A stretch of DNA of 64,000 nucleotides from an uncultured delta proteobacterium (GTDB taxonomy: Bacteria; Desulfobacterota; RBG-13-43-22): the NCBI GenBank assembly GCA_963843145.1, contig CAWJJC010000021.1:1-64000 (forward strand), read 5' to 3'. Both the position numbers and the translations under genes were made by a program. Below, in pieces: positions 1-64,000 of this stretch. Numbering within the stretch: the first letter of the stretch is position 1; each line of letters opens with the position of its first letter. The notes beneath the pieces were generated by a model. The model did not search any database and had not been told where the DNA came from. It saw only the letters and a list, made by a program, of their open reading frames with translations.

Positions 1-8
1 TCCAATAG

Positions 9-44
9 AAAGGCCCTGCGTTTTGATTATGAGGCAGGGCCTTT
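9..44. terminator. Hairpin (11-bp stem), likely bidirectional intrinsic terminator
   Basis: aaaggccctgc(9-19)...gcagggccttt(34-44), T-runs on both strands. Confidence 0.7.
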
Positions 45-108
45 TAGGTTCAAATATCCTCCCCAAGCTAAGGTTAGGCGGAAAAATAATTGGAAAATTA
101 AACGGATA
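9..108 (-). ncRNA. Candidate ~100-nt small RNA, copy 1
   Basis: Minus-strand TTGACA(142-137)-17nt-TATTCC with extended TG, no conserved ORF, ends in hairpin 9-44; core 56-111 is 55/56 identical to 3505-3560. Confidence 0.45.
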
Positions 109-297
109 GCCTCGGAATACCACAAATTTTCAAGGCTGTCAATCTCTGGAACTGATAGGTATAGAAGTAATCTTACAACTAGGATATTATTTCAGCAGAT
201 TAGAGGCTTTATCGGTCTCCAACGGAGACTTCTGCTTAATTCTGTTGGAAAGGCTTTGCTTTTCTCCGTGTCCTCTGGGCTTTCCTGGCAAAAAAAA

Positions 298-325
298 TTG
301 ACACTGTAACAGTTCGTGTTACTAT
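298..325 (+). promoter_or_regulatory. sigma70 promoter of higBA with overlapping HigA-type operator
   Basis: TTGACA-16nt-TACTAT; inverted repeat GTAAC-N7-GTTAC overlapping spacer and -10; ATG 8 nt after -10. Confidence 0.75.
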
Positions 326-333
326 GTCAAAAG

Positions 334-609
334 ATGATCAAAAGTTTCAAACACAGGGGCCTTGCCGAGCTATTCGAGCTTGGGCAAAGCCGTCGAGTGC
401 GGGAAGATTTACAGGCAAGGTCGCTGCGGCGCCTGGAGGCTTTGGACCAGGCAGAATCATTGACAGATCTGCAAGTCCCAGGATTCAATTTCCACGGCCT
501 TCGAGGATCGCCCAAACGATACACTATTCACGTAAATGGGCCATGGAGCATCACCTTCGAATGGGAAGAGGGTGACGCCCTTCGAGTCGATTTAGAGCAA
601 TATCATTAG
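334..609 (+). CDS. higB: HigB (RelE/ParE family) toxin
   Basis: MIKSFKHRGL...FHGLRG...YTIHVNGPWSITFEW...VDLEQYH, typical plasmid-maintenance killer protein. Confidence 0.9.
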   Translation: MIKSFKHRGLAELFELGQSRRVREDLQARSLRRLEALDQAESLTDLQVPGFNFHGLRGSPKRYTIHVNGPWSITFEWEEGDALRVDLEQYH

Positions 610-619
610 AGGCAAAAAT

Positions 620-1033
620 ATGACCGAATATTCCATAAAACGTCCGTTGGAACGTCCCCCCATTCATCCGGGAGAAATTCTGCGGGAAGATGTGCTTCCT
701 GCCCTTGGGTTATCGGTCAGTGAGGCGGCCCGGCGACTGGGGGTATCCAGGCAACAGCTCCACCGGGTCCTGGCCTGTACCCATCCCATTACGACCGAGA
801 TGGCGCTTCGCATCGGCAAATTTGCCGGCAACGGGCCGGCACTCTGGCTGCGGTTACAGCAAGCCCATGATTTATGGTATGCCGAGCGACGGATGGAATC
901 CGAACTGACCAAAATAGAGCCGGAAAGGGGAGCCCGCTATTGGGATAGGGAAATCGCCAAAGAAAAAGCTGAACAAACGTCCAGACTGCTCGACAAGGCC
1001 GAGCTGTTTAGGGCCAATCGCCCCTCACGGTAA
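620..1033 (+). CDS. higA: HigA antitoxin (HTH) with C-terminal extension
   Basis: PIHPGEILREDVL..LGLSVSEAARRLGVSRQQL..ITTEMALRI..WLRLQ motif. Confidence 0.9.
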   Translation: MTEYSIKRPLERPPIHPGEILREDVLPALGLSVSEAARRLGVSRQQLHRVLACTHPITTEMALRIGKFAGNGPALWLRLQQAHDLWYAERRMESELTKIEPERGARYWDREIAKEKAEQTSRLLDKAELFRANRPSR

Positions 1034-1533
1034 GCGGTTTCCCTGCGCCTGGGTTCCAGGGACCTTTCCCTAACCATGCGGGTCGCCCGGGGGAACTGTT
1101 GGCTTTTCTGCTGATTTTTGAGCTGGTCTAAAAGAGGGCAGGGGGGGGCACCTGCCGTCCAGAGCAAAGCCAGCGACCTTTTTGGGTGGTCAGGCGCAGA
1201 TCGGTTCCCAGGCCGACCGAGGGCCGGGATTCGGGGGCGGCCGAACGGGCTGAAAAGATCAGGCTGAGGACGCCGGCAGGGAAACCTTATAAGGAACTTC
1301 AACAACGGAAATGGCCGTCGCCTCCGGATCCAGGGAGGTTAGAAAACGGGTGGCCGGGGTTATCCCATTACAATGGTCGATCAAAATAACCGACCGGAAT
1401 GTAAAGGAATGAATCGGTCCAGAGGAATTACAAAACCAAGAGGATCCAAAAGAACAGAATTAAATGTATTTGTACCTGGGGGAATAAGAGGAATTAAATG
1501 GAGGCAAGATAAGTCGGTGATTAGGGGGGCAGG

Positions 1534-1656
1534 TTATACCGGGGGTAACATCTCTTGATTCAGGGTCGCGGAAATCTCCTCGATCATCGGTTTATGGAGA
1601 GCCAGGTTGGCCTGGCGTAGGACCGGGTGGCTCACTAGGGCGATATTAATTGCCAT
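1534..1656 (-). pseudogene. 40-aa ORF containing a degenerate enoyl-CoA hydratase C-terminal fragment
   Basis: LRQANLALHKPMIEEISATLNQE aligns with LRLAKRAFHQRLIAEISAALDQE at 3278-3460; 58/77 nt identical ungapped. Confidence 0.6.
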
Positions 1657-1671
1657 CCTTTCCCTTTGTCT

Positions 1672-2595
1672 CTATTCTCCTATTTTCCATGGTCCGCCGG
1701 GTTGCCAGACAGAGTTCAAGATTTCATTGCGCGCGGCGGATTCGAATACGGGTCCCAGGAATTCAGCCAACATGCTCAAGACGGTATCCAGATTTTCCGG
1801 TATTGAGGATAGATGATTTTTACGCAGGAAGCCGGCCCATTGGGTACGCTTGTCAGGTATTTGAGCGAAAGCTGGCGTCAGCGCCGTCGGAAGACCGTCC
1901 GGAATCGCGGTCCGGCGGCGCTCAAAGGTTGCCCGGATCGCCGCCACCAGCATTTCAATAGCGAAGGATTCCCGCTGGGCGAGCATATATACGTCAAAGA
2001 AGTCGCGCAGACGACTGTTATTCGTTCCGAGCTGGACCATGGCCTGAGTCTTTTCGGCGATCACTGTCTCGGGCCGGTACGCACGCAAGCGCGGGCGGGG
2101 CAGGTCCAAAAGGCTGGGATAATCAAGCCACTCGGGCTCGGGAATTGAGGTGTCCCCCAAGCCGACATCCACCTGCAGGCGTATGCGCGCTGATCCTAAG
2201 CGGGCCAGAAGGGTTACCCGTTTTCCGCCATAGAAATCCTCGGGGCGAATGGCGGACACTCGGATCGTGGAGGCTTCGAAGGTTATTCCATCGGGTTCTA
2301 CCTCGATGGCACAGGTTTCTTCAAAAATCGTTGTCAGAGCGTCGTCCGAAAGATCTCCCAAGGCGAGGAGGTCCGCATCCCGGGTAGGCCGGAAGGTCTC
2401 TCCCAGCCAGACGAGCAAGAGCAGCGCCCCTTTCAATACGAAACGTTTAGAGTGGCGGGATCGGGATAGTCGGTATAGAAATCGCTCAATGACAAAGCGG
2501 GTCAGCACGAAATTCGAATCCAGGCCCAAGGACTGAGCATGCCGAATCAAACGGGCATGCACGGAATGCGGTAAGCCGCTGGCGGCAACACTCAT
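1672..2595 (-). CDS. AbiEii nucleotidyltransferase toxin (type IV TA)
   Basis: ERFLYRL..FVLKGALLL..RPTRDADL..YRPETVIAEK..NSRLRDFFD. Confidence 0.9.
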   Translation of the reverse strand: MSVAASGLPHSVHARLIRHAQSLGLDSNFVLTRFVIERFLYRLSRSRHSKRFVLKGALLLLVWLGETFRPTRDADLLALGDLSDDALTTIFEETCAIEVEPDGITFEASTIRVSAIRPEDFYGGKRVTLLARLGSARIRLQVDVGLGDTSIPEPEWLDYPSLLDLPRPRLRAYRPETVIAEKTQAMVQLGTNNSRLRDFFDVYMLAQRESFAIEMLVAAIRATFERRRTAIPDGLPTALTPAFAQIPDKRTQWAGFLRKNHLSSIPENLDTVLSMLAEFLGPVFESAARNEILNSVWQPGGPWKIGE

Positions 2596-3197
2596 GCGAT
2601 CAAAGTCTCCAGATAGGGCCTCATGACGCGGCGCACACGGCAGATTTGAGCGTAGCGATCCAGCTCGTCCATGGTAAATCGCCGCTCTCTCCAGGCTTCA
2701 CGGAGGGCTTCAAGGGCCACATCTAGCCCAACCTTATTTCGGTATTTAAAAAGATCGGCCAGGGTCTTGGCGACGCTGTACAATCTCACTGGTTGTCCTT
2801 CCAGGCGGTGAATTTCGATTCCGGAAGAGAAGGCTTCTCCGCTGAAGCGAACCACCCGCAACGGAGGATAATTGAGCCGCGGCTGCGGGGCCGAGCGTTC
2901 CAATGCCACCCAGATCTTGGCCGGCAGTTGTGTGCCGATAGCATGAAAGCTCAATACCGAAAGCAGACAAATCACGCCATCCGGGACTGCACGGGAAACG
3001 ATAGTGAGGGTGTGGTGCTCAGTGATCGGATGATCCGGGAAGCGGTATTGCCCGCGAGCTATGCGTTCCAAGTCGCCCCGGCGAACCAACCGCGTAAGAA
3101 GCTGACTATGAACCCCCAATCGTATGGCTTCCCGCGCCGTGATGACGCCCAGCCGGCGAGCCTGGGCCAACAGTTTTTTACGGTGTGAACCTTCCAT
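2592..3197 (-). CDS. AbiEi antitoxin / transcriptional regulator (type IV TA)
   Basis: wHTH N-terminus (LERIARGQY), GVICLLS, YSVAKTLADLFKYRNKVGLDVALEAL; stop overlaps abiEii start. Confidence 0.9.
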   Translation of the reverse strand: MEGSHRKKLLAQARRLGVITAREAIRLGVHSQLLTRLVRRGDLERIARGQYRFPDHPITEHHTLTIVSRAVPDGVICLLSVLSFHAIGTQLPAKIWVALERSAPQPRLNYPPLRVVRFSGEAFSSGIEIHRLEGQPVRLYSVAKTLADLFKYRNKVGLDVALEALREAWRERRFTMDELDRYAQICRVRRVMRPYLETLIA

Positions 3198-3245
3198 GTG
3201 TAAAATTATCTACATTTATATTTAATTGTCAACACTTTCACACAT
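3196..3245 (-). promoter_or_regulatory. abiE promoter with long imperfect inverted-repeat operator
   Basis: TTGACA(3232-3227)-16nt-GATAAT; 19-bp arms 3196-3214 / 3227-3245, 14/19 matching. Confidence 0.65.
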
Positions 3246-3277
3246 CAATTCATTTTTGGTATCCGAACGATATCCTG

Positions 3278-3460
3278 TTATCGGCCCTTGAACTGCGGCG
3301 GCCGTTTTTCCATTCGAACCGTCAGGGCCTCGAAAAAGTCCTCGCTGCCGAAGTCCTGGTTCAATCCCAGGTTCTCTTGGTCCAGGGCCGCGGAAATCTC
3401 CGCGATCAGTCGCTGGTGAAAGGCCCGTTTGGCCAGGCGCAGGGCCAGGGCGGCCCCCAT
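3278..3460 (-). pseudogene. C-terminal fragment of enoyl-CoA hydratase/crotonase family protein
   Basis: ALRLAKRAF...SEDFFEALTVRMEKRPPQFKGR is the typical crotonase tail; N-terminal part missing, cut at repeat R2. Confidence 0.8.
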
Positions 3461-3464
3461 GAAT

Positions 3465-3492
3465 AAGGCCCTGGATCATGATCCAGGGCCTT
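3465..3492. terminator. Perfect 28-bp palindrome, terminator-like
   Basis: aaggccctggatcatgatccagggcctt; same stem as 9-44, different loop. Confidence 0.7.
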
Positions 3493-3557
3493 TTAGTTCA
3501 ATTCATCCTCCCCTAGCTAAGGTTAGGCGGAAAAATAATTGGAAAATTAAACGGATA
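3465..3557 (-). ncRNA. Candidate small RNA, copy 2
   Basis: TTGACA(3591-3586)-17nt-TATTTC, conserved core 3505-3560, terminal hairpin. Confidence 0.45.
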
Positions 3558-3746
3558 GCCCGGAAATACCACAAATTTTCTAGACTGTCAATCACTGGAA
3601 CTGACAAGCGTAGATGAAATCTTGCAAATAGGACATTATTTCAGCAGATTTGAGGACTTATCGGCCTCCGGCAGAACTTTCTGCTTAATTCGGTTGGACA
3701 GGCTTTGCTTTTCTCCGTGTCCTCTGGGCTTTCCCGGCAAAAAAGA

Positions 3747-3774
3747 TTGACGCTGTAACAGTTCGTGTTACAAT
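3747..3774 (+). promoter_or_regulatory. sigma70 promoter + HigA-type operator driving orphan higA
   Basis: TTGACG-16nt-TACAAT; TGTAAC-N7-GTTACA. Confidence 0.75.
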
Positions 3775-3782
3775 ATAAAAAT

Positions 3783-4127
3783 ATGACCGAATATTCCATA
3801 AAACGTCCGTTGGAACGTCCCCCCATTCATCCGGGAGAAATTCTGCGGGAAGATGTGCTTCCTGCCCTTGGGTTATCGGTCAGTGAGGCGGCCCGGCGAC
3901 TGGGGGTATCCAGGCAACAGCTCCACCGGGTCCTGGCCTGTACCCATCCCATTACGACCGAGATGGCGCTTCGTATCGGCAAATTTGCCGGCAACGGGCC
4001 GGCACTCTGGCTGCGGTTACAGCAAGCCCATGATTTATGGTATGCCGAGCGACGGATGGAATCCGAACTGACTAAAATAGAGCCGGAAAAAGAAGCCTCC
4101 TATTGGGATAAGGAAATCGCCAATTAA
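3783..4127 (+). CDS. higA: Orphan HigA antitoxin (second copy, no higB)
   Basis: Protein identical to 620-1033 up to KIEPE, DNA nearly identical. Confidence 0.9.
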   Translation: MTEYSIKRPLERPPIHPGEILREDVLPALGLSVSEAARRLGVSRQQLHRVLACTHPITTEMALRIGKFAGNGPALWLRLQQAHDLWYAERRMESELTKIEPEKEASYWDKEIAN

Positions 4128-4142
4128 AGTGCGGGAAGAGTA

Positions 4143-4298
4143 CTATTTATGTGAGCGCATACTTCCTCTTAAGTTTATAAGGATCGGTGGGGATGTTTGA
4201 ATGCTCTGAAAACGCAGGACTGCACCGGGCTTAAGGTGGTCTTGACAGAATTTCTTCCGGTATTCCTCGGGGAAATGCTCTCCGAGAGGAGGGGTCAT
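4143..4298 (-). pseudogene. Truncated N-terminus of putative Panacea-partner (toxin-like) protein
   Basis: 51-aa ORF MTPPLGEHFPEEYRKKFCQDHLKPGAVLRFQSIQTSPP.., ATG overlaps TGA of the Panacea remnant. Confidence 0.45.
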
Positions 4299-4462
4299 TT
4301 GGTCAGGAGATGTTGATTTTCGGCTACGGATTCAATATAGGACATCATATCCGCATCGATCCCCTCGGCCTTAGCCATGGCGATGAAGGAAATTCGGTCG
4401 TTCTCGCTGGCATGTTTACAGGCCCAATCGTGGGATCTGTCTCTTAATTGTCCAGCGGGAAG
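4295..4462 (-). pseudogene. C-terminal remnant of Panacea/SocA (DUF4065) antitoxin
   Basis: LPAGQLRDRSHDWACKH..ISFIAMAKAEG..SYIE; L..SH..(W) motif; no start codon, begins right after vapC stop. Confidence 0.6.
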
Positions 4463-4463
4463 T

Positions 4464-4862
4464 TTAAAGCCAGACTATTTTCTGCTCGGCCTCAACGGTC
4501 CTGAATTCCGGATCGCCGGTATAAATTTCCGCCATCTTCAACCTGGCCAGCGCCGCGGCAAAACAGTCGGCCAGTGACATTTTGTGAAAGGCTTTTATCT
4601 CTCCGGCCGCTTCAGCCAGACTCTGATCCGCGTCAATGATTTTGATGGGTAATGCGAGCAGCTTGTCTCTTACCTCCGCCCAGCGGTCGGGCCCCGCTTT
4701 TCGTTCGACCATATAGCGGACTTCCGCCCAATTGGGTGCGGCGATCAGGAGTTTATTATCCGACTCCATTGCCTTTTCTAGTAGGTCGAGCACGATTTCG
4801 TGGCCCTTTTCTTTAAAAAGGAAGGCCAGAACGGCGTAGCTATCGAGCACGACGTTTTCCAA
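4464..4862 (-). CDS. vapC: VapC PIN-domain toxin
   Basis: VVLDSYAVLAF..NWAEV..SLADCFAAALA..IYTGDPEF. Confidence 0.9.
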   Translation of the reverse strand: MENVVLDSYAVLAFLFKEKGHEIVLDLLEKAMESDNKLLIAAPNWAEVRYMVERKAGPDRWAEVRDKLLALPIKIIDADQSLAEAAGEIKAFHKMSLADCFAAALARLKMAEIYTGDPEFRTVEAEQKIVWL

Positions 4863-5103
4863 GTTTGGCCTCCTCGTGTTCCCGGTCTTTGGCCCGTTCC
4901 TGGAGCAGTTCTTTCGTCACCGAAGTTTCGCTGGCTAAGAAGCCGTGGGCGCTCCGGATAGTCTCTTTGGTCAGCGGCTGAAATAGAATTTCATTATTCC
5001 GCTCAATAAAATATACCTTTACACCCGGTTTGAGGCCGTAACGCTTTCTTAATTTGGCCGGGACCACGATCTGCCCCTTACTGGTCATGGTGGCTTCTTC
5101 CAT
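4840..5103 (-). CDS. AbrB/MazE/SpoVT family antitoxin
   Basis: TMTSKGQIVVPAKLRKRYGLKPG motif; overlaps vapC. Confidence 0.9.
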   Translation of the reverse strand: MEEATMTSKGQIVVPAKLRKRYGLKPGVKVYFIERNNEILFQPLTKETIRSAHGFLASETSVTKELLQERAKDREHEEAKLGKRRAR

Positions 5104-5132
5104 AGCTTCAGCAACCCTCCTATTGAGAAAAT

Positions 5133-5161
5133 ATCTTACATTATGCAGAAATGTAAGTCAA
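5133..5161 (-). promoter_or_regulatory. vapBC promoter with operator
   Basis: TTGACT-17nt-TAAGAT; inverted repeat cttacatt(5135-5142)/aatgtaag(5150-5157). Confidence 0.7.
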
Positions 5162-5319
5162 TATGACATTTATCGGAAGGCTATTCAACGCGAAGAATAA
5201 TGCCGGTCTTCGGCCCTTGGTTGTCAGGGATTGGTCTAGGGCACGGCCCGGTGATCGACCGGTGCGTTCTTCTGTTTTCCCTTGACCTTCGGCCACGGTA
5301 GTGTATTGTAGTATAGGAG

Positions 5320-5547
5320 GTGAAGAACATGAGGACCGTGTTATCCGTAAGTCTTCCCAATCAAATGGCCGCCGAACTGGAGACTTTCGCCAAGGCCGCT
5401 GGTAGAAACAAGAGCGATATCGTGAAGGAATCCCTGGGCCAATTTCTTTGGGAGGCCCGATTCCGGCAGCTTAAGAAAAAGATGGCGAAGAAGGCCAAAG
5501 CGGCCGGGGTCGTCACCGAAGAAGACGTATTCAGCCGGATATCGTGA
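5320..5547 (+). CDS. CopG/ribbon-helix-helix antitoxin
   Basis: VLSVSLP..LETFAKAAGRNKSDIVKESL..TEEDVF. Confidence 0.8.
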   Translation: MKNMRTVLSVSLPNQMAAELETFAKAAGRNKSDIVKESLGQFLWEARFRQLKKKMAKKAKAAGVVTEEDVFSRIS

Positions 5548-5948
5548 GAGTCGTCTTTGACACCAATGTATTGATCGCGGCTTTTCTGACCGAAGGGGTA
5601 TGCTCTAAGCTGCTGGTTCGGGCACGCCGGCGAGAATTCGAACTCTACTTGAGTGAGGATATTATTCTGGAGTTCGAGAGAAACCTTCGTAAGAAATTTT
5701 CATTTTCTTCTGCTGAGATAAAAGATGCCCGAAGCGTATTAGTGGAAGCCTCGGGAAAGATCGTTGCGATAGTCAGTTCGGTTGTGCCTGTCTGCGGAGA
5801 TCCGGAGGACGATAAAATACTGGCCTGCGCAAAACAGACGGATGCCGATTATCTGGTGACCGGCGATCAGGATCTGCTGGTCATCGATCCCTATGGCCGG
5901 ACCAGAATAGTCACTCCCAGGAATTTTGAGAATCTTTTTGAGGACTAG
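5544..5948 (+). CDS. PIN-family putative toxin
   Basis: MRVVFDTNVLI..CGDPEDDKILACA..ADYLVTGDQDLL. Confidence 0.9.
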   Translation: MRVVFDTNVLIAAFLTEGVCSKLLVRARRREFELYLSEDIILEFERNLRKKFSFSSAEIKDARSVLVEASGKIVAIVSSVVPVCGDPEDDKILACAKQTDADYLVTGDQDLLVIDPYGRTRIVTPRNFENLFED

Positions 5949-6084
5949 CCTTCGTTTCGATCTTAAGGGAAAGGTCTGGGGTTCGGCGAGGAATAAATCG
6001 CTTCCTGCCCCTTTATTCAAATTATCGGGAGTTGTTCGGGATTTGACGTTTGACTACGGCCTCGGATTTTTCTAAAGAAGCGTT

Positions 6085-6465
6085 TTAAAACATCCCGTTC
6101 GGATTGTCCGAGGATTCGGGAATTTCCTGAATTACGTCCCAGTGCTCGTCGATCCGGCCGTTTTCCAGCCTGAAGATCTCGATAATGGCCCGCTGAAGTT
6201 TCGGAGACCGTATCGAAAGAACGTGGAGGACGACATAATCATCCTCCGCGATGATCCGCTTGATTTCGCTCCGGGCTTCCGGGTAATTGGTTTTGAGAAA
6301 TTCGATAAACTCCTTGAGTCCTTCAGGATAATCTTTGACCAGGGGATTATGCTGCTTGTATCGGGGGCCGATATACGGCCGGGCGGCCTCAAAGTCTTTC
6401 TTATTGATAATAAGATCATAAAATGTTTTCACAATTTCTTTGTTTTTTTCCTGCGTTGATCCCAT
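6085..6465 (-). CDS. SnoaL/NTF2-like protein
   Basis: YKQHNP..IKRIIAEDDYVVLH..IFRLENGRIDEHWDVIQ. Confidence 0.85.
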   Translation of the reverse strand: MGSTQEKNKEIVKTFYDLIINKKDFEAARPYIGPRYKQHNPLVKDYPEGLKEFIEFLKTNYPEARSEIKRIIAEDDYVVLHVLSIRSPKLQRAIIEIFRLENGRIDEHWDVIQEIPESSDNPNGMF

Positions 6466-6478
6466 AGCGATTCCTCGA

Positions 6479-6940
6479 TTAAGATAACTGGCGAGTGTTT
6501 CGAAGAAGTCTCCTGACCATGTCCAGCAGCTCTTTCTTCTCTTTAGCCAAAAAACCTTTCAGCATTTTTTCCAGTAATTGGTCACGCTTCATTTCTATCT
6601 CGGCCAGCGATTTCTTCCCTTGGGGGGTAATTTCCAGGAGGGTGACCCGTTCATCCTTGGGGTCTGATTTTCGTTGAATGAAGCCGCTTTTTTCCAGACG
6701 TTTGGCCAGACCGGTGATATTGGCCCCGGGGACGAGCATGATCCGGCTCACTTCCGTAATCCGGCTCCGGCCGTCGGTGGAGGCATCCAAGACGCGCAGG
6801 ATGTTGTACTGCGGGAAGGAGAGCTGGTAACTTCGGAAAAGGGCCGAAAGTGCCCGTTTAAATCGTTCCGCGGCCCGCACTATGGCCATGAGGACCTTCT
6901 CGTCCCCGCTCAAGTCGCTTTGGTAACTACTTTTTACCAT
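6479..6940 (-). CDS. MarR family transcriptional regulator
   Basis: LSFPQYNILRVL..ITGLAKRLEKSGFIQRKSDPKDERVTLLEITPQG. Confidence 0.9.
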   Translation of the reverse strand: MVKSSYQSDLSGDEKVLMAIVRAAERFKRALSALFRSYQLSFPQYNILRVLDASTDGRSRITEVSRIMLVPGANITGLAKRLEKSGFIQRKSDPKDERVTLLEITPQGKKSLAEIEMKRDQLLEKMLKGFLAKEKKELLDMVRRLLRNTRQLS

Positions 6941-7000
6941 ACTATTCCGCTTTTTCTAGTTTCATACTATAGCCTCATACTTCAGAGGATGTCTACGAAT

Positions 7001-7131
7001 GAACGTCGAACATCCAACATCGAACGCCCCACCTCGAATGAAAAACATAATTGCCTTGCCGAACAGGGAATGCCTGATTCCGTTTCTTCATCTTTTCCCA
7101 TTAAACGTTCGATGTTGGATGTTCGATGTTC
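7001..7131. repeat. Heptamer-built inverted-repeat element (26-bp arms)
   Basis: gaacgtcgaacatccaacatcgaacg(7001-7026) / cgttcgatgttggatgttcgatgttc(7106-7131), 25/26 match. Confidence 0.85.
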
Positions 7132-7151
7132 GGCGTTTAACTAAAAAGGGT

Positions 7152-8090
7152 TTATTTCTTTAAATAATTATCTTCCAGGGCCTTGACCAGATTGGCCATG
7201 ACCGTGTAGTAGGGAGTAGGGACGCCCTTTTCCTTTCCGTACTCCACGACTTTCCCGCCCAGAAAATCGATTTCGGTGCGGGTCCGATTGGCGAGGTCCT
7301 GGCACATGGAATCCTTGTGGACTCCCACCTTTTCCAGATAGGCCAAGGCCTGTTGGAGATAATCGGCTCCCAGATCGTAGCCTTGGGCCTCGGCCACGGC
7401 GAGCACCTCCTGAAAGCAGGCGTCGGCGATCTCCCGAGTTGGCGGGAACTGCAGGGCCCCTTGGATGGTCTTGTCGGTTACGGCGCAGATCGAGGCCATG
7501 GTGCATTTCATAATCATTTTTTTCCAGACGAACCGTTTGATGTCGTCTACGTACTCGGTGTCCAAACCGCCGGCGGTCAATTGACCGGCCAGGCGCAGTC
7601 CCAGTTCCCGATTTTCGGGCACCAGTCCGCCCAAGTGGTTGGGACGATTGAAAAAAGCCGCCTCCACGCGCCCGGGGCCTCGCAGGGAAACGCCGTAGTT
7701 CAAGGACATGCGGAAGGCCGCGGCCGTCCCGAAACGGTCGGCAATCAGGTCTTCGGTCCCCAGACCGTTGTGGGTGCTGACCAGCTTCATCCCCGGCTGG
7801 AACACCTCATCCAGGTCCTCCAGGACACGCGGAAGATGGAAGGTCTTGGTGGCCAGGAAAACCGCCGCAGGCCGAAATTCCTTTAAATCCCCGATCCGGG
7901 TGAAAATATTTTTTGCCGGGACCTGATAGTCGAGGACCCCCGTGATCCGGATACCGTCCCGGAGAAGGCTCTCCTTCAGACCGGGCTGGGGATCGACCAA
8001 CAGGACTTCCGGATCATTTTTCAGCAGGGCCGCAGCCAGCACGGCGCCGGTGGCCCCAATCCCCACGACGGCTAAGGTGAGTTTTTCCAT
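7152..8090 (-). CDS. 2-dehydropantoate 2-reductase (ketopantoate reductase) family protein
   Basis: VGIGATG Rossmann motif, TK, HNGLG, WKK, SMCQD..RTEIDFLGGKVV..GVPTP. Confidence 0.85.
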   Translation of the reverse strand: MEKLTLAVVGIGATGAVLAAALLKNDPEVLLVDPQPGLKESLLRDGIRITGVLDYQVPAKNIFTRIGDLKEFRPAAVFLATKTFHLPRVLEDLDEVFQPGMKLVSTHNGLGTEDLIADRFGTAAAFRMSLNYGVSLRGPGRVEAAFFNRPNHLGGLVPENRELGLRLAGQLTAGGLDTEYVDDIKRFVWKKMIMKCTMASICAVTDKTIQGALQFPPTREIADACFQEVLAVAEAQGYDLGADYLQQALAYLEKVGVHKDSMCQDLANRTRTEIDFLGGKVVEYGKEKGVPTPYYTVMANLVKALEDNYLKK

Positions 8091-8130
8091 GATTCGACTC
8101 GTCTCAGGGCAGGCCTCCTGTTCCGCTCAT

Positions 8131-8170
8131 AATTATTAATTGACAATTGACAATTGATTATTGGCTATTG
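8131..8170. repeat. AT-rich heptamer tandem repeat (family also at 39001-39040, 51781-51818)
   Basis: attgaca/attgatt/attggct units; reverse complement matches the other copies. Confidence 0.7.
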
Positions 8171-10441
8171 GTCTTTCTTCATTCCCTTAAGGATCTTCTC
8201 CGGGGTGATAGGCAAATCCTTGCACCGGTAGCCCGTGGCGTGGAAAACGGCCTCGGCGATGGCCGGGGCCGTGGGCGAGGCCAATCCTTCCCCGCATTCC
8301 TTGGCCCCCCGAGGTCCTTCGGGTTCGTAGGTCTCTATATGCACCACTTCGCTGCGGGTCGGCATATCCAGGGCGTTGGGCATCTTGTAGTCCAGAAAAT
8401 TGGTGTTCAGGGTCTTGCCGCCGTCCATGACGAACTGCTCGCAGAGGGCGTAACCCAGCCCCATCTGGATGGACCCGGCCAACTGACCTTCCACGCCTCG
8501 GGGATTGATCACCGTGCCGCAGTCGTGGGCCGTCCACATCTGCTTGACCTTCACCAGTCCGGTTTCTCGGTCCACCTCGGTCTGGGCCACCTGGGCCCCA
8601 AAACCAAAGGCCGGCGTCACCAGGCCCTTGTCCCGCGGCGTATAAGAGCCCCGGGCTACCAGGGGCTCGCCCCGCTTGGCCTTCTGGACCATGGCCACGG
8701 CCTCGCCGAAGGAGACGCCTTTATCGGGTCGCCCCTTGGCCTGGACCCGGCCGTCCCGGCACTCCAGCTCATAGATGACGTTCATGTTGAAGCGGGCCGA
8801 TACGGCTCCGAAAAGCTCGGCCTTGACCTTTTTGGCGGCGTCGATCACCGCGTTGCCGCCCATGAGGGTCACCCGACTGCCCCAGGAACCGAGGTCGGCC
8901 TGGGGGGTCATGGCCGTGTCCCCGGAGGTGATGCGGATGTCCTCCATGCGCAGTCCCAGCTCCTCGGCCAGGATCTGCTTGAGCACCGTATCCGAGCCCT
9001 GACCGATATCGGCCGTCATGGTCAGCAGATGGACCGTGCCGTCGGCAAAGGCCCGGATCTCCGCGGCCGAAAAGGGATAAGGCGTATTGAACCAGTTGAA
9101 GACCCCACCGGAGATGAAGCTGTAGCAGCCGATACCGATGCCCTGGCCCGGCTTGAGGTTCTTACGCTTCTCCTTCCAGCCGCTCATCTTGGCCACCGCC
9201 TTGATGGATTCGACAAAGCCGCAACTGGAGATGGTGGCCACGTCCGGAATCTGATCGCCGCTCACCTGGGCGTTCTTGAGGCGCAGCTCCACCGGGTCGA
9301 GGCCCAGTTCCTCGGCGGCCAGGTTCATTTGGGTCTCCGTCACGTAGAGGGACTGGGGGGCGCCAAAACCGCGCATGGCGCTGGCCGGCGGCTTGTTGGT
9401 GTAGACGTGCTGCCCATGGAAACGGTAGTTCGGGAAGCGGTAGAGCATGGCCCCGAAGTTGCCGCAGAGAAAGGTGGCCGTAGGCCCCATGGCGTTGTAG
9501 GCCCCGCCGTCCAGGGTGATTTTCAGGTCCTTGGCCGTCAGGGTGCCGTCCTTTTTGAAGCCCACCCGGGACTGGAGCTTCATGGGATGGCGGCGCCGCC
9601 CGGCCAGGAACTCTTCCTCCCGGGTGAGGGTGAACTTTACCGGGCGGCCGGTTTTCTTAGCCATCAGGGCCGCGCAGAACTCCCAGGTCCGCAGCTCCAT
9701 CTTCCCGCCAAAACCGCCGCCCACAAAAGGCTTGACCACGCGAATATCGTTTTCCCGCATGCCCAGGGTGGAGGCCAGCAGGCATTGGACGATGTAGGGA
9801 ACCTGGGTGGAGGTCCAGAGGGTGATCCGCCCGTCCTGGTCGGTCTGAGCCAGGGCGGAGCAGGGCTCCAGATAGGCATGGCTCTGGGCATGGACGGTGA
9901 AGGTATCTTCCCGGACATAGTCCGCTTCGGCAAAGCCCTTTTCCAGGTCACCGTACTGGATCTTGCGGTTGACGCTCACGTTGCTGGGACAGTAGTCGTG
10001 CAGCACCGGGGCACCGGGTGCGCTGGCCGAATCCACATCAAAAACCGCCGGCAGCTCCTCATATTCCACCTCGATAAGACCCAGGGCTTCCTCGGCGGTA
10101 TCCAAATCCACGGCAGCCACGGCGGCCACCTCATCTCCGATGAAGCGGACCTTGTCGACCGCCAGGGGATATTCGTCCTGCGTTTCCGGGAACAAACGCC
10201 AGTTCCCGTACTTGATCTTGGGGGTGTCTTCGGCGGTAAGGACGCACTTGACCCCGGGCAGGGCCGCGGCTTTGCTGACGTCGATATGTTTGATCCGGGC
10301 GTGGGGCAGCGGGCTTCGTAAAATCTGCCCGTGGAGCATGCCCGGCAATTTCAGGTCGTCCGTATAGAGGGCCGTTCCCCGGGCCTTAGCCTCGGCGTCA
10401 TTGCGGGGAACCTCTTTTCCGATAATCATAAACTGTTCCAT
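8165..10441 (-). CDS. Xanthine-dehydrogenase-family molybdopterin subunit, HcrA (4-hydroxybenzoyl-CoA reductase alpha)-like
   Basis: LRSPLPHARI, TQVPY, KPFVGGGFGGK, AMRGFG, DIGQGSDT, GPRGAKECGE. Confidence 0.85.
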   Translation of the reverse strand: MEQFMIIGKEVPRNDAEAKARGTALYTDDLKLPGMLHGQILRSPLPHARIKHIDVSKAAALPGVKCVLTAEDTPKIKYGNWRLFPETQDEYPLAVDKVRFIGDEVAAVAAVDLDTAEEALGLIEVEYEELPAVFDVDSASAPGAPVLHDYCPSNVSVNRKIQYGDLEKGFAEADYVREDTFTVHAQSHAYLEPCSALAQTDQDGRITLWTSTQVPYIVQCLLASTLGMRENDIRVVKPFVGGGFGGKMELRTWEFCAALMAKKTGRPVKFTLTREEEFLAGRRRHPMKLQSRVGFKKDGTLTAKDLKITLDGGAYNAMGPTATFLCGNFGAMLYRFPNYRFHGQHVYTNKPPASAMRGFGAPQSLYVTETQMNLAAEELGLDPVELRLKNAQVSGDQIPDVATISSCGFVESIKAVAKMSGWKEKRKNLKPGQGIGIGCYSFISGGVFNWFNTPYPFSAAEIRAFADGTVHLLTMTADIGQGSDTVLKQILAEELGLRMEDIRITSGDTAMTPQADLGSWGSRVTLMGGNAVIDAAKKVKAELFGAVSARFNMNVIYELECRDGRVQAKGRPDKGVSFGEAVAMVQKAKRGEPLVARGSYTPRDKGLVTPAFGFGAQVAQTEVDRETGLVKVKQMWTAHDCGTVINPRGVEGQLAGSIQMGLGYALCEQFVMDGGKTLNTNFLDYKMPNALDMPTRSEVVHIETYEPEGPRGAKECGEGLASPTAPAIAEAVFHATGYRCKDLPITPEKILKGMKKDQ

Positions 10442-10462
10442 GGTTGTTCCTTTCCGCCGGCC

Positions 10463-11338
10463 CTAACGCTTGCCGGCCCGTTTCTGGGCTTCCAGCAAAG
10501 CCCGGCGGGTCAAGACCCCCACCATCTGCTTGCGATAATCCGCGCTGGCCCGCATGTCGGTAATGGGCCGGGATTCTTCGGCGGCCTTTTCCCCGGCGAG
10601 AGCGATCAAGTCCGGCGTCCAGGCTTTGCCGCGAACCAGGTCTTCGGCCTGTAAGGCCCGCAGGGGGGTGGGACCCACGGCCCCCAGAATGATGCGGACC
10701 TCCCGGCAGGTTTCGCCTTCGAAGACAACCGCCGCTCCCACGGAGACGGCGCAGATGTCTACCTGGCCGCGGGCGGAGACATGCTGATAGTCAGCGCCCG
10801 AATAAGGCGGCGGGGGCGGCACTTGAATGGCGGTCAGAATTTCCCCGGGCGTGAGCACCGTCTGCCCCGGCCCCTTGAAGAATTGATCGAGGGCGACCCG
10901 CCTTTCCCCCCGCGAACCGGCCAGGACCATCTCGGCTCCCAGGGCCATCAGGGTGGGGGCGTTATCGGCGGACGGCGCGGCGTTGCAGAGATTGCCGCCC
11001 ACCGTCCCCAAGTTGCGGACCTGCACGTTGGCCGTTACCCCGGCCGCGTAGGCCACGGCCGGATAGCGCCGCCGGATATCGGGATGGGCCGCCACTTCGG
11101 CCAGCGTGGCCGCAGCCCCGATGGACAACCCGGTCTTGGGCTTATAGGTTATGGTCTTCAACGCGGCAATGCCGCCCAGATGGATAATCGCCGAGGGCTT
11201 CACCAGTCCATGACGCATGCGGATAATCAGGTCGGTCCCGCCGGCCAGGACCCGGGCCTCGGGTCCCTTTTCGGCCAGCAGCCGAAGGGCTTCGGCCACC
11301 GTGGTCGGCGCGGCATAATCGAAATGGGGTAGTCTCAT
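10463..11338 (-). CDS. Xanthine-dehydrogenase-family FAD-binding subunit
   Basis: MRLPHFDYAAP..LAGGTDL..QVRNLGTVGGNLCNAAPSAD..ITDMRASADYR. Confidence 0.9.
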   Translation of the reverse strand: MRLPHFDYAAPTTVAEALRLLAEKGPEARVLAGGTDLIIRMRHGLVKPSAIIHLGGIAALKTITYKPKTGLSIGAAATLAEVAAHPDIRRRYPAVAYAAGVTANVQVRNLGTVGGNLCNAAPSADNAPTLMALGAEMVLAGSRGERRVALDQFFKGPGQTVLTPGEILTAIQVPPPPPYSGADYQHVSARGQVDICAVSVGAAVVFEGETCREVRIILGAVGPTPLRALQAEDLVRGKAWTPDLIALAGEKAAEESRPITDMRASADYRKQMVGVLTRRALLEAQKRAGKR

Positions 11339-11832
11339 TTTTTCACCTCTTCCACCGGGTTCCCCTGCATCTTTCCGGCAGCCACGGCGATGGCCTCGAC
11401 GATTTGGTTGTATCCTGTGCAACGGCAGAGATGGCCCGAGAGACCGGCCCGGATTTCCTTTTCCGTCGGCGAGGGATTATGATTCAACAAGTTCAAAGCG
11501 GACATTTCCATGCCGGCGGTGCAAAAACCGCACTGAATGGCCCCAATTTGGATAAAGGCCTCCTGAATGGGATGGAGCGTTTCGCCCGAAGGGGCCAGTC
11601 CCTCCACGGTCTGGACGGATTTGCCGTCGACCGTTACCGCCAGGGTCAGGCAGGAATTGACGGACCGCCCCTCCACCAGGACCGTACAGGCCCCGCAGTC
11701 CCCGGTACCGCAGCCCAGTTTGGTGCCGGTCAGGTTGAGGTCCTCGCGCAGCACGTCATTTAAAGTCCGCCAGGGGTCCACGAACAGGGAAACCGCGTCC
11801 CCGTTCACCTTAAAGCAGATTTGATGCTTCAT
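11335..11832 (-). CDS. Xanthine-dehydrogenase-family 2x[2Fe-2S] subunit
   Basis: GTKLGCGTGDCGACTV..QCGFCTAG..LCRCTGY. Confidence 0.92.
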   Translation of the reverse strand: MKHQICFKVNGDAVSLFVDPWRTLNDVLREDLNLTGTKLGCGTGDCGACTVLVEGRSVNSCLTLAVTVDGKSVQTVEGLAPSGETLHPIQEAFIQIGAIQCGFCTAGMEMSALNLLNHNPSPTEKEIRAGLSGHLCRCTGYNQIVEAIAVAAGKMQGNPVEEVKK

Positions 11833-11923
11833 GTGTGCATGCTCTCCGATCCTTGATTACCTCCATTTCATGCTTTTTCAAAAATGATCTAAGTTCTTTC
11901 CCTCCCCTTGTCAATATTTTTGG

Positions 11924-13461
11924 CTAGACCCTTCTTTCTTTTTCTTTCCATATTCCGTCCATAAAAAAGGAGTATTTTTCCCGTGGGGTTCGGAAGGTGA
12001 GCTCGGAATCTATTGAATCTTTTACTCGAATTCTGTTTGCACAGGGCAATGATCTCTTCTTCCGTAGCCTGCCGGTCCGCTTTAGAACGACCAGGGCCTT
12101 GACGGATTCCCCCCAGTAGTCATCGGGAATCCCCACGACCGCCGCTTCCAGAACCGCTTCATGGGTGTAGATAACCTCTTCGATCTCCCGGGGATAAATA
12201 TTTTTGCCTCCACTGATAATCATATCTTTTTTTGGATTTCAACAATGAAGACGTATCCGGCCTCGTCAACTCTACCGAAATCTCCGGTATAGAGCCACCC
12301 GTCCCGGATGGTCCGGGCGGTTTCCTCCGGCAGTTCCCAGTAACCGCTGGTCATGGCCTCGCTACGGACGACAATTTCCCCCATCTCCCCGATAGCCGCC
12401 TCCCGGCCTTCCGTGGTGACGATCCGGACCTCATAATCCATTAAAGGCCTTCCGGCCGAGGCCAGTCGTGGCCAATTGGGCCTCGGTGCCTTCCAGCCGA
12501 TGGTCTTCGGGCCGCAGGGCCGTGGTCGACGGGCCGGTTTCGGTCTGGCCGTACAGTTGGATGAATTGGCAAGGGAACTTTTTCATGGCCTGCTTCAGCA
12601 ATTCCACCGGCATGGGTGAAGCGGCGTAGGGAAGCAATCGGAAGCGGCTCAGGTCGTAGGCCTCCAGGTCTTCCACTTGGAGCAACGCATTGATCATGGT
12701 GGGAACGAATTGGCAAATGGTAATTCCCTCTCGGGCGAGGATGTCCAGAACGGCTGGGGGATCGAAACTACCTTCTCTCCGGATGACGATGGTATTGGCC
12801 ATCAGCAGGTGACGCAAATTATCCACGAAGGTAACATGGTAAAAAGGAAACAGCAATAAAGCGCGGTCGTCATAGCGGACCCCCAGTTCGAGGGCGCAGC
12901 TCATCATATTGATCCAATCATGGCGATGGGTCCGCATGACGCCCTTGGGCCGGCCGGTGGTCCCGGAGGTCAGGAAGATGCTGATGAGGTCGCTGTCGGC
13001 AATAGTCACCCCGGTTCCTGCTCCGTCCCGGCGTCCACCAGGGCGCCAAATGACGGAAAAGCGGCGAAGGTTCCCCCCAGGTCGATCGGAAATTCCAGGA
13101 AGGGCAATTCCGGAAGGATCGTCCGGGTCAGTTCGCTGAAATCGTCGTCGAACACCAGCGCTCGCGGTCGGACATAGGAAAAAATTTGGATCAGTTCCCG
13201 GGCCTTCAAGAGGTTGTTCACCGGGACGAAGATGATCCCCGATTTAGCACAGGCAAAATAGATCTCGATGAACTCCGGGCCGTTATGCAGCAGCACGGCT
13301 ATCCGGTCGCCCGCCTGTAACCCCAGCTCTAAAAGGCGGTTGGCAATCCTATTCACGCGTCGGTTCAACGCGCTATAGGTGATTCGCTCCTCCTCGAAAA
13401 TGAGGGCCTCCTTGTCCGGAAAATTGACGGCGCTTCTTCTTAATATATCGCCAACACCCAT
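11924..13461 (-). pseudogene. Acyl-CoA synthetase (AMP-forming), split by several frameshifts (decay or sequencing errors)
   Basis: Four ORF pieces carry [35 protein letters not shown]; 3' end garbled. Confidence 0.8.
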
Positions 13462-13478
13462 TGCTATTCCTTCCTTGC

Positions 13479-14625
13479 TCAGGATGTCAGTCCGAGGCCG
13501 CGGCTGATAATCAGTTTCATGATTTCGCTGGTCCCGGCAAAGATGGACAGGCAGCGCACATCCCGATAGATTTTGCAGACGCGGTATTCTTCCATATAGC
13601 CGTAGCCTCCATGGATCTGGACCGCCTGGTAGGCGATGCGGTTCACCATTTCACCAAGCCAGTATTTGGCCATGGAGACTTTCTGCACAATGTTGTGGCC
13701 GCGAATATGATCGCGGATCAGGCTGTCCAAAAAGGTGCGACCCAGTTGGACCTCGGTGGCCATATCCGCCAGCCGAAAGGCGTTGTATTGAAAATGGCCG
13801 ATCGGTTTACCGAAGGCCTCCCGGGTTTTGGCGTATTGGAGGGCCTCTTTGAAGGCCTCCTCGGCCAGGACCTGGCATTTAATGGAGACCTCCAACCGCT
13901 CCTGCTGGAGCTTGGCCATCATGTACTTGAACCCCAGGCCCTCCTCACCCAGCAGGTTGGCGGCCGGCACCCGGCAGTCTTCAAAGAAAAGCTCGGCGGT
14001 ATCCTGCATATGGTAGCCCATCTTGGAGAGCTTCCGGCCGCGATGAAACCCCGGCGCGTCCTTATCGACCAGGATCAGGCTGATACCCCGATGCCCGACC
14101 TCGGGATTCGTCTTGACCGCCACCACGATCAGGTCGGCGAAATAGCCGTTGGTGATAAAGGTCTTTTGGCCGTTGATGACATAGGTATCGCCATCTCTGA
14201 CGGCCCGGGTACGGATGGCCGCCAGATCGGAGCCGGCGTTAGGTTCGGTCAGTCCGATGGCGGTGATGAATTTCGCCCGTGGTACACCCGGGCAGCCAGC
14301 GCTCCTTGATCTCGGGACGGGCAAAGGAGTAAATATAGGGGGTGGCCACGTCACTGTGAAGCGGCACTTCCACCCCGAAGGCGTTTCCCCGCAGCAGTTC
14401 CTCATTGATGATGACCGAATATTCGAATCCCAAGCCCAGCCCTCCGTATTCTTCGGGCAGCCAGGGGCACAAGAAACCCTCGCTCCCCATCCGGCGCCAG
14501 ATGCTCCGCGGTACGGCGTGCTGCTCCTCCCATTCGGCAATGTGGGGCGTGATCTCCCGAGCCACAAACTTCCGGAAGGAGTCCCTAAAGATCTGATGTT
14601 CTTCGGTGTAGAAATTGTCATCCAT
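13479..14625 (-). pseudogene. Acyl-CoA dehydrogenase with one frameshift near 14270
   Basis: MDDNFYTEEHQIFRDS.. joined to AIGLTEPNAGSDL..INGQKTFITNG..QIHGGYGYMEEY. Confidence 0.85.
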
Positions 14626-14682
14626 TGGAGGTACCTCGCTGAATCCTTGGCCACGGCCCAAGCTCCGGGACAAAACCGGTAG

Positions 14683-15422
14683 TTAATAAATATGACGAAC
14701 CGGCCAAGCCCCCAGCTTAACCTGCTTCTCGCCTTGGACCTGGTCCAGGCGCACCTTGTTGACTCCTTCGATGTGGCCCGGCCCATAATTCAAGGGGGTA
14801 TTGGTTACGCCGCCGGTGTCGAAATTCTTGATCTGATAAAAACCATGCGTGAGTACATCCACCGGCTTCAGTTTCTCCAGGGGAGTTTTTTGCATGGCCA
14901 GGCGCAAGGCCTCAACCTGGGTCATGACTTCAGCCAAGCCTTCCATATACATGGTGTTATGAACCAACTTATTGGGACGATACTTCTTTTGTAATTCGAG
15001 GGCAAACTTCACCCCCGGGAGATCATCCGACCAGGAGGGAAAGCTGCCGCCGACTACGACGCCTTCGCCTAACTTGCCCATCTTCTCGCGGAAGGTATTG
15101 ATGATACAGGGATAGGCAAAACCAAATAAATGGAAAGGGCTTTGGCGGGTTTGAGTTAGTCGTCACGCCATAAAAGCTCCAGGGTAACATCGGCCGGCCA
15201 TTTCTCACTGCGCCAGGGCGCCAGGCCTTTGGTCTCGTTGACATACTTGATATAGTCCTCAAAAGCAGTCAAAATGGCCGCCGAATCTTCCGCATAAGGA
15301 CCGGTGAGGGACATCGTACCGCCGACATACACCATTTTAGCGACGGCGGAGGTAGGGGACATCCAGACTCCAACCGCCAGAATCACCAGACAAACTCCCC
15401 AAAACCATCTGCTTTTTTGCAT
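14683..15422 (-). pseudogene. ABC transporter substrate-binding protein (branched-chain amino acid type), nonsense codon plus large internal deletion
   Basis: Signal peptide, SLTGPYA, WRDD*LKPAKALSIY joined out of frame to FGFAYP..; ~740 nt vs ~1.2 kb typical. Confidence 0.75.
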
Positions 15423-15698
15423 GTTTTTCTCCTTGGTGGTTAGATTCTTACATTCATTGTTCTGAGAATTTGTCTCTAACAATGGATGTAAGAATCTAAA
15501 TTAACAGACGTTATCTTTACCGGAGCAACGTTCTTTGCTCATCGAATACCCGACTGGGGGGCCGCCACCCCTCGTCCGACCAGGCCGGACGAGGGGAGAC
15601 GGTGGGAGAAAAAGAGGCGCTTTTGTTCGCTTCCTGGGAAGCCCTCGTGAAAACGAGGGCTAGGGGAATAGGCCGATTCATTAGGCGATCCCCCCCGA

Positions 15699-17299
15699 CT
15701 ATTTCGGCAGATCGTCCGGGGACTCCCAATCCTTCATGGCCTGCATCCAGGGAGCGCGTTCCACGAAAACGTCGTGGGCCAGAGGCACCGGTGGATGAGA
15801 CTTCCATTTGGGGTCGAACTCGTTCTTCACCTTAAGCAGGAATTCATGGTAATTGGGGCCGTATTTCGGTCCGGTCAGATAAAGGGGCTGATGGGGACCG
15901 AGCAGCGAGGTGTAGAAACGGTTCTTGATGTTCATCTTGGAGGTATCCACGTAGAATTGATCCACCGGGTTGGTGTCGTCGTCCTGATCCCAATAGATCA
16001 GGAATTCCGAATAGCCCTGGTGGCCCAGTTCGAAGCTCTGGAACCAACCGGGGTCGCCGTAATCGGGCATCAGCGGCGGGGTGTACTTTTTCTTCAATTC
16101 CGCGTAGGAGGGACCGTGGTCCGGGGACTGGGAAAGGGTCTCGATGACATAGTCCACGGAAACGTAGCCGCCGCACATGAGCCACATGCCGGCCGAATCG
16201 GCGTTCTTGATCCAGGACTCGTCGGAGGGCTTGGTCCGGCGGGCAATGCCGCCTAAGGGCGTCATGATATCCATCAGGACCCTTTCGTCGTATTCCATCT
16301 GCTCTTCCGAGGTGAAGCCAATAAGCAGCACGCGGACGATGAAGAAGTTGGCCACCGTTTCCTCGTTTTCTTTGCTCCAGAGGTCCCAGAAATCCTCCTT
16401 GGACTCCGCTTTGGCAATGGCCCGCCAGAAGAGGGGGACCTTGGTCACTGCCCCGCCGATTTCGGCGTGGCCGATTTCCCGCATGGCCTGGACCTGGGCT
16501 TCCTTGGAGGGCACGGTGAAATTGATCCATTTGATCCTTTTTTCCGGCAGGGCCAGGGCCGTATTGGGCGAGATGCCCGTGGGTTCCAGTCGTTCGGGCT
16601 GGAAGGGCAGGGTCTTGATGGCCATGCGGGTGACAATCCCCAGACAGCCGCGCAAGCCCGTGTAGCCCCGCAGCAAGCCCCGCAGGTCCGGTCCCGGGCT
16701 TTCCCCCCAGAAGGGATCGTCGCCGGTGGCCAGGGAACCGAGTCGGAGGATTTCCCCGTCGGGCAGGACCATCTCCGTGCCCAGGATGCGTCGGTGCGGC
16801 AGGCCGATGCGGTGGCTCAGGGGGGACCAGCCGTCGCCGATCAGGTTGGCGATGGCCGAGGCCTGGGCCCCGCCGCCCCCGATAACCACATAGGCCCCGT
16901 GCTTCATGGATTCTTCCTGGATGGGGGAATAGATCATCCCCGGACCCACCTCCACATAAAAGTGTTTTTCATCCAGGATGAAATCGTTCATGCGTTTCAG
17001 GTCGATCAGCAGGGCGTCCTCCACGTGGGGATGAGAACGGGGCCCGTAAAAGCCCGTACTGTAGGGGACGTAGGGGATATCGTGGCGGTAGCAGACCTTG
17101 ACTATCCGCGAGACTTCTTCCGTGGTCCTGGGCATGATCACGCAGGCCGGGATTCGGGTCATGACCCGTTCGTACCCCAAGCCGCTTTCGTACCCCCCGG
17201 GCCGCTGCGATAGCCCTCGCAGATCACCGGGTCGTCGGAGACGTAAGCCGGGCCCGCGATGGATTCAAAAACCTTATATATTTCTTTGGAAATTGCCAT
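15699..17299 (-). CDS. FAD-linked oxidoreductase (VAO/PCMH/GlcD-like), frameshift at homopolymer near 17195
   Basis: MAISKEIY.. start; PACVIMPRTTEEV, LIDLKRMN, EMVLPDGEILRLGS, GPDLRGL, GIVTRM. Confidence 0.8.
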
Positions 17300-17336
17300 G
17301 GTGTTCCTCCTTCAAAAATATTTCAAGTATTTTTGG

Positions 17337-18663
17337 CTAGGCTTCCAGGGAGGCGCAGATCACTTCCGAGATATCCCGGACCTGCACCGCCTCGCCGCCG
17401 GCCTTGACGGCCTGGGTGAAATTATTTTTACACCAGGGGCAGGCTGTGACCAGCGTTTCGGCGCCGATCTCCCTGACCTCTTCCAGCCGCTGGGCAGCCG
17501 CCCAAGCGGCAAATTCCGGAAAAGCTTCCTGGGTGCCCCGGCCGGCGCCGCAACAGAAGGCATTCTCCCGGGTTCGCGGCATTTCCACCAGCTCCACGCC
17601 GGGGATGGCCTTGAGGATATCCCGGGGTTGGGCGTAAATCCCGTTGGTTCCGCGTCGCCGCTTCAGCCGGGGTTCCACACAGCCCATCCAGCCCCGCTTT
17701 CCCTCATAGGGTGTCCAGGGCTCGCTCAACCGGCTGAGGCTGCAAGCGTCATGATAGGTCAACCGGGTCTCCAGGGGCTTTTTCATTTTGAGGGCACCGT
17801 TTTTAACTTGTTCGTCCACGAACTCTACCAGGTGAACGACCTGGAAGCCGAGATCCTCCGTGGAAATATTCAGGAGTTTGGGTACGTCCACCTTCCACAT
17901 GCGCAGGCCTTCGGCGCAGCTCAGGAGCAGGGTCTTGGCCCCGGTCCGGCGGACTTCCTCCACATTGCGGCGGGCCAGCTCCCGGGCCTGATCCAGCAGG
18001 CCCACGGAAAAAAGGGTGTTGCCGCAGCACCATTCGTCCGGCAGGAGCATGAATTTAGTCCCGGCGGCCTGAAGAATTTTCGCCGTGGACTGGGCGATCT
18101 CTTGGTTGACATAGGAGGCCGTGCAGCCGACGAAGTAGAGCACGTCCGCCTTGGCGGCCGGAGTGATTCCGGCGGAGATCCAATCCCTCCGTTTTGGCGT
18201 GAGGGGCGCCATACAGGTTATGTTGCGCGGAAATGTTCCCGGCGATCTTCTTGTGCGCCGGCATGGGGCCCACGCCGTCCTGAACGGCCTTAACGCGGAG
18301 CGATTCCAGGCTGAGCTCGATTTCCAGGTCCAGGTTCCTTTTGCAGCCCACGTCGCAGGCCCCGCAGAGGGTGCAGGCGTAGATCACTTCCAGGGCTCGT
18401 TCGTTCCAGGGCAGCAAACCTTCGGCCATGGCGTGGCCGATGCGCATTTTGCCATAGGCCCCGTAGGCGTCGAATTCATACTTGGCGGCGCTGGGGCAGC
18501 GGGTCATAAACCGGGCACCCGGCATATAGGTGTGGTCCACCCAGGTACAGCCTTTGCATTTGATGCAACGGCTCATGTCATAGACAAAATTTTGTATATC
18601 GGTAATATCGAATTTGAAATCCGCTTTCGGTCGGTAATAACGGATGGGTTGTTCAGTGGCCAT
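17337..18663 (-). CDS. Fe-S protein with 4Fe-4S motifs and two CCG domains (GlpC/HdrD-like), frameshift near 18195
   Basis: CIKCKGC, CTLCGACDVGC, YFVGC, EWCCG, TYHDAC, FCCGAG, TACPWC. Confidence 0.85.
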
Positions 18664-18674
18664 AGTTACCCTCC

Positions 18675-20131
18675 TTAGAAACACAGTTGTGAAGGATTCA
18701 TGATGTTGTTGGGATCAAAGACCTTTTTCAGCCGCTTGAGCTGATGGGCGTATGCCGCGGCCCGCTCATAGACGATGGCGCCAGGTCCCCGTAAGGCCGG
18801 GTGAAGACCGCCCCTTCCTTGAGCAATTCCTTGGCCGCTTCCTTAAAAAGCGCCCGGATGGCCTCTATCTCGTCTGGATCGAGAGGATCGTAGAAAAAAT
18901 TGAACTCCAGACGGCAGGCCCGGTTGTGCTCGATGGGTTGGAGATAAATCCCCAGTTCCCGGATGGGATAGTCGTAGCCCTCGGCGATTTCCACGACGCG
19001 GTCGATAAAATCCGGGGCCTGGAGCGGTCGGGTGTGGAAGAAGAGACTCTGACAGGCCCCCTTCAGCCGGTTTTTCCAGTGAGGCCGGTCGGCCGGCCAG
19101 GGGTTGCGCAGCAGGGACAGGACTTTGTTCCGCATTCCGGGAAATCCGGGAAGAGTTTCCCCCAGCTTCAGGCCCGGGAATTCGTTCTTAATGACTTCCG
19201 CCAGGAAATGCTCTTCGTAGGCGATCTTTTCCTCCGGACGTCGCTTAAGGCCGCTGATCACCAGGATCAGGGTCCAGGGAGGCAAGGCGGCTTCCAAGCG
19301 GTCGAAATCCTCCGGCCATTCCTCGGCCAGCAGCGCTGCCAGCTCCACCTGATTCAGCAGCAGGACTTCCTGGCCGATCCGTCGCGGCAGGATGCGGTGC
19401 AGAAACTGGATGGCCTCCTCCAGGTCCTCCACCGGGGCGAAAAGGACCTTGTCCATCCTGGGGATGGATTCAATTTTTAAATTGGTCCAGGTGACCACGC
19501 CCATGGTCCCCTGGGCGCACTGGAAAAATCGGTAAAAATCGAGACCCGGACCCGAGGGGTTCGCACCCTTGGAGCTGGATTCGGGATAACCGTTGACGCT
19601 GGCCGAACCCATGCGGAAGATCTCGCCGGTGGGCCAGACCACTTCCATGGCCTGAAGGGGTTCGCCGTAATCATAGACCTGGTTGGTGGGTTCTTCCCGC
19701 TCCAGGAAATCAGTGAGCACGCTGCGCTCGGCCGGGGGCGTCAAGGGCATGATGACCCGGAAGCCCGCCTTTTTCAGTTCCGCGGTAAGTTGACCCCAGG
19801 TGACTCCGGCCTCGAACCGGACCCGGCGGTTGTCGGCGTCGATCTCCAGGATCCGGTTCATCCGGGCCAAGTCGAGGACCACCCCGCCCTCCCTGGGGAT
19901 GGTGGCGCCAAAAAAATGGACCTTGGAACTGCAGGGGACCACCGGCAGGCTGTTTTCCTGGCAGAACCGGACGACCTGGCTCACTTCCTCGGAACTCCCT
20001 GGTTTCACAACGTAATTGGGTGCCCCGGCCGGCGTGTAACTGAAATCGGTGGCATACTTTTGCAACTGAGCCGGGTCATCCGAGAAGTTTTCAGCCCCAA
20101 CGAATTCGGACAGTTTTGATTTAACGTCCAC
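18675..20131 (-). CDS. FAD-linked oxidoreductase (second paralogue), frameshift near 3' end
   Basis: VVKPGSSEEV, LDLARMNRILEID, EVVWPTGEIFRMGS, GPGLDF..AQGTMGVVT; tail FDPNNIMNP in another frame. Confidence 0.8.
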
Positions 20132-20176
20132 TGTTGACCTCCCTCTTTATTTAATCGCAAATAATAAAAATATTGA

Positions 20177-20194
20177 TAGTCAATATATTGACTA
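20177..20194. promoter_or_regulatory. Perfect 18-bp palindromic operator upstream of the catabolic cluster
   Basis: tagtcaatatattgacta. Confidence 0.65.
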
Positions 20195-20619
20195 AACTAA
20201 CCAATTAGATACGTGACCTAGCACCCTTTGTCAAGGATTTTTTTTAGGTTTTTTTGCCCAGCTTAATGATTGTGTGGGAAGAGATAATGTTTTTAGGTTT
20301 GAAAAATAGATAACTGCGACGATTTATTGCATATTATTTTAATAAAATGAGGATGGTTTTAATATTTATTGGAGGGTTTTGTTATCCATTGGCTCCCTGT
20401 TCGAAAGGATAGGTTGTCGATTATTTCAAATAGACGTTTCTTTCTGACCAGTACTGCCTGAAATCGTTTTTTTGAAGAACAAGCCATCCTGCAAGATTTC
20501 TAAGGAAAATTGATCTCTCCATGCTCTAAAACCTTGCTCTCCGAATTACAATTTCCCCTATTTACTTTTCCGAAGATCGTGTATAATTCCAATATTCCAA
20601 AGACAGATTAAATAAGGTA

Positions 20620-20717
20620 ACCCTTCTCCCTGCTTCATCACTTTATCCTAATGGAGGCAAGCATATGGAGGAATTATAGACACACCATTTCTCAACGGAG
20701 GGGTGGGGTTTTTGTTT
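20620..20717 (+). promoter_or_regulatory. Attenuator-like leader (hairpin + terminator), homologous to 34283-34370
   Basis: ccatttctc-aacg-gaggggtgg + T-run ~50 nt before ATG; 42/53 match to the copy at 34283-34334. Confidence 0.55.
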
Positions 20718-20766
20718 GAAGCTAATTATTTGTGGATGAACTCATTCAGTACTTACAAGGGTTAGG

Positions 20767-22212
20767 ATGAGACAAGGCGACGGGAAAGAGGAAGGCCAAG
20801 GAGTAAAAGAGTTAAATCTGGAAGAAGCAGGACGGGAAATCTCTCTGCCGGCCCGGACCCGCTTGGTTACCCAGGGAGAAGACTCTAAATTCTTTTATGT
20901 AATTCTTTCAGGCAAATTGCGGGTTTTTCGAGAAACTGCCGATGGTATCATCACGGATCTCATCGAACTTCACCCAGGTAATTATTTCGGCGAACTTGCT
21001 TTGATCACTGGTCAAAAACGCTCGGCTTCAGTAGAAACAGTGGAAGAGTCCAGGTTGTTGGAGATCTCCAAAAAAGAATTTGACCAAGTGCTGGACAACA
21101 ATCCCAAACTGGCCAGGGATATCATCAATCAAATGGCTCATTGGTTAATTAGTGAAGATCAGCGACTAGAGCGAGAGACGGTCCATCAAGCCAGGCTTCG
21201 CAAGATTTCCTGGTTCGACTATGTCCTGATGTTGGGCCTAAGTATATTTTTTGCCTTGGTCTTCAATATCTATAACGATAATCAGCTCACACTGGTGCAG
21301 AGCTTAGGTGCAACCCAAAATATTACCGCCGTATCTTTGAATAAGGCTGTAGAGTTATTTTGGAAAAAGGAGGCTCTGTTTGTTGATGCCCGAAAAAACA
21401 GCTTTTATAAACAGAAGCATATTAAGGGTGCAATCAATCTTCAGGTCACCTTTTTTGACCTGATGTTTCCTATGTTTCAGATCACCCTGGAGCGTGAGCA
21501 AATACCTAAAGATAAGCCGATTCTCGTCTACGGTGGCAGTACCAGCCAACGCTTCGATATCGAGTTGGCCCAGATGTTAAGAAATAAGGGTTTTGAAAAA
21601 GTAATGGTGTTGGGCGGTAACTTCCAGGCCTGGGATGGGGGCGCCTTCTCCCTGGAAGAGGGAAAAGCCGAGGCCTTTCCTTCGGCCCCTCTAGATTTTT
21701 TTAGTTTTCTGGAGTGGCTTTCGGTGTCCATCTTTGTTTTGATGTGGATTCCCCCGGTGCGTCGCAGCCCCTATTTATCAGTGGTTTGTCGTCTGCTCTT
21801 AGGAATAATCTTCATCCAATCTGCCTTGAGTAAAATCATACGGCCGGCCGTCTTTGCCCTGAACGTGGTGGATTATGGTATGGTTCCGGCCTGGGGAGTA
21901 AATTTATTTGCTCTCATTCTTCCCTGGGCGGAACTGGTTGGCGGACTGTTTCTGTTTTTGGGCATTCGCACGTCCACTGCCGCCACCTTGATCGGAGGAA
22001 TGAACATCATTTTTATTGTCGGACTGATCAACGTCCTCTGGCAGGGATTATCCATAAACTGCGGCTGCGTAGGTGAAGCCGGCGAGCCGATAACCTGGTG
22101 GAAAGTTCTTAAAGACCTGGGTTTGCTTTTCATGTGTGCCCAAATCTTCCTCTATGACCGTATCTTTGTCCTGGATCGGGGGGGATTTGTCTGGCGGGAG
22201 AGGAAGATATGA
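20767..22212 (+). CDS. Fusion protein: cNMP-binding domain - TM - rhodanese-like - MauE/DoxX membrane domain
   Basis: FGELALITGQKRSASV; FVDARK..HIKGAINL; RLLLGIIFIQSALSKI..LPWAELVGG..INCGC. Confidence 0.8.
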   Translation: MRQGDGKEEGQGVKELNLEEAGREISLPARTRLVTQGEDSKFFYVILSGKLRVFRETADGIITDLIELHPGNYFGELALITGQKRSASVETVEESRLLEISKKEFDQVLDNNPKLARDIINQMAHWLISEDQRLERETVHQARLRKISWFDYVLMLGLSIFFALVFNIYNDNQLTLVQSLGATQNITAVSLNKAVELFWKKEALFVDARKNSFYKQKHIKGAINLQVTFFDLMFPMFQITLEREQIPKDKPILVYGGSTSQRFDIELAQMLRNKGFEKVMVLGGNFQAWDGGAFSLEEGKAEAFPSAPLDFFSFLEWLSVSIFVLMWIPPVRRSPYLSVVCRLLLGIIFIQSALSKIIRPAVFALNVVDYGMVPAWGVNLFALILPWAELVGGLFLFLGIRTSTAATLIGGMNIIFIVGLINVLWQGLSINCGCVGEAGEPITWWKVLKDLGLLFMCAQIFLYDRIFVLDRGGFVWRERKI

Positions 22213-22586
22213 CTAACTTCTTACGGAAGCAGTCTATCGCTATAGGATTGATCCTTGCCTGGGTTCTCTTGGGGGGCTGTGGAGAATCACAGTTACCGTA
22301 TGTGGGGACCTATCGTTCCGTCGAACCTTTTGCCGGCAAAGACCACGTTGAACTTGTCCTCAAGGAGGGGGGCGAATGCACATGGACTCTGGGGGAGAAT
22401 GGCACCCCTTTGGAATTTAAATGGCGAATCTCAGACGACCGCATTTGGGTGTACACCAAAAAGGGGGGAATTATCATTATAACCCCCAGTGAGGGCGGCA
22501 AGTTATTGTCTGCGGACATGAGTGGCGAGTGGCACCCAAGTTGTCCCTCTGATAAATGTCTTACCTTGGCCAGGACTAATAAATGA
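22209..22586 (+). CDS. Hypothetical lipoprotein
   Basis: Hydrophobic signal with lipobox LGGC; start overlaps upstream stop (ATGA). Confidence 0.7.
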   Translation: MTNFLRKQSIAIGLILAWVLLGGCGESQLPYVGTYRSVEPFAGKDHVELVLKEGGECTWTLGENGTPLEFKWRISDDRIWVYTKKGGIIIITPSEGGKLLSADMSGEWHPSCPSDKCLTLARTNK

Positions 22587-22898
22587 GGGCGTAGCAGAGA
22601 ATAAGAAAGCATTTTTCGTTGGCTATTTCAGTTGCTTCTTCCTGAAATTTTGCAAATTCAATTTTTGAAAATTCAGCGCAGTACAAACGGAAATTGGTTA
22701 GATAGACCAAGAAACGGCTCTTCTTAAACCATAAATCCCTCTATTTACCATCCCCAAAATCATGTATAATCTAGGGGCTGCTTTCCCTTATCTTTTTGCT
22801 GAACTTATGCTCTTCCACCAAAAAAGACATTTTATCGAGTCGTAAAAAAATTAGAGACGGCAATAAAAATCTTGGATTGAAAGGCAGGTTATTTCCAG

Positions 22899-24386
22899 AT
22901 GGAAACCGGAACTTTTGCTCCCACCATCAAGCGCCGGTTGACTGCAATTCTCGCCGCCGATGCTGTCGGATACAGCCGGCAGATGAGCGAGAACGAGGAA
23001 GCCGCGGTTCAGGTGCTGGCGGGCCAGCGGGCGATTATCGACCCCCTTATCGTGGCCCACGAGGGCCGTATCTTCGGAACGGCGGGCGATAGTGTCCTGG
23101 CCGAATTCCCAAGTTCGGTCGAGGCAGTCCGCTGCGCTGTTGAGATCCAGGAGGCGCTTCAGACCCACAATGATGCCGCCCCCGAATTACGGCGTCTCGA
23201 ATTTCGCATCGGCATCAACTTTGGCGACGTGATGGTGGATGGCACCAATATCCTGGGGGACGGAGTTAACGTGGCGGCGCGACTCGAAAGTATTGCTGAA
23301 CCTGGTGGGATCTGCATCTCTTCTTCGGTTTATGACCAAATCATAGGGAAGCTGAGTATCGGATTTGTCGACCTCGGTGAGAAGTCTCTGAAAAACATCT
23401 CCCGCCCAATTCGCGTTTATCGGTTCAATCGGAGCGGTGGGAAGTCGGACGCAGACCACCACGCGCCACCGACTCGGAAGCTTTGGCTTGGTATTGGCGG
23501 GACCGTTCTACTGGTGGTTTTTGTAGCCGGTGCCTGGCAGGCCGGATTATTTAAACGCCGGTCTACACCGGTATCCGCCCCGCCTCCCCTTCCCGCAGAA
23601 CGAACACCCTCGGTGAGCCCATCTGGGGTTGTATCGGAGGAAACGAAAATGAAGTTGCGTATCGCGGAAGCCGAGAAGGAGAAGGCCGAGGCCGAACTCG
23701 CAAAATCACGCACTGAGGCCGAAATGGCGAAACAGCGGGCGGCCGGCCGACTCGGCGAGCGCAAAGACGGCGTAACTTCATCCATGACGGAAATGATGCA
23801 GAGGATGTATACGACCGGGCAAGGATCAACGTCCCCACCGCGAGTTATTACTGCTGAACCGACAAAGTCAGCCGGGACAACTTCAACACCCTCCACCACG
23901 ACGACGGGCACCGTGACTGCCCCCACACCGAAGGCCGTTTCGCCAATTACCGCTCCTGTCGAGAAGCCGAGCCTACCCCCCAGCCCCCCAGCGACCGTCG
24001 CCTCATCCGCTACGCCGCAAACCAATGCGCCGCCCGTGGCGCCGGTGCTCACCGACTCCGATCGCGGTCTGGCTTTGAGATCGTGTGCGGCCTATGAAGA
24101 TTTACGGGCCTTCAGCGATACAATTTCGGTTCGTGTGTCAAACGGTGCAATGATCGTTGAGCAAGGTTTTCCAGGAAAACCCGGCTATCTGTTGATCAGC
24201 GGCCGGCCGTCTCCGGACGGACACCTCGTGCTTTCCGGAATGGGCATAGCCGATGCTAAACGATTGCGGGGTGAAACGTACCGGGCTCGATATGCGGGAA
24301 CCTATCGCGATGGCCGATACGAACTCAACGGGTTTAACGGAGCCCGTCGGTGCACGATGACCATCCGGATGGGTAGCCAACCCTGA
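22899..24386 (+). CDS. Class III adenylate/guanylate cyclase with TM helix, Pro/Thr-rich linker and extracytoplasmic C-terminal domain
   Basis: RRLTAILAADAVGYSR..GDSVLAEF..FRIGINFGDV..GDGVNVAARLES. Confidence 0.9.
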   Translation: METGTFAPTIKRRLTAILAADAVGYSRQMSENEEAAVQVLAGQRAIIDPLIVAHEGRIFGTAGDSVLAEFPSSVEAVRCAVEIQEALQTHNDAAPELRRLEFRIGINFGDVMVDGTNILGDGVNVAARLESIAEPGGICISSSVYDQIIGKLSIGFVDLGEKSLKNISRPIRVYRFNRSGGKSDADHHAPPTRKLWLGIGGTVLLVVFVAGAWQAGLFKRRSTPVSAPPPLPAERTPSVSPSGVVSEETKMKLRIAEAEKEKAEAELAKSRTEAEMAKQRAAGRLGERKDGVTSSMTEMMQRMYTTGQGSTSPPRVITAEPTKSAGTTSTPSTTTTGTVTAPTPKAVSPITAPVEKPSLPPSPPATVASSATPQTNAPPVAPVLTDSDRGLALRSCAAYEDLRAFSDTISVRVSNGAMIVEQGFPGKPGYLLISGRPSPDGHLVLSGMGIADAKRLRGETYRARYAGTYRDGRYELNGFNGARRCTMTIRMGSQP

Positions 24387-24674
24387 CCCCGAAACGAAGT
24401 TAATTAAAGAATAAGAATTGAGTTGAACTCGCGATAGTTCCTACGAGACAATTGTGCAGAGCCCAACTTGGAGAATGGAAACCTCAGGAGAGGTGAAACC
24501 CTGCCGGAAATGCGCTGTTGACAAGTGGTCGGAGAACTCAGAAAAAAACCTGGCCTCACTCATAGAGGAGGTTTTTACTCTATTCTATGAATCGCGGGCT
24601 CATGCATGTTTCGAACCGTAATTGTTAAACTTTGGGATCATGGTTCTAGTTGACTTGTAGGTGAAAGGGAAAAA

Positions 24675-24824
24675 TCAGGACTCAGGGTTCCGGAATATGG
24701 GCTTATCGTCCACTTGCCATTCAACCAATTTACCGACAATGGAGCCGAGGAGGACACCTCCCTGAAGCTTGATCGGGAGCCGACTTTGGTCGTCGGTAAA
24801 CCAGGCATAAAATTCTCCCTTTAG
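24675..24824 (-). pseudogene. C-terminal remnant of DUF3108-like protein
   Basis: KGEFYAWFTDDQSRLPIKLQGGVLLGSIVGKLVEW; no start, follows yjbQ stop codons. Confidence 0.5.
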
Positions 24825-24827
24825 TTA

Positions 24828-25247
24828 CTATTCTCCAATAATTTTTACCAAAACCCTTTTCTTTCTTCCCCCGTCAAATTCGCCGTAAAAAATCTGCTCC
24901 CAGGGACCGAAATCGAGTTTTCCACTGCTGATGGCCACCACCACTTCCCGGCCCATGACCTGGCGTTTCAGGTGGGCATCGCCGTTGTCCTCCCCGGTCC
25001 GATTATGGAGATACTGACTGACGGGTTCGTGGGGGGCCAGTTTTTCCAGCCAGCGGTCATAATCCTGGTGCAGGCCCGACTCATCGTCGTTGATAAAGAC
25101 CGAGGCGGTGATGTGCATGGCATTGACCAATACCAGGCCCTCCCGGATGCCGCTGTCTTTCAAACAGCGCTCGACCTCGTCGGTGATATTGATGAAGGCT
25201 CGTCGCTGCGGGATATTGAACCAGAGTTCTTTTCGATAGGATTTCAT
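24828..25247 (-). CDS. yjbQ: YjbQ (UPF0047) secondary thiamine-phosphate synthase family
   Basis: [42 protein letters not shown]. Confidence 0.9.
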
Positions 25248-25283
25248 AATGGCGCTCCGTTGGTGAGATTTTGAGCCAGCCGG

Positions 25284-25866
25284 TCAAAGGGTCCGCGCGA
25301 AGGCTTTTCCCTTAAGCCGGGCTTCTTCTAGATATTCCGGGTGCTTCAGGACGTCTCCCTCGAAATCCAGTCCGCGATACAGCAGGGCCTGCCACAATTC
25401 CATGTCCAGGACATCAAAAAAATACTTTACGGTTTGAAGCGCCCCGTCAAAGAGCTTTTGTGCCGGAAGTCGCCCCCACGGAAATAAAAAGACCCCGGCG
25501 GGAATAGTCCCTTTGACCGAAAGGGGTGCCGTCGATCCAGTATTTTTTGACCCAGAAAGACTGGCAACGGTCCATGAGGATTTTGGCCTGGGCGCTGACC
25601 GTATAGAAAAAGATCGGAGAGGCCAGCATCAATCCCCGGCATTGCTGAAGCTGATCATAAACTTTTTGAAAATCATCCTGGATGGCGCAGCGGCCCGTTT
25701 CCTTGCAGCCGTAAATTTCCAGGCAGGGAGAGATCTTTAAATCCCGGAGGACGATTTTTTTTACGGTCGCCCCAGCTTCTTCAGCCCCTTGAACCGCTCG
25801 GTCCAGCAAGAGCGCCGTGTTGCCTTGGCGCCGCGGGCTGCCATATATGGCCAAGATGTTTTTCAC
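25284..25866 (-). CDS. Flavodoxin family / iron-sulfur flavoprotein, frameshift at homopolymer near 25458
   Basis: GSPRRQGNT..ISPC..C..CAIQDD..ASPIFF..DRCQ; C-terminus continues in another frame. Confidence 0.8.
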
Positions 25867-26600
25867 ACTATAATTTCCTGATCATCCCTGGCGGCCAGGG
25901 TGTTGGGGAATATTTTTCGAGCCTTGGCCTGGGCCTCCCGGCGGTCCTTAAGCGTAGTATATAAACTAGCGTCAAAATGAACCAGGACCAATTTTTTGGC
26001 GCCCGCCTCCTGGGCGGCCTGGGCGGCCAAGACCGGATTAAGGTGGGGCCACTTGAGTGTTTCACCGCCTTTAAAGGCGCATTCGGTAATCAACAGGTCG
26101 GCCTGCCGGGCCAACAATCCTAAATTGCGACAAGGTCCGGTATCGGTGCAATAGGCGATGGTTTTATTCTCCAGGGTAAAGCGGTAGCCGTAGCAGGGAG
26201 AAATATGCGTTAATTTTCTCATTTCCACTGAAAAAGGCAGTGCCGGCAGGGCAAGCCGTTCGTGGATTCGCAAAGGGGTGTTCAGGTTTTTAAGGTTGGC
26301 GGTGAAAGGCTGGCGGATCAACAGCGTCAGAAATTTTTTGATCCCCGGTGGCCCGTAGACCTCAATCCCTCGGGAAAAATTGAATTTGTTCAAAACATGC
26401 AGACCGATCACATGGTCCAGATGGAAATGGCTTAAAAAAAGGTAGATCGGTTTGCGAGGGTCAAGATAGCGGTCAATTTTGTGAAAGCCGTTGCCGGCAT
26501 CCAGGATGATGGTTTCCTTTTGGGTTTCCAGTAGAATACAGACGGTATTGCCGGTAGGGGTATCGTACCAGCCGTTGGTTCCCAGGAAGATCAGGCGCAT
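25863..26600 (-). CDS. MBL-fold metallo-hydrolase (RNase Z-like)
   Basis: IFLGTNG, DAGNG, SHFHLDH, YCTDT, LVLVHF. Confidence 0.85.
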   Translation of the reverse strand: MRLIFLGTNGWYDTPTGNTVCILLETQKETIILDAGNGFHKIDRYLDPRKPIYLFLSHFHLDHVIGLHVLNKFNFSRGIEVYGPPGIKKFLTLLIRQPFTANLKNLNTPLRIHERLALPALPFSVEMRKLTHISPCYGYRFTLENKTIAYCTDTGPCRNLGLLARQADLLITECAFKGGETLKWPHLNPVLAAQAAQEAGAKKLVLVHFDASLYTTLKDRREAQAKARKIFPNTLAARDDQEIIV

Positions 26601-26774
26601 CCGTACGGTTCTCCTTCCTCAAATTTCAACAAAAATAGCAAAGATTGCCAAAAAGAGGTAGCAAAAATTAATGCCAAAGGAAATATTTCCCTGTGCTATA
26701 ATTCACCCCCGAGTTAGAATCCTTTAGGATTTCTAAAATCGGATTTCGAGCTTAAACCCAAAATCTTAATTAGG

Positions 26775-27890
26775 TTGGTTGCTTTTATGCCTTGGAAACT
26801 TGGAATCCCCCTTGTTCTCTCACTCCTGATCCTCGGGCAGCCTGTCCTCCTCCAGGCGGGCAGCGAGCCCTTGACCCTAACGGCCGTGGGGGACATTATG
26901 ATGGGCTCCACCGGGCAGCGGACCGCACTGCCTCCCGATGACGGGGAAGGGCTGTTTCAGGAGGTCAGTGAGCAGCTTCGGAACGGCGATCTGGTCTTCG
27001 GAAACCTGGAAGGTACCCTGTCGGATGGGGAGGAGGGAGGGAAATGCCGGGAGGATAAAAGTCCCTGGTGCTTTGAATTCAGGACACCCGCCCGTTATGT
27101 CCGGCACTTGAAGCAGAACAGCTTCAACGTGGTCAATCTGGCCAATAACCATGCTTGGGATTTCGGCCCGGAAGGGATCCGGAATACCCTCGAGACCCTT
27201 CAAGGCGCGGGGATCAAGGCCGCGGGCGGGACCACCCTGGCTTTTTTCGAAATCCGAGGAAAGCGAATCGTGGTGGCGGGCTTCTCCTATCAGGCTTCAA
27301 AATATTCCTATTCGATCCTGGAAATTCCCCGGGCCGTGGAAATCGTCAGGCAACTTAAAGCCAATTACGACCTGGTGATCGTCTCCTTTCACGGGGGGGC
27401 GGAAGGGCGCTCAGCCCAACATGTGGCCGATCGGAACGAGGTTTTCCTGGGGGAGAAGCGGGGCAACGTGGTTCGATTTGCCCGGTCGGTGGTGGAGGCC
27501 GGGGCGGATCTGGTTTTGGGACACGGCCCGCATGTCCTGCGGGCCATGGAGGTTTATCAAGGAAAACTGATCGCCTATAGCCTGGGCAATTTTTTAACCT
27601 ACGGGCTGTTTAACCTGAAAGGCCCCAACGGGATCAGCGTGATTTTGAAAGTTCGCCTGGATGCGGATTCCGGGCGTTTTCTCGACGGGCAGTTGGTCCC
27701 GGTGAGGCTGGTTAACGGCGGGCTCCCGGAAATCGACCCGGAAGGGGAGGGGATCCGAATCGTTCGCCGGTTATTCGAGGAAGATCTCGATTCCCGTCGG
27801 CTGACCTTATGCGAAAACGGGAGCCTCTGGGTGGCCGATGGAATCCGGACCTGTGGCGCGGAAAGGAATCAGGCCGTTGGAAGACGTTAA
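26775..27890 (+). CDS. CapA family (poly-gamma-glutamate synthesis) metallophosphoesterase
   Basis: AVGDIM, FGNLEG, NLANNHAWDFG, VSFHGGAE, GHGPHV, AYSLGNF. Confidence 0.9.
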   Translation: MVAFMPWKLGIPLVLSLLILGQPVLLQAGSEPLTLTAVGDIMMGSTGQRTALPPDDGEGLFQEVSEQLRNGDLVFGNLEGTLSDGEEGGKCREDKSPWCFEFRTPARYVRHLKQNSFNVVNLANNHAWDFGPEGIRNTLETLQGAGIKAAGGTTLAFFEIRGKRIVVAGFSYQASKYSYSILEIPRAVEIVRQLKANYDLVIVSFHGGAEGRSAQHVADRNEVFLGEKRGNVVRFARSVVEAGADLVLGHGPHVLRAMEVYQGKLIAYSLGNFLTYGLFNLKGPNGISVILKVRLDADSGRFLDGQLVPVRLVNGGLPEIDPEGEGIRIVRRLFEEDLDSRRLTLCENGSLWVADGIRTCGAERNQAVGRR

Positions 27891-30159
27891 ACGAGAGGAG
27901 TGGACCGCGCTTCGAGAGCTGGCCGGCTGGAAGGGGATTGAGCTGGAGTATACCGATCTCCGAGGTCAGGTCCATGTGCTCTCTAAGGAGACCCTGCGCA
28001 TTTTTTTCCGGTCCCTGGGACTGGACTTTAAGACCCCGGAGGACTTGCAGCAAGCACTGCGCCAGGAACAGGAGAGACCCTGGCAGCAACTGACCCGGCC
28101 GGTTTGGGTGGAATATCAAACGCATTTGCCCGAGGAAATCAGCTTTCAATTTCCGCTGACGGAGGATCTCCCCCCGGATCGTCTGCTTCAGCTTCTCCAG
28201 ATCGAATTATCGATCGAGGAAGAGGAAGGGTACCAAAGAATCCAAAGCTTCGATTCCGAAGCGGTAAGGATTAAGGAAACGCGGCGCATCGCGGGAGGCT
28301 TATTCCAGAAGGCGGGCATTCCCTTTCCCCGGGGATTGCCTTTGGGGGTTCACCGCTTTTCGCTTTCGGTAGCCTTTCAAAATCAACGATGGTGGCAGGA
28401 GATCACCGTCATTCTTTGCCCGGAGCGGGCCTACCTTCCACCGGTCCTGGCGGAGGACGGTAAGCGGGCCGGGTTGCTGGCGGCCTTGCACGGGCTGCGG
28501 TCCGCCCGCAACTGGGGGATCGGGGATTTCAGTGATTTGAAAAAACTGGTCGGTTGGGCCGTGGACCGGCTTCAGGTGGATGTCATCGGGCTCCTGCCCC
28601 TCCATGCCCTGACTAACCGGGAGCCGTATAATATCAGCCCCTACTACCCCACCAGCCGGTTTTATCGGAATACGATCTACTTGGATGTGACCGCCATCGA
28701 GGAATATCACCGGTCCTGGCCGGCCCGGGCCCTGGCCTGTTCGCCGGAATTTGTAAAGATAGTTATCGAGCTCAGGGAATCGCCCTGGGTGGAATATGAA
28801 GCGGCGTCGCAATTAAAGGGGATGGTTCTGGAGGAAGTCTTTAAGACCTTCCTGGAAAGGCACTGGAAGCCCGATCAGGCGGGCGACTCTCGCCTGAAAT
28901 CCTTTAAAAGCTACTTGAAACGGGAAGGAAAGCCCCTGGAGCTTTTTGCCGCCTTCTGCGCCCTGGACGAATTTTTTCGAAAGCAGCCCCCTTTCCGGCA
29001 GGTTTGGCGAGATTGGCCCCTGCCTTTTCAAGACCCAGGTTCCAAGGAGGTGGAGGCCTTTTGCCAGGAGCAGGGAGAAAGGCTTTTGTTCCACCAGTAC
29101 CTGCAATGGCAGGTGGAAGAACAACTGGAAGAGGTTCAGCGAGCCGCCCGGGAAAGGGGAGCGGAACTCGGCCTCTACCTGGACCTGGCCCTGGGTATCG
29201 ACCCCGGAGGGGCCGATGCCTGGGCCTACCACGATTTTCTGATACCCGGGGTGAAAGCCGGGGCGCCGCCCGATGATTTTGCCCCCCAGGGACAGGACTG
29301 GGGTTTTCATCCGGCCAACCGGGAAAAACACCGGGATCATGGCTATCGCCTGCTGGCCGATGAAATCCGTAGAAACTGCCGGCCGGGCGGGGCACTACGG
29401 ATCGATCACGTCATGAAATTCTTTCGTCTTTTCTGGATCGCGGAAGGGCAGCCCGCGGCCCAGGGGGGATATGTAAAGGATTATTCCGAAGATCTGATCA
29501 AAATTCTTTGTCTGGAAAGCCTGCGGAATAAAACGCTGATCATCGGCGAGGACCTGGGGACCGTCCCGAATGAGGTCCGGGAGGTCTTGGGGCGGCACGG
29601 CATTTTTTCCTACCGCTTATTCTATTTTGAAAAGAAGGAATCGGGGGAGTTCAAGGACCCGGGTGAATACCCGGAAAGGGCCTTGGCGGCGGTCAGCACC
29701 CATGACCTGCCCACGCTGGCCGGTTTCTGGTCTTCCGGGGATATCCGCCTGCGCCGGGATTTGGGGTTTCTTCCTGATGATGTCGCCTTCCAGGGAAGCC
29801 TGCTTCAGCGCATTCATGATAAGCGGCAGATGATCGACACCCTGCAGCGCTGCGGATTTCTGTCCGCCCTCGAGGCTCGAGAGCTTCATGCCCAGGATCA
29901 ACCTCGGGTCACTCCGGCGTTGCACCGGGCGGTCATCGGTTTTCTGGTTTCCACGACGGCTAAACTGGTGGTCCTCAACCAGGAAGATCTATTTTTGGAG
30001 ATGAACCAGCAGAATCTGCCCGGCACCACCAACCAATATCCCAACTGGAAAAGCAAAATGCGCTATTCCCTGGAGGATCTGGTCCGTCACCCCGAGGCCC
30101 GGGAAATGGCCGCTCGCTACCGGGAGTGGATCGAGCGGTCGGGGAGGGGGATCCGGTGA
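27838..30159 (+). CDS. malQ: 4-alpha-glucanotransferase (amylomaltase)
   Basis: WGIGDFSDL, SPY, YLDLALG, GAPPDDFAPQGQDWG, LRIDHV, IGEDLGTVP, THDLPT, QNLPGT; true start may be slightly downstream. Confidence 0.92.
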   Translation: MESGPVARKGIRPLEDVKREEWTALRELAGWKGIELEYTDLRGQVHVLSKETLRIFFRSLGLDFKTPEDLQQALRQEQERPWQQLTRPVWVEYQTHLPEEISFQFPLTEDLPPDRLLQLLQIELSIEEEEGYQRIQSFDSEAVRIKETRRIAGGLFQKAGIPFPRGLPLGVHRFSLSVAFQNQRWWQEITVILCPERAYLPPVLAEDGKRAGLLAALHGLRSARNWGIGDFSDLKKLVGWAVDRLQVDVIGLLPLHALTNREPYNISPYYPTSRFYRNTIYLDVTAIEEYHRSWPARALACSPEFVKIVIELRESPWVEYEAASQLKGMVLEEVFKTFLERHWKPDQAGDSRLKSFKSYLKREGKPLELFAAFCALDEFFRKQPPFRQVWRDWPLPFQDPGSKEVEAFCQEQGERLLFHQYLQWQVEEQLEEVQRAARERGAELGLYLDLALGIDPGGADAWAYHDFLIPGVKAGAPPDDFAPQGQDWGFHPANREKHRDHGYRLLADEIRRNCRPGGALRIDHVMKFFRLFWIAEGQPAAQGGYVKDYSEDLIKILCLESLRNKTLIIGEDLGTVPNEVREVLGRHGIFSYRLFYFEKKESGEFKDPGEYPERALAAVSTHDLPTLAGFWSSGDIRLRRDLGFLPDDVAFQGSLLQRIHDKRQMIDTLQRCGFLSALEARELHAQDQPRVTPALHRAVIGFLVSTTAKLVVLNQEDLFLEMNQQNLPGTTNQYPNWKSKMRYSLEDLVRHPEAREMAARYREWIERSGRGIR

Positions 30160-32588
30160 TACCGGTCAGCGAGAGAGTCCGGGCACTCACTTTTTTCCAG
30201 TACTGTTCTGACTTTGGCGGCCAGCTCCCTCACCGAGAAGGGCTTGGGGATGAACTGTACCCCCTCGTCCAGCATGCCCCGGTGGGCGATCACATCGGCG
30301 GTGTAGCCGGACATGAACAGGCATTTCATCGTCGGCCGGATCGCTTTAATTTGTTCCGCCAAGTCCCGGCCGTTCATTTCGGGCAGGATAACGTCGGCCA
30401 GCAGAAGGTGAATCTCCCCGGTGTATCCCTCGACCAAACGCAAGGCCTCCCCCGGTGCGCCCGCGGTCAGCACGATGTAGCCCAGCTTATTGAGGATCCC
30501 GCCGGCGAGTTTCAGTAGCGCGACCTCGTCCTCCACCACCAGCACGGTCTCGCCCTGACTTAACGGGAGCGCTCCCTCGCTTTCTTCCTGGATGTCGGCG
30601 GCCTGGCCCGCCTGACGGGCCAGGTAAATTTTAAAGGTCGTTCCTTTCCCCGGTTCACTATAGACGTTGATGAAGCCGTTGTTCTGTTTGACGATGCCGT
30701 AAACCGTGGCCAGCCCCAGACCGGTTCCTAGCCCCACCTCCTTGGTAGTAAAAAACGGTTCAAAAATCTGGTCGAGGGTTTCTTTATCCATGCCGCAACC
30801 GTCGTCGCTAACGGCCAGCAGCACATACTCTCCCGGTACAAACCCCGGGTGATCGGCACAGTAGGCCTGATCAAAGACGGCGTTTCCCGTTTCGATGGTG
30901 ACCTTGCCGACATGTCTAATGGCGTCCCGGGCGTTGACGCACAGATTGGCCAAGATTTGTTCGACCTGGGTGAGGTCCATCTTGACCGGCCACAAGCCCG
31001 ACTCCGGCTGCCAAGCCAGATCGATGTCTTCGCCGATCAGCCGCCGGAGCAGCTTGAGCATACCTTCCACCGTCTCGTTCAGGTCGAGCACCTGAGGGTT
31101 GATCGTCTGCTTGCGGGCAAAGGCCAGCAATTGCCGGGTGAGTTCGACAGAACGTTGAGCGGCTACCCGGATTTCCGTAAGATTGTCATGGAGGAGCGTC
31201 CCGGGACCCGCCTCGTCTAAAGCCATTTGTGTATATCCTAGAATGATCCCCAGCATGTTATTAAAATCATGGGCCACTCCGCCAGCCAGTCGGCCTACCG
31301 CTTCCATCTTCTGGGCCTGGCGGATCTGGGACTCCAGGGAAAGTTTCTCGGTGATGTCTTCGACCATCTCGATCGCCGCCGTAACCTCGCCCGAGGCGTT
31401 GAGGATCGGAGAAGAAACGATGCGGTAATTTTGAACGACACCAGCCTGTGGTGTTTGCACCGTGGCTTCGTGGACCAGGCCGTCCTGCAGTGTCTTGTGG
31501 GTGGGACAGTAGTCACACACCTCCTCGCGTGGCGGGTCGTTGAACGCGCGGTAGCAGATCGGGTGTTGACCCGGATCGATGGCCGGGAACCACTGGCGCA
31601 TCCGGTGGTTCAGGTCGAGAACCTCCATATTGGGACTGATAAGGGCTACGCCGATCCCGATATTGTCCAGGATGCTGCGCATCTTGGCTTCACTCCCTTC
31701 TAAGTCCCTCTCCGCCTGCTTGCGGCAGGTAATGTCACGGGCGATCGCCTGGATGGCTATAGGTGTTCCGTTGGACATGACGGAAGATCCTTGTGTCTCC
31801 ACGTAAACCTGGGTACCGTCTTTGTTCCGCAACCTGAACTCAAGCAGGTCCTTTTGAATGCCGGTTTCCCGAATCTCCTCTAGTGTTCTGATGGCCAGCG
31901 GAAGCTGATCTTCGCTCAAGAACGAGGCAAAATTGAGGGAACGGATCTCTTCCCTGGTATAGCCAAGACGATTCAAGGCGGCTTGGTTGGCATCGATGAA
32001 GCGACCTTCGAAATCCATGGTGTAGACCAGGTCGAGCGAACGATCGAAAAGAGCCTTGTAGCGCTCCTCGCTCGCCCGCAGGTTCTCCTCCGCCCGCTTG
32101 CGCGCGGTGATGTCCTGCTGGAGGTTTTCCAGGGCCTGCTTTAATTCCTCGGTCCTCCTGGTTACCTCGAACTCCAGCTCTTTCTGGTAATTACGCATCA
32201 AGTCGTTGTAGGCCTTGACCCGCAGCAGGGACCGGACCCGGGCTAAAAGCTCCAGCTTATCAATGGGATATGAAATAAAATCATCGCACCCGACTTCAAT
32301 TCCCTTTATCCGATCTTCCGTTTCCTGCAATACGGTAACCAAGATTATCGGAAGCAATCGCTGGGCTTTATCTTGCCTGACCCTGCGGATAACTTCCAAA
32401 CCATCCATGCCGGGCATCTTTACGTCCAGCAGCATCAGATCGATTTGATTATCAGAAAGTTTCCTCAGCGCCTCTTTACCGTTGGCCGCCTCGACAATTT
32501 CATAATCCTGCGAATCAAGGTAGGCTTCGAGCAGTTCAATGTTTTGGCGCTGGTCATCCACAATTAAGATAACCGGTTTGTCTTTCAT
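30117..32588 (-). CDS. Hybrid sensor histidine kinase (REC-PAS-PAS-HisKA-HATPase-REC)
   Basis: ILIVDD; [21 protein letters not shown]; NLCVNARDA; FEPFFTTK; GTGLGLA; C-terminal REC. Confidence 0.92.
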
Positions 32589-32622
32589 CCTCTAACTTTC
32601 TTGAGTTTGACTTTTCAATAGA

Positions 32623-32997
32623 TTAGATCGCCGACTTAATAAATTGACTGATTTCTTTCGCAAAGGTGCGCGTATTTATCGGCTTGCCTATAAATCCGGT
32701 GTTGGTTATGGCTTGGGCCTCTTCTCTGCCTTCCGCCATTACAGACGCAGTCACAAAAACAATGGGAATATCGCCTGTTTCTTTTCCTTGACGCAATATC
32801 CTGGCGGCTTCGGTACCCCGCATATCCGGAAGCCGGACATCCATTATTATAATATCCGGTTTTTTTCTCCTGGCAATGGCCATTCCGTCGGCAGCCGTTT
32901 CGGCTTCGAATACTTCAAAGCCGGCGACCTCCAAAAGGTCTTTCTCCAGCAGCAGATTATTTCCGTTATCATCGACCACTAAGGCTTTCTGCCTCAC
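32623..32997 (-). CDS. Single-domain response regulator (DivK-like)
   Basis: LVVDD, PDIIIMDVRLPDMRG, IPIVFVTA, KPI. Confidence 0.9.
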   Translation of the reverse strand: MRQKALVVDDNGNNLLLEKDLLEVAGFEVFEAETAADGMAIARRKKPDIIIMDVRLPDMRGTEAARILRQGKETGDIPIVFVTASVMAEGREEAQAITNTGFIGKPINTRTFAKEISQFIKSAI

Positions 32998-32998
32998 C

Positions 32999-34267
32999 TC
33001 ACACCACCCTCCTGGATATAATAGGCAGAGTAAACCGGACCGAGGTGCCTTTATTTAGACCCTCTGATTTTACAGAAAGCTTCCCGCCGTGCAGTTCGAC
33101 CAGCTTTTTAGAGAGCGGCAAACCGAGCCCGGTCCCCTCAGTCACCCGAGAATAGGGGGTATCGACACGGAAAAAACCTTCAAATATTTTCTCCATGTTT
33201 TCTGGCGCGATGCCAATTCCTGTATCCCAGACCATTACTTCTATCTCGGAATCGGCTTTTTTCGCCCGCATGCCAATCTGACCACCCTCGGGGGTAAATT
33301 TAACCGCGTTTGAAAGCAGGTTGTACATTATCTCTTTTACCTTCAGCTCATCTGCCTCTATATTCGGCAGATCTTCGGTTATGTTAAGCAACATGATAAT
33401 CTTTTTTTTGTTGACCATCTCCTCTACCAGTAGCGAAATCTCATTTAATAGGTTTTTCATAGGTAAGTTGGACAGGGCCAACTTCATCTTTCCGGCTTCA
33501 ACTTTGGCCATATCAAGTATCTGATTTATCAGTAAGAGAAGATGCCTCCCGCTGGTTAAAACATTGTTTACGTATTTTTTCTGCTTCTCATTAAGCGGTC
33601 CGAAAGTCTCGTCAGATAATACCTCCGAGAAACCGTTAATGGAGTTAAGCGGGGTCCTGAGCTCATGCGACATGTTGGCCAGGAATTCAGATTTTACCTG
33701 AGCGCTACGTTTTAACTCGCTGGCCAACTCCTTTAACTCTTCATGGGCTTTTTTCAGCCCATTTTCTATCTCCCTGCGCTCGGTGATATCCTCGATGGCC
33801 AGGAGAATGATCCGTTCCTTCCCCCCTTCTCTTTGAATCTGCCGAGCATTCAAAAGCATTATGCGCCGGCCAATAGAAGCAAAATCATGTTCAACCTCAT
33901 AGTTATCAAAGGTTGTTTTTTGGGGAAGGATGGTTTCCAGCAATTCCCGCAATTTAGGGATATCCCACTGTTTATTGCCCAGGTCATAAATAAGATGCCC
34001 CACGGTTTCTTCAGGCATTACCTTAAAGAATTCATAGAAGGAGCGGCTGACCGTGACCACCCGGAGGTCTTGGTCCAAAGAAATTAGGGGTTCACGCACG
34101 GTGTTGATGACGCTCTCGGCATAGAGACGGGCCTCATCGACTGCCAGCTCAGTCGACCTATTCCCGGTTATCGCTTTTTCCAGCATGGCATTTTTCGAAC
34201 GTAATTCCGATAGTTCCTGGACGAATTGCTCTCTGGTTTTGTCATCATCTTTCATGAGGCCACCCAT
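32999..34267 (-). CDS. PAS-domain sensor histidine kinase
   Basis: KSEFLANMSHELRTPLN, NLLSNAVKFTP, DTGIGI, GTGLGL. Confidence 0.92.
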   Translation of the reverse strand: MGGLMKDDDKTREQFVQELSELRSKNAMLEKAITGNRSTELAVDEARLYAESVINTVREPLISLDQDLRVVTVSRSFYEFFKVMPEETVGHLIYDLGNKQWDIPKLRELLETILPQKTTFDNYEVEHDFASIGRRIMLLNARQIQREGGKERIILLAIEDITERREIENGLKKAHEELKELASELKRSAQVKSEFLANMSHELRTPLNSINGFSEVLSDETFGPLNEKQKKYVNNVLTSGRHLLLLINQILDMAKVEAGKMKLALSNLPMKNLLNEISLLVEEMVNKKKIIMLLNITEDLPNIEADELKVKEIMYNLLSNAVKFTPEGGQIGMRAKKADSEIEVMVWDTGIGIAPENMEKIFEGFFRVDTPYSRVTEGTGLGLPLSKKLVELHGGKLSVKSEGLNKGTSVRFTLPIISRRVV

Positions 34268-34282
34268 TAGATGTTAGTATTA

Positions 34283-34420
34283 AAACAAAAACCCCACTCC
34301 TCTATCGAGAAACAGGGTTCCATAACTCTTCCATCGACACTCCCTTTGGTATTAGGTTGCCAACAAGAACACTTGGATTATTTATCAAATATATCTTACC
34401 TCCAAATTATGAAAAGTCAA
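34283..34420 (-). promoter_or_regulatory. Promoter plus attenuator-like leader upstream of the histidine kinase
   Basis: TTGACT-16nt-TAAGAT (34420-34393), then a hairpin and ctgtttctc-gata-gaggagtgg + T-run just before ATG. Confidence 0.55.
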
Positions 34421-34458
34421 ACAGTCCCAGCCACCTTTCTCATTCCCCCCCCCAATGG

Positions 34459-35570
34459 CTAAGGTGTATTTGGAACGATTTCTATTCGAATCGCAACTGG
34501 CTCTTCTTGGGCGGGAGGGAGCAGGCCTTTTCCCTGGACCTCCCCCAGGGTGTTCAGTTGGTTGAGGAGATTAGGGATTGTTGGAGACGCTACGGCGGCG
34601 GTGATGACTTCTCTCTCAGGCGTTGTCTCCCGGTGAACATTTTTGGCGCCTATCCGCGAAAGCAGGTCCAGGGCTTTTTTTGCGGCCTCCTGAACGTCTC
34701 GAACCCGGAGGGTAAACCCAGTCGGCGTAGATTTAAAGGCGGCGGCTGGTCCGACCGTTGAGCGGCCCGAGGCCGATTTGCCCTTCTCTTCCAATAATTC
34801 AAAGGCTCGTGGTTGCGCCCGGTCTTTTTCTTTCCTGACCGCCCCCAAGGCTGGAGCCGGTTTGCTTTCAGAGGATTCGATTTTTTTCAGAGGGGCAACG
34901 GGAGTTCCGGGCGCCTCCATTTTATTGGCGAAGATTTCATTCGGGATTTCCCTTGCCGGTGGCATCGAGGATCCGGCTGCCGCAGGTCTCTTCTCTTCCG
35001 TTTCTTTATCCCCCATGATCCCTGACCCCGAGAGTTGGCGGGCAGCCTGTTCTTTTTCTAGTCGACTCCCGGCTGCAGTTTTGGTTTCCAGATTTTGGGG
35101 GATTATCGGGGGTGCCGGGGCAGACAGGAATCGGAGCAGTCTCCTTTCCCTTTTTTTGATAGGCAAAATCCTTAGGGAACGGGGGAAACCGATTCCGAAG
35201 GCGCCCTTAAAAGCGGCATCTCCGGTTCGTTGGCTTTGAAGACATAGACGGCCAGAATCACTACCAGGATGGAAGCCATCGCCTCCAGAGGAATTTTAAT
35301 ATGGAGGGGATAAAACAATTTTCTGAGGAGACCTCTTTCCCCTGCTGCTTCTTCACGGACCCGGGCCATGACCTTTTGAGTGAACCAGGGAGGGGGAGCG
35401 ACCTCCGGGAGACGGCCTAAAAGTTCCTTGGTCTGGTTCAGGTCCCGGAGAGCCAGGCGACAGGGTTCACAGGAGCGAAGGTGGTCTTCCAGGTCCTTCT
35501 GGTCCTGACCGGAAATCAGCCCTTCCTGATAGGCCGGGAGTTTTTTCTCAAATTCCTGGCAGGGGTTCAT
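34459..35570 (-). CDS. Zinc-finger anti-sigma factor (zf-HC2/DUF2275-like), frameshift near 35175
   Basis: C..HLRSCEPC motif, KLFYPLHIKIPLEA, TM helix, low-complexity C-terminal part. Confidence 0.8.
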
Positions 35571-36211
35571 AAGTCACCAAAACCTTTTTTCAGACAATTC
35601 TTGACGGACTCCCTGGCCCGGAAAAGACGGGATTTGACCGTTCCATCGGGGAGTCTAAGGGTTTGCTGAATCTCTTCATAGGAATGTCCCAGAATATCGC
35701 GGAGGACCAAAACTTCCCGATAGCCCTCGTCCAATTGATTGATGCACTCCTGGACTTTTTCCTCGATTTCCTTCTTTTCCAGTTGGGCCAGGACCGAGGC
35801 CTCCGAGGACGGAGGATCGGGGTCCAAGCGTCCCGACCCTGCCGCCGGAGGATCATCGAGGGAGAGCGCGTGGTGACGTTCCCGGGAGGCGATCTGCTTC
35901 ACGCGGTTTCTGGCCTGATTGAGCACGATACCATAGAGCCAGCTCGAAAATTTTGCCTCGCCTCTAAACTTCCCGACGGCGCGGAAGGCGGATAAGAAGG
36001 CCTCCTGAACCGCGTCGCCGGCCTCTTCATAATCTCCCAGCAGCCGATAGGCGAGGTTGAGCATCTTCTTCTGGTACTTTTCCACCAGGGTTTCAAAGGC
36101 TCGGAGATCTCCCTTCTGCGCCGATCGCACCAGGACTTCGTCTTCATCGGCCAGGGGCCGGATCGTTCCATCCCTATTATTAGACCTGTTCACCGGCTCA
36201 ATTGTTCCCAT
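35567..36211 (-). CDS. ECF RNA polymerase sigma factor
   Basis: GDLRAFETLV..DAVQEAF..FRGEAKFSSWLYGI..SYEEI..GTVKSRLFRAR. Confidence 0.92.
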   Translation of the reverse strand: MGTIEPVNRSNNRDGTIRPLADEDEVLVRSAQKGDLRAFETLVEKYQKKMLNLAYRLLGDYEEAGDAVQEAFLSAFRAVGKFRGEAKFSSWLYGIVLNQARNRVKQIASRERHHALSLDDPPAAGSGRLDPDPPSSEASVLAQLEKKEIEEKVQECINQLDEGYREVLVLRDILGHSYEEIQQTLRLPDGTVKSRLFRARESVKNCLKKGFGDL

Positions 36212-36280
36212 GGGAATGACTTTAGCACCCTTTGTTTTAAAATATAGAGTTATAGCGTTTTTTGTGCTACAAAACAACCT

Positions 36281-37021
36281 ATGGATCTTAAGGTCCCCTC
36301 ATCCGTAACCTTGTTTATTCCCTGTCTGATGGATTCCCTTTATCCCCGGGCGGCCCAGGACCTGCTGGTTTTGCTGAAAAAGTGCGGCTTCCGAGTGGAT
36401 TATCCCCGGGACCAGACCTGCTGCGGGCAGCCAGCTTTTAACCAGGGGTATTTTGATGTCGCCCGGAAGCTGGCTCGCCGGTTTCTCGATATATTTGAAT
36501 CGTCGGAATGCATTGTCTGCCCCTCCGGTTCCTGCACGGCCATGGTCAGGAATCACTACCCGGAACTTTTGACGACTGAGCCGGTCTGGCTGGAAAAGGC
36601 CCAGGCCGTGGGGGGGAAAATTTTTGAGGCCTCACAGTTCCTGACCACCTTCGCGGTATCCGAAAAGATTCGGGCCCGTTTCCAGGGAAAAGTCACTTAT
36701 CACGACTCCTGCCACTCCGCCCGCGGCCTGGGAATATACGAGGAGCCCAGGCGGTTGCTCTCTCAGGTCAAAGGGCTGGAGTTGGTTGAAATGGCCGATT
36801 CCAAGGCCTGCTGCGGTTTCGGCGGGCTGTTTTCCCGGCGTTTTCCCGAGGTCTCGCAGGCCATCACCGGGGAAAAGATAAAACAAATCCTGGCTACCGG
36901 GGCGGAATGGGTGGTCGGCAACGACCCGGGCTGCTTGATGAATATCCAGGGAGGTTTGAACCGGCTCAAGTCGCCGATCAAGGTTAAACACCTCGTGGAA
37001 ATTTTAAACAGCCGTTCCTGA
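36281..37021 (+). CDS. lutA: Lactate utilization protein A (CCG domains)
   Basis: LFIPC, QTCCGQPAFN, PSGSC, TYHDSCH, CCGFGGLF. Confidence 0.88.
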   Translation: MDLKVPSSVTLFIPCLMDSLYPRAAQDLLVLLKKCGFRVDYPRDQTCCGQPAFNQGYFDVARKLARRFLDIFESSECIVCPSGSCTAMVRNHYPELLTTEPVWLEKAQAVGGKIFEASQFLTTFAVSEKIRARFQGKVTYHDSCHSARGLGIYEEPRRLLSQVKGLELVEMADSKACCGFGGLFSRRFPEVSQAITGEKIKQILATGAEWVVGNDPGCLMNIQGGLNRLKSPIKVKHLVEILNSRS

Positions 37022-37024
37022 TCT

Positions 37025-38386
37025 ATGAACATACGAACTGAACAATTTAGAAAACAAGCCGCCCTGGCCCTGGAAGATAAGACCATGCAGGAGGCCATAT
37101 CCCGGGCTTCCGGTCGTTTCAGCCAGAACCGGACCAAGGCCTTCGGGGAGCTGCCTGAGGCCGAGGCCCTCCGGACCCGGGCCCACGAAATCAAGGCCGA
37201 GGCCATAGCGCATTTGGACGATTATCTGGAGGAGTTCACGGCCTCGGCCCAAAAGCTGGGCATTACCGTGCACCGCGCCGCGGACGGGGCCGACGCCTGC
37301 CGCTATATCGGAGACCTGGCTCAATCCCAGGGGATCGAGATAGTGGTCAAGGGCAAGTCCATGACCACTGAAGAGATCGACCTGAACCGCTACCTGGAGG
37401 CCGCCGGAATCCAGGTCTGGGAGACCGATCTGGGCGAATTTATCATCCAGTTGGCCGGGGAAGGGCCTTCTCATATTATCGCCCCGGCCCTGCACAAGAC
37501 CCAGCAGGAGATCGCCCTCCTTTTTAATAAAAAATTAGGGGTGCCGCTCTACGATGACCCGGTAAAACTGACCCAGGTGGCCCGAGAATTCCTGCGGGAC
37601 AAATATTTTCAGGCCGGTCTGGGGATCAGTGGGGCCAACTTCGCTCTGGCCCGAACCGGAACCATCGTCATCCTGGAAAACGAGGGTAACGCCCGTTTTT
37701 CCACTACCTTCCCCCGGGTCCATGTGGCGCTGGTGGGGATAGAAAAGGTGATTCCCGGCCTCCGGGAACTGGGGGTCTTTCTGAAACTGCTGGCCCGAAG
37801 CGCCACCGGACAGAAAGCCTCCACCTATGTTTCTCTGATCCAGGGGCCCCGTCGGCCCGGAGAGCTGGACGGCCCGGAAGAAATGCACATCGTGCTGCTG
37901 GATAACGGACGAAGCCGTTTCCGCCGGGACGACGAAATGCGGCCGTCGCTGTACTGCCTGCGTTGCGGAGCCTGTCTGAATGTCTGCCCGGTTTACCAGC
38001 GGATCGGCGGTCATGCCTATGGCTGGGTGTATAGCGGACCCATCGGGTCCCTGGTGACACCCCAATTTTTGGGGATTCAACGGGCTAAATACCTGCCTAT
38101 GGCCTCCACCCTCTGCCGGGCCTGCGCCGAGGTCTGCCCGGTCCGGATTCCCCTGCCCGATTTGCTCCTGACCCTTCGCCGGCGGATTGTGGAGCAGCAC
38201 GGTCTTCCCTGGCTGGAAAGAAAAATGATGGAAATCTGGGGGTTCTGTCAGAGCAGCCCGGAAAGATACCAAGCGGCCTTTGGTCTGGCCCGGATCGGGG
38301 AGGGATTCACCTCAGGCCTATTGCCGGCCGGGGGAGACCTGCCTGAAAAAAACTTTCATCGGATTTGGGAAGATGGACAGGACTGA
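37025..38386 (+). CDS. lutB: Lactate utilization protein B (Fe-S)
   Basis: KGKSMTTEE, ETDLGEFIIQL, ENEGN, CLRCGACLNVCPVY, YSGPIG. Confidence 0.92.
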   Translation: MNIRTEQFRKQAALALEDKTMQEAISRASGRFSQNRTKAFGELPEAEALRTRAHEIKAEAIAHLDDYLEEFTASAQKLGITVHRAADGADACRYIGDLAQSQGIEIVVKGKSMTTEEIDLNRYLEAAGIQVWETDLGEFIIQLAGEGPSHIIAPALHKTQQEIALLFNKKLGVPLYDDPVKLTQVAREFLRDKYFQAGLGISGANFALARTGTIVILENEGNARFSTTFPRVHVALVGIEKVIPGLRELGVFLKLLARSATGQKASTYVSLIQGPRRPGELDGPEEMHIVLLDNGRSRFRRDDEMRPSLYCLRCGACLNVCPVYQRIGGHAYGWVYSGPIGSLVTPQFLGIQRAKYLPMASTLCRACAEVCPVRIPLPDLLLTLRRRIVEQHGLPWLERKMMEIWGFCQSSPERYQAAFGLARIGEGFTSGLLPAGGDLPEKNFHRIWEDGQD

Positions 38387-38948
38387 TTGGCTCGACCGGC
38401 TGGAACTGGAACTCAAGGCCCTGCAGGCCCGAACCTTTCGGGCCGAGGACCCGGCCGCTTTAAAGGAAATTTTACAAACACTATGTCGGGACAGTCTTCC
38501 TGAGGCCGTAGCCCGGGAAGACCGCCCCTGGCTGGAAAAACTGGATCTGGGATTTCCCGTTTATCAGCCAGCGGATAGACTTCATCCGGGAAACGGGTCA
38601 TGGAAGCCGCTTCGGGATATTACCGTGGGGATCACCGGGGTGGATTATGCTTTGGCGGAAACCGGCACCCTGGTGCTGGCTTCGGGACAGGCGAGGGGAC
38701 GAGGACTTTCCTTGGCCCCTCGTCACCATATCGCCTTGTTGCCCCAGGAGCGTATTCTGCCCTCCCTGGACCAGTTCCTGGACCTTTATTCCGACGGGGA
38801 AAGCTTTTTGTTTCAGGGCAGCGCCGTGACCTTTATTTCCGGGGCCAGCCGCACGGCGGACATTGAGCTGAACCTGGTCCTCGGCGCCCACGGTCCCAAG
38901 GAATTGAGTGTCATTACCCTCTGTTTTCCGGTGGGGATAGCGGGTTGA
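38373..38948 (+). CDS. lutC: Lactate utilization protein C (LUD domain)
   Basis: GITG..ALAETGT..ISGASRTADIE..GAHGP. Confidence 0.88.
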   Translation: MDRTDWLDRLELELKALQARTFRAEDPAALKEILQTLCRDSLPEAVAREDRPWLEKLDLGFPVYQPADRLHPGNGSWKPLRDITVGITGVDYALAETGTLVLASGQARGRGLSLAPRHHIALLPQERILPSLDQFLDLYSDGESFLFQGSAVTFISGASRTADIELNLVLGAHGPKELSVITLCFPVGIAG

Positions 38949-39000
38949 TAGTTTGAGGTTACGTCCAGAACGAGAATAGAATCGATGATCTCGTCGGGTC

Positions 39001-39062
39001 TAATAATCAATAATCAATTTTTAATTCTCAATTAATCATTAACCGGTGACTATTGATTATTG
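39001..39062. repeat. AT-rich heptamer repeat element
   Basis: aataatc aataatc aattttt aattctc.. closing with gactattgattattg. Confidence 0.65.
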
Positions 39063-39100
39063 TTTTTTTCGTAACTAAAGAAAACGAGGAGTTCTAATTC

Positions 39101-40090
39101 ATGCCCATTTTTATTCAAGGAACCGGATCGTATCTCCCTCCCCAGGTGTTGCATAACCGAGACCTGGAAAAAATATTGGAGACCAACGATGAATGGATCA
39201 CCCAGCGGACCGGGATTCGTGAGCGGCGGGTGGCCGAGCCCCAGGTGGCCGCCTCCGACCTGGCCCTGGAGGCCTCCCGGAGGGCTTTGGAAATGGCCGG
39301 GATGAAGGTGGCGGACCTGCAGCTCATCATCGTAGCCACCATCACCCCGGATACCCACTGCCCGGCCGCGTCCAACTGGTTGCAGGCCAAATTGGGGGCC
39401 GACCAGGCGGTGACTTTTGACATTACCGCCGCCTGTTCCGGTTTCGTTTTTGCCCTGAACGTGGCGGAACAATATCTGAAGGCCGGGACTTTCCAAACGA
39501 TCCTGGTCGTGGCCTCGGAGATCATGACTCGAACCTTAAACTGGAAAGACCGGACTTCGGCCATCCTCTGGGGTGACGGGGCCGGTGCCGTGGTGTTGAC
39601 CGTGGATCAAGGAGGGCAGGGCCACCCGATCCTCTCCACCCACATTCACACCGACGGGGCCAACGGGGCCAACCTGCTCCTGCCGGGTGGCGGCTCCAAG
39701 ACCACGCCCATCTCCCATGAAAGCGTGGATCGGGACCTCCATACGCTTAAACTCATCGAGGCCAGCGCCTCGGTGCGGGTGGCGGTGAAACATTTTGCCG
39801 AAGCCTGTGTCGAAGCGGTAGAAACCAACGGGTACACCCTGGGAGAGGTGGACTGGGTAATTCCCCACCAGGCCAACCTGCGAATGCTCCAATCTCTGGC
39901 CAAGCGGCTGAATGTGCCTATAGAAAAGTTCTATCTGACGTTGCAGAAATTCGGGAATATTTCGTCGGCTTCCATCCCCATCGCTTTGGACGAGGCAGTC
40001 CGGACGGGGGCCATTCGGAAAGACCAGTTGGTAGTGCTAACGGCCTTTGGGGGAGGATTGACTTGGGCGAGCGCGCTGATTAGGTGGTAA
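39101..40090 (+). CDS. fabH: 3-oxoacyl-ACP synthase III
   Basis: GTGSYLP, WITQRTGI, AACSGF, GDGAGA, PHQAN, GNISSAS, AFGGGLTW. Confidence 0.95.
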   Translation: MPIFIQGTGSYLPPQVLHNRDLEKILETNDEWITQRTGIRERRVAEPQVAASDLALEASRRALEMAGMKVADLQLIIVATITPDTHCPAASNWLQAKLGADQAVTFDITAACSGFVFALNVAEQYLKAGTFQTILVVASEIMTRTLNWKDRTSAILWGDGAGAVVLTVDQGGQGHPILSTHIHTDGANGANLLLPGGGSKTTPISHESVDRDLHTLKLIEASASVRVAVKHFAEACVEAVETNGYTLGEVDWVIPHQANLRMLQSLAKRLNVPIEKFYLTLQKFGNISSASIPIALDEAVRTGAIRKDQLVVLTAFGGGLTWASALIRW

Positions 40091-40131
40091 CAAAGGAACA
40101 GAGGAAAGGGACGAGGATCAACCATAAAGAA

Positions 40132-40268
40132 AAATCCGAAATTCGAAGCACGAAATCCGAAACAAGCACGAAGGTCCAAAATCACAATGTTCAAAACGAG
40201 AAACTTTTGAATTTTGATATTTGGTCATTTGAATTTGTTTCGGATTTGGATATTCGAATTTCGGATTT
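40132..40268. repeat. Heptamer-built inverted-repeat element (empty form; copies at 48718-48902 and 59335-59462)
   Basis: aaatccgaaattcgaagcacgaaatccgaaacaa...ttgtttcggatttggatattcgaatttcggattt. Confidence 0.85.
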
Positions 40269-40298
40269 AAACCAATAAGATAGGATGAAAGGCCTGGA

Positions 40299-41558
<1,260 letters not shown>

Positions 41559-41588
41559 TTATCCTTTCTATTGAGGCCTATTTCGCGG

Positions 41589-42779
41589 CTATTTTTTGGA
41601 AGCCCGCAGTTTATTATGAATTCCGGCTTTTCCCCGGAGGACGTCGATCTTGTCGATCTTTTCCCAGGTGAAACCGGGTTCAGTCCGTCCGAAGTGGCCA
41701 TAGGCCGCCGTGTCTTTAAAAATCGGGCGCAACAAGTTCAGGTGCCGGATGATGTCGGCCGGTTTGAAACTGAAGGTCTCCCGGATGATGCGGTTTAACT
41801 GATCATCGGGAAGCTTCCCGGTCCCGCGGGTATCCACGAAAATGGAAAGCGGGTCGGCCTGTCCGATGGTATAGGCCACCTGGAGCCGACAGACGTCGGC
41901 CAGACCGGCGGCGACCACGTTTTTGGCCACATAGCGGGCCATATAGGAAGAACTGCGATCTACTTTGGAGGGATCCTTCCCGGAAAAGGCTCCGCCTCCG
42001 TGGCTTCCCCGGCCCCCGTAGGTGTCGGCGATGATTTTTCGGCCGGTCATGCCGCAGTCCCCCAAGGGGCCGCCGACGACGAAACGCCCGGTGGTGTTGA
42101 TCAAGAACTGGGTTTTCTTGTTCAGCAAAGAGGCCGGAATGACTTTTTTGATCACGGTTTCAATAATGCCTTCCCGGAGTTTTTTATAGGTGACATCGGG
42201 GGTGTGCTGGGCGGCAATCACCACGGTGGGGATGGAAACCGGTTTTCCATTTAAATACTCCACGGTCACCTGGGTCTTCCCGTCAGGGCGGAGGAATTTA
42301 AGGATACCCTTTTTGCGGACCTCCGCCAGTCGTCGCGCCAGTCGATGGGCGTACCAAATAGGCATGGGCATATAATCTTTGGTTTCGTTGCAGGCGTAAC
42401 CGAACATCATCCCCTGGTCTCCGGCCCCCTGTTCTTTCTTCACGTCTCCGTTGACCCCCTGAGCGATATCCGGAGACTGCTTGTCGATGCTGGTCAAGAC
42501 GGCGCAGGTCTCCCAGTCGAAACCCATGGAAGAATCGTTATACCCTATTTCCTTGATGGTCCGCCGGACGATTCCCGGCATTTCCACGTAAGTGTTCGTG
42601 GTAATCTCTCCGGCAATTAGAACCAAGCCGGTGGTGACCAGGGTCTCGCAGGCGACCCGGGAGTTGGGGTCATCCTTTAAAATGGCATCCAAGATGGAAT
42701 CCGAGATCTGATCGGCTACTTTGTCCGGATGACCTTCGGTGACCGATTCCGAGGTAAAAAAATAGTTGGCTGAACTCAT
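41589..42779 (-). CDS. metK: Methionine adenosyltransferase
   Basis: [35 protein letters not shown]. Confidence 0.97.
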
Positions 42780-42847
42780 GGGCAACCCTCCTTGAAAAAA
42801 TAAACCATATTAGTCAATCAGTTACAATTGTCAAGCCTTAAATATGT

Positions 42848-43504
42848 TTAAATAGACGGCGGGCGGGCGGCGGAGCCGGAAGAAGGGTGGCTGTTGGCCC
42901 CCGGAGCGATCAAGCCTCCGGAAACAATCAGCTTGAAGGCCTCCTCAACGGTCATTTGAAGAAAATGCAGCTCTTTTTCCGGGGCCAGCACGTAATAACC
43001 GGTGGTGGGATTGGGGGTACAGGGGATAAAAATATGCCAGATCCGTTCGCCGGCCTGACGTTCCAGTTCACCCCGGGCCGGGCCTGCGGAGAATCCTATG
43101 GAAAATACCCCCTTTCGAGGGAATTCCAACATCACCACCTGTTTAAAATGGCCGCCCGAATTCAGGAAGATGGCCTCGGTGAATTGTTTTAAGGCCTGGT
43201 AAATATTCCGGACTATGGGAATTCGGCGTACTAAGGCCTCCCATAAACCCACCATCTTTTTCCCGGCATAATTGTGGGTCGCTATACCGACCACCAAGAG
43301 GAGAAGCGTCAAGAGGACCAGGCCCAAACCAGGGAGGTGAAACCCCAGCAGGGTGTCAGGGTGGTAGGTCTTGGGGATAACGGAAAGGAATTCATCCATG
43401 ACCCCGATCAGGGCCTGGATGATATAGATGGTGATGGCCACCGGAATGACGACGATCAGCCCGGTGAGGAGGGATTTTTTTATCCAGTTTTTTAGGCGGG
43501 ACAC
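42848..43504 (-). CDS. DUF502 membrane protein
   Basis: TGLIVVIP, RIPIVRNIY, EFPRKG, PCTPNPTTG. Confidence 0.9.
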   Translation of the reverse strand: MSRLKNWIKKSLLTGLIVVIPVAITIYIIQALIGVMDEFLSVIPKTYHPDTLLGFHLPGLGLVLLTLLLLVVGIATHNYAGKKMVGLWEALVRRIPIVRNIYQALKQFTEAIFLNSGGHFKQVVMLEFPRKGVFSIGFSAGPARGELERQAGERIWHIFIPCTPNPTTGYYVLAPEKELHFLQMTVEEAFKLIVSGGLIAPGANSHPSSGSAARPPSI

Positions 43505-43516
43505 CCCGGGCCTCTA

Positions 43517-43876
43517 CTAAGCGGCTCTGAGCAAACGGCGATTCCCGGCGTCCACCTGGACGATCTTCGGTTGAAAATTCTTCAGCTCTTGTTCGTTCAG
43601 CGCAGCGTAGGTGGCAATGATGATCAGGTCCCCCACCACCCCTCTGCGGGCGGCCGCTCCGTTCAGGCAGATCTCCCCGCTTCCGCGGGCCCCTTCCACG
43701 GCATAGGTTTCAAATCGCTCCCCATTGGAAATGTTATAGACGTTGATTTGCTCAAAGGGCAGGATATCGGCGGCTTCCATCAGGTCCAGGTCTATGGTCA
43801 TACTGCCCTGGTAATGGATATTGCTATCCGTGATCGTTGCCCGATGGATTTTGGATTTTAAAAGGTGGCGCAGCAT
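43517..43876 (-). CDS. panD: Aspartate 1-decarboxylase
   Basis: [32 protein letters not shown]. Confidence 0.96.
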
Positions 43877-43878
43877 GG

Positions 43879-44727
43879 TTACTCTACCTCCAATAGATAG
43901 TTATCGATCAGTCGGGTTTTGCCGACCCGGACCGCCAGGGCTAGAATGCCCTGAGGATTGATTGTTTCCAATTCTTTCAGGGTTTGGGGGTGAACGATTT
44001 TGGCATAGTCGATCCGATTTTCCGGGTGGCTGGACAGGACCTGGGTTACTTCGGCCAGGATTGATCCGGTTTCCCGTTCTCCCTCTCGGCACCTTTTTTG
44101 GGCGGCTGAAATGGACTGAGAGAGGGACAGGGCGGCCATTCGGTCCTCCGCTGAAAGATACACATTTCTGGAGCTCATGGCCAACCCGTCGGCTTCCCGA
44201 ACAGTCGGTCGGCCGATGACCTCGATGTCCATATTCAGGTCCCGGACCATTTGCTTAATGGTGACCACCTGTTGGTAGTCCTTCAGCCCGAAAATCGCCA
44301 TGTGTGGTTTAACTAATTGAAACAACTTGCAAACAATGGTAGCTACCCCTCGGAAATGCCCCGGCCGACTGGCCCCGCATAAGCCCTGAGTGACCTCCTC
44401 CACGGAAACGTACGTCTGATAGTCCTCCGGGTAAAGGTCTTCATGGCGGGGGGTAAAGAGGATATCCATCCCCGCCTCTTCGGCTAGTTGACGGTCCCGC
44501 TCGAAGTCGCGGGGGTATTTTTCGAAATCCTCCCCGACCCCGAACTGCAAGGGGTTGACGAACAGACTGACCACTACCTTATCGGCCACTTCCCGGCCGT
44601 GGTTCATTAAATTTAGGTGGCCGGAGTGGAAAAAACCCATGGTCGGCACCAAGGCAATCGTCCTCCCGGTCCGACGTTGATTATCCGCCCAGGATTGCAT
44701 GACTTTAAGTTCTTGAATGATTTCCAT
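43879..44727 (-). CDS. panC: Pantoate--beta-alanine ligase
   Basis: [46 protein letters not shown]. Confidence 0.96.
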
Positions 44728-44744
44728 ATGCGAGTCCATCAAAC

Positions 44745-44835
44745 AAAAAAAACCCCCGGACTTCTCCCAGAGGCTGTTCAGCGCTTTTTCAGGAAGTCTC
44801 AGTCCAATCCGCTTGGATCCAAGCCGCCAAATTAA
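44745..44835 (-). ncRNA. pan RNA motif leader with downstream intrinsic terminator
   Basis: gcttggatccaagcggattggactgagac.. resembles the pan motif as I recall it; followed by gacttc..gaagtc stem and long T-run, directly upstream of panC. Confidence 0.7.
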
Positions 44836-44845
44836 ATTATTGAAT

Positions 44846-44874
44846 AGTATAATTTTTTTAATTCAGAATGTCAA
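44846..44874 (-). promoter_or_regulatory. sigma70 promoter of panCD
   Basis: TTGACA-17nt-TATACT. Confidence 0.8.
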
Positions 44875-44929
44875 CTATTGTGATGGTCTTTTATAATCAG
44901 GAAGAAGGACTTCTCCGAAGAGAGTTTTC

Positions 44930-44958
44930 TTGACGGCTGGAACCCTTCTGGTTATACT
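44930..44958 (+). promoter_or_regulatory. Divergent sigma70 promoter
   Basis: TTGACG-17nt-TATACT. Confidence 0.7.
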
Positions 44959-44985
44959 CTTTATTATGCTGATGTTATTAGTATT

Positions 44986-45126
44986 ATGGCGACCTTGAAA
45001 ACCACCGATTCCATCCAGGAATATCCCCGGCAGATTCGGAACCGTAAGCTATTAGAAGGACTGCAGCAGGGCGGTTCCGAAGAAATAGACCGCCAGGAAA
45101 AAGGGTTGGCGGACGGAAAGAAGTAG
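44986..45126 (+). CDS. Putative 46-aa small protein
   Basis: Open frame MATLKTTDSIQEYPRQIRNRKLLEGL.. just downstream of the promoter; weak RBS. Confidence 0.3.
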   Translation: MATLKTTDSIQEYPRQIRNRKLLEGLQQGGSEEIDRQEKGLADGKK

Positions 45127-45382
45127 CATTATCTCCACCTTTTGCTCGAATTACGGGAAAGGCAATCTAATCAGGGGGGATACTCCCTACCCGTACCAGT
45201 AGGCAACTTTAATCACCAACCCCTTGTGATTTGTTCGCTGAGAAGAATTAGGTCTTCAAATGGATTTTACCATTTTTTGCGAGAGCTTAGGAAACTCGGA
45301 GGGTATTTCAGAGGGTTGAATTCCCTTGACATATAACGACTTTTGATTATAGTAAACAGTTTATTTTAATTGCGGATAGACT

Positions 45383-45922
45383 TTGATGGCTGATTTAGCC
45401 CCGAAGACGAAAATTATCCCGGTAGAAGCCATCCTCCGGGAGCGGTTGACCATTAACCAGGTCCTTGACCGGGACTGGTTAAAAGAGCAGATCCGGGAAA
45501 GAAATCTGGACTTTTCCCCCGTTGGAGCGTTCTCTTTGGCCGGAGATCTTTTCGCTGCCGGATCGGAGATTTTTTTTCGAGGACGCCTGAAAGCGGAGTT
45601 TCGTCTTTCCTGCGGTCGGTGCCTGGAAGAATTCAGCATCAAAATGGACGATCCGCTGGAAGCCCAATGGCGGGTGTTCAGTCCCCCAGGGTCGAAAGGC
45701 GGCGGGAACCCGGATCAAAGGATTCAGTTGGAGGACCTGGAGACCGGGGTCAGGCAGGAAGAAGGGATTGATCTTTGGGAGACGATGCTGGAACAGGTTA
45801 TCCTGCATCTTCCCATGCGGCCTTTGTGCCGTGATTCCTGTCAAGGTTTGTGTCCGGTCTGCGGCGAAAATAGAAATATCCACCCCTGCCGGTGCGGAGA
45901 AAAGGGGAAAAACAACATTTGA
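45383..45922 (+). CDS. YceD/DUF177 protein
   Basis: CGRCLE, LPMRPLCRDSCQGLCPVCGENRN..CRC; upstream of rpmF. Confidence 0.9.
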   Translation: MMADLAPKTKIIPVEAILRERLTINQVLDRDWLKEQIRERNLDFSPVGAFSLAGDLFAAGSEIFFRGRLKAEFRLSCGRCLEEFSIKMDDPLEAQWRVFSPPGSKGGGNPDQRIQLEDLETGVRQEEGIDLWETMLEQVILHLPMRPLCRDSCQGLCPVCGENRNIHPCRCGEKGKNNI

Positions 45923-46077
45923 CGGACTCGCAAAAAGTCCGTCAGCAGCCCGAGCGCGGTTAAGCGCCGGGCTGGGGTGAGGGTGGTACCATTTGAATTC
46001 ACTTCAAATGGCGGGGGAGGGGAAGCCCTTCCCCGCCGAGCAGAAAGTCGTTTTTAGACTTTTTGCGAGGTCATCAA
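45919..46077. mobile_element. MITE-like element with 21-bp terminal inverted repeats
   Basis: ttgacggactcgcaaaaagtc / gactttttgcgaggtcatcaa (18/21); caacatttga repeated at both junctions; three internal hairpins. Confidence 0.75.
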
Positions 46078-46128
46078 CATTTGATGGTTTAAGAAAAATT
46101 CAGCTTAGCTGATTCTGGAGGAAACGCA

Positions 46129-46311
46129 ATGGCTTTACCTAAAAGAAGACATTCCCGGTCGCGGCAGGGAAAAAGGCGGGCCCATGATGCCTTGACGGCT
46201 CCGTCTCTGTCCGTCTGCCCGCAGTGCCACGAACCCAAACTCCCCCATTTTGTCTGTCCCTCCTGCGGGATCTATCGTGGGCGGAAAGTGGTTGTTCAGG
46301 AAGAGGAATAG
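46129..46311 (+). CDS. rpmF: 50S ribosomal protein L32
   Basis: [30 protein letters not shown]. Confidence 0.97.
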
Positions 46312-46349
46312 GGATCAGCGCGGGTCCATCCGGCTTGGGGAATCAATTT

Positions 46350-47414
46350 TTGAATCCGATTAGAATTGCCGTCGATGCCATGGGCGGGGATCAGGCGCCG
46401 AGCGCCGCGGTACTGGGGGCTGTTCTGGCCACCAGGGAGCTGGGCATCCCTATTGTCCTGGTGGGGAACCCCGAGGCCATTAAGCAGGGGTTGGCCGGAC
46501 AAACATTTAACCGGGAGCTGATTACCATCCACCCGGCTGCGCAGGTGGCCGAGATGAGCGATGCCCCCATCGAGGTCATTCGAAAAAAGAAGGATGCCTC
46601 CATTCGGGTGGCCTTGGAGCTGGTCAAAAAGGGGGAAGTCCAGGGGGTAGTCAGCGCCGGGAACTCCGGCGCCACCATGGCCTTAAGCGTAGTGGTCCTG
46701 GGCAAGCTGCCCGGGGTGGACCGTCCGGCCTTAGGGGCTATTTTACCTTCACCCCATACCCCGACGCTGGTCATCGACGTAGGGGCCAATGTAGATTGTT
46801 CGGCATCCCAGTTGATCCAGTTCGCCATCATGGCCGAACCCCTGGCTCGGTATATCATGAAACGGCCCAATCCCCGGATCGGCCTGTTGAGCATCGGGGA
46901 GGAAGAGTCCAAAGGAAATGAACTGGTTCACCAGACCTTCGAGGGGTTGAAGAAGACCCCCCTGAATTTCGTCGGCAATGTGGAAGGGCGAGACCTTTTC
47001 AGCGGGAAGGTCGACGTGATCGTTTGCGACGGATTCGTGGGGAATGTCTGCCTTAAATTGAGTGAGGGACTGGCCGAAGCCCTTGGCCAGATGCTGAAGC
47101 AAGAAGTCCTGAAAGCGGGCCTGGTTTCCAAGCTGGGGTCTCAATTGATGAAGCCGGCGTTTAATCGTTTTTTTAAAAGGGTGGATTACGCCGAAGAGGG
47201 AGGGGTTCCTCTTCTGGGGGTCAACGGGGTAGTGGTTATCAGCCACGGGGCTTCCGGACCCAAGGCCATCATGAATGCCGTTCGGGTGGCCCGGCGGGCG
47301 GTTGAGAACCGGATCATCGACCAGGTTCTCGATTCCTTGAACCGGCACGAGCCTTTCTATCGAAGAAATAAACCCCAACGCTTTTGGGAGAGCTTCCGGA
47401 AGAAAACCGGCTAA
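46350..47414 (+). CDS. plsX: Phosphate acyltransferase PlsX
   Basis: IAVDAMGGD, SAGNSGA, GVDRPA, DVGANVD, IGEEESKG, DGFVGN, SHG. Confidence 0.96.
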   Translation: MNPIRIAVDAMGGDQAPSAAVLGAVLATRELGIPIVLVGNPEAIKQGLAGQTFNRELITIHPAAQVAEMSDAPIEVIRKKKDASIRVALELVKKGEVQGVVSAGNSGATMALSVVVLGKLPGVDRPALGAILPSPHTPTLVIDVGANVDCSASQLIQFAIMAEPLARYIMKRPNPRIGLLSIGEEESKGNELVHQTFEGLKKTPLNFVGNVEGRDLFSGKVDVIVCDGFVGNVCLKLSEGLAEALGQMLKQEVLKAGLVSKLGSQLMKPAFNRFFKRVDYAEEGGVPLLGVNGVVVISHGASGPKAIMNAVRVARRAVENRIIDQVLDSLNRHEPFYRRNKPQRFWESFRKKTG

Positions 47415-47430
47415 CCACGGGTCGGAAGAC

Positions 47431-47509
47431 GAGATCCTTCGCTTTGCTCAGGATGACAGTGGAGCGAAGGGCTCAGGATGAAAGATTGGGACTTTTCGCA
47501 AGAATATCA
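47431..47509. repeat. REP-like remnant plus MITE-like end
   Basis: gagatccttcgctttgctcaggatgaca..gctcaggatga; gacttttcgcaagaatatca resembles the right TIR at 46057-46077. Confidence 0.55.
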
Positions 47510-47561
47510 GGTAATACCAATCAAAAATATCTCTGGTTCAAATTGTTAAGAGGGGTTCAAC

Positions 47562-48719
47562 ATGGATTACTTCCTGACCGAAGAGCAGCAGATGATCAAA
47601 GAGATTGCCCGAAAAATCGCCGACGAGCGCATCAAACCGGTTCGGGCTGAATTGGATGAAAAGGAGGAATTCCCCTGGGATATTCTTAAGCTGATCGGCC
47701 AGTCGGACCTCTTTGGCGTCTATATACCCCAGGAATACGGCGGTTTCGGGGGAGGAAGCTTCGAAAATTGTCTGGCCGTGGAGGAATTGTCCCGGGCCTG
47801 TCTGGGTGTTTCCACCAGTTACGCGGCCAGCGCCCTGGGGGCGTACCCGCTCCTTTTATACGGCAACGAAGAGCAGAAGAAAAGATATTTGCCCGAAATC
47901 GCCAGCGGCCGGAAGCTGGCCGCTTTCGCGCTGACCGAATCCACGGCCGGCAGTGACGCCAGCGGCATCATGACTACGGCGGAATTAAAGGGAAACGACT
48001 ATATCCTCAACGGCACGAAACAATGGATTACCAATGGGGGCGAGGCGGAGATCTATACCGTGATCGCCATCACCGACCGCAGCAAGGGCCCTCGCGGGGC
48101 CAGCGCCTTTGTCCTGGAAAAGGGCGATCCCGGTTTTGATTTCGGTAAGAAAGAAAGTAAGATGGGTATACGGGCTTCGGCCACCCGGGAACTGATTTTC
48201 AACCAATGCCGGATCCCCAAAGACCGGTTGATCGCCCGGGAGGGGATGGGTTTTATCGTGGCCATGAAAACCTTCGACCAGTCCCGTCCCGGGGTGGGGG
48301 CTCAAGGGGTCGGCCTGGCCCAGGGGGCGCTGGAGGAGGCCGTTCAATACGCCCGTACCCGCGTCCAATTCGGCAAACCCATTATTGCCTTTCAAGCCAT
48401 CCAACACCTGCTGGCTGACATGGCTACGCTGACCGAGGCGGCCCGAGCCCTGGTCTACTCGGTGGCCCGGTATGTCGACAGCGGGGCCAAGGAGGTATCC
48501 AAGGTGTCCGCCATGGCCAAAGTCTTCGCCAGCGACACGGCCATGAAAGTGACTACCGACGCCGTTCAAGTTTTTGGAGGGACCGGATACATGCGGGATT
48601 ACCCGGTTGAAAAGATGATGCGTGATGCCAAGATCCTGCAAATCTACGAAGGCACCAACCAGGTTCAGCGCAACATCATCGGCCAGGAGCTGAATAAAGA
48701 AGGCGGAAGGAAAAAATAA
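47562..48719 (+). CDS. Acyl-CoA dehydrogenase (Bcd/CarC-like)
   Basis: AFALTESTAGSDA, LNGTKQWITNG, KMGIRAS, QFGKPI, QVFGGTGY, IYEGTNQVQR. Confidence 0.95.
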   Translation: MDYFLTEEQQMIKEIARKIADERIKPVRAELDEKEEFPWDILKLIGQSDLFGVYIPQEYGGFGGGSFENCLAVEELSRACLGVSTSYAASALGAYPLLLYGNEEQKKRYLPEIASGRKLAAFALTESTAGSDASGIMTTAELKGNDYILNGTKQWITNGGEAEIYTVIAITDRSKGPRGASAFVLEKGDPGFDFGKKESKMGIRASATRELIFNQCRIPKDRLIAREGMGFIVAMKTFDQSRPGVGAQGVGLAQGALEEAVQYARTRVQFGKPIIAFQAIQHLLADMATLTEAARALVYSVARYVDSGAKEVSKVSAMAKVFASDTAMKVTTDAVQVFGGTGYMRDYPVEKMMRDAKILQIYEGTNQVQRNIIGQELNKEGGRKK

Positions 48720-48902
48720 ACTCGAAATTCGAAGCACGAAATCGACTCGGCTGAGCCTTTCGGTAAACTCAAGGCCCTGAGCTTGTCGAAGGGCTCGTCG
48801 CAGGCCGAAACAAACACCAAGGCTCAAAACCCAAATGATCAAAACTAAAACGTTTAGAATCTTGAATCTCGGTCATTTGGATTTGTTTCGGTTTTCGGAT
48901 TT
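48718..48902. repeat. Heptamer IR element carrying a nested 62-bp palindromic insertion (48744-48805)
   Basis: Compared with the empty copy at 40132-40268. Confidence 0.85.
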
Positions 48903-48933
48903 ATCCAAAGAAGATAAGAAAAACCAATAACTT

Positions 48934-49734
48934 ATGCATATCATAGTTTGTTTGAAACAAGTCCCCGATGCCCGGCAGGTCAAGCTGGATCCGGAGACCC
49001 ACACCCTGATTCGTTCCGGGGTGGAAAGCATCATCAATCCGTACGATATGTATGCCCTGGAAGAAGGGTTGCGGATCAAAGAGCGGTTGGAAGGCACCGT
49101 GACGGTGCTGACCATGGGCCCGCCGCAGGCCGAAGCCGCGTTACGGGAGGCCATTTCCTACGGGGCGGATGAGGCGGTACTGCTTTCGGACCGGGCCTTT
49201 GCCGGGGCCGATACCTGGGCGACTACCTATACCCTGGCTCGGGGCGTTGAAAAAATCGGGCCCTTTGATTTGATCCTTTGCGGCAAGCAGGCCGTTGACG
49301 GGGACACCGCCCAGGTAGGACCCGGGCTGGCCGAACGGCTTTCTCTGCCTTATGCTGCCTGGGTGAGAAAGATCGAAACCCTGGAGCAGGGGTTGATCCG
49401 GGTCCAACGCCTGATGGATGACGGCTACGATCGTCTGGAACTTGCCCTTCCGGCCCTGCTGACCGTGGTTAAGGAGATCAATGAACCCCGGGTTCCTTCA
49501 TTAAAAGGGAAGATGCGGGCCAAGAGTCAAAAGATCCCCCTTTACGGCGCAGCCGATATCGGGGCCGATCCCCAGCAGACCGGTCTGGCCGGTTCCTATA
49601 CCCAGGTCATTCGGATTTTCGCCCCGGTGCGCGCCCGGGAAAAGGAGTGGTTGACGGGTTCGGTGGAGAACCAGGTGGGGCAGCTCCTTCAAAAATTATC
49701 CGCCCGGCAATTAATACCTGCTGCTATTTCCTGA
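48934..49734 (+). CDS. etfB: Electron transfer flavoprotein beta subunit (bifurcating-type motifs)
   Basis: VCLKQVPD, INPYD, DRAFAGADTWAT, GKQAVDGDTAQVGP. Confidence 0.95.
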   Translation: MHIIVCLKQVPDARQVKLDPETHTLIRSGVESIINPYDMYALEEGLRIKERLEGTVTVLTMGPPQAEAALREAISYGADEAVLLSDRAFAGADTWATTYTLARGVEKIGPFDLILCGKQAVDGDTAQVGPGLAERLSLPYAAWVRKIETLEQGLIRVQRLMDDGYDRLELALPALLTVVKEINEPRVPSLKGKMRAKSQKIPLYGAADIGADPQQTGLAGSYTQVIRIFAPVRAREKEWLTGSVENQVGQLLQKLSARQLIPAAIS

Positions 49735-49750
49735 TCGAGGTCGGCGCACG

Positions 49751-50950
49751 ATGGGTTCTGAAATTTTGATCGACTTAGAGCGGTGTTCCGGTTGCGAAAG
49801 CTGTCTGGAAGTCTGCCCCTTCAGTGCGCTGGAATGGCGCGACGGAAAACCGGTGGTCAACGACCAATGCACGCTCTGCGGGGCCTGCGCCGAGGTTTGC
49901 CCGGAAGAAGCGATTACCCTTCCGGAAAGGGCTTCGGCGAGCGGTCCGGAAGCAGGCTATCAGGGCGTGATGGTTTTTGCCGAACAGCGTCTGGGGCGAT
50001 TGGCGGATGTGGCCTTTGAACTGCTGGCGAAGGGCCGCGAATTGGCCGGTACCCTGGGCGTGAACCTGACGGCGGCCTTATTGGGGCGGAATCTGGCCCC
50101 CTTGGCGGCGGAGCTGGTGGCGCAGGGGGCCGATCGGGTCTATACGGTGGATCATCCCCGGGTGGAGGGATTTACCGACGAAGCTTACGGGGAGGCCCTG
50201 ACCCAGATTATCCGGACGGTTCGGCCGGAAATCCTGCTGGCCGGCGCAACCTCCGTCGGCCGTTCCTTTATCCCCAAAGTGGCCACCCAGGTGGGCACGG
50301 GGTTGACGGCCGACTGCACCGATTTAACTATCGATCCGGAAAAAAAACATCTGCTGCAGACCCGTCCGGCCTTTGGGGGCAATATTATGGCCACCATTAT
50401 CTGTCCGCGGAGGCGTCCGCAAATGGCCACGGTCAGAGCCCGGGTGATGAAACGAGGGGCGGTACAGCCCGGACGACCCGGGGAAGTGGTCCCCTTTGAG
50501 GTGGATTGGAAACGGGTGCCCGGTAAAACCAGGCTGCTGGAAATTGTCGAAGAACTTACGGAGAAAGTGCGGCTGGCCGAAGCCGATATTATCGTGACGG
50601 GAGGCCGGGGTTTGCAGGAGGGAAAAAATTTTTCTCTGATCCGGGAATTGGCCGATTGTCTGGGCGCGGCCGTGGGGGCCTCCCGGGGGGCGGTGGATTC
50701 GGACTGGATTCCCTACGCCCATCAAGTGGGGCAAACCGGGAAGACCGTGGCCCCTAAATTGTATCTGGCCGTCGGCGTTTCCGGGGCGGTCCAGCATTTG
50801 GTGGGCATGCAGTCCTCCGAAACCATTGTGGCCGTGAACATTGATCCCCAGGCCCCTATCTTTGACGTGGCCACCTATGGTATAGTGGGCGACCTTTTTG
50901 AGGTGGTCCCGGAGATGATCCGGCAATTAAAAGCGGCCGGGGGGCGGTAA
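49751..50950 (+). CDS. etfA: Electron transfer flavoprotein alpha subunit with N-terminal 2x[4Fe-4S] ferredoxin domain
   Basis: [24 protein letters not shown]; [30 protein letters not shown]. Confidence 0.95.
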
Positions 50951-50967
50951 AGCCTAAGGGAGAGCGT

Positions 50968-51711
50968 ATGTCGGAACAGATGATAATATTAATTACCGGA
51001 GCTTCCCGAGGGATCGGCCGGGCCATCGCCCTGCGGCTGGCCCAGCCGGGGGTAGTCCTCCTGTTGAACCATTACGACCGGGAACCGGACGCGGCCGAAC
51101 ACACACTGCAGGACGTTGTGGAGCGGGGCGCTCAGGGGAAGATTTACTATTACAATGTGGCCGAATTCCAGGAAACCCAAGCTCAGGTGGAAGGGATGCT
51201 GGCGGAATGGGGTCGGATCGAGGTGCTGGTTAATAATGCCGGCATCACCCGAGACACCCTGTTGATGCGCATGAAGGAAGAAGATTGGGACCTGGTGCTG
51301 AACATCAATCTCAAGGGGGTTTATAATTCCACCCAGGCGGTCATTCGTTCCATGATTAAAAATAAGTTCGGTAAGATCGTCAATATCGCCTCGGTGGTCG
51401 GAGCCATAGGAAATGCCGGGCAATCCAATTACGCCGCTTCCAAGGCGGGGATCATCGGGTTCAGCAAATCGGTGGCTAAGGAAGTGGCCGGTCGGGGCAT
51501 TACGGTCAACGCCGTGGCCCCCGGCTTTATCGACACGGAAATGACCGCCGTTCTGCCTGCACCGGTACGCCAGGAGTTTTTGAAATCCATCCCCATGGGC
51601 CGCAGCGGGCAACCCGAGGAGGTGGCCGAACTGGTGGCCTTCCTGATCTCGGGAGCGGCCGCGTATATTACCGGCCAGGTGATTCATATCAACGGGGGGA
51701 TGTATATGTGA
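50968..51711 (+). CDS. fabG: 3-oxoacyl-ACP reductase
   Basis: TGASRGIG, NNAGITRD, NYAASKAG, VAPGFI. Confidence 0.95.
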   Translation: MSEQMIILITGASRGIGRAIALRLAQPGVVLLLNHYDREPDAAEHTLQDVVERGAQGKIYYYNVAEFQETQAQVEGMLAEWGRIEVLVNNAGITRDTLLMRMKEEDWDLVLNINLKGVYNSTQAVIRSMIKNKFGKIVNIASVVGAIGNAGQSNYAASKAGIIGFSKSVAKEVAGRGITVNAVAPGFIDTEMTAVLPAPVRQEFLKSIPMGRSGQPEEVAELVAFLISGAAAYITGQVIHINGGMYM

Positions 51712-51780
51712 GGGGCTCGGACGAGCCCCCCCATATGAATCCTGAAAATAAGGGGGCGACATTATCCTAAGTAAGTGAGA

Positions 51781-51818
51781 TCAATAATTAATAATCAATT
51801 GTTAATTATTAACTATTA
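51781..51818. repeat. AT-rich heptamer repeat
   Basis: caataattaataatcaattgttaattattaact. Confidence 0.6.
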
Positions 51819-51891
51819 ATGAGAGCCTTGTGGTGCCGAATATATATTTTCATAATAAAGTAAGTAAGCAAGTAAAGGAGGGTAATCACCC

Positions 51892-52125
51892 ATGACTGTC
51901 GAAGAAAAAGTAAAGGCTATTATTCGTGAACAGTTGAGTGTTTCCGAGGAGGACGTGGTTTCCCAGGCCTCCTTTGTGGATGATTTGGGAGCGGATTCTT
52001 TGGACCTGGTGGAAATGATCATGGCCATGGAGGAAGCCTTCAATATTTCGATTGCTGATGAAGATGCCGAGAAAATAAAAACCGTTCAAGACGCCATAAA
52101 TTATGTGCAGGAACATTCCAAGTAA
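51892..52125 (+). CDS. acpP: Acyl carrier protein
   Basis: [12 protein letters not shown]. Confidence 0.97.
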
Positions 52126-52152
52126 CGGGAAGCAAAAACCCTGCTCCCCGGT

Positions 52153-53409
52153 GTGAGGAGGAAGGTCTTGAAAAAACGCGTAGTGGTAACCGGTCTGGGA
52201 CTGGTAACTCCGGTGGGAATCGGGGTGCAGGAGAGCTGGGAAGCACTCTGCCGGGGGAAATCCGGGATCGGGCCGATTACCCGTTTTGACGCCGGCGGTT
52301 TTAAAACCCGGATCGCGGGCGAGGTCAAGGGGTTTAAACCCGAAGACTTTGTTCCCCAGAAGATGATCAGGCGGTTGGATGTCTTTATCCACTACGCCCT
52401 GGCGGCCGCCCGCATGGCGAAGGAACAGTCCCGCTTGCGGATCACCCCGGAATTGGCCCCTTGGGTCGGGGTAATCACCGGCAGCGGGCTGGGGGGGTTG
52501 CGGACCATCGAGGAAACCCATAAGACCCTGCTTTCCAGGGGTCCGGATCGGATCAGTCCGTTTTTTATTCCCATGATCATCGCCAACATGGCCCCCGGTC
52601 AAATCGCTATCGAATTCGGGGCCAAAGGCCCCAATCTTTCACTGGAGACGGCTTGCGCCGCCGGGGCCCATGCCATTGGGGATTCTTTCAAATTGATTCA
52701 GCGCGGGGCGGCCAAGGTGATGTTCTGCGGGGGGGTGGAATCGGTTATCACCCCCTTGGCGGTGGGCGGGTTCAATGCCATGAGGGCCCTTTCCACCCGG
52801 AACGACGAACCGGAAAAGGCCTCCCGTCCTTTCGATCGGGACCGGGACGGGTTTGTCATGGGCGAAGGCAGCGGCATCTTGCTGCTGGAGGACCTGGACT
52901 TTGCCCTGGAACGAGGGGCTTTGATCCTGAGCGAAATTGTGGGCTATGGATTGACCGGGGACGCCTATCACATGACGGCCCCTTCACCGGATGGAGACGG
53001 GGCCATTCGCTGCATGCAGATGGCCCTGAGTGACGCCGGATTGGCTCCGCAGGAAATTCAATACATCAATGCCCACGGCACCTCCACCGAGTTGAATGAC
53101 GCCGCCGAGACCAAGGCCATCAAGGCCGTCTTCCGGGAGCACAGCCGTCGAGTGGCGGTCAGTTCGACCAAGTCCATGACCGGTCACCTCCTGGGGGGCG
53201 CGGGCGGCGTGGAGGCGGCAATATCGGTCCTGGCCCTGGTGAACGGGATGATCCCGCCAACAATCAACTATGAAACTCCGGATCCGGATTGCGACCTGGA
53301 TTATGTCCCCAACCAGGTCCGGAAGGCGGATCTCTCCTGTGTCCTTTCCAACTCTTTTGGCTTCGGAGGGACCAACGCCGTGTTGATATTTAAAAAGTAT
53401 GTGCCCTAA
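52153..53409 (+). CDS. fabF: 3-oxoacyl-ACP synthase II
   Basis: [51 protein letters not shown]. Confidence 0.96.
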
Positions 53410-53866
53410 AAAAAGAAAAATCGACCTGATCCTCGGCGCCGATCACGGGGGAGTGGCCTTAAAGGAAATATTGCTACCTTACTTGACGACCCGGGGAATC
53501 CCTTGGGAGGATGTCGGGACTTTTGGGACCGAGTCGGTGGACTACCCGGATCTGGCCGGAAAAGTGGCCCAGGCTGTTTCTCGGGGGAAAGTCCCCCGGG
53601 GAATCCTGATCTGTGGGACCGGGATCGGGATGGCCATCACCGCCAATCGCTTTCCCAAGGTGCGGGCGGCGGTCTGTAACGACCTTTTTTCGGCCAAAAT
53701 GGCCCGGGCCCATAATGATGCCAATATCTTGGCCTTGGGCGGACGAATGATCGGACCGGGGCTGGCCCTGGAAATCGTGGAGACTTTTCTAAACACACCC
53801 TTTGAGAGGGGCCGTCACTTGAGAAGGATCCGAAAACTGGAGGTGGGTTGCTCGTGGGGGAAGTGA
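53399..53866 (+). CDS. rpiB: Ribose-5-phosphate isomerase B
   Basis: GADHGG, DYPD, CGTGIG, HNDANIL, RHLRRI. Confidence 0.95.
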
Positions 53867-55122
53867 GGAAAGGCAAAGGGCCGGCGCTGGCACAGGTGGA
53901 TCCTGAAGTCGCCCGGGCCATTCGCGGTGAGTTGAAAAGACAGAGCGAGAGGCTGGAATTAATCGCTTCGGAAAATTTTACCAGCCGGGCAGTGATGGAG
54001 GCCCAAGCCAGCGTGTTGACCAATAAATACGCCGAAGGGTATCCGGGAAAACGGTATTATGGGGGCTGTGAATTCGTCGATCAGGTGGAAATCCTGGCCA
54101 TTGATCGGGCCCGAAGGCTTTTCCAGGCAGACTATGTCAATGTGCAACCCCATTCCGGATCTCAGGCCAATATGGCCATCTTATTTTCAGCCCTGGAACC
54201 CGGGGATACCATTTTGGGCATGGATCTGGCCCACGGCGGGCATCTGACCCACGGCAGCCCGGTAAGTTTTTCCGGGCGGTTTTTTAAAGTCCGCTCCTAC
54301 GGGGTGGACCGTCAGACCCAGCGGATCGATTACGGTCAGGTGGCCGATCTGGCCGGAAGCTGTCGTCCCAAGCTGATTATTGCCGGGGCCAGCGCCTATT
54401 CCCGAATCATCGACTTTGCCGCCTTTGCCCAAATCGCGCGAGAAGTCGGGGCCTTCCTGATGGTCGATATGGCCCATATCGCCGGGTTGGTGGCCGCCGA
54501 AGTTCACCCTTCCCCGGTGCCTTATGCCGACTTCGTCACCTCCACCACCCACAAGACGCTGCGTGGCCCCAGAGGCGGGCTGATTCTGGCCAAGGAAAAA
54601 TACGGCAAACTTTTGAACAGCCAGATTTTTCCGGGGATTCAGGGGGGCCCGATGATGCACACCATCGCCGCCAAGGCCGTGTCTTTTAAGGAGGCCTTAA
54701 CTCCGGAGTTCAAGGTCTATCAGCAGCAGGTAATTCGCAACGCCCAAAAATTGGCGGCTGAACTCATTAGCCGTGGATATAAACTGGTGGCCGACGGAAC
54801 GGACAATCACCTGATGCTGGTGGATTTGAGCACCAAGGATCTGACCGGGCTGGAAGCGGAAAAGGCCCTGGAAGCGGCCGGGATTACCGTGAATAAGAAT
54901 AGTATTCCCTTTGAGACCAAAAGCCCCCGGATCACCAGCGGGGTGCGCATCGGGACCCCGGCCGTCACCACCCGGGGGATGAAGGAGCCCGAAATGGGAC
55001 GCCTGGCGGAATTCATAGATCGGGCCTTGGCGCCGACGGCAAATAGCAAAGCGCTCCAGACTATTCGGGAAGAGGTTCGAAAATTCAGCCGGGGATTCCC
55101 GCTGTTTCCTCAAATCGGCTGA
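53848..55122 (+). CDS. glyA: Serine hydroxymethyltransferase
   Basis: [35 protein letters not shown]. Confidence 0.97.
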
Positions 55123-55125
55123 CCG

Positions 55126-55581
55126 ATGAATGCCGTGGGGCGACCTACCTGGATTGAGTATTTTATGGATATCGCCGACCTGGTAGCCAAGCGATCCACT
55201 TGCCTGCGCAGGCGGGTGGGGGCCGTGGCGGTCAAGGAAAAAAGGATTCTGGCCACCGGGTACAACGGAGTGCCGTCCGGGATTCCCCATTGTCTGGATG
55301 TCGGTTGCCTGAGGGAACAGGAAGGAATACCCTCGGGGGAACGGCATGAGCTTTGCCGGGGGATTCATGCCGAGCAGAACGTGATCATCCAGGCGGCCTA
55401 TTCCGGGGTAGCGATCCAGGGGGCCTCGCTGTACTGCACCAACCTGCCTTGCCTTATCTGTTCCAAGATGCTGATCAATGCCGGGATTCGGGAAATATTT
55501 TATCGGCAAGGGTACGCGGATCGTCTCTCCGAGGATATGCTCGAGACCGCTCGGGTGCCTTTAATCCAGATTACCCGGTAA
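55126..55581 (+). CDS. dCMP/cytidine deaminase family protein (ComEB-like)
   Basis: RSTCLRR, TGYNG, HAEQN, PCLIC. Confidence 0.92.
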
Positions 55582-55620
55582 GAAATCCGGCCGGAACTTG
55601 CGGACGGAAAAAGGGTTGTC

Positions 55621-56121
55621 ATGAAATGTCCCTATTGCAGTTCGTTCAATAATAAAGTGGTGGATTCCCGGTTGAGCAAGGAAGGGCTGCTGATCCGCCG
55701 GCGAAGGGAATGCGACGATTGTCAAAAACGTTTTACCACTTATGAAAAAGTGGAGGAGATCAACCCGGTGGTCATCAAGAAAGACGGCCGTCGGGAACCC
55801 TACGACCGGGACAAGGTGGCCGAAGGGATCCACCGGGCCTGTCGCAAGCGGCCCATCAGCGTGGAGGACATTGAAGCTTTTCTGGATACCCTGGAACAAG
55901 CGCTGCAGGAGTCAGGACGGAAGGAGATCTCCTGCTCGGAGATCGGAGAAAGGGTCATGGCCCAGCTCCATGAATGGGATGATGTGGCCTATGTCCGCTT
56001 TGCCTCGGTTTACCGGCAATTCCAGGATACCAGCGATTTCATGCAGGAACTGAAAGACCTTTTGGAGAGCAAAAAGCGGGGGAAAAAGGTCGGTAAGGGC
56101 AGGAAAGCGGACGGCCAGTGA
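55621..56121 (+). CDS. nrdR: Transcriptional repressor NrdR
   Basis: [34 protein letters not shown]. Confidence 0.97.
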
Positions 56122-57224
56122 CCAGGAAACCCGAAGAGTCCAGCGCCTATCTGCGGCTGGCCTTGCGTTTGGCCCGCAAAGGATCGGGCCGGACTTCGCC
56201 GAATCCCCTGGTGGGGGCGGTAGTGGTCCGGGGCGGCCAGGTGGTCGGGGCGGGATATCACCAAAAAGCGGGAGGCCCCCATGCCGAACGAATCGCCTTG
56301 GCGCAGGCCGGCCTAAAGGCCCGTGGGTCCACTTTGTACGTGAACCTGGAACCCTGCAACCATACGGGGCGCACCCCTCCCTGCACCGAAGCCATCCTGG
56401 AAAGCGGCGTCAAGAAAGTGGTTTTCGGGATGGAGGATCCCAACCCGCGGGTCGCCGGCGGCGGCGGCGCTTATCTGCGGTCCCGGGGAATTGAGGTGGC
56501 GGGTGGGCTCCTGGAAAGGGAATGCCGGGCCCTTAATGAAGTTTACGTGAAGTGGGTGACCACCGGCTTCCCTTTTGTCACCTTAAAAGCCGCCCTGAGC
56601 CTGGACGGAAAGATTGCCACCCGAAGTGGTGATTCCCAGTGGATCAGTAATGAACTGTCCCGGGCCAAGGTACACCGGCTTCGGAGCCGGGTGGATGGAA
56701 TCCTGGTGGGCAGCGGAACGGTCCTGGCCGACGACCCGCTCCTGACTCCCAGGCATTCTCGAAAAATTGTCCGGACCCCGTTAAGGGTGATTGTGGACCC
56801 GCACCTGAAAACCCCCCTGCCGGCCAGGTTGTTTTCAGACCCGGGACCGGTGCTGATTGCCGCCGCTGAAGGCGCGCCGAAAAAGAAGGCGGCCGCCCTG
56901 GAGCGAAAAGGAGTCAACCTTCTATTCCTTCCGGCTCGGGGAGGACGGTTCGACCTGGAGGCCTTGCTGGGCTATTTGGGGCGGAAAGAGGTCACCGATC
57001 TTCTGGTGGAGGGCGGAGCAGAGATATTCGGTTCATTTCTCAGCGAGGGACTGGCCGATCGGATCTGGCTGTTTTACGCCCCGATACTCATCGGCGGCCA
57101 ATCGGCCAAGGGAATGATCGGGGGGCGCGGGGTGGCCACGGTGGCCGAGGCTTCAAAATTTGAACGCCTGAAGTGGCAGTCTCTGGGTAGTGATTTTTTT
57201 GTGGAAGGCTATCTCCAGAAATGA
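56118..57224 (+). CDS. ribD: Riboflavin biosynthesis deaminase/reductase
   Basis: [35 protein letters not shown]. Confidence 0.96.
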
Positions 57225-57420
57225 AAAGGTGCTACTATTGTAGCAGGCGTTCACCCTTTTGGGTGGGTAGCCAGAAGAGAGGGTGGATTAACCTAGAACC
57301 GGGCCCCCATGGCCGACGGGTCTTGGCGAAAGGGTTTTCCAAAGGTACTCCGGACTTCGAATCCGGGCCTAATTTACTAATTTTATTAGTCATTAATCAA
57401 AGGACGCCAGGGGACAGACA

Positions 57421-58077
57421 GTGTTTACCGGATTGATTGAAGGGCGGGGGACGGTCGCGCGTCTGGAAAAAAATGGCCACAGCCTTCGTCTGTGGGTCAA
57501 GGCTGGATTTCCCTGGCCCGATCCCCGGGTGGGAGAGAGCATTGCGGTCAACGGGGTCTGCCTGACGGCCACCTCCTGGCAGGATGCGGTCTTTTCCGTG
57601 GATGTTTCCGAGGAAACCCTTTCCCGTTCCACCTTAAATCTGTTGAAGATCGGGGCCGGCGTAAATCTGGAGAGGGCCTTGAGGCTTTCCGACCGCCTGG
57701 GAGGCCATCTGGTTACGGGTCATGTGGACGGGTTGGGGGAGATCAGCCGCAGAGAAACCCGAGGAGATTTTTGGTGGATTCAGATCGCCTTTCCCGAAAA
57801 CTTGGGGCCCTTTATCGTCGAAAAAGGGTCCATTGCCGTGGAGGGGATTAGTTTAACGGTCAATAAGGTTTCCGGGCTCACTTTTGACTTGACGATTATC
57901 CCCCAGACGGCCGACCAGACGACCCTGCCGGCGAAAAAGGTGGGGGAGGCGGTTAACCTGGAAACCGACCTGGTCGGTAAATATGTCGTTCATCTTCTTG
58001 ACCGGACCCGATCGGCAGGAGCGAAGCCGGAATCAAAAATAAACGCGGAATTTTTAGCCCGGAACGGATTTTTATAA
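57421..58077 (+). CDS. ribE: Riboflavin synthase
   Basis: [34 protein letters not shown]. Confidence 0.96.
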
Positions 58078-58114
58078 TAAATTTAAGGAATTTCTAAAAT
58101 AAGGAGCAGCGCGT

Positions 58115-59320
58115 ATGCCCATGGTAGCGATTGAAGAGGCATTGGAAGATATTAAAGCCGGGAGAATGGTCATCCTGGTGGATGACGAAGACCGGGAGAA
58201 TGAGGGGGACCTGACCATGGCCGCCGAGAAGGTCACCCCGGAGGCGATTAGTTTTATGGCCAAGTACGGGCGGGGTTTGATTTGCCTCTCCCTGACCCCG
58301 GAACGGATCGAGCAGTTGCAGTTGCCCATGATGGTACAAAACAATACCTCCCCGTTTAAAACGGCCTTTACTATTTCCATCGAGGCCCGGCGGGGTGTAA
58401 CCACCGGTATTTCAGCCCACGACCGGGCAACGACCATCCGGACGGCTATTGCCGAAGATACCCACCCGGAGGACCTAGTCAGTCCCGGTCATGTGTTCCC
58501 GTTGCGGGCCCGTAAGGGCGGGGTCTTGGTGCGTACCGGTCAAACGGAAGGGTCGGTGGACCTGGCCCGGATGGCCGGCTTAAAACCCTATGGGGTGATA
58601 TGTGAGATCATGAAGGATGACGGGACCATGGCTCGCCTTCCGGACCTGGAGATCTTCGCCCGGGAACACGGATTGAAAATTATTTCCATCCGGGACCTGA
58701 TTGAATACCGATTCCAGAACGAATCTTTCGTGCACCGGCGGGCGGAAACGGTTCTGCCCACGGCCTATGGGGCTTTTACGGCCATTGTCTATGAAAATGA
58801 CGTGGATGAACACCAGCATCTGGCCCTGGTAAAAGGGGAAATCAAATCGAAGGAGGAAATCCTGGTCCGGGTTCATTCCGAATGCCTGACCGGAGATGTC
58901 TTTAAATCGCTGCGCTGTGACTGCGGGGACCAGTTGATTTCCGCCCTGCAGCGGATTGAGGCAGAAGGCCGGGGGGTTCTTCTCTATATGCACCAGGAGG
59001 GCCGGGGGATCGGACTGGTCAATAAGCTGCGGGCCTATATGCTCCAGGATCAGGGAAAGGACACCGTGGAAGCCAATGAGGCCTTGGGGTTTAAGGCGGA
59101 CCTGCGCGATTACGGTATCGGGGCCCAGATCTTAGCCGATTTGGGAGTGCGCAAAATGCGCCTGATGACCAATAATCCCAAAAAAATAATCGGCCTGGAA
59201 GGCTACGGGATCCAGGTAACCGAACGGGTGCCGATCGAGGTCTTTCCCCAAAAAGAGAATATCAACTACTTGAAAACCAAATGCGAAAAAATGGGGCATC
59301 TGCTAAATTTGCCCCTCTGA
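58115..59320 (+). CDS. ribBA: Bifunctional DHBP synthase / GTP cyclohydrolase II
   Basis: [33 protein letters not shown]. Confidence 0.97.
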
Positions 59321-59334
59321 ACAAGAGGACCTAT

Positions 59335-59462
59335 AAATTCGAAATTCGAAGCACGAAATCGACTCGGCTGAGCCTTTCGGTAAACTCAAGGCCCTGAGCT
59401 TGTCGAAGGGCTCGTCGCAGGCCGAAACAAGCACGAAGGTTCAAAATCCGAATTCGGATTTG
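59335..59462. repeat. Truncated heptamer element with the same nested 62-bp insertion (59361-59422)
   Basis: Insert identical to 48744-48805. Confidence 0.85.
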
Positions 59463-59486
59463 AATCCAGGTAATCGGGAGGGGAAC

Positions 59487-59957
59487 ATGACCAAAGTCTA
59501 TGAGGGAAAACTGCAGGCGGAAGGGATGAAGTTCGCTTTAGTGGTCAGCCGCTTTAATGATTTTATCAGTGATCATCTGCAGGGAGGGGCACTGGATGCC
59601 CTGATCCGCAACGGGGCCCGAGGGGAGGATGTGGACGTTTTTAAAGTCCCCGGGGCCTACGAGATCCCTTTCCTGGCCAAGAAAATCGCCCTGCTCAACA
59701 AATACGACGCCGTGATCTGCCTGGGGGCGGTGATCCGGGGGGCTACGCCCCATTTTGAATATGTCAGCGCTGAAGTATCCAAGGGGGTGGCCAATGCCTC
59801 CCTGGAAACCGGGGTGCCGATGGTCTTCGGCGTGATCACGGCCGATACCTTGGAACAGGCCATTGAACGGGCCGGATCCAAGGCCGGCAATAAAGGTTGG
59901 AGCGCGGCCCTAGCGGGGATTGAGATGGTCGATCTCCTTCGTCGGCTGAACGATTAG
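59487..59957 (+). CDS. ribH: 6,7-dimethyl-8-ribityllumazine synthase
   Basis: [37 protein letters not shown]. Confidence 0.97.
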
Positions 59958-59994
59958 CCTTTTATAGAAAACCCCGAAGACTTCTTCCGACGTT

Positions 59995-60525
59995 ATGGCC
60001 AGTCGACGGCAATCCAGGGAATCGGCCATTCAGGCCCTTTACCAACTGGACTTAAATCCCGGGGACTTTCAACAGGGGTTGATGCTTTTCGAGAAAAATT
60101 ATCCTCCCCAGGAGGACGGCTATCCCTTCTTCCGAAAATTGGTTCAAGGGGTTTGTGAAGAAAAGAAAGCCATTGATCTACTGATTCGGCGTCATTCTCA
60201 GCATTGGCGGTTGGAGAGGATGTCTCCGGTGGATCGCAATATCCTGCGGTTGGCCGTCTATGAACTGCGGTTCGGCGGTGAGACGCCTCCCAAGTCCGCC
60301 ATCAATGAAGCCATCGATTTGGGAAAACGATACGGAAGCGAAGAATCCAGCGCTTTTATCAACGGGATACTGGATAGTATCTTAGCCGAGATCCAAACGC
60401 CGGTCGCAGAGGCCGGAGGCCCGGAAGGACCAGCCCCAAAGAGGGACAAGGCACCGCCTTCGGCCTCCGGGGAGGCGAAGGGAAAACCGAGGGGGAGTGG
60501 GAGTGGTCATAAAAAACAAATATAA
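59995..60525 (+). CDS. nusB: Transcription antitermination factor NusB
   Basis: [42 protein letters not shown]. Confidence 0.95.
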
Positions 60526-63001
60526 TCCGGAAGCGATTGAAACCAAGTGGCAGGTCCGCTGGGGAAAGGAAAAACCCTACCGGGCCCGGGAAGCGCCGGA
60601 TCGGGAGAAATATTATCTCCTGGAAATGTTTCCCTATCCCTCCGGAAAGATCCACATGGGGCATGTGCGCAACTACTCCATCGGAGACGTAGTGGCCCGT
60701 TATAAAAGGATGCGGGGCTTTAACGTCCTCCATCCCATGGGCTGGGATGCCTTCGGAATGCCGGCAGAAAATGCGGCCCTGGCCCGCGGCATTCATCCGG
60801 CCCGCTGGACCTACGACAATATTGCCGCCATGCGGGTTCAACTGAAACGCTTGGGTTTCAGTTACGACTGGGACCGGGAGCTGGCCACCTGTGACCCCTC
60901 CTATTACCGCTGGGAACAGCTTTTTTTCCTCAAGATGTGGGAACGCGGGCTGGTGGTTCGAAAAAAATCGCAGGTCAACTGGTGCGACCACTGCCAAACG
61001 GTATTAGCCAACGAGCAAGTGGTGGGCGACGGCCGCTGCTGGCGCTGCGACCAGACTGTGGGCTCCAAAGAACTGGAACAGTGGTTTTTTCGGATCACCC
61101 GGTATGCCGATGAGCTGTTGGAGGGCTGTGCCGCCCTTTCCGGTTGGCCGGAAAAGGTCCTGGTCATGCAGCGCAACTGGATCGGCAGGAGCGAGGGGGC
61201 GGAAATCGATTTTCCATTGGAAAAGGGGCCGGGAGTCCTGTCGGTCTTTACCACCCGTCCCGACACCTTGTTCGGCGCCACCTTTATGAGCCTGGCGCCG
61301 GAACATCCCCTGGTCCGGGAATTGATCCGGGGCACGTCACAGGAAAACCAGGTCCAGGATTTTATTCGGAAGGTGCAGGCCCAGGATCCGTCCCAGCGAC
61401 TGGAAGCGGACCTGGTCAAGGAAGGCATCTTTACCGGGGCCTATTGTCTCCATCCGCTGACCGGGGAGCGGATGCCCATTTATGCGGCCAATTTCGTGGT
61501 CTGGGGTTACGGAACCGGAGCGGTTATGGCGGTCCCCACCCATGACCAGCGGGATTTTGAATTTGCCCGCCAATACGGGCTTCCTCTCCGGGTAGTGGTC
61601 CAGCCGCCAGAAGCGCCTCCGTTGACGCCGGAGTCTATGACCGAGGCCTATGAAGGGCCCGGGCATCTGGTCCATTCCGGACCCTTCAACGGCCTGGAGA
61701 ACGAGGTCGGCAAAGAAGCCATTACCCGGCATCTGGAAAAATTGGGGCAGGGGCGGAAAAAAGTCCAATACCGGCTGCGGGACTGGGGGGTATCCCGTCA
61801 GCGTTACTGGGGGGCGCCGATCCCGATGGTCTATTGTCAGCAATGCGGCATCGTTCCGGTGCCCGAGACGGAGCTGCCGGTGGTGTTGCCCCTGGAGGCC
61901 CAAATTCCGCCCAGCGGAGGATCGCCTTTGCCGCTGCTTCCGGAATTTGTCCAGACCCGTTGTCCGAAATGCCAAGGTCCGGGAAGACGGGAGACCGATA
62001 CCATGGACACTTTTGTGGAATCCTCCTGGTATTTTGAGCGGTATACCTGTCCGGACTTCGATCAGGGGCCATTGGATCCGAAAAGGGTCCGCTATTGGAT
62101 GCCCGTGGATCAATACATCGGGGGTATCGAGCACGCCGTCCTGCACCTCCTCTATTCCCGTTTTTTTACCCGAGTGCTCCGGGATCTGGGCTGGGTAACG
62201 GTCAGTGAACCCTTTACCAATCTCCTCACCCAGGGGATGGTGATCAAGGACGGTTCCAAGATGTCCAAATCCAAGGGCAATGTGGTTGATCCCGATGCCC
62301 TGATTCGCCAATACGGGGCCGATACGGTCCGTCTTTTCTGCCTTTTCGCCGCACCGCCGGAAAGGGACTTGGACTGGAGCGATCAGGGAGTGGAAGGATC
62401 CTTTCGTTTTCTAAACCGGGTCTGGAATCTGATCCAGGAAGATCGGGAGCTTCTGGAAGGAGCGGGTGCTATCCCGGACGCGGCGGCCCTGGACGGAAAA
62501 AATCGAAGTCTGTACATCAAACTGAATCAAACCATTAAAAAAGTCACCGAGGATATCGAGGACCGTTTTCATTTTAATACGGCCATCAGCGCCATTATGG
62601 AATTGGTCAACGCCCTCTATCTGTTTCGGGGTGAAGGACTGCAGGATCCTCCGAGCCGGTCTGTTTTTTCTCAAGCCCTGAAAACCCTGCTGATCCTGCT
62701 GTCCCCCCTAGTCCCTCACCTGGCTGAAGAGCTTTGGGAGCTATTGGGCCAGGAGGGGCAGGCCCAGGGCCAGCCCTGGCCTGCCTGGGATCCCGGGGCC
62801 TTGACTGAAGAGGACCGGGTACTCGTGGTTCAAGTCAACGGGAAGGTTCGCAGCCGGCTGACCGTGAAGGTCAGCGCCGCGGAAGGGGAAATGATACGGC
62901 AGGCCCTGGAAGACCCCAGAATTCAGGAATGGCTCCAGGGGAAGGAAATCATCAAAACGGTGGTCGTTCAGAATAAACTGATCAATATCGTTATTCGTTA
63001 A
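60497..63001 (+). CDS. leuS: Leucine--tRNA ligase
   Basis: [26 protein letters not shown]; start GTG at 60497 or 60503. Confidence 0.97.
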
Positions 63002-63084
63002 TCAGGCCGGCTGGCAAACCCCAGGGGTTTAAGAAAAACGGATCGCCCGGAAAAGGTTCGCACCGTCCGGAAAGAAGGAAAAAG

Positions 63085-63615
63085 ATGAATAAAAAAATAG
63101 TCTTGAGGGTGCTCCTGCTGCTGGGACTTATGGCCTTGGGGTTGGTTAGCGGATGTGGGTATGGATTTCGGGGAGCGGTGAATAACCTGCCCCCCGATAT
63201 TAAGGGGGTTTATATCCCGGTTTTCGTCAACAATACCACCGAAGGGGGGGCCGAGGTCGTTTTTGCCAACGCCTTAATTTACGAATTCACCCGCGGCGGG
63301 GTTATAGGGGTGGTTCCGGAGGCCAACGCCCAGGGGATCATTTATGGAAGGATTAAATCGGCTACAGTGGATTCGGTGATTTACGCCAGTCAGACCCAGT
63401 CGGTGGACCGGAAGGTGACCGTGGTCCTGGAGGTCATTTTTCGGCGGGCGGACAACAAGAAAATCCTCTGGCAGAATCTGGATATGATCCGCTATGAGAA
63501 TTTCCGAGCAGGGGCGGATCCCAATCAGAACGATCGGAATCGGGAGGAAGCCCTGAGAAAGATTTCCAAGGACCTGGCGGAAAGAATTTATAGTGGAATT
63601 TTAGAAAATTTTTAG
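63085..63615 (+). CDS. LptE-like LPS assembly lipoprotein
   Basis: Lipobox VSGC-GY.FRG; conserved position after leuS. Confidence 0.8.
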   Translation: MNKKIVLRVLLLLGLMALGLVSGCGYGFRGAVNNLPPDIKGVYIPVFVNNTTEGGAEVVFANALIYEFTRGGVIGVVPEANAQGIIYGRIKSATVDSVIYASQTQSVDRKVTVVLEVIFRRADNKKILWQNLDMIRYENFRAGADPNQNDRNREEALRKISKDLAERIYSGILENF

Positions 63616-63679
63616 TCGCCGCCTCAGGAGACCACCGGTCATCCTTTCGCTGGATCAGGGAGCGGAGACCGGCGTTTTC

Positions 63680-63955
63680 TTACGCGGACGGGACGGAGTG
63701 TCGGTTCAGTTTTTTCGACAACCGGGATATCTTTCGCGAGGCCGTACGAGGGTGGACGACTCCTTTGGAGGCGGCTCGGTCGATTTGGGCCATGGCCTGG
63801 ATCAACGCCGGGCGGGCCGATTCAACGGTGCCGGTTTCCAAGACCTGATAAAATTTCTTAATGGTTGTTTTAACTAATGATTTTGTGCTCACGTTACGCA
63901 GGCGACGCGCCTGGGACTGCTTCACCCGTTTCAAGGCTGAGGGATGGTTGGCCAA
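63680..63955 (-). CDS. rpsT: 30S ribosomal protein S20
   Basis: ANHPSALKR..RN..KS..KGVVHPRTASRKISRL. Confidence 0.96.
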   Translation of the reverse strand: MANHPSALKRVKQSQARRLRNVSTKSLVKTTIKKFYQVLETGTVESARPALIQAMAQIDRAASKGVVHPRTASRKISRLSKKLNRHSVPSA

Positions 63956-64000
63956 AAGGTTCTCCTTTTTCTTGAAAAAAATTTAAAATAGGTATACTAT

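Follow-up and report, generated by a model that had tools for sequence, protein, structure and literature searches.

An ETF-linked acyl-CoA dehydrogenase in the fatty-acid synthesis operon of an uncultured delta proteobacterium is a candidate enoyl-ACP reductase

Results

Gene content of the locus

The window analysed here is a stretch of 64,000 nucleotides from an uncultured delta proteobacterium (assembly GCA_963843145.1, contig CAWJJC010000021.1, positions 1 to 64,000, forward strand). Pfam and NCBIfam profile matches resolve a single + strand order, yceD-rpmF-plsX-acd-etfB-etfA-fabG-acpP-fabF-rpiB-glyA, and thus bear out the rpmF-to-fabF series read from the letters alone in an initial annotation. 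The features are as follows.

45383..45922, + strand: yceD (DUF177), first gene of the conserved cluster (Pfam PF02620, 72 bits)
46129..46311, + strand: rpmF, ribosomal protein L32 (TIGR01031, 87 bits, cut-off 22.6)
46356..47414, + strand: plsX, phosphate acyltransferase (TIGR00182, 362 bits, cut-off 243)
47415..47561, no strand: plsX-acd spacer with a short dispersed palindromic repeat (blastn-short)
47562..48719, + strand: acd, acyl-CoA dehydrogenase family flavoprotein of 385 aa (Pfam PF02771, PF02770, PF00441), the proposed enoyl-thioester reductase subunit
48934..49734, + strand: etfB, small ETF subunit, bifurcating type by sequence (Pfam PF01012, ETF)
49751..50950, + strand: etfA, large ETF subunit (Pfam ETF, ETF_alpha and two N-terminal Fer4 stretches)
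49751-49945, + strand: N-terminal 2x[4Fe-4S] ferredoxin domain of EtfA, residues about 1-65 (Fer4)
50968..51711, + strand: fabG, 3-oxoacyl-ACP reductase (TIGR01830, 331 bits, cut-off 298)
51892..52125, + strand: acpP, acyl carrier protein (TIGR00517, 108 bits)
52153..53409, + strand: fabF, beta-ketoacyl-ACP synthase II (TIGR03150, 639 bits, cut-off 494)
53399-53866, + strand: rpiB (TIGR01120, 175 bits)
53848-55122, + strand: glyA (Pfam SHMT, 570 bits)
39101..40090, + strand: fabH, displaced from the operon in the source genome (TIGR00747, 363 bits, cut-off 292)

The plsX reading frame is open from 46224 (46224-47414) and its family match begins at about 46356. In most related loci yceD also lies upstream of rpmF, and the downstream order of rpiB and glyA is kept. 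The DSLD motif of acpP, with Ser36, is invariant (17/17). For the repeat in the plsX-acd spacer, blastn-short gave 17 more partial matches, distributed over 12 other contigs of the source genome; the repeat likely explains why contig depth in bin 47320-47563 was very high in two RNA runs. The spacer has no Rfam match.

Other statements of the initial annotation also held: 17 nt separate etfA from fabG (50951-50967), fabH lies apart at 39101, fabD is absent from the window (it sits on a different contig, at C28:431205-432143), and homology searches of the window returned no FabI, FabK, FabL or FabV homologue.

The ETF resembles bifurcating ETFs

EtfA carries two CxxCxxCxxxCP motifs near its N-terminus, and EtfB carries INPYD and SDRAFAGADT, so the 2x[4Fe-4S] domain and the NPYD/DRAFAGADT motifs reported earlier are both confirmed. 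The top solved match of EtfA is CarE (6FAH_A, 411 bits, residues 8-396, ferredoxin domain included) and that of EtfB is CarD (6FAH_B, 261 bits), with the small ETF subunits of 7KOE, 7QH2, 5OL2 and 4KPU next (216-224 bits); the other five chains (2A1T_S, 1EFV_B, 1O94_C, 1EFP_B, 5OW0_B) reach 98 bits at most. EtfA matches 5OL2_A with 284 bits and EtfB matches 5OL2_B with 220 bits, and both subunits score far higher against 7KOE, 7QH2, 5OL2 and 4KPU than against human, Paracoccus and Methylophilus ETF chains. Its sequence places this ETF in the bifurcating CarDE/Bcd-Etf type; bifurcation itself is what we infer.

An enoyl-ACP reductase that does not bifurcate, in which NADH electrons simply pass through the ETF to Acd and the ferredoxin domain may instead be an entry point for reduced ferredoxin, is unlikely but deserves to be taken seriously. 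The acryloyl-CoA reductase complex of Clostridium propionicum is reported to work in this way, with NADH electrons passing via ETF and no bifurcation. Among NCBIfam models, those of its subunits AcrC, AcrB and AcrA score best against Acd, EtfB and EtfA, respectively, though all below cut-off (456/640, 222/475 and 349/600 bits). Furthermore, acd has no etf genes with it in the cluster at 5 of 19 related loci (those of G021, G026, G031, G033 and G035); in G021, G026 and G033 the only EtfA elsewhere in the genome lacks the ferredoxin domain, and Acd can therefore apparently work with other ETFs. Nevertheless, EtfA and EtfB are far nearer to CarE/CarD and LctC/LctB, to the ETF from Thermotoga (7KOE) and to the ETFs linked to Bcd (5OL2, 4KPU) than to the human, Paracoccus and Methylophilus chains, and lineages as remote as L112 and L020 still have the ferredoxin domain.

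Acd forms one orthologue group that occupies an enoyl reductase slot

Sequence identity and phylogeny set Acd apart as a single orthologue group with a sharp boundary. Of 40 relatives, 31 have a copy with at least 66% identity, the next matches reaching 53% at most, and 57 of 121 phylum genomes (each at least 90% complete) hold exactly one match at E <= 1e-150. In a tree, 117 sequences at least 65% identical and two at 59-61% form a clade (support 0.95) that leaves out 21 paralogues of the source genome, whose own Acd paralogues are 49% identical or less. Orthologues are also found in records labelled Nitrospirota and Omnitrophota. Acd is the most conserved enzyme in the cluster, with cross-family identities of 65-77% versus 56-68% for FabF, 49-60% for FabG and 42-58% for PlsX.

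In three locus sets, acd has fab or pls genes around it in 19/19, 56/80 and 18/20 loci, in the orders plsX-(fabH)-acd-etfB-etfA-(fabD)-fabG-acpP-fabF, plsX-acd-fabD-fabG and plsX-fabH-acd-fabZ-acpP. Conservation of the arrangement is thus broad but incomplete, since acd is outside any fab cluster in 24 of the 80 loci; it stands alone in 19 of these, nearly all Nitrospirota-labelled records, and in the 11 genomes with non-fab acd that were examined the fab genes are scattered anyway. The fab-linked position recurs in no fewer than 17 families, and the records in which it is kept carry the labels of three phyla.

The operon slot of acd is also that of known enoyl reductases. Relatives without an Acd orthologue carry rpmF-plsX-fabK-fabD-fabG (G022, FabK 372 bits), rpmF-plsX-fabK-fabD (G034, FabK 479 bits, above cut-off) or plsX-fabH-fabI-fabD-fabG (G025, FabI 52% identical to E. 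coli FabI), and only one of the 56 fab-linked loci (L080) also has a reductase-like gene, a distant NMO of 191 bits. The initial annotation had placed the trio in the usual fabH-fabD slot, which does not hold in general: in relatives the trio adjoins fabH and/or fabD, and the slot shared is the enoyl reductase's.

Distribution of known enoyl-ACP reductases

The genomes were searched for FabI, FabK, FabL and FabV. A strong canonical reductase (FabI at least 38% identical, FabK of at least 370 bits, or FabL above cut-off) is present in 6/57 Acd-positive versus 24/64 Acd-negative genomes (uncorrected Fisher p = 7e-4), and no FabI/FabK/FabL/FabV candidate was found in 28/57 versus 18/64 (uncorrected Fisher p = 0.024). 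Two single-contig, 99% complete genomes, G063 and G123, carry plsX-fabH-acd-etfB-etfA-fabG-acpP-fabF and are absent from all FabK, FabI, FabL and FabV positive lists.

The anticorrelation between this gene order and known reductases, suggested earlier as a check, is nevertheless partial. Acd co-occurs with FabI above cut-off in G021 (414 bits, cut-off 337), with FabL above cut-off in G039, G084, G117 and G114, and, in G036 and G047, with FabI-like SDRs of the Yx6K type; Acd-positive G086, G114, G125 and G144 have similarly weak FabI-like matches. Acd-positive G043 has a FabI 41% identical to that of E. coli and Acd-positive G045 a FabV, and a FabK-like gene at E <= 1e-50 occurs in 23/57 Acd-positive genomes.

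The initial annotation would have abandoned its proposal had these genomes held a canonical enoyl-ACP reductase, and the source genome comes part of the way: it has four FabK-like genes, the best of which (C22:288495-289472) scores 316 bits, below the 453 cut-off. This gene is 47% identical to the operon FabK of G034, and the two operon FabKs are likewise 47% identical to each other, making a FabK in the source genome plausible by sequence; the organism may therefore not need Acd as a reductase. Acd carriers are not alone in lacking a known reductase, given the 18/64 Acd-negative genomes, which also implies that other unrecognised reductases exist; G038 (100% complete), for example, has neither an ACAD nor a known reductase and carries a canonical plsX-fabH-fabD-fabG-acpP-fabF operon.

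Substrate and direction of Acd

Acd reaches no NCBIfam ACAD equivalog cut-off. Its closest solved structures are 5OL2_C, labelled acyl-CoA dehydrogenase (419 bits), and 4L1F_A (391 bits); papers on 5OL2 describe it as the C. difficile EtfAB/Bcd complex. CarC scores 309 bits, beneath 20 other distinct solved ACAD sequences. The catalytic Glu, E363 of the YEG motif, is invariant in 20/20 orthologues. The nearest characterised relatives are all CoA-thioester enzymes, and no ACP-selecting feature was identified in Acd.

A CoA-specific, Bcd-like reductase with an indirect lipid role, supplying butyryl- or short acyl-CoA primers for FabH or a CoA-based bypass, would fit the 5OL2_C match and the clusters in which acd immediately follows fabH, and yet we regard it as improbable. 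The other genes seen in this slot are fabK and fabI rather than primer-forming ones, and in many carriers a first look turned up no second ACAD candidate (one each in G047, G063, G081 and G086). The Omnitrophota scaffold G041 (129 gaps of 100 N, completeness unknown) has plsX, fabH, fabD, fabZ, fabG, acpP and fabF, with its sole ACAD adjoining fabF; it has no FabI, FabK, FabL or FabV and, at E <= 1e-3, no homologue of FadA, AtoB or FadB, that is, no thiolase, crotonase or 3-hydroxyacyl-CoA dehydrogenase and hence no route to crotonyl-CoA. Primer supply, which the initial annotation had offered as its other option, is weakened accordingly. An expression hint for the enoyl-ACP reductase reading comes from Syntrophobacter fumaroxidans, whose Sfum_1371 is probably the fab-linked Acd orthologue. 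The accessible part of a study of this organism, which does not grow on butyrate or crotonate, reports Sfum_1371 as the acyl-CoA dehydrogenase of a Bcd/Etf-like complex, abundant under all conditions (PMC5947623).

The source genome itself is rich in beta-oxidation genes, with 15 ACAD matches at E <= 1e-60 and, as positive control for the G041 search, 7-10 matches each to FadA, AtoB and FadB. This abundance and the 24/80 loci outside fab clusters would suit a catabolic Bcd/Etf module that belongs to the operon by location only, with no part in lipid synthesis. We hold this to be very improbable in view of the position kept across families and phylum labels, the conservation of Acd, and its retention as sole ACAD in genomes without beta-oxidation genes.

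Acd might also run oxidatively, as an acyl-ACP or acyl-CoA dehydrogenase for lipid modification, for example in a FabX-like anaerobic unsaturated route; we think this quite improbable. ACAD enzymes that oxidise carrier-protein thioesters exist (the prolyl-ACP dehydrogenase 4IRN matches Acd with 189 bits, and RedW, PigA and MbtN stay below cut-off at 254/650, 233/500 and 77/700 bits), in G029 the genes of the cluster alternate with those for a SAM methyltransferase and a PEMT-family protein, and Helicobacter FabX offers a precedent for backtracking dehydrogenation in the accessible part of its description (PMC8626469). However, FabZ makes trans-2-enoyl-ACP in every cycle, so that a plain dehydrogenase would add nothing unless it also isomerised; NADH-driven reductive complexes have this type of ETF and this ferredoxin domain, and the cluster has no ETF:quinone oxidoreductase gene.

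Discussion

The acd-etfBA product is probably an ETF-dependent enoyl-ACP reductase, a reading that we hold with moderate confidence. The earlier assignment to the FAS-II enoyl reduction step gains from the operon slot, its conservation and the absence of FabI, FabK, FabL and FabV candidates in 28/57 carriers, and loses from the FabK-like genes and the co-occurring FabI and FabL; the Acd system probably stands in for FabI, FabK or FabL without being orthologous to them, or acts alongside them. The data show which genes are present and in what order, their families, their conservation and the slot that known reductases also use; that the substrate is bound to ACP, that the reaction runs reductively, that the cluster ETF is the partner and that it bifurcates is what we infer.

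By homology with Bcd-EtfAB and CarCDE, NADH would reduce the FAD of EtfB, from which one electron would pass via the EtfA FAD to the Acd FAD and the other, at low potential, to ferredoxin by way of both [4Fe-4S] clusters in the N-terminal domain of EtfA. After two rounds, the Acd FAD would deliver a hydride to C3 of trans-2-enoyl-ACP, the FabZ product, with C2 protonated by Glu363, and the acyl-ACP would proceed to FabF or PlsX. The net reaction would be 2 NADH + enoyl-ACP + 2 oxidised ferredoxin -> 2 NAD+ + acyl-ACP + 2 reduced ferredoxin.

If true, this would be a new, and possibly energy-conserving, kind of enoyl-ACP reductase. Such an ACAD/ETF enzyme is not described in the literature that we searched: the bacterial enoyl reductases named in the accessible part of a review from 2022 are FabI, K, V, L, L2, I2 and MG, and there the terms 'acyl-CoA dehydrogenase', 'electron transfer' and 'ferredoxin' do not occur (PMC9260719).

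Comparison with known systems

The trio shares with Bcd-EtfAB an ACAD-family dehydrogenase with the catalytic Glu in YEG and a bifurcating-type EtfAB, but differs in its rpmF-plsX-fab operon, in the extra N-terminal 2x[4Fe-4S] domain of EtfA and in the proposed substrate, ACP-bound and of all chain lengths; Bcd-EtfAB usually lies among butyrate-pathway genes. The likeness to CarCDE of Acetobacterium woodii (6FAH) is in the ETF subunits (EtfA to CarE, EtfB to CarD), whereas CarC is much less close to Acd and the genomic context and presumed substrate differ. From AcrABC (NCBIfam NF042970-72), the trio is set apart by scores below all three curated cut-offs and by an AcrA model whose best stretch aligns only from EtfA residue 197. 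Carrier-protein ACADs from secondary metabolism (4IRN, RedW, PigA, MbtN) share the fold and act on carrier-tethered thioesters, showing that the ACAD fold can accept ACP-bound substrates, but they are distant from Acd, oxidise rather than reduce and, to our knowledge, have no link to bifurcating ETFs. Finally, FabI, FabL and FabV (SDR) and FabK (FMN TIM barrel) have in common with Acd the operon position and the proposed reaction, but differ in fold, in cofactor (FAD and an external ETF for Acd) and in electron path.

A flavoprotein trio lies within the fatty-acid synthesis operon

The acyl-CoA dehydrogenase family flavoprotein (Acd) and the two ETF subunits next to it, EtfB and EtfA, are encoded between plsX and fabG, on the same strand as the surrounding lipid synthesis genes.

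Genes of the operon and the separate fabH in the window
45383-45922, plus strand, yceD
46129-46311, plus strand, rpmF
about 46356 to 47414, plus strand, plsX (extent of the family match)
47562-48719, plus strand, acd, acyl-CoA dehydrogenase family
48934-49734, plus strand, etfB
49751-50950, plus strand, etfA
50968-51711, plus strand, fabG
51892-52125, plus strand, acpP
52153-53409, plus strand, fabF
downstream of fabF, plus strand, rpiB and glyA
39101-40090, plus strand, fabH, 3' of three lutABC-like genes (CCG and LUD domains)

On re-examination of the window, the gene order, the coordinates, the EtfA N-terminal domain and the EtfB motifs of the initial annotation were all correct. The spacers measure 147 nt (plsX-acd), 214 nt (acd-etfB), 16 nt (etfB-etfA), 17 nt (etfA-fabG), 180 nt (fabG-acpP) and 27 nt (acpP-fabF), and fabD and fabZ are found on contigs other than the window's. 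Predicted promoters and terminators in 45000-55500 showed no excess over shuffled sequences (5 vs 5.4 and 13 vs 14.3, respectively), which makes them uninformative on operon structure, and an Rfam search of 45000-54000 gave no match. Upstream of the operon (36281-44742), the opposite strand carries panC (43879-44742), panD (43517-43876), a DUF502 gene, metK and ahcY. The plsX-acd spacer contains a short palindromic dispersed repeat (47426-47477, arms CCTTCGCT and AGCGAAGG), with 17 more partial matches across 12 other contigs of the genome.

Acd is a three-domain acyl-CoA dehydrogenase (ACAD), with PF02771, PF02770 and PF00441 matching at 127, 89 and 184 bits, all above their cut-offs. All 20 of the 20 orthologues compared share residue E363, in the motif QIYEGTNQIQR, and we take this glutamate of the YEG motif to be the catalytic one, positioned as in MCAD/SCAD. 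Compared with the NCBIfam equivalogs for butyryl-CoA dehydrogenase and acryloyl-CoA reductase, the best match was AcrC at 456 bits (cut-off 640), and all 24 ACAD models among the matches listed fell under their cut-offs. The closest solved structure is 5OL2 chain C (419 bits), with CarC of caffeyl-CoA reductase (6FAH) at only 309 bits; according to the available text of the papers on 5OL2, this is the bifurcating EtfAB/Bcd complex of C. difficile. Six basic residues are specific to the Acd clade (R28, K118, R173, R226, K236 and R303); being a sequence list alone, they were not counted as evidence for ACP docking.

The ETF subunits most resemble those of caffeyl-CoA reductase. EtfB matches CarD at 261 bits, and CarD together with the small subunits of 7KOE, 7QH2, 5OL2 and 4KPU spans 216-261 bits, against at most 98 for the other five chains listed. 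EtfA matches CarE at 411 bits and, since the alignment begins at residue 8, the ferredoxin domain is included; bifurcating-type chains score 255-411 bits vs at most 179 for the others. For both subunits, CarE/CarD were followed by 7KOE (a Thermotoga ETF), LctBC, 5OL2 and 4KPU, and the human, Paracoccus and Methylophilus chains were far weaker matches. We take the higher-scoring entries to be the bifurcating complexes among those compared. The EtfA N-terminus contains two Fer4 stretches and two CxxCxxCxxxCP motifs (C12/15/18/22 and C40/43/46/50), a ferredoxin-like domain by which its sequence fits the CarE/LctC type. EtfB carries the motifs INPYD and SDRAFAGADT, which we take to mark the second FAD site. 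By sequence, EtfA and EtfB classify as a bifurcating-type (group 2) ETF of the CarDE form.

The Acd orthologue group is widespread and linked to fab genes

Searched with Acd, 31 of 40 relatives contain one copy at least 66% identical, the next matches being at most 53% identical. In two of the nine relatives lacking it (G008 and G018), plsX is missing as well and the operon is probably unassembled. In an even sampling of the phylum (121 genomes, each at least 90% complete), 57 genomes each gave a single match at E <= 1e-150. At least 596 coding stretches turned up when species genomes were scanned by pattern; the best 80 are 68-99% identical to Acd and come from records titled Syntrophobacteraceae, Syntrophorhabdaceae, Desulfobulbaceae, Desulfobacca, Thermodesulfatator, Thermodesulfovibrionia, other Nitrospirota and Omnitrophota. 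In a tree, 117 sequences at least 65% identical and two at 59-61% form one clade (support 0.95) that leaves out 21 paralogues from this genome. Across families Acd is 65-77% identical, above FabF, FabG and PlsX of the same loci. In two closed 1.8-Mb genomes (G055 and G092; loci L199 and L200), the copy is 59-61% identical, acd-etfB-etfA lies far from fab genes and the Etf subunits are only 33-42% identical; though inside the orthologue clade, this copy may be a different enzyme.

The position of acd among fab/pls genes was found in all 19 loci from relatives, in 56 of 80 loci of the species scan (the best 80 of at least 596) and in 18 of another 20 loci taken from the phylum sample, three sets that partly overlap.

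Recurring gene orders around acd
plsX-acd-etfB-etfA-fabG-acpP-fabF, as in the window
plsX-fabH-acd-etfB-etfA-(fabD)-fabG-acpP-fabF
plsX-acd-fabD-fabG-acpP-fabF, with no etf genes
plsX-fabH-acd-fabZ-acpP

Because clusters of relatives keep fabH and/or fabD beside acd, acd does not in general replace either gene, and the claim of the initial annotation that the trio occupies their slot has to be amended. Of the 24 scan loci that have no fab neighbours, 19 have acd alone, nearly all of them in Nitrospirota-labelled records. In 11 acd-alone genomes, the rpmF operon ends after plsX-fabH with no further fab gene in the fetched stretch, and in one of these (L051) acd sits amid housekeeping genes. At one locus (L020 of G029, 3027-9301), lipid-modifying genes are interspersed with the flavoprotein genes, in the order rpmF-acd-[SAM methyltransferase]-etfB-[PEMT-family phospholipid methyltransferase]-etfA-fabG-acpP. 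Loci L119 and L049 have additional DNA between the etf genes.

acd shares its slot with known enoyl reductase genes

In several genomes the operon position of acd is that of a known enoyl reductase gene.

Operons with fabK or fabI (no Acd orthologue) and with acd
G022, no orthologue: rpmF-plsX-fabK-fabD-fabG-acpP-fabF; FabK 372 bits
G034, no orthologue: rpmF-plsX-fabK-fabD-acpP; FabK 479 bits, above cut-off
G025, no orthologue: plsX-fabH-fabI-fabD-fabG; FabI 52% identical to E. coli FabI
G021, G031 and G035, with acd: rpmF-plsX-acd-fabD-fabG-acpP-fabF
G033, with acd: rpmF-plsX-acd-fabD-acpP-fabF, that is, minus fabG

It looks as though one enoyl reductase gene has displaced another at the same site. 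Among the 56 fab-linked loci of the species scan, only one (L080) also holds a reductase-like gene, a distant NMO at 191 bits.

Strong known reductases are fewer, but not absent, where Acd occurs

We compared the 57 Acd-positive genomes of the phylum sample with the 64 Acd-negative ones, the classes searched being FabI, FabK, FabL and FabV.

Genomes with each reductase class, Acd-positive (n=57) and Acd-negative (n=64)
FabK-like at E <= 1e-50: 23 and 33
FabK at 370 bits or more: 1 and 8
FabI, at least 38% identical: 1 (G021) and 16
Weaker FabI-like, 30-34% identical, FabL carriers included: 9 and 3
FabL above cut-off: 4 and 0
FabV: 0 and 0
Any strong canonical reductase: 6 and 24
No candidate of these four classes: 28 and 18

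Uncorrected Fisher p-values are 7e-4 for strong reductases and 0.024 for genomes with no candidate, both overstated because relatives are not independent. The anti-correlation that the initial annotation had proposed to look for thus appears in part: strong reductases are fewer in Acd-positive genomes (6/57 vs 24/64), but Acd coexists with them in some, and 18 of the 64 Acd-negative genomes have no candidate. FabV (PF12241) was found neither in 41 genomes nor in the 121, in a search shown to work by a positive in G045. In G039, the weak FabI-like gene is a FabL above the NCBIfam cut-off. Two single-contig genomes (G063 and G123) are among the 28 without a candidate and have the full plsX-fabH-acd-etfBA-fabG-acpP-fabF cluster. 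The 18 Acd-negative genomes without a candidate are G038, G040 and 16 others; G038, 100% complete, has no ACAD, no FabI, FabK, FabL or FabV candidate and a canonical plsX-fabH-fabD-fabG-acpP-fabF operon. At least one further unrecognised enoyl reductase therefore seems to exist in the phylum, and a missing known reductase is no proof that Acd fills the gap. Divergent FabI-like SDRs with Y-x6-K occur in second fab-like clusters of two genomes that also have the Acd operon, G047 (L121, 4052-5966; beside fabZ-like and fabG-like genes) and G036 (L120, 4064-6262; beside a fabH-like gene), at 157-182 bits to FabI models, below the cut-offs.

In the genome under study, FabV (PF12242) had no match and FabL none at E <= 1e-70 (20 of 33 candidates scored). 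Of the ORFs in the 29 SDR match regions listed, 24 carry a YxxxK motif, and none has it replaced near residue 150 by the Y-x6-K of FabI/FabL; the motif test was validated on the FabI of E. coli, G025 and G021 and the FabL of G039. Four FabK-like (NMO) genes are present (316, 252, 240 and 231 bits), all below the TIGR03151 cut-off of 453 and none with fab genes beside it. The FabK-like genes count in part against the proposal of the initial annotation, which had named a canonical enoyl-ACP reductase in these genomes as grounds for refutation. The first FabK-like gene is 47% identical to the operon FabK of G034, as close as the operon FabKs of G022 and G034 are to each other, and may be a real FabK. 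The fourth (in locus L011, contig C10, 102001-115000) encodes a 384-aa protein whose NMO domain has an insertion. Its neighbours, an ACAD, a 3-hydroxyacyl-CoA dehydrogenase-like gene and a thiolase 53% identical to AtoB, form a beta-oxidation-like cluster, which points to an NMO-type enzyme for CoA esters rather than a FabK of fatty-acid synthesis.

An Omnitrophota scaffold has Acd and little sign of enoyl-CoA metabolism

G041 (Omnitrophota, CP070655.1, 1.14 Mb) carries fabG-acpP-fabF-acd-etfB-(282-aa ORF)-etfA, rpmF-plsX-fabH-fabD and fabZ; the 282-aa ORF between etfB and etfA (L112, 9040-9888) has no Pfam or NCBIfam match. Acd is its only ACAD, and searches for FabI, FabK, FabL and FabV found none. 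Queries with E. coli FadA, AtoB and FadB at E <= 1e-3 gave only a 38-bit AtoB match inside fabF, whereas the genome under study, as positive control, gave 7-10 matches per query. These results suggest FabZ as the only evident source of enoyl thioesters in G041. Despite the word 'chromosome' in its title, the record is a ~130-contig scaffold interrupted by 129 stretches of exactly 100 N and does not represent a closed genome; these gaps make the gene absences suggestive, not proof.

Signs of expression

Sfum_1371 of Syntrophobacter fumaroxidans may be the fab-linked Acd copy. The fab-linked cluster is present on an uncultured Syntrophobacter chromosome (L077). According to the available text of PMC5947623, S. 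fumaroxidans does not grow on butyrate or crotonate, the acyl-CoA dehydrogenase Sfum_1371 is abundant in all conditions and belongs to a predicted Bcd/Etf-like complex, and the Etf subunits Sfum_1372-73 are lower. Two wetland metatranscriptome runs yielded short contigs that differ little from the window over parts of plsX, acd, etfB and etfA, a weak hint of expression, given that no contig crosses from one gene into the next and carry-over of DNA is possible; uncovered parts carry no meaning. The contig depth of 178-205 in bin 47320-47563 in two RNA runs (vs <25 elsewhere) probably reflects the multi-copy spacer repeat.

A candidate ETF-dependent enoyl-ACP reductase

In bacterial fatty-acid synthesis, the enoyl-ACP reductase step sets the pace, varies more than any other and serves as a drug target. 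Altogether, the Acd-EtfAB module very probably belongs to lipid synthesis in some way, and it is somewhat more likely than not an ETF-dependent enoyl-ACP reductase. That it also bifurcates is suggested only by homology to CarCDE and Bcd-EtfAB and is less likely than not; in that case NADH would reduce the enoyl thioester and, via the iron-sulfur domain of EtfA, ferredoxin. We tentatively propose that in many strict anaerobes (Desulfobacterota, Thermodesulfovibrionia and other Nitrospirota, Omnitrophota), a bifurcating Acd-EtfAB acting on enoyl-ACP might close every elongation cycle. If so, lipid synthesis would return reduced ferredoxin, two per cycle and ~14 per C16 chain, and the large potential drop from NADH to the enoyl thioester would not be wasted. 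Energy conservation would then extend into anabolism and bear on the growth yields that sulfate reducers, syntrophs and ultrasmall Omnitrophota reach near the thermodynamic limit, and the reading of lipid hydrogen-isotope signals from such anaerobes would change.

An ACAD/ETF-type reductase could account for the 28 of 57 Acd-positive genomes showing no known reductase. This role is compatible with the FabI, FabL or FabK that some genomes also carry, since there are two-reductase bacteria such as Enterococcus faecalis, which according to the available text has FabI as well as FabK. Such coexistence does imply that Acd may be dispensable in the organism under study.

A literature search, with most subscription journals outside it, returned no ACAD/ETF-type enoyl-ACP reductase and no description of this widespread and unexpected gene order; the terms 'acyl-CoA dehydrogenase', 'electron transfer' and 'ferredoxin' are absent from the available text of a 2022 review of bacterial enoyl reductases (PMC9260719). 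The parts are of known kinds, and what is new is their proposed use in fatty-acid synthesis. If the proposal is right, Acd-EtfAB would be the first case of bifurcation within a core pathway of biosynthesis and a new structural class of enoyl-ACP reductase, with a fold unrelated to the SDR and FabK types.
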